Positions 1 to 32,000 are shown, counted from the first letter of the stretch. The stretch is 32,000 nucleotides of DNA from Candidatus Hadarchaeales archaeon (GCA_038823825.1 JAWBCC010000001.1:330001-362000), one strand, 5' to 3'. The notes: a model not told the origin generated them from the letters alone. Program-made: numbers and translations.

Positions 1-1083
<1,083 letters not shown>

Positions 1084-1091
<8 letters not shown>

Positions 1092-2142
1092 CGAGAAGAA
1101 TGTTCACAATTTCTTCCGGCTTGAATTCGATAATGTCATCGTAGCTTTGTCCAGTACCCAGAAAGATGATCGGCTTTCCAGTGACATATGCGACGGAAAG
1201 AGCAGCCCCTCCTCTCGCATCTGCATCCATCTTACAAAGTATCGATCCGCTTATGCCCACTGCTTCATTGAAAGATTTCGCCTGCTCTACTGCATCATTG
1301 CCGGCCAATGCGTCACCAACGAAAATTACAGCATCGGGTTTGCTAATTCTGACTATCTTCTTCATTTCGTCCATCAGATTTACATCAGTTTGCATTCTCC
1401 CCGCCGTGTCTACGAGAACGACGTCGTATCCATTTGCTTTTGCATGCTGTATTGCATCGTAGGCTACTGCCGCAGCATCAGCTCCTCTGCGTTGTTTTAC
1501 TACCGGGATTTGCAGTCTTTGAGCATGAATCTCAATCTGTTCAATCCCTGCGGCTCTAAACGTGTCTGCGGCAGCTAGCACTACCTTAAATCCTCTATCT
1601 TTCAAGAATTTTCCGAGCTTGGCAATCGTAGTGGTTTTTCCGGTGCCGTTTATTCCAACGAAAACTATGACGGCCGGATTTCCAGTTTTCCTCTTTTCCT
1701 TGATCAATTCGAGTAGATCTAGCTTTTCCTTAGGAGTCAACACTTCCAACAAAATTTTTCTAAGAATTTCTGTCACGACTTTTTTTGGATCTTCGTCGGC
1801 CTTGATCTTCTTTTCGGCAAGTTCACTTTTTAATTTCTCGGTAACGTAAGCTACTACCGGGAGAGCGACATCGCTCTCGAGCAGAGAAACCTCAAGGTCC
1901 CATATTATGTCTTCCAGATCTTCTGGTGAGAGTTTGCGAAAGATTATTTTCTTGATTGCTCTTCTTACCGTTCTTTTTGGCTTTTCCGGCGGAGGCGGAA
2001 CAATTTCTCTTTGAATTTGTGGTTTTTTGATTTCTGGTTTTTCTTCTTCTTCGACTTCCTCTACCTCTTCCCTTCCTCTTTTGATTTTCTCGCTTATTTT
2101 TTCCTTAACCTTTTTCAGTTTTTCCTTAAGTTTTCCGAACAT
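1084..2142 (-). CDS. ftsY: Signal recognition particle receptor FtsY
   Basis: 352 aa. A Lys/Glu-rich N-terminal region is followed by an SRP-GTPase NG domain with GINGTGKTTTIAKL (G1), DTAGR (G3), CKMD (G4) and a GTGQ..DDI tail. Confidence 0.95.
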
Positions 2143-2144
2143 CT

Positions 2145-2585
2145 TCAGATTTCCTTCTGTTTTTCTCGCATTAAACGCTCTACTTCGGGCGCGAGTACTC
2201 TAATCTTCTCCTCTACCTTAGCTAAGCTTTCTTGCAAGTTTTGCAATGTTTCATCGATTTCTTTTATGCGATTCTCCAAAATCTGTTGGGCCTCGACCGG
2301 TGTTCTCTCGATCACAACATTGGCACCTATTCCCACCAGCACATGATCGGTAGAATCAAGTCTCGTTTTTACAAACAGACCAGAACCCGCAGGCACTAGA
2401 ACTTGGTCACCTTCTTTCATTTTCTTCATTTCTTGCAGAAAATTAAGCGTCATAGATAGTTCTGAACGTACATTGGTCAATTCCGCTATTTGCTGTTGCA
2501 AGATTCTTGCCATTTCTCGATAACTGCTCAGTTGAGAAAAAGCATCTCTCAATTTTTCCTCCTTTTCCATGATGTCATCCCCCAA
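2145..2585 (-). CDS. pfdA: Prefoldin alpha subunit
   Basis: 146 aa with a coiled-coil / beta-hairpin / coiled-coil layout and a central LVPAGSGLFVKTRL...VLVGIGANVVIERT block. It sits in the conserved position between rplX and ftsY. The start may instead be the second Met (MEKEEKL). Confidence 0.85.
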   Translation of the reverse strand: MGDDIMEKEEKLRDAFSQLSSYREMARILQQQIAELTNVRSELSMTLNFLQEMKKMKEGDQVLVPAGSGLFVKTRLDSTDHVLVGIGANVVIERTPVEAQQILENRIKEIDETLQNLQESLAKVEEKIRVLAPEVERLMREKQKEI

Positions 2586-2805
2586 GCATAAGTTTAATTC
2601 TCTGATCTCTTACTTCTTCCGGAGAAATCTCCTCGATTTTTTCTATTTTGATCATACATCTTTTGACCCCATGTTTGCTTCCGATATCTGAAAGTACTTT
2701 TTCCAGAACTTGACGCTCCGAGAAACCAATGATCTCTTTTCTAAACTTCTGCTTCCATAACCCCTGTTTGAAACTTCCTTCAATCCTGAAGATTCTTTTC
2801 CTCAT
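2575..2805 (-). CDS. rplX: 50S ribosomal protein LX (eL20/L18Ae family)
   Basis: 76 aa. The FRIEGSF...GSKHGVKRCMIKIEKIEEISPEEV pattern is typical of archaeal LX. It sits in the conserved position between eif6 and pfdA. Confidence 0.75.
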   Translation of the reverse strand: MRKRIFRIEGSFKQGLWKQKFRKEIIGFSERQVLEKVLSDIGSKHGVKRCMIKIEKIEEISPEEVRDQRIKLMLGG

Positions 2806-3464
2806 TCCATCAACCCCAGTGAACTTTCTATTCTACCAAGCTCCGGTCCGGTTGTGGTGCTTCCTGTTACCGCTCCTCGAGAATTCGCTATTATACATAT
2901 GCCCAAAAAGCTTACGCCTCCGCAGGCAGTTCCGACGTCGGCGGGAACCTGTAATGTCTTCTCGATGATTTTCATCTCTTCTTCCTTAACTTCAGGATGT
3001 AAAAGAACGCCCTTGTTAGTTGCCACTCCAAGTGAACCCACGTACGGTCTGCCAGCAATCGTGCTCTTAACTACTTTAACTTGAAGCGCTTTTTCAAGAA
3101 GCTTCACGGTTTTATCTGGAAACTCCGGACTGACAATTGCTCCATAATCATTTGCTAAAACAAGATTTCCAAAACTGGTGAGTTTTCCCGGAATGTGGTG
3201 CAATTCTACACCCACTTCTCTTATTTTTTCCTCCTCTTCAAGCTCAAAAAATTCTGAGCAAACTATTGCGTTTGAGTTTCCGGCCAATAAAATTCCCAGA
3301 AGTGGGCTTTTTGAAATTAAAGTGTACACGGCCGGTACACCAAGTATACTGGATTCATCTGGGTGAAGGTGTACATTTTTCGGGAAAAGCACGATTTTAT
3401 CATTACAGAAGGCATATGCACCAATAAAGGGAATCCTATTTATATCCATTCTTCTTACGGGCAT
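2802..3464 (-). CDS. eif6: Translation initiation factor 6 (aIF6)
   Basis: 220 aa. Repeated IGxxxxxN subdomain pattern (PFIGAYAFCND, LLGILLAGNSN, FGNLVLANDYG, VGSLGVATNKG, LGICIIANSRG) characteristic of the pentein fold of eIF6. Confidence 0.9.
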   Translation of the reverse strand: MPVRRMDINRIPFIGAYAFCNDKIVLFPKNVHLHPDESSILGVPAVYTLISKSPLLGILLAGNSNAIVCSEFFELEEEEKIREVGVELHHIPGKLTSFGNLVLANDYGAIVSPEFPDKTVKLLEKALQVKVVKSTIAGRPYVGSLGVATNKGVLLHPEVKEEEMKIIEKTLQVPADVGTACGGVSFLGICIIANSRGAVTGSTTTGPELGRIESSLGLME

Positions 3465-3472
3465 GTAAATAC

Positions 3473-3724
3473 CTACTCTGCCGAGAATACCTTGACAGTT
3501 CCATCATCTTCTTTGACAACCTTGATACGAACTCTGGTTGGTGGCTTTCTGGCTCCTCTTCCCCAGATCATCTCATTCAGCTTAGGGTCTATGAAGATTT
3601 TCTCAGACTTTACATGTTTTTTTACAAAATTTTTCAGAAGAGCCACTGCCCTTTTTGACCTAGCATATCTCGGAGCCTCTCTAGCCTTAGAAAGAGGCAC
3701 AACATATATTCTTTCTTCAGGCAT
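3473..3724 (-). CDS. rpl31e: 50S ribosomal protein L31e
   Basis: 83 aa. RIYVVPLSKA...RSKRAV..LKNFVKKH...IDPKLNEMIWGRGARKPPTRVRIKV matches L31e family blocks. Confidence 0.9.
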   Translation of the reverse strand: MPEERIYVVPLSKAREAPRYARSKRAVALLKNFVKKHVKSEKIFIDPKLNEMIWGRGARKPPTRVRIKVVKEDDGTVKVFSAE

Positions 3725-3734
3725 CCTCTCCTCC

Positions 3735-3890
3735 TCACGGTTTTATTCTCTGTCTTCTCCAGCTCCGCTGTTTAATAGAACCACGAATTTTTCCTCTGGT
3801 TTTTATTATTACCCACATTGGTGCTCGTCTAGTCCTTTTTCCAGCTCTGATGAGTCTCCTTTTCAGTGGTGCGGGCTTATTTTTCGCCAT
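3735..3890 (-). CDS. rpl39e: 50S ribosomal protein L39e
   Basis: Not in the ORF track (51 aa). Minus-strand ATG at 3890-3888 and stop TGA at 3737-3735. The translation MAKNKPAPLKRRLIRAGKRTRRAPMWVIIKTRGKIRGSIKQRSWRRQRIKP shows the typical L39e basic pattern (PxWV..KT......RRxWRR). It is in the expected position next to rpl31e. Confidence 0.85.
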   Translation of the reverse strand: MAKNKPAPLKRRLIRAGKRTRRAPMWVIIKTRGKIRGSIKQRSWRRQRIKP

Positions 3891-3893
3891 TTC

Positions 3894-4229
3894 CTACAAC
3901 CTCCGAATTCTGATTTCTCTCCTTCTTTCTGCTAGTTTGCTAAGGATCGTTCTTAATTGCTCATCCGTTATTGGGGACACGATTTTGCCCGCCTGCGCCA
4001 GCTGAATCAGTTGCAGTTCTAACTGTTCAGCGAATTCCGGATGGGCGGTTTTCAAGTTTGCGAGTCGACTTCTCGCTTCTGGTGTGAGAATTTGCTGCAA
4101 AATCTGTCGCTTCTGAATTTCAAATTGTTTTCTCAATTCTTCTTGCCTTCTCTGTTCTTCCAACCTAGCCTGCATCTCCATCAGCTTTCTTCTCCGCAGT
4201 TCCTCAAGCTCCTCGTCCACCTTCCTCAC
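3894..4229 (-). CDS. DNA-binding protein, PDCD5/TFAR19 family
   Basis: 111 aa. ELEELRRRKLMEMQ...ILQQILTPEARSRLANLK....PEFAEQLE..LIQLAQAGKI..PITDEQL..IL matches the archaeal dsDNA-binding PDCD5-like family, which is conserved in this operon. Confidence 0.8.
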   Translation of the reverse strand: MRKVDEELEELRRRKLMEMQARLEEQRRQEELRKQFEIQKRQILQQILTPEARSRLANLKTAHPEFAEQLELQLIQLAQAGKIVSPITDEQLRTILSKLAERRREIRIRRL

Positions 4230-4656
4230 CCCTTGACAAAATTTCTTCTGCTAGTCTTTCAAGTAGCTCAACGCCAGTTTTGGACGGTTTTCTTCCTTTT
4301 TTATCTACTTTTACAATAAGACCCGCCCGTTCAAGTTGTTGGAGGATGGTTCTTATGATTTTTCCTCCTCCTTTTTTAAATTTCTCCGGACTCTGTCCCC
4401 TTCTTTGTCTTCCCCCATATATCGTTCGAAGCCTAGAAACCCCTATTGGACCTTTTAAATAGATTTTTCTGAGTATCGATGCTGCTCTGATGTACCACCA
4501 GTCCGGTTGCATGGGAGGACGCTCTGCATGTACTCCGGTTTTTACAAAATAACTCCAGTGTGGTGGTTCCAGCTCCTTATACTTTTTAAGCTCTTCTTTT
4601 AGCCTGTCTATCATCACAGACGCCTTTACCTGTTCGACTTTCATACGAGATACCAC
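4204..4656 (-). CDS. rps19e: 30S ribosomal protein S19e
   Basis: 150 aa. PHWSYFVKTGVHAERPP..PDWWYIRAASILRKIYL.GPIGV.RLR..YGG...RG..P..F.KGGG.IIR..LQQLE..GL matches S19e blocks. Confidence 0.9.
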   Translation of the reverse strand: MVSRMKVEQVKASVMIDRLKEELKKYKELEPPHWSYFVKTGVHAERPPMQPDWWYIRAASILRKIYLKGPIGVSRLRTIYGGRQRRGQSPEKFKKGGGKIIRTILQQLERAGLIVKVDKKGRKPSKTGVELLERLAEEILSRGEEGGRGA

Positions 4657-4675
4657 CTTATTTCTTTAGCGTATG

Positions 4676-4990
4676 TTATTTAATCTTCTCTTTTACTTTT
4701 TGCTGTTTAAAGGGTATCCGATACACTCTTCCACATGATAGACAACTCCAAATGATTATGCCCCTTTTTATTCTGACTCTAACGGTTTTTCCGGGAATCC
4801 AAATAGAAAAGCATTTTTTGCAGAATCTTCTCTTTAAAATTTTTGAAAATCTGATGGTGTATCTGGTCTTGATTTTCCATGCCAATTGCACGTATCTTTC
4901 GGCCAGCTGAGGATTGCTCTCATAGATTTCTTCCGCTAAGTCCAGAAGCCTTTCTATTCTTTCTAGAGCAATTTTTTTCCATTTGTTCAT
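4676..4990 (-). CDS. rnp4: Ribonuclease P protein component 4 (Rpp21/Rnp4)
   Basis: 104 aa. An N-terminal helical IALERIERLLDLAEE...A.RYV.LA..I is followed by the Zn-ribbon FCKKC...PG..VRVRI......SCLSCG typical of Rpp21. Confidence 0.85.
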   Translation of the reverse strand: MNKWKKIALERIERLLDLAEEIYESNPQLAERYVQLAWKIKTRYTIRFSKILKRRFCKKCFSIWIPGKTVRVRIKRGIIIWSCLSCGRVYRIPFKQQKVKEKIK

Positions 4991-5664
4991 AAGATTCCCA
5001 TCTTCTGCTCAAAGGCGGTGATCACTCGTGATACAACAGTTGAGGCAGTAAGTGGTTTTTCGTAAATGCTTACAAGTTCCGCGTTAAGCGATTCGATATT
5101 CGTTAAGAAATCTCCATGAGGGAAACCACCCACTATAACGCACACGTCTTCGCTTTTTTCAAAATCTTTGAAAACTTCGGAAATCTTTTTTCTCCTACCT
5201 TTTTCAGTCATCACTATCTTGTGTTCAGAACGAAACTCGTTCAAAAGACTTCTAAGAGAGCCATTCTCAAGGATTAAAAGAGGGTGTTCTGGAGGCACTC
5301 GCCCTGTGAGAAAAAGCTGTTCCATCAAACCCTCGAACCTGTTGTACATCCGGGGAAGATTAACAGTTGGATCTACTGTTATGATTTTGTCTTGTCTTGT
5401 GTGCACATAAACCCTTAACAAGCCTTCCATATTCAGCGGAGAATCCAAAGCGGTTAGAAGGCAGAAATGAACGATGTCTGGCCTCCCTCTTCTCTCATAG
5501 TCTGGTAATTTACGCATTGCCTGATAATGTAAGCTTGAGTTGAGGATGATTTCTGTGGGTTTTCTACCCTTCTTCCTCGCATACCAAGTAATTACTTTAT
5601 GTTTGGCTATTTCTGGTGGAACGGTTTCCAGCTCTGCGTCCGCGATTATCAAGTGAAGCATCAT
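4987..5664 (-). CDS. nep1: Ribosomal RNA small subunit methyltransferase Nep1 (EMG1 family, SPOUT fold)
   Basis: 225 aa. LHLIIADAELETVP...GRPDIVHFCLLTALDSPLN...L.VYVHT and a C-terminal GGFPHG.F motif match the Nep1 family. It has a 4-nt ATGA-type overlap with rnp4. Confidence 0.85.
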   Translation of the reverse strand: MMLHLIIADAELETVPPEIAKHKVITWYARKKGRKPTEIILNSSLHYQAMRKLPDYERRGRPDIVHFCLLTALDSPLNMEGLLRVYVHTRQDKIITVDPTVNLPRMYNRFEGLMEQLFLTGRVPPEHPLLILENGSLRSLLNEFRSEHKIVMTEKGRRKKISEVFKDFEKSEDVCVIVGGFPHGDFLTNIESLNAELVSIYEKPLTASTVVSRVITAFEQKMGIL

Positions 5665-5683
5665 TTTCTATCTTATGTTTTTT

Positions 5684-5692
5684 CATAAATAG
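5684..5692. promoter_or_regulatory. Candidate shared TATA-like element (CATAAATAG) for the divergent nep1 operon and the helicase gene
   Basis: This is the only strongly AT-rich TATA-like block in the 57-nt divergent spacer 5665-5721. It lies about 24 nt from the nep1 ATG (5664) and about 34 nt from the helicase TTG (5722). Those distances fit archaeal TATA-to-TSS spacing with very short or no leaders. No experimental support. Confidence 0.3.
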
Positions 5693-5721
5693 CAGAATTG
5701 CAGAAGATATGATGTGGGAAA

Positions 5722-7353
5722 TTGAGACTAGGCCTTTATGATGATAGTGGAGAGCTACTTCCTCGCGTATATTCTTCTGGCAAAACACAGCTAGACGCAA
5801 TAGAGGAAATTTTAGAGGCATTTGAAAGCTCAGACATAGTTTTCTTCAAGGGCGTTGTAGGTAGCGGAAAATCAGTTGTAGGAATAAGAACTGCGTTGGA
5901 ATTTGGTAAGGGCGTAGTTTCTGTACCAACAAAAGTGCTCTCAGATCAATACGCACGCAGTTATGAGAAGGAAAAGTATTTCGTGAAATTCAACGGTTCA
6001 AGGGCAAAGCTGGGTGTTATGAAGGGAAGAAGAAATTTTCCTTGTCTTTACTTGCAGGATAAAGGCCATGATGGAACCGCTGCGTCGAGGACAATACCGT
6101 GTCGAAGGCCTCTGAAAAAATCTGCCGGCGAGAGACGATTAGATGCTTTAAAGGACTGCCGTCACTGGGGATTTCTATTTCCGAAATCTTACGGAAGTAA
6201 AATAGAAGATGCGGAAAAATTGCCATATATCGGAGTAGGTGGGGAATGGTTACTCTGTTTAAAGGGAGAATGCCCTTACTGGAAACAATTCACGGCTTAT
6301 GTGGATGCTGACGTCACGATAATGAATTCCGCCAAATGGATGGCCGAAGTCATGATTGGTAGGATTCCAAAGGTCCCAATAACTGTGGTTGATGAGGCCG
6401 ATGAATGGTTAGATTCACTCGCTCTGAAAACCGTTATATCAGAAAGGCATGTGGAAAAAATTGCAGATTTTTTACGTGATCAGAAGGAATTTAAAAAAGA
6501 GTTAGAAAGTTTTTGGAACGAGGTTTTGAAAGGCAATACCGATCCGATTGAGTTTGCGATATTTTTCGCGGGGCTTTTGGAGGAGCTCGACGAGACTGGG
6601 GACGAACTTCTTTGGAAATTGAAAGCGGTGGTTGAGCATGAGGAATGGGTTGAGTGCGAGAAAAGGGAAAATTCTCTCCTATTTTTAGTTCCAGATCCAA
6701 GACCAGTTTTTAGAAAAATATTTGAGAAGCTAAAATGCCGGTGGTTGCTTATGAGTGCGACGATACAATCGAGCAGCGTTTTGAGAGAAATCTTCGGAAT
6801 AGAGCCGATCATAGTTGAGGGAGAAACAAAATTTCCAGGTACTCTAATACGAAGAAAATCGGGTCATGAAGTTGTTGTTCGGCACGAAAATTGGACGAAA
6901 GAGGAATTTCGTGAAGCATATTGGAGATGCTTATACAAGATATTCGAACTGGCAGAGAAGCCGGCATTCGTCCCAGTACATGCTTTTAAGTATCTCCCAA
7001 TCGAGCTATTCGAGAAATTGAAAACTTCTTCAGACGATATGGTTGAATTAGAAAACATTTTTCTTTCCTCTAAAATGGACAGAGGAGCCGATCTAAAGGG
7101 CATGAAAAGCATAATACTTTTGAAGTTTCCTTTTCCCGAAGTTGAAGATCCACTCTTAAAAGGAATGAAAAAACGATTGGGAGATAAAGCATTCTGGTTG
7201 TACTATCGTGACATGGCGGACAGGAGCTTCATCCAGCAAATAGGGAGAGTACTTAGGTCACCGCACGACAAAGCAGAGTTCTGGAGTCCAGATCTCATTT
7301 GTCATGAAATGCTCCGAAGAGTCTGGAAAGGCGAAATAATCGAAAAGGGATGA
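5722..7353 (+). CDS. XPD/Rad3/DinG-like superfamily 2 helicase with putative Fe-S domain
   Basis: 543 aa with a TTG start; an in-frame stop at 5710-5712 blocks any upstream extension. Motifs: Walker A GVVGSGKS, Ia VPTKVLSDQY, KGRRNFPC then Cys108/127/146/179/183 ending in ECPYW (XPD-like CPY), DADVTIMNSAKW, box II VVDEADEW, III MSATI, V DRGADLKG...LLKFPFP, VI QQIGRVLRS. Confidence 0.75.
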   Translation: MRLGLYDDSGELLPRVYSSGKTQLDAIEEILEAFESSDIVFFKGVVGSGKSVVGIRTALEFGKGVVSVPTKVLSDQYARSYEKEKYFVKFNGSRAKLGVMKGRRNFPCLYLQDKGHDGTAASRTIPCRRPLKKSAGERRLDALKDCRHWGFLFPKSYGSKIEDAEKLPYIGVGGEWLLCLKGECPYWKQFTAYVDADVTIMNSAKWMAEVMIGRIPKVPITVVDEADEWLDSLALKTVISERHVEKIADFLRDQKEFKKELESFWNEVLKGNTDPIEFAIFFAGLLEELDETGDELLWKLKAVVEHEEWVECEKRENSLLFLVPDPRPVFRKIFEKLKCRWLLMSATIQSSSVLREIFGIEPIIVEGETKFPGTLIRRKSGHEVVVRHENWTKEEFREAYWRCLYKIFELAEKPAFVPVHAFKYLPIELFEKLKTSSDDMVELENIFLSSKMDRGADLKGMKSIILLKFPFPEVEDPLLKGMKKRLGDKAFWLYYRDMADRSFIQQIGRVLRSPHDKAEFWSPDLICHEMLRRVWKGEIIEKG

Positions 7354-7360
7354 CAGCAGA

Positions 7361-7368
7361 TATAAAAA
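7361..7368 (+). promoter_or_regulatory. TATA-like box (TATAAAAA) upstream of the ATPase gene
   Basis: Located in the 45-nt gap between the helicase stop (7353) and the ATPase ATG (7399), and centred about 35 nt from the ATG. It could be an internal promoter giving a very short leader. Confidence 0.3.
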
Positions 7369-7398
7369 GATGAGACTTCCTCTAATTAAGATAAACAT

Positions 7399-9576
7399 AT
7401 GGTTGAGATAAAAATATCTGGACCATTGCGCGTGGCATGTTTTAACGAATTTAAGGATTCCTCTTTAGATGATGCCGAATGCAGAAGGAAGGTAATTGAA
7501 GAATTGCAAAAAGAGGCCGATGTCCACAGAGTCCTTCTCGATGGTCCAATCGTACGAGTGTATCTTTCTGAAAAAATCCACAAAATAGCTAGAGCAATCG
7601 CCATTGCGAAAAGATTAGCGTTGGATGACCTTTCCTATAGCAAGTATGATGAGAAAAAATGTAACGAGTGCATACAAAAGAGAAAAGAGGCTATCCTGAA
7701 GATCTTGGAAGACCTGCCTAAAGAGCCTCTTCTCTTTAAAAAACTTGTGAATCCCGAAAAACGAGCGACGAAGAAAGATAATAAATGCGTTAAGTGCGCC
7801 TCGGTCGCACGAGAAAATTTGTTTTCTGAAATCATTTCTCTTTTCGAAGATTTCACAAGCGGAAAAAGCTACGCTGAAATCTTCTGCGAAAGAAAGAAGC
7901 CATTCTTTGTTGATGGTATATGGAATCCACCGCCAGAAGGTTCTAAACTGGTGGATGAATATGAGCTGAGAAACAAAAGAGGGCTTGTTAGAATTTGGGA
8001 AAGGAAAGACTCACCAGTCCTTTTTTACGAACTGGATCTGCCGGAATTTCACATACCTAAGGAAGAACTAGAACTTTTGTATTCGGCCTTTAATGTTCAA
8101 TTCGACGAACCTCCTCCCCATGCTAAATTTTCTTTTCATGACATTGCACACACATTCACCGAAGAGTGGTATGTTGCTCTGTTACACTCAATTCGGAGCA
8201 GAACCCATGAAATTTCTAGCAGACGGATACATGAACTATCAAAGATTCTTGCGTCGTGGATAACATACAGATTGCTGGAACCGTTCAGTTGTGATGATTA
8301 TCTCACAGACATTTACGTGCATGCTCCGCCAGAACTACAACCTCTAATGGTTGAGCATGAAAAATGGGGAAGACTGGAGACGGGGATTTATTGGGACACA
8401 CCATCTCTTCTTTCGCTCGGTGAGTCAATAGCTTCTCGTTTAGGAACCTCCTTTGACGAAGTCAGGCCACAGTTGGACGCGGAGATTCCCGAACTTGGCA
8501 TGAGAGTCTTCATAAGCAGAGATCCAGCAATATGGCCTAAAAGCGTCGAAATGTCAGTGAGAAAAAGAAGAGTTAAGCCATGGACACAGCCTCTTTTTAT
8601 TTTCCGTGGAACACTGAGTCCACTTGCGAGTGCTTTTCTTTCAAACGCTTTAAGAATCGGATGTAGCGCTTTTGTGATCGGAGAAATGGGTACGGCAAAA
8701 ACTTCACAGATAGAAACCTATATTCCAGAAATAGGTCTGCAGAACAGAATCGTGGTTTTTCAAGATACTCAAGAACTTCATATCGAGGATTTCATAGCGA
8801 ATGGTTATAGGATAAGCGACGTTAGAGCTCAAAATCCTGAACAGCTGGAGAAACAGATAAGAGCATTTTTACGAGGCGGGCAAAGTTATTGGCTAATCAC
8901 CGAAGTTAGATCTTCCGAAGCTGTTCGCTCAGTTCTTGGTGCTGCGGTTAGGCAAGGCTCGCAACCAGTGGTAGCTAGCTTTCATGCTAGAGAAAAAAGA
9001 GAAGCATTTGTCTTAGTAACTCACATAATGGGTCTCCATCCTGAAGCCTTTAAATACATAGATTTGATCATCAGCACTGCAAGATTTTCAACGCGTAGCG
9101 GAAACATCCGCAGGATAATCGAAATCGCAGAAGTTAGAAAAGACTGGAAGGAGAACCCGCTTTACGTCGAAATTTTTGGCGATGATAGACAAAACGACAT
9201 TTTGTTATCAAAGAATCTTTTCAGCGGACCAAAAAATCTCGTTTTTAAATGGAATTCAACAGATTTGTCAAAACTAGATTTGAAATCATCAGCAAGACTT
9301 TTGCGCTTCAAAGCTGCCGAAGAAGGTGGAAGCGATCTAATACCAAAATTATGCAAGAAACAAGGAATGGATCTTGATGAATTTCTTGTTAAAATTTTGG
9401 CTGAAGCCAAATTAAAATCATTTCTGTTGGTCTTATCTCAGAAATCGGGAAAAAATGAATATCTCGAGTTGCCATTTGTGACGAAGGCTTATGGTGTCTA
9501 CTTTTCCCTGCTCAGAAAATTGGAGAATCCAGTGATGGCTCTTGAGGAGTGGAAGAAATGGCTTCAGAAGAAATAA
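7399..9576 (+). CDS. FlaI/VirB11/GspE-family (type II/IV secretion / type IV filament) ATPase with long N- and C-terminal extensions
   Basis: 725 aa. The core spans about aa 290-600: LLEPFSCDDYLTDIYV (N-terminal domain), FRGTLSPLASAFLSNALRIG, Walker A-like GEMGTAKT (8680-8703), Asp-box-like IVVFQDTQEL, Walker B-like YWLITEVRSSEA, His-box ASFHA. The extra N-terminal region of about 290 aa contains C88xxC91...C130xxC133. Confidence 0.8.
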   Translation: MVEIKISGPLRVACFNEFKDSSLDDAECRRKVIEELQKEADVHRVLLDGPIVRVYLSEKIHKIARAIAIAKRLALDDLSYSKYDEKKCNECIQKRKEAILKILEDLPKEPLLFKKLVNPEKRATKKDNKCVKCASVARENLFSEIISLFEDFTSGKSYAEIFCERKKPFFVDGIWNPPPEGSKLVDEYELRNKRGLVRIWERKDSPVLFYELDLPEFHIPKEELELLYSAFNVQFDEPPPHAKFSFHDIAHTFTEEWYVALLHSIRSRTHEISSRRIHELSKILASWITYRLLEPFSCDDYLTDIYVHAPPELQPLMVEHEKWGRLETGIYWDTPSLLSLGESIASRLGTSFDEVRPQLDAEIPELGMRVFISRDPAIWPKSVEMSVRKRRVKPWTQPLFIFRGTLSPLASAFLSNALRIGCSAFVIGEMGTAKTSQIETYIPEIGLQNRIVVFQDTQELHIEDFIANGYRISDVRAQNPEQLEKQIRAFLRGGQSYWLITEVRSSEAVRSVLGAAVRQGSQPVVASFHAREKREAFVLVTHIMGLHPEAFKYIDLIISTARFSTRSGNIRRIIEIAEVRKDWKENPLYVEIFGDDRQNDILLSKNLFSGPKNLVFKWNSTDLSKLDLKSSARLLRFKAAEEGGSDLIPKLCKKQGMDLDEFLVKILAEAKLKSFLLVLSQKSGKNEYLELPFVTKAYGVYFSLLRKLENPVMALEEWKKWLQKK

Positions 9577-11474
9577 GGCCGCCGCCTGAATTTCCGCTTC
9601 TTAAAGAAGTTAGAGCGATTTTGGAATCGGAAAGAACAAAAAAGACGACTGTTTTTGAAAAAATTTGCAAATTTGCCCATCGTATTTTTGGGAAATTCAT
9701 TTCCGATTACAAACTATCCCCGCAAACAGCTGTCAAGTTAAAAGAAGCAGGAATCAACATCACTGGCGGAGAATGGCTCGCAGGCTTTTTGTTTTTCCTA
9801 CTACTTCCTATACTTTCCTTTTTCATTTTCTGGATTCTTAGCCCATCTTTGGTGGAAAACTTTCATATTCTGATTTTGGGATTCCTGCTTGCAGGCTTTT
9901 CTGCGTTAATTTTTCTACTCTATCCAGAGGCGCGTGCATCCTCTCTGGCAGCAAAGGCCCAAACTGACGCGGTTATTACGGTTTCAATCATGGCATTCTC
10001 ACTTTATCATCGACCGGATTTGAACGGAGCACTTGTCAGAGCAGCAGAAGCCACGGATGGAGCTCTTGCAAGAGAGATAAGGCTGGGCCTTTTACAGATG
10101 AAGCAACAGAGAAAATACGGATCGCTCAGACAGCTTCTCACGGACATCGCCGATAGGTGGGGAAAGGCAAACGATAGCATCGGTCAGTCACTTTTTGACA
10201 TCCTTCGGTCAAGTGGAACGATAAGTGAGGAAGCACGTGTTTCTGATGTAATGAAGGCACCGGTTAGAGTCTTAGAGGGATCAGAAGAGCAGCTCTCCAC
10301 TAGATTAAACTCTTTGATACTGCCGACAATAGCCTTCCTGACTTTCGGTTCCCTTCTGATTGTGGCTACTATCGGTCTTTCTCCGGTTCTCGGAGTGCTT
10401 GGACTGTCGTTCATAGATCTCAAATTTTACGTGGGGCTGGCTGCTTTTCTCGTCGTTGTTTTTCTTGCTTTCACTTTGTATCTCTCTGCAAAGAGGCCTT
10501 CAACGATTCATCCAATTGTTCTAGAGACAAGCTGGGAAAATACCACCGGAGGAGTAATGGTCTTCAGACTTTTGATACCTTTTTTAGTTTTCATTACATT
10601 ATCACTTCCGGGAATCTTCTATTTGCTGGAATTTAGAGTTGGTCTGGCCGAAATTTTTACCATGAGTTTGTCTACGCTTTGGATAGTGCTAGCCAGTGGG
10701 GTTTCGATTAGTCTTTATGGATACCTCGGATATTCTACTTTGCTCGAAGCACGAGAAAAAGAAAGGAAAAGGATTGCCGATTGGGAGAACGCGCTAAACA
10801 TTATGGGATCAAAGATGTTAGATGGAAAGTCCGCCGCCAGAGCGATGATCGAAACTGCGGAATTAATGAGAGGAGAGTTATCTTCAGATCTTAAGCTTGC
10901 TGGAGAAAGAATGGAAAAAATTGGCGCCGGAATGGAACATTGTTTGCGCAAAAATGAAAATCCGCTCATTCGCAATTTTATCTCAGTTATTTCTAGCCTA
11001 AGAAGAGAAAGTGAAATTGCTGCTGGCAGGGCATGCATGATTGCAGCCGAGTTTATTCACATGTTACGTAAAACTGAAAAAAGATTCCGAGAGAAAATAA
11101 ACGATGTATTAGGAAATTTGTGGATGATTTCGATAATACTAGTACCGATAGTTTGTGCAATGTCTGTTTGGGTGATGGATGTAGTATCGGGCATGAGGCT
11201 CTCTGTAACAACGCAGATGGAAGCGGCCGGGGTTTCTTGGTATCCCTTTATGCTTGGAATTATGGAAACAAAAGAGCTGGCTATTCTTCGTTTGATCATG
11301 GGTATAACAGCGATACTAATTTCTGTAATAATCGCCTGGTTTATCTCAACGATAAAATCCCCAGGAGACAAAGTGGAGCTCTGGTTATCAATATCAAAAT
11401 CTTCTCTGTTGTCGTCAATAATTTTTGTTCTATCGACCCTACTTCTGGCCTTGATTTCTCCAGCTATGCCTTAA
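9558..11474 (+). CDS. Polytopic membrane protein, FlaJ/TadC/PilC-like (T2SS-F type) platform protein
   Basis: The ORF is open from GTG 9549. ATG 9558 is preceded by GGAG at 9546-9549 with an 8-nt spacer. Two soluble helical blocks (about aa 130-260 and aa 400-510) are each flanked by clusters of long hydrophobic segments, which is the duplicated layout of T2SS-F/FlaJ proteins. It overlaps the 3' end of the ATPase gene. Confidence 0.65.
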   Translation: MASEEIRPPPEFPLLKEVRAILESERTKKTTVFEKICKFAHRIFGKFISDYKLSPQTAVKLKEAGINITGGEWLAGFLFFLLLPILSFFIFWILSPSLVENFHILILGFLLAGFSALIFLLYPEARASSLAAKAQTDAVITVSIMAFSLYHRPDLNGALVRAAEATDGALAREIRLGLLQMKQQRKYGSLRQLLTDIADRWGKANDSIGQSLFDILRSSGTISEEARVSDVMKAPVRVLEGSEEQLSTRLNSLILPTIAFLTFGSLLIVATIGLSPVLGVLGLSFIDLKFYVGLAAFLVVVFLAFTLYLSAKRPSTIHPIVLETSWENTTGGVMVFRLLIPFLVFITLSLPGIFYLLEFRVGLAEIFTMSLSTLWIVLASGVSISLYGYLGYSTLLEAREKERKRIADWENALNIMGSKMLDGKSAARAMIETAELMRGELSSDLKLAGERMEKIGAGMEHCLRKNENPLIRNFISVISSLRRESEIAAGRACMIAAEFIHMLRKTEKRFREKINDVLGNLWMISIILVPIVCAMSVWVMDVVSGMRLSVTTQMEAAGVSWYPFMLGIMETKELAILRLIMGITAILISVIIAWFISTIKSPGDKVELWLSISKSSLLSSIIFVLSTLLLALISPAMP

Positions 11475-11496
11475 AATTTGGACAGAACAAGTTAGG

Positions 11497-12165
11497 ATGA
11501 TGAGATTACACATCGAGAAAAAATTGCAGGAAGATTTTCCCGAAATCTCCGTGCTTGTGCGCGAGATAACTGGAGTTTTAGTCAAAAATAGAGATGAACA
11601 GCTCGAAATTTTCAAGCAGAAGGTCTTTGACAAGCTTCGTAAAACGTATTTCATCGAAGATGTAAAGAATTTGCCAGTTATACGACAATATAGGAGTTTC
11701 TATTGGCGGCTTGGGATAGACCCAACAAAAACTAGGCCAGCAGGCGAAGCGCTATTGCGACGTATACTTCTTGGCAAGGATCTTCCAACAATCAACACGT
11801 TAGTTGATGCGTACAACTTGGCATCGGCGGAGACGGGAGTGGCGATAAGTGCCTTGGATCGAGAAAAAATCAAGGGAGAGCTTGTTCTCAGATATTCCCG
11901 AGTCGGAGAGTTATTTTTTGGAATGGGCATGTCGGCTTCCATGCTCTTGGACGGAGGTAGACCGATAATCTGCGATGACGAGAAGGTTGTTGCTCTCTAT
12001 CCATATCGAGATTCCGAGCTAACGAAGATCACTGAGGAGACAACAAAAGCCGTGTTGATCTTTTGCGGAGTTCCCGGAATAGAAAACAGATTTCTACAGG
12101 AAGTGGCGGAAAAAACCATCACATACATCAAAAGATTTTGTGGGGGAGAAGAAATTCAACAGTAA
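11497..12165 (+). CDS. Stand-alone B3/B4 (PheRS beta-like tRNA-binding/editing) domain protein
   Basis: 222 aa. RSFYWRLGIDPTKTRPAGEALLRR and INTLVDAYNLASAETGVAISALD match the B3_4 domain signature (N..VD..N......G.P.HAFD-like). Confidence 0.8.
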   Translation: MMRLHIEKKLQEDFPEISVLVREITGVLVKNRDEQLEIFKQKVFDKLRKTYFIEDVKNLPVIRQYRSFYWRLGIDPTKTRPAGEALLRRILLGKDLPTINTLVDAYNLASAETGVAISALDREKIKGELVLRYSRVGELFFGMGMSASMLLDGGRPIICDDEKVVALYPYRDSELTKITEETTKAVLIFCGVPGIENRFLQEVAEKTITYIKRFCGGEEIQQ

Positions 12166-12862
12166 ACGTTTTAACTTCCGTCCGCTGTTAGAATTTTTGG
12201 GTGAAAATCTGAAAATTCTGGTCGCTGCAGATTTTCACGGGGCGGCAACAGCAGAGAGCAATCTTTCGAAATTTCTTGAGAGAGGTTACGATTGTGCGAT
12301 TCTCATAGGCGATTTGACAGAGTTTGGGCCACCTGAGGTGGCGGAGAGCATTCTCTCTCTGGTGGAATCGTTCAAAATTCCAGTGCTTTCTGTTCCCGGG
12401 AACTGTGATCCGAAAGATATTCTTGCGATTCTAGACAGACATGGTGCAAATCTGCACGGAAAATGCCGTAAAATTGGTGATGTTATTTTTGTTGGCCTAG
12501 GTGGTTCAAACATCACTCCATTTAGAACCCCTTTTGAATTAACGGAAGCAGAGATTCTTGAGGAACTTTCAGCCTTGCTCGAGGGAGTGAAGGGTCGCTG
12601 GGCACTTGTGACGCATGCTCCTCCGTTTGAAACAAAGCTTGACGAATTGCCTTCGGGAACACATGTTGGCAGCAAAAGCGTGAGACAAATCGTTGAGGAA
12701 AAACAACCATTGCTTTTGGCATGCGGACATATCCATGAGGCACGCGCCATAGACAGGATTAAGAACACGATTATGGTAAATCCTGGTCCAATTTCTAAGG
12801 GTTTTGCCGCCGAGGTTGTGATAACCGAAAATGACGTTCATGTGGAGCTCCTACAGCTATGA
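12140..12862 (+). CDS. Metallophosphoesterase (calcineurin-like phosphoesterase superfamily)
   Basis: 240 aa from GTG 12140. The true start may be TTG 12197, just before LKILVAADFHG. Metal-ligand motifs appear in order: DFHG, IGDLTEFG, PGNCD, THAPP, GHIHE. Confidence 0.8.
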   Translation: MGEKKFNSKRFNFRPLLEFLGENLKILVAADFHGAATAESNLSKFLERGYDCAILIGDLTEFGPPEVAESILSLVESFKIPVLSVPGNCDPKDILAILDRHGANLHGKCRKIGDVIFVGLGGSNITPFRTPFELTEAEILEELSALLEGVKGRWALVTHAPPFETKLDELPSGTHVGSKSVRQIVEEKQPLLLACGHIHEARAIDRIKNTIMVNPGPISKGFAAEVVITENDVHVELLQL

Positions 12863-13053
12863 ACAAAATATACTGTCCACGCTGTGGATCTGATAAGCTC
12901 AGATGGGCTTCTGGACTTCCTCAACTATGGTCGCTCTACGAATGTCTAGAGTGCGGATATCGGGGAGCCTTGGTAGTCACAAATGGGGAGATAGCAGAAA
13001 AAATTAAGAAAGAATTTAGAATTGAGCAATCTGGTTTTACTAAAGAAAAATGA
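12859..13053 (+). CDS. Small zinc-ribbon protein
   Basis: 64 aa. CPRCGS...(22 aa)...CLECGY four-Cys ribbon. ATGA overlap with the phosphoesterase stop suggests translational coupling. Confidence 0.5.
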   Translation: MNKIYCPRCGSDKLRWASGLPQLWSLYECLECGYRGALVVTNGEIAEKIKKEFRIEQSGFTKEK

Positions 13054-13063
13054 AACCGGGGGC

Positions 13064-13903
13064 TCAAATTCGTCGAACAAGCACGTCTATTGCAACATGA
13101 TAACATCTTGGTGCGTAAGATCTGACCTTTCTTCTTCCGATAATTTCGGTCTGAAATCCCAATTTTTCTGCAGTTTCGATTACATATTTTTCAGAAGGCT
13201 CAAACACGTCTGGCTCTTGGCCGTAATCATAAAAGTGGACGATGCCTTTATCTCCGATTGCAAGTAACGCGACAGGGAAAAATTCGCGGCCAAATTCTGG
13301 AAGAGGCATCAGAACTCTGTCGCAAGAATTCGTTAAAAGATTTCTAATAACTTCTCGACAGTCTCCTAAGATGGGCAAGACTTTGTGTCCAACCTTGTTG
13401 AGTCGAATGTTTTCCACCATGAGTTCATAGGCCGAGGGATTTATGTCTATCGAATAAACTACTCTTGGATTTGAATATTTAGCAATCTGGATAGAATAAC
13501 ACCCAACCCCTGCAAACATATTAACCACAACTTCTCCCTGTTGAACCATTTTTACTATGCGCATTCTCTCCGTGCTCAGTCGTGGAGAAAAGTAGACCCG
13601 TGCGAGATCTACCTTAAAGACACAACCATTTTCTCGATGGAAAGTCTCAGTTCTTTTTTCACCTGCGAGCCATTCCAGTTCTCGAGTTCTAAATTCTCCA
13701 CTCACGGGACTAACTTGATTCAAAACCACTTTCACGTTTTTATGAACCCTCATTATCGCTTCAGCTATTATTCTTTTCTTATCTGCGAGTTCATCTGGAA
13801 TTTTCATGATCGCTATATCTCCGACGATATCAAATGCACGTATTCTTTGCAGCTCTTCTTTGGAGAGTTTATCCGCCAGGGCCTCTCGCAAATTTCTGAT
13901 CAT
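13064..13903 (-). CDS. trm5: tRNA (guanine37-N1)-methyltransferase, Trm5/Taw (Met-10+) family
   Basis: 279 aa. FDIVGDIAIMKIP, VYFSPRLSTER, SAM motif VVNMFAGVGCYSIQIAK, SIDINPSAYELMVENIRLNKV, RVLMPLPE and SYAPRCYHVAIDV match Met-10+/Trm5 blocks. I cannot separate Trm5 from the Taw2/Taw22 subtypes by eye. Confidence 0.8.
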   Translation of the reverse strand: MIRNLREALADKLSKEELQRIRAFDIVGDIAIMKIPDELADKKRIIAEAIMRVHKNVKVVLNQVSPVSGEFRTRELEWLAGEKRTETFHRENGCVFKVDLARVYFSPRLSTERMRIVKMVQQGEVVVNMFAGVGCYSIQIAKYSNPRVVYSIDINPSAYELMVENIRLNKVGHKVLPILGDCREVIRNLLTNSCDRVLMPLPEFGREFFPVALLAIGDKGIVHFYDYGQEPDVFEPSEKYVIETAEKLGFQTEIIGRRKVRSYAPRCYHVAIDVLVRRI

Positions 13904-13915
13904 TTTTTGCTCACC

Positions 13916-14533
13916 TCACAACCGCTCGAGAGTTTTCCAGCTTTTTCTAACGAAGTCCGGAAGCTTTCCATATCTTATTTTCCATTCTTTTAGGAATTTG
14001 ATTGTTTTCGGGTCTGAAGGATAGCCGGAACCGAAATCTCCAAATTTCTCGCGCAACATCATTACTGTTCGATCTCTTTCAACTTTCGCTAAGATGGATG
14101 CAGCTGCCACTGGGATATACTTTTTGTCTGCGAAATTTTCTATCACGATTTTCGCAGGCACATGATGAACATATCTCATCAATCTGGCGCGAAATCTTTC
14201 CGGATTGGGATCCACAGAGTCAATATAAACTTCATCGGGTCCAAGTCTGTCGATCAGTAAAGCAAACTTTTCTGCTTCAAGCTCGTTCAGCGCTTCCTTC
14301 CTTCTTGCCCTGTCGATCTCCTCGGGCGAAACTCTTAGAATTTCATATTTGGAGGAAATTCTGCGTATAACTTTTGCCAGTTCTTCTCTTTTCCTGGGTG
14401 TGAGAGTTTTAGAATCACGTACCCCTAATCCTTTCAAATACTCGATATTCTCTCTTTTCAGCAACACTCCACATATCATCATGGGACCTATCACGGGGCC
14501 CCTGCCGGCCTCATCGATTCCGCTTATCATCAA
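13916..14533 (-). CDS. rnhB: Ribonuclease HII
   Basis: 205 aa. GIDEAGRGPVIGPMMICGV, DSK.L....RE and AASILAKV.RD match RNase HII catalytic motifs. Confidence 0.92.
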   Translation of the reverse strand: MMISGIDEAGRGPVIGPMMICGVLLKRENIEYLKGLGVRDSKTLTPRKREELAKVIRRISSKYEILRVSPEEIDRARRKEALNELEAEKFALLIDRLGPDEVYIDSVDPNPERFRARLMRYVHHVPAKIVIENFADKKYIPVAAASILAKVERDRTVMMLREKFGDFGSGYPSDPKTIKFLKEWKIRYGKLPDFVRKSWKTLERL

Positions 14534-14628
14534 ATAACAATGGTTCGAATCTTTATATCCGAAATACTCCGAGGTTACAAAATGACAAACTGAGGCAAAA
14601 ATTTAAATGTCGAACTAATTTCTTCATT

Positions 14629-14913
14629 TTGGTGGTCCATATCGACTTCGCGTACATTGACGAGGAAGAAGAATATGAGGAAGACGAAGACTGGATGGAA
14701 CGCGCAAGATATGAAATAGTCGAGTTCCTGCTAAGAAGATACGGTTTATTAAGGAGTAGTGATATCGCCAAAATTCTAAACTGGAAGGTACGCGAAGTCA
14801 ACAGTGTACTTAAAGATTTGGAAAGCTGTGGTAGGGTTAGAAAAACAAAAATCGGTAAAAGCCAAATGTGGTGCCCCATCGAAGACATCATACATAACCC
14901 GATGTACTATTGA
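14629..14913 (+). CDS. Small winged-helix DNA-binding-like protein with acidic N-terminal tail
   Basis: 94 aa from TTG 14629 (GTG 14632 and ATG 14695 are alternatives). The acidic run is IDEEEEYEEDEDW. It is followed by EIVEFLLRRYGLLRSSDIAKILNWKVREVNSVLKDLESCGRVRKTKIGKSQMW, a helix-turn-helix plus wing pattern. An AAAATTTAAAT block lies about 25 nt upstream. A competing antisense ORF (14553-14891) is low-complexity. Confidence 0.5.
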   Translation: MVVHIDFAYIDEEEEYEEDEDWMERARYEIVEFLLRRYGLLRSSDIAKILNWKVREVNSVLKDLESCGRVRKTKIGKSQMWCPIEDIIHNPMYY

Positions 14914-14975
14914 GACGTTTTTATAGACCAAGGTTTATCCTCATGAGCTAAGAAGAATATGACTGGTGTAGAGAA

Positions 14976-15479
14976 ATGAAGGTTGAGCATCAAAACAAAT
15001 TACGAAAGGTTGGAATTTTGGTGGTCAGCGACACTAGAGCAGAAGCTACTAAGAAAGGCAAAGATACGGATGTCTCTGGGAGAATTTTAGAGAGAGAACT
15101 CAGAAAGAAGGGGTACAACACTATTCGAGAAATCATACCAAATAATGGCAAAATAATAAAGAAAATTCTGCAGAGACTTCTCCGAGATCCCCAGATAAGC
15201 GCAATTTTGATCACCGGTGGTACAGGAATTTCGAAAAGGGACGTCACGATTGAAACAGTGGAACCAATGTATGAAAAATATGTTATGGGAATCGGCGAAG
15301 CGCTCAGAAAGTTGGGTTATGAACGGATAGGTTTTCCTGCTCTTCTCAGTAGAACTTCTGCAGGAATCATAAGTGGTAAGCCGGTGTTTTGCTTGCCAGG
15401 TACGCCGAACGCTGTCAAGGTGAGCATTCGGTTTCTTCTCCAGAATTTTGATTACATCATACGGGAAGCTAGCAAATGA
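14976..15479 (+). CDS. moaB: Molybdenum cofactor biosynthesis protein B (MoaB/MogA family)
   Basis: 167 aa. VGILVVSDTRA, ILITGGTGISKRDVT and CLPGTPNAV match MoaB/MogA blocks. Confidence 0.85.
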   Translation: MKVEHQNKLRKVGILVVSDTRAEATKKGKDTDVSGRILERELRKKGYNTIREIIPNNGKIIKKILQRLLRDPQISAILITGGTGISKRDVTIETVEPMYEKYVMGIGEALRKLGYERIGFPALLSRTSAGIISGKPVFCLPGTPNAVKVSIRFLLQNFDYIIREASK

Positions 15480-15481
15480 GG

Positions 15482-16471
15482 TTAATCTATCGGGTACATC
15501 GCTGGCGAGCATTGCATGAGAAAGCCTGGCTCATTTTCGGCATGCCACCAGAACAGCGCCCGATGGAAGATAGTTCTGTTTTCAAAAGATATGCGCCAAG
15601 TTGGATATCCTCCAAACTTCGTGAAAACACAACTCATACTGATTTCAGCGTTTGCGGGAATTCCTACTGGACCGTTTTGATCAATCCAAGTTCTAGAGCG
15701 TAGACTAGCGAGCGCAAGCTCTGGAGAGATTATCCACCCCTTAAGCAGGGCTTCAGCGGGTGAAGGACATTTCTCGGCTCCTATCCGTTCTGTTCCGATT
15801 TCAATAGTGGGTGTCTCTATTTCTTGTAAACTGGGAATATCATGCTGTAACTCATCCCTCCTGAATGTCAAAATAAATGACTCATTATCCTCCGTCATAA
15901 CGTAGAGGACGTGGTTTTCCAACCAAGAATATCGCACAATATCTTTCCCAGAGTAGAAAAATGCGGCAAGAATGCCGGCAGCTTCTTTCGGGTGATCTTT
16001 TGCGAAAAAATAGAATTCCGGCGGGTTTGGTTCGATGTTTATATTTTCATTTTCTATGGATTCCAAAACACTAAAACATACCAAAAGTTTTTCACCGCTT
16101 CGTTTGAAAAATACGGTTTCATCTTTTGGGAGAGTCAGATTATCGGAAATCATATCAAACGGCACGCCGGCGATATAGGATTTTCCTCTGAGAGGCCCTT
16201 CCAGCAATTCTAGAACAAAGGCGTTCTGATGTATTTTCAACCGATAATTGTACCCCTCGATGTTTTTGGGCAAATCAATCTTACCAAGTACTCCGGTGGA
16301 AAAAGATTGAAATGCCGTCCAGCTCAAATTTGTTACGAAGCCAGATGCTTTCTCATCAATCTTCATAGCAACTTGCTTGTTGTAGATAGTTATGAGGATA
16401 AAAGCAGTCAGAAACGCTGAGACAACGATAAAAATTAGAATGAATGGAAAATCTTCTCCGTCATCTGACAA
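15482..16471 (-). CDS. Hypothetical N-terminally membrane-anchored protein (no family recognised)
   Basis: 329 aa. An acidic start MSDDGED is followed by one long hydrophobic segment FPFILIFIVVSAFLTAFILITIY, then a roughly 290-aa soluble region. There is an 11-nt overlap with the upstream ORF. Confidence 0.55.
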   Translation of the reverse strand: MSDDGEDFPFILIFIVVSAFLTAFILITIYNKQVAMKIDEKASGFVTNLSWTAFQSFSTGVLGKIDLPKNIEGYNYRLKIHQNAFVLELLEGPLRGKSYIAGVPFDMISDNLTLPKDETVFFKRSGEKLLVCFSVLESIENENINIEPNPPEFYFFAKDHPKEAAGILAAFFYSGKDIVRYSWLENHVLYVMTEDNESFILTFRRDELQHDIPSLQEIETPTIEIGTERIGAEKCPSPAEALLKGWIISPELALASLRSRTWIDQNGPVGIPANAEISMSCVFTKFGGYPTWRISFENRTIFHRALFWWHAENEPGFLMQCSPAMYPID

Positions 16472-16856
16472 TTATATCGACCCCTTGATCGGTTCTTACG
16501 ACGTAGACCTCGTAATCCCCCGGACCGAGTGTTAACATCGGAAGCTCCAGTTCCGATTCCAAGCTCAGATTTTCACCCCATGCTTGGACAACAATTTCTT
16601 TAGGCTCTGTACGGAGGGAACAATCTTTTGGAACATGGATTTTGAGCATCCTCGAGCTACCAACCGGCTGGTAGGCTAGGAGCGCCACGCTATCCGAAAA
16701 TTTTCTAACATCCAACATGAAATCGTTTTTAGTTTTCCAAGACATTAGAGCATTCATGGAAAACGTGGCAATAGTTAGAAACATGACACCCAACGCCACC
16801 CACCCCACGAGACGGAAGATCATCATCTTAAGAGACATCCGGACATTTAAAAACAT
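16461..16856 (-). CDS. Hypothetical small membrane-anchored protein (beta-rich ectodomain, no family recognised)
   Basis: 131 aa. Hydrophobic segment MMIFRLVGWVALGVMFLTIATF is followed by about 90 aa with alternating beta-like pattern (KIHVPKDCSLRTEPKEIVVQAW...LGPGDYEVYVVRT). Later Met codons (MSLK, MMIF) are possible starts. Confidence 0.5.
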   Translation of the reverse strand: MFLNVRMSLKMMIFRLVGWVALGVMFLTIATFSMNALMSWKTKNDFMLDVRKFSDSVALLAYQPVGSSRMLKIHVPKDCSLRTEPKEIVVQAWGENLSLESELELPMLTLGPGDYEVYVVRTDQGVDIIVR

Positions 16857-16892
16857 AAGACTTTTGCTTTTTCTGACAATAAGATTAATTTG

Positions 16893-17984
16893 ATGTGGCT
16901 CCCGTTTCGGCCAGATTCGCTTGAAGTACTATCGGATCCACTCGCGAGAAAATCGCTGAATAGATATTTCGCTGTAATGGAGGACAAATTGCCTGCAAGG
17001 TTCCAAATATGCAAGAGAATTTCCGTAAAAATCGATCTTTCGTCGGATGAAAGCATACTTTTAGCCGAACACAAAGCGGCTATGGAGAAGTTCTGGAAAA
17101 CTCTTTCGAAAATCGACGATGGGAAAATAAGGCTACAAGAAATGGAAATCCCGGAAGTTTCTCTTCTCGAACTGAAGATCGAACTTGCTAAGCGAATTCT
17201 CAGAAAATGTCATTTCTGCGAACGGAGGTGTGGAGTAGACAGAACGATTGGTGAGAGAGGAGCTTGTGGGGTCGGAGAAAAGCCAAAAGTGGCTTCGGAG
17301 TTCATGCATTACGGAGAGGAGCCGGAACTAGTTCCGAGCTACACAATATTTTTCTCAGGCTGTACGTTCAAGTGTAGATTTTGCCAGAATTGGGATATCT
17401 CGCAATTTCCGGACGAAGGTACGGAGGCGAATCCAAGAATCTTGGCAAGACTCGTTGAAAATGCGAGAGATAATGGAGCGAGAAACGTGAACTGGGTAGG
17501 AGGAGATCCGACGCCAAACCTTCACGCTATCTTGGAGGCCCTTTGGTTTTGCAAGACTAACATACCAAGTGTGTGGAACTCAAACATGTATCTGACCACC
17601 GAAGCGATGGATTTACTGGCAGGCACTCAGGACATCTACTTGACGGATTTTAAGTACGGAAACGATAAGTGCGCGGAGAGACTTTCTCTAGTTAAAAACT
17701 ACTTTGCTGTCGTTTCTAGAAATCACAAAATTGCTGCTGCGGACTCGGAGTTGATCATAAGACATCTAGTCATGCCAAATCATCTTGAATGTTGCACTTA
17801 TCCGGTGCTGGAATGGATTGCGAAAAATCTTGGACATGAAACTCGCGTGAATATCATGGATCAGTATAGACCAGAATATCTCGCGCCGAAATTTGAAGAC
17901 ATAAACCGTAGGATAACGGTAGAGGAGATGGACAAGGCTCTCAGCTATGCACGAAAGTTTGGTCTGAAAAACATCATTACTTGA
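16893..17984 (+). CDS. Radical SAM enzyme, PflX-like (pyruvate formate-lyase activase homologue family)
   Basis: The ORF is open from TTG 16890 and ATG is at 16893. It has CHFCERRCGVDR..GERGACG (PflX-type N-terminal Cys motif), the radical SAM CTFKCRFCQNW (CxxxCxxC), and a GGDPTPNL glycine-rich SAM motif. Confidence 0.8.
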   Translation: MWLPFRPDSLEVLSDPLARKSLNRYFAVMEDKLPARFQICKRISVKIDLSSDESILLAEHKAAMEKFWKTLSKIDDGKIRLQEMEIPEVSLLELKIELAKRILRKCHFCERRCGVDRTIGERGACGVGEKPKVASEFMHYGEEPELVPSYTIFFSGCTFKCRFCQNWDISQFPDEGTEANPRILARLVENARDNGARNVNWVGGDPTPNLHAILEALWFCKTNIPSVWNSNMYLTTEAMDLLAGTQDIYLTDFKYGNDKCAERLSLVKNYFAVVSRNHKIAAADSELIIRHLVMPNHLECCTYPVLEWIAKNLGHETRVNIMDQYRPEYLAPKFEDINRRITVEEMDKALSYARKFGLKNIIT

Positions 17985-17988
17985 AAAA

Positions 17989-19080
17989 TCAGACGACCGC
18001 TTTTTCCGTTTTTGCGTCAAAAATGTGAATGTGTTTCATGTTAAATGTGATGGTTATCTTGTCTCCCATTTTCAAACCGATTTTTGGGGGAGCTTTGGCG
18101 ACCATTCTCAGGTTTCCTCTGCTCATATAGAGAAAATCTTCCGATCCGATCGGCTCTACTAGGTCTACTTTCATTTCTATAGTATTTTTTTCACCTTTTC
18201 TCGATATCAAAATGTCTTCGGGGCGAACTCCGGCAATCACTTCTCGACAGTCTGCTTTCCTGATTATTTTTGCGATTTCGGAAGGTAGTTCAATCGAAAA
18301 TTCGCCAGCATCCAAAATCACCTTGCTTTTTTTCATCACCACTGAAGCTCTGAAGAAATTGATCGGCGGTGTACCTATGAAGCCAGCTACAAATGTATTC
18401 GCTGGAAAGTCGTATATCTCCTCCGGAGTGCCAACCTGCTCGACTCTCCCGGCTCTCATCACTATCACCCTGTCTGCCATCGTCATTGCCTCGAGTTGGT
18501 CGTGCGTCACATGAATAGTGGTGATCTTTAACTCCTTCTGCAATTTGCGAAGTTCTGCTCTCATGATTACACGCATCTTGGCGTCAAGGTTAGAAAGTGG
18601 CTCGTCCCACAGGAAAATTTTTGGTTCACGGACGATCGCTCTTCCAAGGGCAACTCTTTGTTTTTGACCCCCACTAAGTTGGCTTGGCTTTCTTTCTAAA
18701 AGATGAGTTATATCCAATAGCTTGGCCGCATTTTTCACTCTTTTATCTACTTCTTCTTTATTGTAACCAAGATTTCTGAGTCCAAATGCCATGTTGTCAT
18801 AGACGGACATATGTGGATACAAAGCATAATCTTGGAAAACCATGGCAATCCCTCTGTCCCTGATTGCCACATCGTTGACGCAAACTTTACCAAAGTATAT
18901 ATACCCACTGTCGGGTTTTTCCAATCCGGCAATGAGTCTGAGCACGGTAGTTTTTCCACATCCGCTTGGCCCGACGATTACAGCGAGTTCTTTATCCGGA
19001 ATTGTAAAAGATACGTCGTTGACTGCTGTAACCTCTCCGAACCTTTTTGTCACATGGTCGAGCTTTACTGAGACCATCAA
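17989..19080 (-). CDS. Sugar-type ABC transporter ATP-binding protein (MalK/UgpC/MsmX-like)
   Basis: 363 aa. Walker A GPSGCGKTT, Q-loop VFQDYALYPH, signature LSGGQKQRVALGRA, Walker B IFLWDEPLSNLD, H-loop VTHDQ. It has a C-terminal TOBE-like regulatory domain of about 120 aa. Confidence 0.92.
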   Translation of the reverse strand: MMVSVKLDHVTKRFGEVTAVNDVSFTIPDKELAVIVGPSGCGKTTVLRLIAGLEKPDSGYIYFGKVCVNDVAIRDRGIAMVFQDYALYPHMSVYDNMAFGLRNLGYNKEEVDKRVKNAAKLLDITHLLERKPSQLSGGQKQRVALGRAIVREPKIFLWDEPLSNLDAKMRVIMRAELRKLQKELKITTIHVTHDQLEAMTMADRVIVMRAGRVEQVGTPEEIYDFPANTFVAGFIGTPPINFFRASVVMKKSKVILDAGEFSIELPSEIAKIIRKADCREVIAGVRPEDILISRKGEKNTIEMKVDLVEPIGSEDFLYMSRGNLRMVAKAPPKIGLKMGDKITITFNMKHIHIFDAKTEKAVV

Positions 19081-19178
19081 TCAAATTACATCCTAAATGG
19101 ATTTAAGCCATGTCTACTGCATGCATGTGATTTTTATCGGTTTCGAGGAGAAGCGAATAGGAGATGACATGTCTTATT

Positions 19179-19201
19179 CTTTTTAAAGGAACTTTTTAAA
19201 G
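19179..19201 (+). promoter_or_regulatory. Tandem TATA-like decamers CTTTTTAAAG (19179-19188 and 19192-19201)
   Basis: Two exact copies with a 13-bp period, ending 17 nt before the GTG start (19218) of the first glucanase gene. They lie in the 137-nt divergent spacer shared with the ABC ATPase gene. Confidence 0.35.
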
Positions 19202-19217
19202 TGATTAAAGTGAGTCT

Positions 19218-21050
19218 GTGAATTCCCTCGTCAAGAGATCCGTCGTGCTGGTTCTTGTGACCGCTAGCGTTCTTGGGGGCGTTTACATCAGCAGACCCTC
19301 AGGAACTAAAAAACCATCACTCGAGAAATGGGAGAAGGTTTATTCTTTCGCAATCGACTGGGAAGAGATTTCGAATACACCGATACGCTGGAGCGATATC
19401 GGTCAGGAAGAAAAATCTTTTCTGACAGATCTTCAAAGAAGGTCCTTTCTTTACTTTTGGGAAAAAGCCGACCAGGTCACAGGGCTCGTTTATGACAGAG
19501 CAAGCAATCCCGATATTTCAAGCATCGCGGCCACAGGTTTCGGTCTTTCTGCAATATGTGTGGCAGAGGCAAACGGATGGATTTCCAAAGATGAAGCATA
19601 CCAACGTGTCTTGAGGATACTAAAGAATTTTGATCCCGATAAACCGAGCGTGGAAGGCAAAAACGGGTTTTTCTATCATTTTGTCAATGCACGAACAGGC
19701 CGGAGAGCTTGGATGAGTGAAATCTCCTCCATTGACACAGCAATACTCATCGCAGGGGCTCTCCATGCCGGACAACACTTTAAGGGAACCGAAATCGAGA
19801 GCCTTGCTAGCAGGATTTATAAAGCAGTCCAGTGGGACTGGATGCTTCTCAACAACGGACTTTTGAGTATGGGATGGACGCCCGAAGGTGGATTCCTTTC
19901 TCCAGCCTCCGGATATAGCGAGTATATCCTGGCATATATCTTAGCCTTGGGCTCGCCCACTCACTCGATTCCCCCAAAAAGCTGGGATACATGGACCAGT
20001 ACCTTCAGTTGGTATTCGCACGATGGCAGACGATTCCTGACACCGGGCGGCCGGACAATGCTGGCATACCTTTATCAGTTTCCGGCTTGCTGGATCGATT
20101 TCAGAAACATTCATGATGGAAAGGCAAACTATTGGTTAGAGGGAGTAGCCGCTTTAAAGGCAAATAGACTGTTTTGTTTGGAGGAATCTCGAGTTAACCG
20201 CTGGCCAGCTGTTTGGGGGTGGACAGCCTGTGATGGAATAAATGGTTATCTTGGTTTCAGAAATACTTTTGATGGAACTGTTGCTCCATCAGCGGTAGCC
20301 GCGGCCATCCCATTCATTCCTGAAAACGCAATCCTTGATCTGATGAGAATGTACTGGGAATATTCTGAGAAAATTTGGGGAGAGTACGGTTTTGTGAATG
20401 CGTTTAACCCTAGTCAAAACTGGTTCGATAATGACTATATAGGAATCGATCAAGGCAACACGGTTCTAATGCTTGAGGCCTTCAAAAGTGGATCAGTTTG
20501 GAAAGAGTTCATGAGTATACCTTATATTATCAACGCTTTGCGGAAGGCGGGTTTTGTTGAGGGATTTCACCATGACAGCGGAGGATTTGTGAAAGACTGG
20601 ATAGTGATAGGACCCTTTGGTTTGGGGGAGGCTGAAGCCTTCAATTCCGATTTTGTCGGAGAAACTTCATTATTGTTTTACAAATCTGGAGAGCGTATTG
20701 CGGGAAGAGAATGGGTCGAACATCACGCGCCATATGGCGATCCGGTGTCTAGGTTCATTGATTTTTGTCAAATTTTAGGGCCATATGAAGAAACGGGGGC
20801 TTACGCTTTTACGGTGATTTATTCGCCATCGAAGAAGACCGTGGAACTCAGGGTGGGAAGTGATGATTCTGTCAAGGTCTGGATAAATGGGAAACTTGTT
20901 CATTCTAATCGGGTTGCTAGGGCCGCCGCTCCGGATCAAGATATCATACCAGATATATGGCTTGAAGAGGGAACCAGCACAATATTGGTGAAAGTTTGCA
21001 ACAAAGCAGGCGGCTGGGGATTCTACTTAAGGATACTTGAAAAGAAATAA
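19218..21050 (+). CDS. Membrane-anchored glycoside hydrolase, PF10091 'glycoamylase'/GH144-like (endo-beta-1,2-glucanase family) with C-terminal beta-sandwich domain
   Basis: 610 aa, GTG start, N-terminal signal-anchor VVLVLVTASVLGGVYI. Catalytic-region blocks: LQRRSFLYFWEKADQVTGLV, IAATGFGLSA, NGFFYHFVNARTGRR, SEISSIDTAILIAGAL, WDWM, YILALGSPTH.IP, WGWTACDG, WGEYGFVNAF, IGIDQGNTVLMLEAF..GSVWKEFM...ALRKAGF. These match my memory of PF10091/GH144 proteins. A C-terminal part of about 160 aa (WIVIGPF...GSDDSVKVWINGKLV...ILVKVCN..GGWGFYLRI) looks like a lectin/jelly-roll module. Confidence 0.75.
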   Translation: MNSLVKRSVVLVLVTASVLGGVYISRPSGTKKPSLEKWEKVYSFAIDWEEISNTPIRWSDIGQEEKSFLTDLQRRSFLYFWEKADQVTGLVYDRASNPDISSIAATGFGLSAICVAEANGWISKDEAYQRVLRILKNFDPDKPSVEGKNGFFYHFVNARTGRRAWMSEISSIDTAILIAGALHAGQHFKGTEIESLASRIYKAVQWDWMLLNNGLLSMGWTPEGGFLSPASGYSEYILAYILALGSPTHSIPPKSWDTWTSTFSWYSHDGRRFLTPGGRTMLAYLYQFPACWIDFRNIHDGKANYWLEGVAALKANRLFCLEESRVNRWPAVWGWTACDGINGYLGFRNTFDGTVAPSAVAAAIPFIPENAILDLMRMYWEYSEKIWGEYGFVNAFNPSQNWFDNDYIGIDQGNTVLMLEAFKSGSVWKEFMSIPYIINALRKAGFVEGFHHDSGGFVKDWIVIGPFGLGEAEAFNSDFVGETSLLFYKSGERIAGREWVEHHAPYGDPVSRFIDFCQILGPYEETGAYAFTVIYSPSKKTVELRVGSDDSVKVWINGKLVHSNRVARAAAPDQDIIPDIWLEEGTSTILVKVCNKAGGWGFYLRILEKK

Positions 21051-21087
21051 AAAAGAAAAAAGAATGTGCCTCCGGGAATCTAGCCTT

Positions 21088-21936
21088 TTACTCAAATGCT
21101 ATCCAGTCTATCCAGAGCTTACCCTGAACAGGTCCCTCGAAGACTATGTTAATTTGTCTGATATCCTTCAGGTTCAGCGATCCGGCTTGTTGAACAAACT
21201 GCACAAGGGGTATCTCTATTACTTCCCATTCTGTTTTCGCAGTTCTGTGAACTTTTCCGTTGTGACTGTCAGTGGCCGTGTGGACGTCCGCATTTGTCAT
21301 TCTCTCGATATCCTCTGGCGCGCGTCCAAAAAGTTCTCGAGAAAGGTTCTCGATTGATTTTCCATATTTGCTCAACACAATGTCTCTATAAGCAGTGTTA
21401 TTTCTGAAGTTGTTGTCAGATATCTTAAACACCCGCGCCGCATTCTGGGCATTTGAAAACTGCAAAGTATCCTGAAGCTCAACTTTGAAACTCATCGCTT
21501 TGCTGGCCTTTACAGCCATCTTTAGCGTTGTATAGCCGCTGAGGTCATAACCGGATCCTATACTTACCAGAATCGGATCGGTAGAGATGTCTCCGGACTT
21601 TAGGAAACACCAGTAACCGCTCCACCCCCCCTGCGGAACATCGATTGTCATTTGAATAGCAAGACCAGTAGAGGTGGGCACGAAAGCACAGTACTCATTA
21701 CCGGGATCTGGCGGATACCCACCCATTGTTCCGACTGGAGTACCCAAGTTGGTTCCGAGCGATTCGTCATCGAAGTCGTCGAGAACGAGTGCCCCGGAAG
21801 GAATAGTTATTCCGCTTTCAACTTTTTCTTCTCTGCGAAGCAGTAAAACTGCTCCCACAATAACTATGAAAACCACGAGAACCACGATTCCCAGAAGCAC
21901 CTTGTTTTTCTTTAGGTTGACACTTGTCTCAGTCAT
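21088..21936 (-). CDS. Membrane-anchored carbohydrate-binding-module-like protein (CBM11/CIA30-like beta-sandwich)
   Basis: 282 aa. N-terminal anchor VLLGIVVLVVFIVIVGAVLLL is followed by LDDFDDESLGTNLG...GGWSGYWCFL...YTTLKMAVKA...SFKVELQD...WEVIEIPL..F......L.DIRQINIVFEG...GKLWIDWIAFE. This pattern is typical of non-catalytic glycan-binding modules. The family assignment is tentative. Confidence 0.5.
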   Translation of the reverse strand: MTETSVNLKKNKVLLGIVVLVVFIVIVGAVLLLRREEKVESGITIPSGALVLDDFDDESLGTNLGTPVGTMGGYPPDPGNEYCAFVPTSTGLAIQMTIDVPQGGWSGYWCFLKSGDISTDPILVSIGSGYDLSGYTTLKMAVKASKAMSFKVELQDTLQFSNAQNAARVFKISDNNFRNNTAYRDIVLSKYGKSIENLSRELFGRAPEDIERMTNADVHTATDSHNGKVHRTAKTEWEVIEIPLVQFVQQAGSLNLKDIRQINIVFEGPVQGKLWIDWIAFE

Positions 21937-21945
21937 TTTCTCTGG

Positions 21946-22045
21946 GAAAAACTCGCTTGGATTTCCATATATACATGCAGGATAAAAATCCTCGTTTTTC
22001 TAAATTTTCGCAAAGATTCGAATATATTAAAAGGAGAAAAACTCG
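21946..22045. repeat. Direct 10-mer repeat GAAAAACTCG (21946-21955 and 22036-22045) in a divergent control region
   Basis: Two exact copies 90 bp apart in the 155-nt spacer between the CBM-like gene (start 21936, minus) and the 946-aa hydrolase gene (start 22092, plus). The first copy lies 9 nt from the minus-strand start codon. Confidence 0.6.
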
Positions 22046-22091
22046 GGGAAAACCAATTTATTTCTAATGAGGATACTCTTACAGGGTTAAA

Positions 22092-24932
22092 TTGAGATTG
22101 AAAAAAACCCTGCTGCTGATATGGCCGCTTTTTATTGTTTTAGTTGGGGTGCTTGTTTTACGTTTTTCTCACACGTCATCCGGGTATTACTTATACATTG
22201 TAGATCCACATGGGGACGATTACGGACCAGGAACGTATACCTATCCGGTAGACTTCACCTTCAGGCTGGAGAACTTTGGTAAGAGAGAAACTTTCGACGT
22301 GGTGGAGTTTAAGGTCTATGAAAAAAATGACAAGGAAATCGTCTTTGAGTATAGACTTGCACAACCTATTGTTGATCCTTGGGGCCTAAGCTCAAAGCCA
22401 TACCCGATCAGCGTACACGGAATCGACATCTACATAGACACGGGAAAGCCGGGAGGGCACACAGAAACGATATTTGATAAGACTGTGCCCGGAAATCTAG
22501 AAATGAACCCCTCCGGAACGATAAACGCAAAAATAAGTGAGGATGCCGCTTGGGAGTACGCGGTAAGAGCTCATGGCTGGGAGGTTGCTATCTTCAGAAA
22601 TCCGACTGGTGAAAATGGAGGGAAAATTAAAGTAGGTTCGCTCGAAGTGGATAAGGAAAAGGGAATTATACGTATTCTCATCCCAAACCGTATAACGGGA
22701 AGACCCAGCTCTGACTGGAAGATTGTCACGTACATTTTTGGCATAGACTACGGAAATGCTAGAGTTGTTAACGCTCACGCGTCCGCTTGGAATTTTGGTG
22801 GAGGTAGAGACGATAATTCAGATCCGAACATTATTGATCTCATAGTTCCACCGGGCACGACTCAGGAGGAAATCTTGAATTTCGAAAAAGGCGCTGTTTT
22901 TCTACCCGGTATCCCATTGACTTCGAAATCCTATACATCTCAGAAAGGCAGAATCATGGTTAAGCCGCTAGAAACCGGACTGAGTCCTGAAGAAATTCCT
23001 CCAATGGATAACATTCTCAATGAAATCGTCAGAAGAGGCATCATGTATTTCTGGGATTTCTCAGATAAAGAAACCGGTCTCGTTCGCGATACTACTAAGT
23101 ATCCGAATGATGAGTTTCCAGCAAGTGTAGCGGCGACAGGTTTCGGTCTGACATCCTTGATAATAGGAGCGCACAGAGGGTGGTTGGATAACCAACTTGT
23201 TTATGAACACATTTTGAGAACTCTAAGGAGTTTCAGGGATAACGTTGCCCAGCATAACGGCTTTTTCTATCACTTCGTTAGGATGTCAACGGGTGAACGC
23301 TGGGAACCAGCAAAACTCGGAAAACCGGGCGAATCTTCTGAACTCTCCTCCATAGATACAGCACTCTTTTTAGCTGGTGCTCTAACAGCGGCAGAATATT
23401 ACAAAGGAACAGAGGTAGAAGTCCTGGCCAAGGAAATCTATGAACGTGTCAGATGGGACTGGATGCTTGCAGACGATAATACTTTGTATCATGGATGGAC
23501 GCCAGAAAGAGGATTCCTCCCACACAAGTGGGAATATTATGCGGAGTCTATGATTCTCTACCTTCTGGCGATGGGTTCTCCCACGCATCCAATTCCTCCA
23601 AGCAGTTGGGATGCATGGGAGAGACCGTTGGCAAACATCGGAACTAGGAGGATGTACATAATGTCTCCGCCGGAAAGTCTCTTTACATACCAATATTCTC
23701 ACGCGTGGATAGACTTCAGAAACAAGCATGATAGGTATGCGGATTACTGGCAGAATTCTATCAACGCTATCTATAACAACAGGAATTTTGTAATCTGGGT
23801 AGCAATAAACAATCCTGGTAAATATAGCGCTTTCGGGGAGGATATTTGGGGACTAACTGCCGGAGATGCTCCGTGTGCAAAAACTGGCTATAAGAACTAC
23901 GGAGCATATCTGGGGGGATATGACGGAACCATTCATCCTTACGGCATGGTCGCTTCTCTCCCCTTTGTTCCGGAGCTTTCCATGCGCGGAATACAAGCGC
24001 TTCTCCAGAGGTATGGAAGAGAAATCTGGAGAGAATATGGATTCACTAGCGGTTTTAATCCAGACATTGATTGGTATTCCCGAGATTACACAGGGATCGA
24101 TGTCGGGATCCAAGTCATAATGGTGCAGAATTACTTGGACAATTTTGTTTGGAATCTTTTCATGAGAAATGATTATATTAAAAACGCCATACGCCTTGCT
24201 GGATTTGTTGAAGGAACACTGGAAAATGGCCGAGCTGTGACTGTAGAATACGAACAGAAATATCTCAAGCCGGTGGAAGTGAAGGAAACCATCGCTTCTA
24301 AAGCTCCACCAACTATAAAAATCGATGGTTTGTTGTCGGATTGGTCAGAAGCAACTTTCGAGACCGTGGGACCGCAAGACGTCGTTCTCGGGTCGATAAG
24401 GTCCGATATTGAAAACGTCAGGGGAAGGTTTGCTGCGGCATGGGACAAAAACTTCCTGTATCTAGCTTGTGATGTCACGGATACCATACTTGTCACAAAC
24501 ATAGAGCCAGATGATATTCACAGCCTATACCGTACCGATAGCATAGAGTTTTACATTCAGCCAGACAGATTCGTGCCTGGAGCTGCTGGAATTTTCAAAA
24601 TTGCGGCAATACCATTTGATACAAAAGGAAACCCGCAGGCATGTAGACATGAAGATGTCAATCCTGGACCGATATCTATGGTTGCTCCCGAGGTGAAGCT
24701 CGCATCAAGCAGAACTTCAAACGGTTATGTGATCGAAATCGCTATCCCCTGGAAATACCTTGGCCTGGAGCCTGCAGAGGGTGTGAAGATAGGGCTTAAT
24801 TTCACGATTCAAAATACGTACATCAGGGACGCGGAGCCCGGCGAATATGTAAGAACTGCCATGCTTTCTTGGATAAGGGTGCCGGTTGTCTGGGCGAGAC
24901 CATCAACATGGGGGGTGCTTACACTAACATAA
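22092..24932 (+). CDS. Multidomain membrane-anchored PF10091/GH144-like glycoside hydrolase (glucodextranase-C-like N-domain + catalytic domain + CBM9-like C-domain)
   Basis: 946 aa, TTG start, anchor LLLIWPLFIVLVGVLVL. The N-domain has DPHGDDYGPGTYTYP...FDVVEFKVYEK...DPWG...IDIYIDTG (glucodextranase C-terminal-like module). The catalytic domain (about nt 22990-24216) is paralogous to 19218-21050: MYFWDF.DKETGLV, VAATGFGL, NGFFYHFV, SELSSIDTALFLAGAL, WDWM, LLAMGSPTHPIP, WGLTAGD, WREYGF, TGIDVGIQVIMVQNY, LAGFVEG. The C-domain IKIDGLLSDW...AAAWDKNFLYLACDVTD...DSIEFYIQP...GYVIEIAIPW resembles CBM9. Confidence 0.75.
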   Translation: MRLKKTLLLIWPLFIVLVGVLVLRFSHTSSGYYLYIVDPHGDDYGPGTYTYPVDFTFRLENFGKRETFDVVEFKVYEKNDKEIVFEYRLAQPIVDPWGLSSKPYPISVHGIDIYIDTGKPGGHTETIFDKTVPGNLEMNPSGTINAKISEDAAWEYAVRAHGWEVAIFRNPTGENGGKIKVGSLEVDKEKGIIRILIPNRITGRPSSDWKIVTYIFGIDYGNARVVNAHASAWNFGGGRDDNSDPNIIDLIVPPGTTQEEILNFEKGAVFLPGIPLTSKSYTSQKGRIMVKPLETGLSPEEIPPMDNILNEIVRRGIMYFWDFSDKETGLVRDTTKYPNDEFPASVAATGFGLTSLIIGAHRGWLDNQLVYEHILRTLRSFRDNVAQHNGFFYHFVRMSTGERWEPAKLGKPGESSELSSIDTALFLAGALTAAEYYKGTEVEVLAKEIYERVRWDWMLADDNTLYHGWTPERGFLPHKWEYYAESMILYLLAMGSPTHPIPPSSWDAWERPLANIGTRRMYIMSPPESLFTYQYSHAWIDFRNKHDRYADYWQNSINAIYNNRNFVIWVAINNPGKYSAFGEDIWGLTAGDAPCAKTGYKNYGAYLGGYDGTIHPYGMVASLPFVPELSMRGIQALLQRYGREIWREYGFTSGFNPDIDWYSRDYTGIDVGIQVIMVQNYLDNFVWNLFMRNDYIKNAIRLAGFVEGTLENGRAVTVEYEQKYLKPVEVKETIASKAPPTIKIDGLLSDWSEATFETVGPQDVVLGSIRSDIENVRGRFAAAWDKNFLYLACDVTDTILVTNIEPDDIHSLYRTDSIEFYIQPDRFVPGAAGIFKIAAIPFDTKGNPQACRHEDVNPGPISMVAPEVKLASSRTSNGYVIEIAIPWKYLGLEPAEGVKIGLNFTIQNTYIRDAEPGEYVRTAMLSWIRVPVVWARPSTWGVLTLT

Positions 24933-24963
24933 GCAATAAAAATATCGCGAAAGAGGTGAGTAG

Positions 24964-26241
24964 GTGAATATGGATAACAGAGGGCTAAGCACGAAAATAA
25001 TTGCTGTGGGTATTGGTATCGTGATAATCATCGCCGCCCTTGTTGTGCTGATTCCCAGAGGTGAGAAAGAAAAGGAGTCTATAGTCGTTTATCATTACTG
25101 GACCGCTGGAGCAGACAAGCAAGCTGTTAGCATGCTTTCTCAGATGTTCGAGAATCGAACCGGGATTAAACCGAAAATGAACGCCTTTACAGGATATCAG
25201 GACAAGTTAAACCTAGTCATCGACACGAGCCCACCAGACGTCGCCGCCCATTGGTTTAACAATTTTTATGTTGGCTACGCACGCCGCGGATCTCTTTTGG
25301 ATCTAACGGATTTCTGGCAATCTGAAGGCTTAAATCAAATATTTCCAGAAAAAATTTCAAGACTTCTTGAGGTTGACGGAAAAAAGTATGGTGTCCCGCT
25401 GGACATTCACTGGGAAGGCGGAGTAGTCATTTATAATCTAAGAGTGCTGCGTGCTAAAGGGCTGAACGTTCCGACAACTTGGGGGGAGTTTGAGGCCTTG
25501 CTGGAAGCACTGAAGGCAAGCGGTGTGGAACATCCGATCGCGATGGGCTTCAAGGATGCTTGGCCCAGAGACATGGTCTTTACGGCGCTTCTTGCCTCGA
25601 TAGGCGGTGCAGATTTCTACATTGGACTAACAAGGGGAGAAAATCGATGGACGGACGCACCGGTTCAACAAGCTTTCGAGATCTATCGACAATGGTGTGA
25701 AAAAGGTTACTTCGATCCATCGGCTCCCGGATTAGACTGGCAGGAAGCCTTAAGCACTTTCATAAATGGAGAAACGGCGATTTACTTCATGGGCGATTGG
25801 GCTTGCGCGGCCCTCAAGCAGATAGGCTGGAAGCCCAACGTTGATTTCATCGCGGATTTCCTCCCATTCAAGAGCGGTGTTAGACCGATCGGTATTCCGG
25901 ACGTTGAAGGTTTCGTGATACCTTCTAAGGCGAAGAATGCACAAGCCGCAAAGGAATTCCTGAAATTTATCACGGATAAGAATGTTCAGATATCCTTTGC
26001 TTCTATAAAAGGTAGCTTCGCTCCGCACAAGGACGCGAGAGTTGAAGACTATGCAGACAGCGTTCAAATCGCTATGTGGAGAAAGGCCGAAAATTGGGAT
26101 TGGGCCCTACCGCTGATGTGGTACTATCCGCAGACTGTAAGAAATGTCTTCGGAGACAAAATGTATGAGATCTGGGCGAATCCAAGAACAGTTAACATCA
26201 CTCAAATTTGTGAGGCGATTCAAGCAGTTGTTGGGGGGTGA
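24964..26241 (+). CDS. ABC transporter sugar-binding protein (solute-binding protein family 1), N-terminally anchored
   Basis: 425 aa from GTG 24964, with GAGGTG 5 nt upstream; ATG 24970 is an alternative start. The N-terminus MNMDNRGLSTKIIAVGIGIVIIIAALVVLI is followed by VVYHYW...PDV......VDGKKYGVPLD...GVVIYN...W.EF......HPIAMG...YFMGDW, typical of CUT1-type SBPs. Confidence 0.85.
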   Translation: MNMDNRGLSTKIIAVGIGIVIIIAALVVLIPRGEKEKESIVVYHYWTAGADKQAVSMLSQMFENRTGIKPKMNAFTGYQDKLNLVIDTSPPDVAAHWFNNFYVGYARRGSLLDLTDFWQSEGLNQIFPEKISRLLEVDGKKYGVPLDIHWEGGVVIYNLRVLRAKGLNVPTTWGEFEALLEALKASGVEHPIAMGFKDAWPRDMVFTALLASIGGADFYIGLTRGENRWTDAPVQQAFEIYRQWCEKGYFDPSAPGLDWQEALSTFINGETAIYFMGDWACAALKQIGWKPNVDFIADFLPFKSGVRPIGIPDVEGFVIPSKAKNAQAAKEFLKFITDKNVQISFASIKGSFAPHKDARVEDYADSVQIAMWRKAENWDWALPLMWYYPQTVRNVFGDKMYEIWANPRTVNITQICEAIQAVVGG

Positions 26242-27356
26242 AAAAGTTCCCCTACGCTGGTAAAACCGGTAATGGGGAAGCCCGCCAAAGGTTAGAGGAG
26301 GAGTTCAGAGAAGAGGAAAAACCAGAAAAAACAGCCTTTCTCTTTCTTCTAATTCCACTGTTGTGCATAGGTTTCGTGATTTTCACGATAGTTTACCTTT
26401 TTGCGGCAAGTTTTACCTCAAACGGGGAATTTGTGGGACTCCAGAACTTTGTAAAGCTTTTCACAGAGGACCCATACTTCTGGCCAGCCCTATGGCACAA
26501 TCTTTTCTGGATGATCTGGGCTATTCTGATCCCGGTAGGACTCGGATTTATCCTAGCGTTTATCCTAAGCGCAGGGTTAAAGGGCGAAGGATTTTTCAAG
26601 GGCGTGATATACTTTCCAGCACTCCTGTCCGGAGCCACAATCGGAGTGATATGGAGCTGGTTTTTCCTCCCGAAAGATAACGGAGTTCTGAATTTTATCC
26701 TGAGCAAGCTCGGGCTGATGGGTTTAGCCAATCCCACTACTAAACTTTGGATAAACGATCCTTCCAGCCCAGTTCCATTTCTCTGGATAATAACTATTCC
26801 TGTGTTTGCGATTTCGGTCATGGTGATTTTGTTGTCATTCTTTCCGAAAGTATCCGATTTGTCGCTTGTTTTGATTGTCAGTTTATTCGGCATTGGGATT
26901 CCAGCGATCCTTTACAAGACTGGGGCAGTCTCCACCTCGCTGGTTTCAATCCTCATCGCATCAACTTGGGCGGGATCCGCGGTATCCATGGTTATGTTTC
27001 TGGCTGGAATGAGAGCAATCCCAAAAAGTGTTTTAGAAGCGGCAAAGGTCGACTGTGCTTCTTGGTTTCAGACACTTAGGCACGTCATCCTACCATATCT
27101 TCGTCCTGTTTTCACCATCCTCATTGTGCTCTCCGCGATAAGCTCCGTTAAGGCCTTTGACTTAGTCTACACACTTGCTGGGCAAGAGGGTGGAGCTGGG
27201 CACCACGCCGCAGATGTTCTAGCTCTTTACATCTATCGCAGCCTGAAGATAGGAAACTACGGATATGCGAGCGCCATAGGAGTTATCGGGATACTAGTTG
27301 CAATAGCGCCTGTTATCATCTACATTACTTTGATGAGGAGGAGGGAAGAAGAATGA
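26238..27356 (+). CDS. ABC sugar transporter permease (MalF/UgpA-like) with extra hydrophobic insertion
   Basis: 372 aa with a GTGA overlap with the SBP stop. It has the EAA loop LEAAKVDCASWFQTLRHVILPYLRP. It is about 70-80 aa longer than typical CUT1 permeases because of a charged N-terminal tail and an insertion around aa 181-230. Confidence 0.85.
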   Translation: MKKFPYAGKTGNGEARQRLEEEFREEEKPEKTAFLFLLIPLLCIGFVIFTIVYLFAASFTSNGEFVGLQNFVKLFTEDPYFWPALWHNLFWMIWAILIPVGLGFILAFILSAGLKGEGFFKGVIYFPALLSGATIGVIWSWFFLPKDNGVLNFILSKLGLMGLANPTTKLWINDPSSPVPFLWIITIPVFAISVMVILLSFFPKVSDLSLVLIVSLFGIGIPAILYKTGAVSTSLVSILIASTWAGSAVSMVMFLAGMRAIPKSVLEAAKVDCASWFQTLRHVILPYLRPVFTILIVLSAISSVKAFDLVYTLAGQEGGAGHHAADVLALYIYRSLKIGNYGYASAIGVIGILVAIAPVIIYITLMRRREEE

Positions 27357-28189
27357 GTGAAAAGAGCACAAAGATTCTTTATGTGATTGTTTTTTTCATA
27401 TGCATTATATGGGTCTTGCCGCTCATCACCGTGATATTCGCATCATTCAAACCGGAGGTGGAGATAAGGACGGGTAATCCTCTCTATCCGCCTACGGATC
27501 CAACTACTAGCAATTACTCAGATGCTCTTTATGAGGGAAGCCCGCCGCTCCTTACCGCTTTCAAAAACACTCTGATAATAACGACCCCTGCTGTGCTCGG
27601 TTCAGTCTTTTTGGGCGCTCTAGCGGCGTATCCTTTAGCAAGGCTGAAATTTAAAGGAAGCACGACAGTATACCTTTTGTTACTCTTCGGGATGATGTTT
27701 CCATTTCAATTGGTAATGGTTCCGGTTTTCAAGGCTGCAGATTTCCTCGGTCTTTACGAGACGACCACCGGAAACTATCTGGCGGTGATAGGCACGCATA
27801 TCATCTTTGGTGTGCCTTTCTGCGCTTTTATTCTTAGAAACTTCTTCAAAACTGTGCCCAGATCTCTCCAGGATGCCGCAATGATCGACGGATGTTCTCA
27901 TTTCTCATTTTTCTTCAGAATTCTTCTTCCCCTCTCTCTGCCAGCCTTGGCTGTCATATCTCTCCTGCAGTTCACAGGAATCTATAACGATATGCTGTGG
28001 GCGCTGGTTTTGATGAGGTATACCGACACATACCCTGTTGCGACAACTCTAGCCAGCTTATCAACAACGGCCGGCGTGCCGTATGGGCTTCTCTGTGCGG
28101 CAGGCTTTTTGGCAGTCCTCCCCACGCTAATCCTTTTCATACTGTTGCAAAGATATTTCATACAGGGGTTGGCCGCGGTAGGTCAGTAA
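27353..28189 (+). CDS. ABC sugar transporter permease (MalG/UgpE-like)
   Basis: 278 aa with an ATGA overlap with the preceding permease. It has the EAA loop QDAAMIDGCSHFSFFFRILLPLSLPAL and six hydrophobic segments. Confidence 0.9.
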   Translation: MSEKSTKILYVIVFFICIIWVLPLITVIFASFKPEVEIRTGNPLYPPTDPTTSNYSDALYEGSPPLLTAFKNTLIITTPAVLGSVFLGALAAYPLARLKFKGSTTVYLLLLFGMMFPFQLVMVPVFKAADFLGLYETTTGNYLAVIGTHIIFGVPFCAFILRNFFKTVPRSLQDAAMIDGCSHFSFFFRILLPLSLPALAVISLLQFTGIYNDMLWALVLMRYTDTYPVATTLASLSTTAGVPYGLLCAAGFLAVLPTLILFILLQRYFIQGLAAVGQ

Positions 28190-30573
28190 ACCTTTCCCAT
28201 TCTCACAATGATCTTGTGAATCTTTCCGTCACCTATTGGTGGTATCACCGGTTCCGCAAGTTTTTTGTTGTCTAGAATAACTTCACGCACGCCGGTATTC
28301 ACACCTTCAGGATTTTCTACCTCGATTTCATAAATCGCTCCTCTGAATTTTCTGATAACCCTGAACCTCTTCCAGCTTTTTGGAATGCAGGGGTCGATGA
28401 GTAGGCCTTTTTCAACCGGCCTTACTCCAAGAATCCACTCCGTGCAAACTTTAAACATCCAAGCTGCAGATCCAGTATACCATGTCCAGCTTCCTCTTCC
28501 ATAATTCTTGGCTGTAGGTCCGTCGGTGTTCCCCGGTAGAACATAAGGTTCGGCCTGATATGCGTCAGCGTCTAATGCTCGCAGCGGCGGACACATTCTG
28601 CGGAAGATGTCGTACGCTTTTTCCGCTTCTCGTAATTTACAATATGCCAGTATGCACCATGTCCCAGCGTGTGTGTAAACTCCTCCGTTTTCTCTTAAAC
28701 CAGGAGCATAGCGCGTAATATATCCGATTGTGTTATCGGGTTTCGTGTAAGCTGGATGTAACAAAAGAGGTCCATAATCCATTAAAAGATACTTTTCAAT
28801 TGCTTGTTTTATCTTATCAACCCTTTCGGGTGGAGTGATCTCGTTTATTATGGCCCAAGTCTGCGCATTTAGATATATCCTTCCTTCTTCACATGTTTTA
28901 CTCCCGATTAGACTGCCATCATCTTTTGATGCCCTCCAGTACCACTCACCGTCCCATCCATATTCGTTTATTTTCTCTTTCAATTCTTCAGCTCTTCTTT
29001 CGTATAGCGCTGCTTTTTCATTTAGTCCGACTTTTCTACAAACTTTGGCGAATCTTTTCAGTAGACCATACAGGAAATGTCCTAACCAGATTGATTCTCC
29101 TTTCCACTGCAAACCTACTGCGCTCAAACCGTCGTTCCAATCTCCGGCGCCAATCAGCGGAAGTCCGCGAGGACTAAAGCGAGAGAGCGCTAAATCTATC
29201 GCCTTCAGACAATGATTCAAAATGGTGTCCTCGGGCCCGTCAACGTAAGGTACTTTTTCCTCCAGTATTTTGTAGTCATCAGTTTCTTCAAGATAGAATG
29301 TCAGGATGTACGGGAGCCAGAGCATATTATCGGAAATGTTTGTTCTCATGCCGATTGTCGTTCCGGGATGCCACCAGTGATAGACTGCACCATCTTGGAA
29401 CTGCGCACAGGCATGCAGCAAGATTTGCTTTTTGGTTATCTCAGGATCTAACGGGAGCGCAATCAGGCTACTCTGGAGCTGATCTCTGAAGCCATAAGCT
29501 CCGGAGCACTGGTAGTAGCCAGTTCTAGCCCACATGTGTCCGGAGAGGGCCTGGTATTTTAGCCAGTAGTTAATGAGAATGTTGAACGCATTATCCGGAG
29601 TTTCGACCAATATGCCAGACACGAGATTTTCCCAAAAATCAATCACCTTCCGTAACGCCTCTTCGACGTTGATCGGGTCATGATATTTTCTGATCAAACT
29701 TTCGATCTTCTCTCTTTTTTCGGCCCCAAGCAAGAAAATGATAGTTTTTTCCTCACCGGGCTTCAGATGAATTCTGACGTGGAGACTCGCGATGCTGTCG
29801 CAGAACTTTCCAACATTTCCCGAGAGTCTGCCACTTTCCACAGCTGCGGGCCTGCGTATGTCTCCTCGCCTACCCAAAAAAGAGAGTTTGTCTCCTTCAA
29901 AACCTTCTGGTTTCATGTTGACTGAGTGGAAGGCTTCGAGCGGGATTTCTGGCTGTCCTGTGCTGATGTATCTCGGCGTCGGGAGTGGACGCTTCTTTGC
30001 AAATATACAGTTGAGATCCGTAATATATTCAGTCTCTATAAATGTTTTGTGAAACTCGCGATGTGTATCCATTCCGTTTCCGAGACACCACTCAAGATAC
30101 GTGAACAGACTGATAGCACGAGAGCGCGCGGAGGAGTTTCTCAACTTTACACGCCATATTTCCAGCGGTTCTCCGATTGGTACAAAAACGAGCATCGAAC
30201 AGTCTAAACCAGACCTTGCGCTTTTGATCTCTGTGTATCCCAAACCGTGTACAACCTCGTATTTCTCAAAATCTGGACAGCAGGGTTTCCATCCCAAAGA
30301 CCAGAATTCACCATTTTCATCGTCGCGCACATAGATGTACTTTCCATATTCGTCGCGGATGAGATCTTGATGCCAAATGTTCAACCTAGCGAGAGCAGAG
30401 TTTCCTCTCCAGCTGAAGCCGCTACCAGCCTGGGAGATGGCTAACCCATAGTCTCCATTACATATTATGTTCACCCATGGCGCTGGAGTGTCGGGCCTAG
30501 TTATTACAAATTCCCTGCCGTTTTTCGTGAAGTATCCGTACTTGTTTGACAAAAGTCTCTGCTCCTGTGACAT
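28183..30573 (-). CDS. GH94 glycoside phosphorylase (cellobiose/chitobiose/cellodextrin/laminaribiose phosphorylase-like)
   Basis: 796 aa with no signal peptide. It has N-terminal KYGYFTKNGREFVITRPDTPAPWVN, the catalytic-Asp block IGAGDWNDGLS, the phosphate-site block RENGGVYTHAGTW, and WYTGSAAW. Length and motifs fit the roughly 800-aa disaccharide phosphorylase branch of GH94. Substrate cannot be read from the sequence by eye. Confidence 0.9.
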   Translation of the reverse strand: MSQEQRLLSNKYGYFTKNGREFVITRPDTPAPWVNIICNGDYGLAISQAGSGFSWRGNSALARLNIWHQDLIRDEYGKYIYVRDDENGEFWSLGWKPCCPDFEKYEVVHGLGYTEIKSARSGLDCSMLVFVPIGEPLEIWRVKLRNSSARSRAISLFTYLEWCLGNGMDTHREFHKTFIETEYITDLNCIFAKKRPLPTPRYISTGQPEIPLEAFHSVNMKPEGFEGDKLSFLGRRGDIRRPAAVESGRLSGNVGKFCDSIASLHVRIHLKPGEEKTIIFLLGAEKREKIESLIRKYHDPINVEEALRKVIDFWENLVSGILVETPDNAFNILINYWLKYQALSGHMWARTGYYQCSGAYGFRDQLQSSLIALPLDPEITKKQILLHACAQFQDGAVYHWWHPGTTIGMRTNISDNMLWLPYILTFYLEETDDYKILEEKVPYVDGPEDTILNHCLKAIDLALSRFSPRGLPLIGAGDWNDGLSAVGLQWKGESIWLGHFLYGLLKRFAKVCRKVGLNEKAALYERRAEELKEKINEYGWDGEWYWRASKDDGSLIGSKTCEEGRIYLNAQTWAIINEITPPERVDKIKQAIEKYLLMDYGPLLLHPAYTKPDNTIGYITRYAPGLRENGGVYTHAGTWCILAYCKLREAEKAYDIFRRMCPPLRALDADAYQAEPYVLPGNTDGPTAKNYGRGSWTWYTGSAAWMFKVCTEWILGVRPVEKGLLIDPCIPKSWKRFRVIRKFRGAIYEIEVENPEGVNTGVREVILDNKKLAEPVIPPIGDGKIHKIIVRMGKVY

Positions 30574-30603
30574 GGACCTCTAGAAAACTACTCATGCGAT
30601 TTT

Positions 30604-30663
30604 TTTAGTTTTCGTGCACGCAAGAGAAGCTAAATGGTGTTTTGTAAAAAAACGAAAACTAAA
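30604..30663. repeat. Perfect 12-bp inverted repeat TTTAGTTTTCGT / ACGAAAACTAAA with 36-nt spacer; a third GAAAACTA copy lies at 30583-30590
   Basis: Arms at 30604-30615 and 30652-30663 verified base by base. They lie in the 176-nt divergent spacer between the GH94 gene (start 30573, minus) and the signal-less SBP gene (start 30750, plus). The left arm overlaps an A-rich TATA-like block about 28 nt from the GH94 start. Confidence 0.8.
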
Positions 30664-30749
30664 TTAAAATTCTTTTTTGGAACTAATTTTACTCTAGCTT
30701 TTTCCAAAAAGGGTTAAAACCTTTGCTGTCTTAAATAAAATGTGAGAGG

Positions 30750-31925
30750 GTGAAAGAAAAGCTTGAAGTTTATCACTTCTGGATAGGGCATGAGCATGCA
30801 CCAATAAAAAGTTTCTTGGATTTTTTTGCGAGAAAGTATTCAATTGAGGTCAGAGACATAGCGATGGAATGGGGTATCCATAGCGCGATAACTCAGGCTA
30901 AAGTTATGAGAGAGAATCCGCCCGATATCGTAGCCACGGATATAGGACGGAGGCTGGCTGATTACGTTAAAACTGGCGAAATTGCCGAAGTCGAAAAGAT
31001 CTGGTCGAGTAAAAGTCTCAAAAAAGCAATACCGGACTGGATAAAAGAAGCCTGCAGCGTAGACGGCAAAATCTACGGTGTGCCGTCTAAATGTTTCACC
31101 TTTGCAGTCTGGTATCTGAAAAGAGTCTTCAAAAAGTACAACTTAGAACCTCCGGAAAGCTGGGACGAATTTTTAGAAATATGTAAGAAACTTTCCCAGA
31201 AAGGTATCAGACCAATAGTCTCTAGTTCTTGGGAGGTTTCTCTCTGGTTTGAGAACATCTTGGTTCGATTTGTGGGGCCGGATTTTTACAACGCTTTGAT
31301 GAGGGGCGAAGAGAGCTGGCTGGATCCGCGTGTTATCGAGGCTTATGAAACCTTGAGAGAGCTTTCGGAGTATTTCTTGCCAGGACCATTCAGCTATAGT
31401 TTTCGCGAGTCTTGGGAGGCTCTAAACGCTGAAAAAGCGGTCATGCAACTTCAAGGAGATTGGGTTAATGAGATGTGGAAGGTCGGTTATGGCTATAAAC
31501 CGGGTGTTGACTATGACTTTTTCTTGATACCGCCGATAGATGACAAAGTAGGTCATGTCATGATAACCGGTGGAAACGCTTGGTTGATGACTAAAAGAGC
31601 TCCACACAAGAATGAAGCTAAAACTTTCATGACTTTCGCCGCATCCAAAAGGGCCCACGAAATACTGGCAAAGGAAGGGATGGGCATAATGAGCAGAATC
31701 GATGTTCCTGAGCAACTCTATGATCCCGTCTCCTTAAGATTGCTCAAGAGTCTACAGAAATATCCTAATGTGCTTCAAATGGACGCGATACTGCCGGCTA
31801 CCGTGTTGAGCGTGGAAAGATTACAGCAGGCACAAATCGTTTTGGGAGAGGAATTTAGCAGGAAGCGAATAGAGGCGCTTTTAGAAGAGATCCAGAAAGT
31901 AAGTGAAGGAATCCGACAGAGGTGA
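30750..31925 (+). CDS. Solute-binding-protein-family-1 paralogue lacking any signal peptide or membrane anchor
   Basis: 391 aa, GTG start. An in-frame TAA at 30732-30734 excludes an N-terminal extension. The sequence starts directly at the mature-domain block EKLEVYHFW, which aligns with ESIVVYHYW at aa 38-46 of the SBP at 24964. Further shared blocks are VDGKIYGVP and W.EF. Confidence 0.75.
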   Translation: MKEKLEVYHFWIGHEHAPIKSFLDFFARKYSIEVRDIAMEWGIHSAITQAKVMRENPPDIVATDIGRRLADYVKTGEIAEVEKIWSSKSLKKAIPDWIKEACSVDGKIYGVPSKCFTFAVWYLKRVFKKYNLEPPESWDEFLEICKKLSQKGIRPIVSSSWEVSLWFENILVRFVGPDFYNALMRGEESWLDPRVIEAYETLRELSEYFLPGPFSYSFRESWEALNAEKAVMQLQGDWVNEMWKVGYGYKPGVDYDFFLIPPIDDKVGHVMITGGNAWLMTKRAPHKNEAKTFMTFAASKRAHEILAKEGMGIMSRIDVPEQLYDPVSLRLLKSLQKYPNVLQMDAILPATVLSVERLQQAQIVLGEEFSRKRIEALLEEIQKVSEGIRQR

Positions 31926-31931
31926 ATACAT

Positions 31932-32000
31932 TTGGTGAGAAGGATTTCTTCTGTCATTGGACTTTTTTCGGCTAAGGGAGGCGTAGGAAAGACAGTTCTA
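31932..32000 (+). CDS. ParA/MinD/Mrp-type P-loop ATPase (first 23 codons only; gene runs off the window end)
   Basis: My translation from TTG 31932 (or GTG 31935) reads (M)VRRISSVIGLFSAKGGVGKTVL. It contains the deviant Walker A KGGVGKT of the ParA/MinD family. It starts 6 nt after the preceding stop. Confidence 0.5.
   Translation, partial: MVRRISSVIGLFSAKGGVGKTVL

Follow-up and report, generated by a model that had tools for sequence, protein, structure and literature searches.

Which polysaccharide could be gained by an archaeon that encodes two GH144-like enzymes, an ABC importer and a GH94 phosphorylase side by side? Osmoregulation, symbiosis and infection are the purposes for which bacteria synthesise beta-1,2-glucans; the corresponding degradative enzymes are known from work on bacteria and fungi. 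A sequence-only reading of the DNA analysed here (the window, a stretch of 32,000 nucleotides from Candidatus Hadarchaeales archaeon, GCA_038823825.1 JAWBCC010000001.1:330001-362000) had proposed a beta-glucan utilisation locus of this composition. The results described below make it likely, on sequence grounds, that the locus serves the utilisation of beta-1,2-glucan in this Hadarchaeales archaeon.

The locus and its archaeal setting

Nine intact reading frames were identified in the interval 17989-31925 by Pfam profiles, in coordinates of the window (Table 1). All elements of the sequence-only reading, namely the GH144-like pair, the CBM-like protein, the solute-binding protein, the permeases, the MalK-like ATPase on the opposite strand and the GH94 enzyme, were recovered at the listed positions, and a ninth gene, SBP2, was added to that eight-gene account.

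Table 1. Genes of the locus, with positions counted from the first nucleotide of the window.
Gene product	Length (aa)	Position	Strand	Domains and remarks
MalK/UgpC-type ABC ATPase	363	17989..19080	-	ABC_tran + OB_MalK + TOBE_2; divergent from GH144a
GH144a	610	19218..21050	+	PF10091 E 3.5e-54
Anchored CBM-like protein	282	21088..21936	-	weak CIA30/CBM30 matches
GH144b	946	22092..24932	+	Glucodextran_C + PF10091 (E 5.7e-63) + CBM9
Solute-binding protein SBP1, CUT1 type	425	24964..26241	+	SBP_bac_1 E 1.3e-32
ABC permease 1	372	26238..27356	+	BPD_transp_1; start overlaps SBP1 stop
ABC permease 2	278	27353..28189	+	BPD_transp_1; start overlaps permease 1 stop
GH94 glycoside phosphorylase	796	28183..30573	-	PF06165 E 1.5e-81 + PF17167 E 1.7e-112
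Solute-binding-protein paralogue SBP2	391	30750..31925	+	SBP_bac_1 E 1.2e-22; divergent from GH94

Topology was judged by a hydropathy scan of each protein. One N-terminal hydrophobic segment was detected in SBP1 and in each of the three proteins for which anchors had been claimed earlier (both PF10091 proteins and the CBM-like protein), and the scan found none in GH94, which had been described as signal-less, in the ATPase or in SBP2. GH144b is the first gene of the GH144b-SBP-permease run. When the divergent intergenic regions 19081-19217, 21937-22091 and 30574-30749 were compared, no operator shared by all three could be recognized: common 10-mers are absent, as are common 12-mers with one mismatch allowed and 14-mers with two.

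The archaeal assignment of the locus holds: the source genome (1.05 Mb, 95.8% complete) contains an archaeal SSU rRNA, the locus lies inside a 463-kb contig flanked by the archaeal housekeeping genes for TiaS, Taw2/TYW2 and ATP-dependent DNA ligase, and the contigs with orthologous genes are labelled as Candidatus Hadarchaeota or Hadarchaeales archaeon. Among 66 Hadarchaeota species, five contain PF10091/GH144 genes, and GH94 is present in each of these. The nine genes are all syntenic in G046, which belongs to another genus, and partially syntenic in G045, G003 and G008; the ATPase ortholog occupies the same position in G046 and G045. According to the tree discussed below the GH94 gene came from bacteria, and the same is probably true for the whole enzyme set. 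A recent transfer is not indicated, because the base composition of the locus now matches that of the genome (GC 45.4% versus 46.0%).

The patchy distribution, the bacterial origin of GH94 and the lack of a signal sequence in SBP2 could be taken to mean that the cluster was acquired horizontally, no longer has a function and is now silent or decaying. We consider this highly improbable, given that all nine frames are intact with the catalytic residues kept, that order and content have been maintained over three genera at 50-87% identity, that the GC content equals that of the genome, and that a genome of this small size keeps a third GH144 paralogue outside the locus.

SBP2 orthologs are present in all five GH144-bearing Hadarchaeota genomes, always without an anchor, adjoining GH94 in G000, G045, G003 and G046 and standing on a short separate contig in G008. 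The SBP2 frame cannot be extended upstream, because an in-frame TAA stands at 30732, six codons before the start.

Predicted surface enzymes and importer

The HMM assignment, proposed earlier as a test, placed both hydrolases in PF10091/GH144 (184 bits for GH144a and 213 bits for GH144b, cut-off 27) and the phosphorylase in GH94. The best solved-structure match of both hydrolases was XcSGL (PDB 8xul; E 4e-64 and 39.8% identity for GH144a, E 2.7e-72 and 41.1% identity for GH144b), followed by CpSGL (5gzh; E 2.6e-45 and 2e-43, respectively). For XcSGL and CpSGL beta-1,2-glucan was the sole substrate among the many glucans tested, and the specificity of every characterised GH144 enzyme is directed to beta-1,2-glucan or oligosaccharides of it (PMC12102758). 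The general acid (E211 in CpSGL, E239 in XcSGL) and the candidate base at the position of CpSGL E142 (PMC12102758) are kept as E235/D173 in GH144a, E485/D422 in GH144b and E541/D478 in the third paralogue; an aromatic residue is likewise conserved (Y284 in GH144a, F531 in GH144b). Both hydrolases are thus GH144 members with intact catalytic residues and predicted beta-1,2-glucanases, which would face the exterior of the cell, anchored in the membrane by their N-termini.

GH144a consists of an anchor (residues 4-22), an (alpha/alpha)6 catalytic domain (about 64-451) and a beta-rich C-terminal domain (about 453-610). Residues 453-610 gave no Pfam match, and within the set searched this domain was seen solely in Hadarchaeota orthologs; its AF2 model, built from 5 sequences, reached pLDDT 62 and had no significant Foldseek match (best E 0.009). 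In GH144b the anchor (7-25) is followed by a Glucodextran_C surface module (36-263), the catalytic domain (about 283-710) and CBM9 (751-946), an architecture that recurs in Hadarchaeales orthologs (62-87% identity), the next relatives being bacterial (43-56%).

The CBM-like protein has a transmembrane segment at residues 13-31 and a helical insert at 163-221, and in each of the four related loci its gene is flanked by the two GH144 genes. Just 10 homologues were found in 5.8 billion proteins, the single named one being from Hadarchaeales. The AF2 model (pLDDT 86, pTM 0.79) matched CBM11 (6r31, E 9e-8, TM 0.72 on target) and CBM30 best in Foldseek, which suggests a CBM11/CBM30 fold. Beta-1,3-1,4 or beta-1,4 glycans are the ligands of CBM11, CBM30 and CBM9, to which the accessory modules are related in fold.

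A complete CUT1-type importer set is encoded: an SBP_bac_1 protein, two polytopic permeases of MalF/MalG type and a MalK-type ATPase with OB/TOBE domain. The ATPase scored 457 bits against NCBIfam NF008653 (UgpC/MalK-type, cut-off 432), while permease 1 gave weak GlcT/UgpA/MalF-type and permease 2 GlcU/MalG-type NCBIfam matches. SBP1, with a transmembrane segment at residues 12-30, has AcbH, the glucose-binding protein of T. thermophilus (TtGBP) and NagB1/2 as its nearest structures; these ranked far higher than the sophoro-oligosaccharide binder Lin1841 (5ysb), found at rank 20 with E 4e-10. A close sequence relationship of SBP1 to Lin1841 was not found, and the substrate of SBP1 is not readable from its sequence.

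The GH94 phosphorylase and its relatives

The family features of GH94 were all found in the window enzyme (PF06165 274 bits, PF17167 377 bits): the N-terminal supersandwich and the (alpha/alpha)6 domain, the Asp of the DWND block noticed earlier (GDWND at residues 477-481, catalytic Asp D481) and the residues of subsite -1 and of phosphate binding. In the tree it belongs to an 83-member, mostly bacterial clade apart from CtCBP, the cellobiose phosphorylase (CBP) of C. thermocellum (SH-aLRT 96-99), and R363, D364, W479, E628 and H635 are invariant across this clade. The references in the tree were CtCBP and a partial Cgs sequence. The CtCBP clade contains other Hadarchaeota GH94s, e.g. G007:C60.

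An assignment as cellobiose phosphorylase (EC 2.4.1.20) was rejected, and the tight grouping with such enzymes that the sequence-only reading had named as refuting was not seen. Besides the separate clade, the enzyme carries Y618 at the position of CBP Glu649 (C. gilvus numbering), which we take from the CBP engineering literature to have an active-site role, and R627 at that of Lys658; the loop of 15-17 residues that follows the catalytic Asp in CBP is missing. The 'GIGRG' insert of CBP (GxGRG before FRD) is absent as well, and with it Arg362; this insert fills subsite +2 in CBP (PMC5309861).

All these deviating states are common to the GH94 domain of Cgs. That domain acts on beta-1,2-glucan chains. 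It was also the best whole-sequence PDB match of the window enzyme (E 1e-166), and the two share 'YQ[CS]SGA[YF]GFRDQLQ' without the CBP insert, the short post-DWND loop and 'GYIxxYxPGxRENGGxYTH'. The E-value by itself was not accepted as proof of closest relationship to Cgs, the whole-sequence edge coming from a second match to a duplicated sandwich domain. Because the best-domain phmmer scores are nearly equal (487.5 for Cgs, 483.8 for CtCBP), the likeness is argued from motifs, from identity over the same span (residues 10-586: 39.1% to the A. tumefaciens Cgs domain, 34.5% to CtCBP) and from gene context. In the tree the branch of Cgs is very long and shows no specific association with the window clade, and the stem of the subfamily is nearer to the CBP-like clade; together with the near-equal scores this means that the Cgs-like motifs could be ancestral states and not markers of beta-1,2 specificity.

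The earlier caveat about length was justified. The enzyme is not of the SOGP type of about 1,080 aa, because with 796 aa it has a single PF06165 stretch and N-terminal sandwich domain and no duplicated Ndom1; no SOGP chain was present among its 20 PDB sequence matches (E <= 0.001). When mapped by motif spacing on the numbering of PMC5309861, R627-E628...Y633-x-H635 has the spacing of R916-E917...Y922-x-H924 in LpSOGP, but Tyr618, nine residues before R627, stands where LpSOGP has R907. We describe GH94 as a putative cytoplasmic phosphorylase of a short, uncharacterised subfamily with Cgs-like active-site motifs, whose substrate is predicted.

A PF10091-type ORF was found in the flank of 51 of 80 bacterial loci with a GH94 of this clade, directly adjacent in 37, and the linkage of the subfamily to PF10091 genes extends over many phyla, including Omnitrophota and Ignavibacteriota. 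Ignavibacteriota GH94s with two GH144 neighbours fall within the 83-member clade; in Omnitrophota the partner is a divergent PF10091/DUF3131 protein, which falls into one broad family with the cyclase domain of Cgs, itself homologous to GH144 (PMC10901819). The short subfamily recurs beside GH144 in bacteria, where its likely published counterparts are uncharacterised (PMC8861115, PMC13731917).

The Omnitrophota pairing and the motifs common to the length-control domain of Cgs would also suit a mainly synthetic GH94, which builds or trims intracellular or cell-associated beta-1,2-glucan, so that the locus would be one of remodelling and not of catabolism. This seems quite improbable to us: an outward orientation is predicted for both GH144s, the CBM-like protein and SBP1, GH94 is predicted to be cytoplasmic and adjoins the importer, and no GT84-type synthase gene is present in the locus.

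A different target, i.e. cellulose or cellodextrin, mixed-linkage or beta-1,3-glucan, should be weighed more seriously, although we regard it as unlikely. GH94 would then function as a phosphorylase of cellobiose or laminaribiose, and a specificity new to GH144 would have to be assumed for the PF10091 enzymes. Such a reading could draw on the 35.5% full-length identity of GH94 to C. thermocellum CBP with its near-equal domain score, on the label 'cellobiose phosphorylase' given by JGI to close homologues, on the CBM11/CBM30 fold and the CBM9 of the surface proteins, and on the glucose/galactose and chito-oligosaccharide binders nearest to SBP1. It is at variance with the lack of three features that shape the +1 site of CBP (the Arg362 insert, Glu649 and the loop after the catalytic Asp), with the clade of GH94, with the uniform specificity of characterised GH144s (PMC12102758), with the widespread linkage to PF10091, and with the genome, in which no GH5 cellulase was found.

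Proposed pathway and known systems

In the preferred reading, as a beta-1,2-glucan utilisation locus, the two anchored endo-beta-1,2-glucanases would cut linear or cyclic beta-1,2-glucan from neighbouring bacteria at the outer face of the membrane, and polymer binding may be helped by Glucodextran_C, CBM9, the beta-rich domain of GH144a and the separate CBM11-like protein. The products, sophoro-oligosaccharides, would be captured by anchored SBP1 and imported through the two permeases with the MalK-type ATPase. In the cytoplasm GH94 would use phosphate to remove glucose units from the non-reducing end as alpha-glucose-1-phosphate, which one of the three PGM/PMM-family paralogues of the genome could convert to glucose-6-phosphate.

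Family searches of the 95.8%-complete genome found no GH1, GH3, GH35, GH5 or GH30 gene and no credible GH116. The sole DUF608 (GH116) match is a 1,470-aa GH57 + GDE_C-like alpha-glucan enzyme and the sole GH2_C match a GH158-like clan-A protein, neither of them a convincing beta-glucosidase. As no beta-glucosidase gene was found, GH94 is probably responsible for degradation as far as sophorose or beyond it, and may finish the pathway alone. Tentatively, the short GH94 can be pictured as a phosphorylase of CBP size for beta-1,2-gluco-oligosaccharides, which would be a specificity new to the family; its +2 subsite would be open, sophorose would be cleaved as well, and SBP2 would be its cytoplasmic oligosaccharide-binding partner (sensor or substrate carrier). 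If sophorose is phosphorolysed too, an archaeon with a 1-Mb genome would need no beta-glucosidase. No other enzyme able to finish the pathway is visible in the genome, so that a direct, testable prediction is obtained on the function of short GH94 enzymes, whose role in GH144 clusters becomes a sharper question for the field.

Loci of this type are common in bacteria. In agreement with the sequence-only reading, no archaeal one was found described in the literature searched; by that measure the present genes would be the first known from archaea to serve the harvest of beta-1,2-glucans. This would imply that Hadarchaeales with small genomes, living in hot and anoxic habitats, use polymers released by neighbouring bacteria as food; the GH144 glucanases, probably thermostable, and the phosphorylase could be useful for making sophoro-oligosaccharides.

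CBP (C. thermocellum 3qde, Cellvibrio gilvus 2cqs) resembles the window GH94 in length, in the two-domain-plus-barrel architecture and in the catalytic Asp and phosphate-binding His. The Cgs GH94, in contrast, is one domain of a membrane synthase of about 2,800 aa, with a second sandwich domain and a Rossmann-like insert.

The locus of Listeria innocua (Lin1839 SOGP, Lin1840 GH3, Lin1841-1843 ABC; PMC3960220, PMC5309861) follows the same logic, with CUT1-type ABC import of beta-1,2-gluco-oligosaccharides and a cytoplasmic GH94 that yields glucose-1-phosphate. Its SOGP of about 1,080 aa is monomeric and has a duplicated N-terminal domain, whereas the window enzyme has one; it is inactive on sophorose, which is hydrolysed by the GH3 enzyme. 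GH144 is missing there, and Lin1841 is a remote relative of SBP1.

The Chloroflexus aurantiacus cluster Chy400_4165-4178 combines, like the archaeal locus, two GH144 SGLs, ABC importers and a GH94 (PMC13731917). The substrate of this GH94, Chy400_4165, cannot yet be presumed according to its authors (PMC13731917). Unlike the archaeal locus, the cluster includes a GH3 beta-glucosidase and a GH35 enzyme, and it has a binding protein, Chy400_4166, with a specialisation for cyclic glucans (PMC13731917).

The SGL cluster IALB_1177-1187 of Ignavibacterium album (Kobayashi et al. 2022) contains two GH144, an ABC transporter and a GH94 called a 'homolog of the C-terminal SOGP domain of Cgs'; according to the discussion in that paper it has no beta-glucosidase, as in the archaeal locus, and the host also came from a hot spring (PMC8861115). 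This GH94 is likened to that of the window by its description, clade placement being known for other Ignavibacteriota GH94s. The I. album cluster is bacterial, with a TonB-dependent outer-membrane step in place of which the archaeal enzymes are membrane-anchored, and it has the GH35 transglycosylase IaSGT, a family absent from the archaeal locus and genome. The archaeal locus has in addition the lineage-specific CBM11-like anchored protein and the signal-less SBP paralogue.

Genes of the locus and their host

Nine intact genes occupy window positions 17989-31925. The sequence-only reading had named a MalK-like ATPase, two anchored GH144-like hydrolases, an anchored CBM-like protein, a binding protein with two permeases and a signal-less GH94 enzyme, and all of these proved to be correct, their families, coordinates and anchors agreeing with the profile matches and the hydropathy scan; the gene of the second binding protein (SBP2) is an addition to them. 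GH144b, SBP1 and both permeases form one tightly packed plus-strand run. According to the hydropathy scan GH144a, GH144b, the 282-aa protein and SBP1 each have a single N-terminal hydrophobic segment, and GH94, the ATPase and SBP2 have none.

Genes of the locus in window coordinates
Gene product	Position	Strand or orientation	Remarks
MalK/UgpC-type ABC ATPase	17989-19080	-	family matches
GH144a, 610 aa	19218-21050	diverges from ATPase gene	PF10091, E 3.5e-54
Accessory protein, 282 aa	21088-21936	-	
GH144b, 946 aa	22092-24932	+	Glucodextran_C + PF10091 + CBM9
Binding protein SBP1	24964-26241	+	downstream of GH144b
Permease 1	26238-27356	+	start overlaps preceding stop
Permease 2	27353-28189	+	start overlaps preceding stop
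GH94, 796 aa	28183-30573	convergent on last permease	
Binding protein SBP2	30750-31925	divergent from GH94	

The source contig (463 kb) belongs to a 1.05 Mb genome which is 95.8% complete and contains an archaeal SSU rRNA. Archaeal housekeeping genes flank the locus on both sides (TYW2/Taw2, RNase HII and a radical-SAM enzyme upstream; a ValRS-type synthetase, an ATP-dependent DNA ligase and the archaea-specific TiaS downstream), and 'Candidatus Hadarchaeota/Hadarchaeales archaeon' is the source of the nearest named records for GH94, GH144b and the 282-aa protein. A mis-binned bacterial contig was excluded. The nine-gene order is fully syntenic in G046, a Hadarchaeota genome of a different genus, and the truncated contigs of three other GH144-bearing Hadarchaeota genomes (G045, G003, G008) agree with it over the part that they cover. 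PF10091 is present in 5 of 66 Hadarchaeota species (three genera, one family), every one of which also has GH94.

On the upstream side a radical-SAM gene (window 16890-17984, +) with weak AmmeMemoRadiSam/activase matches ends 4 bp from the ATPase stop. Two overlapping genes at window 7399-11474 (+) encode a 725-aa protein that weakly matches the T2SSE secretion ATPase and a 641-aa one lacking a family match; together they may be an archaeal surface-filament or secretion pair.

Hydrolases, accessory protein and binding proteins

Both hydrolases of the locus matched XCC2207 (8xul) best among solved structures, followed by 4gl3 and CpSGL (5gzh). XCC2207 is XcSGL, a GH144 enzyme which, among many glucans tested, was active on beta-1,2-glucan only (PMC12102758); GH144a and GH144b are 40-41% identical to it and 31-32% identical to CpSGL. 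When the published GH144 residues were transferred via alignment, the general acid (CpSGL E211) fell on E235 of GH144a and E485 of GH144b, the acidic E142 position, the favoured general base, on D173 and D422, and the clan-defining aromatic F268 on Y284 and F531, respectively. Outside the window the same genome has one more GH144 paralogue, its third (G000:C1:12841-16941, L114:4841-8941, +), which is 1,366 aa long and stands alone amid pyrimidine and purine biosynthesis genes; it has CBM30/CBM11-like modules, a PF10091 catalytic domain with the catalytic residues kept (E541/D478) and three CBM96 repeats, and it occurs also in the same-genus genome G045 (1,389-aa frame). Three GH144 enzymes are a notable investment for a 1-Mb genome. 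Unlinked to the locus there is additionally a 685-aa clan GH-A TIM barrel (G000:C1:41607-43664, L123:1177-3234, -), closest to the endo-beta-1,3-glucanase family GH158 (9oro, E 1.7e-11), possibly another beta-glucan enzyme.

The 282-aa anchored protein has only 10 homologues in 5.8 billion proteins, the sole named one being from Hadarchaeales. Its description as CBM-like was upheld at the fold level, since its AlphaFold model (pLDDT 86), which includes a helical insert of 60 residues, matched the CBM11 and CBM30 beta-sandwiches (E about 1e-7, TM 0.65-0.72 on target). The importer genes fit a CUT1 system by family matches and topology. Among solved structures SBP1 comes closest to AcbH, the T. 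thermophilus glucose-binding protein and binders of chito-oligosaccharides; it is only remotely related to Lin1841, which binds sophoro-oligosaccharides (E 4e-10), and its sequence gives no ligand.

SBP2 has neither signal nor anchor, and an upstream extension of its frame is impossible. Orthologs, all of them anchorless, are present in all five genomes and adjoin GH94 in four, the copy of G008 being on a short separate contig. SBP-fold proteins are unusual in the cytoplasm; as a matter of speculation, SBP2 might serve beside the phosphorylase as a sensor or a substrate-holding partner. More signal-less SBP paralogues were seen away from GH94 (e.g. G008:C7, G003:C1).

The GH94 enzyme and its relatives

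GH94 has the standard two-part architecture of the family, its catalytic Asp being D481 in GDWND. Overall similarity to the synthase Cgs versus the C. thermocellum cellobiose phosphorylase (CtCBP) is not decisive: the best-domain scores are 487.5 versus 483.8, Cgs owes part of its margin in overall similarity to its duplicated sandwich domain, which matches a second time, and the identities across residues 10-586 are 39.1% versus 34.5%. The active-site features are more telling. Cellobiose phosphorylases (CBPs) carry ESGIGRGMGFRD, the three-residue insert of which is absent from both GH94 (QCSGAYGFRD) and Cgs (QSSGAFGFRD); the Arg of this motif, R362 in C. gilvus, protrudes into the would-be subsite +2 (PMC5309861). 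A loop of 15-17 residues following DWND in CtCBP is likewise missing from GH94 and Cgs. The CBP block GEISTYPPGYKENAGIFCH is replaced by GYITRYAPGLRENGGVYTH in GH94 (match line with Cgs GYI..Y.PG.RENGG.YTH), so that Tyr stands for CBP Glu649, whose role is known from the engineering literature, Arg for Lys658 and Tyr for Phe. The R-E...Y-x-H spacing equals that of R916-E917...Y922-x-H924 in the 1,2-beta-oligoglucan phosphorylase LpSOGP, as mapped by motif spacing rather than by alignment, and R916 contacts the subsite +1 glucose there (PMC5309861). The SOGP type was ruled out for GH94, which has 796 aa and a single sandwich domain, with no SOGP chain among the PDB matches listed.

In a quick IQ-TREE tree of 91 rows, having CtCBP and a partial Cgs as its two references, the GH94s from the five Hadarchaeota loci group together in a single clade (SH-aLRT 100) whose sister is a Desulfobacteraceae MAG sequence (97), and the two fall within a larger clade (96) that has 83 members, from Omnitrophota, Planctomycetota, Ignavibacteriota, KSB1 and other groups. 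CtCBP is placed elsewhere, together with Hadarchaeota GH94s unlinked to GH144 (G007, G056, G016, G005), and Cgs shares a long branch with an Omnitrophota protein of 1,773 aa. The motif states of GH94 are common to 83/83 clade members, and the tree and these states therefore place it in a separate GH94 subfamily that is uncharacterised. A single bacterial donation is the most likely origin of the archaeal copies; the GC content of the locus (45.4%) is close to that of the genome (46.0%), which indicates that the transfer was not recent. The 1,773-aa protein itself (L030:17039-22357, +) combines a GH94 catalytic domain with two stretches of GH94 sandwich, and two GH144 genes as well as one for a short GH94 occur in its locus.

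Among 80 bacterial loci with orthologous GH94, a PF10091-type ORF lies within the flank in 51 and directly adjacent in 37; since PF10091 was detected in just 1 of 14 control genomes, the association is far beyond chance. Most Omnitrophota loci (L019-L084) have a same-strand neighbour of 650-800 aa directly downstream of GH94, whose C-terminal half is a divergent PF10091 with DUF3131 (75-85 bits) and whose N-terminal ~290 residues are without an assigned domain (examples are L061:12381-14540, L023:11844-14018 and L057:3754-5880). These two genes constitute a conserved module.

Proposed route and comparison with known clusters

From the gene content, families, catalytic residues, topology, conservation and linkage established here, we infer the substrate and every reaction of the following route. 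The two tethered GH144s would perform endo-cleavage outside the cell, the resulting sophoro-oligosaccharides would be captured and imported, and GH94 would release glucose-1-phosphate by phosphorolysis in the cytoplasm, which could enter glycolysis via one of the three PGM/PMM paralogues of the genome. Family searches of the 95.8% complete genome found no GH1, GH3, GH35, GH5 or GH30. Its sole GH116-like match is an alpha-glucan enzyme and its sole GH2-like match the GH158-like protein, and both were rejected as beta-glucosidases. Either GH94 also splits sophorose, on which the SOGP type does not act (PMC3960220, PMC5309861), or an unrecognised glucosidase exists.

The GH116-like match, a weak one to DUF608, stems from a 1,470-aa open frame for a membrane-tethered protein (G000:C1:139926-144335, -). 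This protein begins with a GH57-type 'HQP' domain, has a GDE_C-like (alpha/alpha)6 domain at its C-terminus and probably degrades alpha-glucan at the cell surface.

Our literature search found no paper on archaeal GH144, GH94-linked or beta-1,2-glucan metabolism. The same GH94/GH144 pairing is present in the I. album cluster, which lacks a beta-glucosidase according to the discussion of that paper (PMC8861115), and in C. aurantiacus, the GH94 substrates of which 'have not been sufficiently presumed' in the words of the authors (PMC13731917). What the short GH94 enzymes act on is the main question raised by the archaeal locus. This kind of locus is already known and its archaeal member is new: it shares its logic with the Listeria, Ignavibacterium and Chloroflexus clusters and differs in its archaeal host, where membrane anchors replace periplasmic or outer-membrane steps, in the additional lineage-specific CBM11-like protein, in the signal-less SBP and in the lack of GH3 and GH35 partners.
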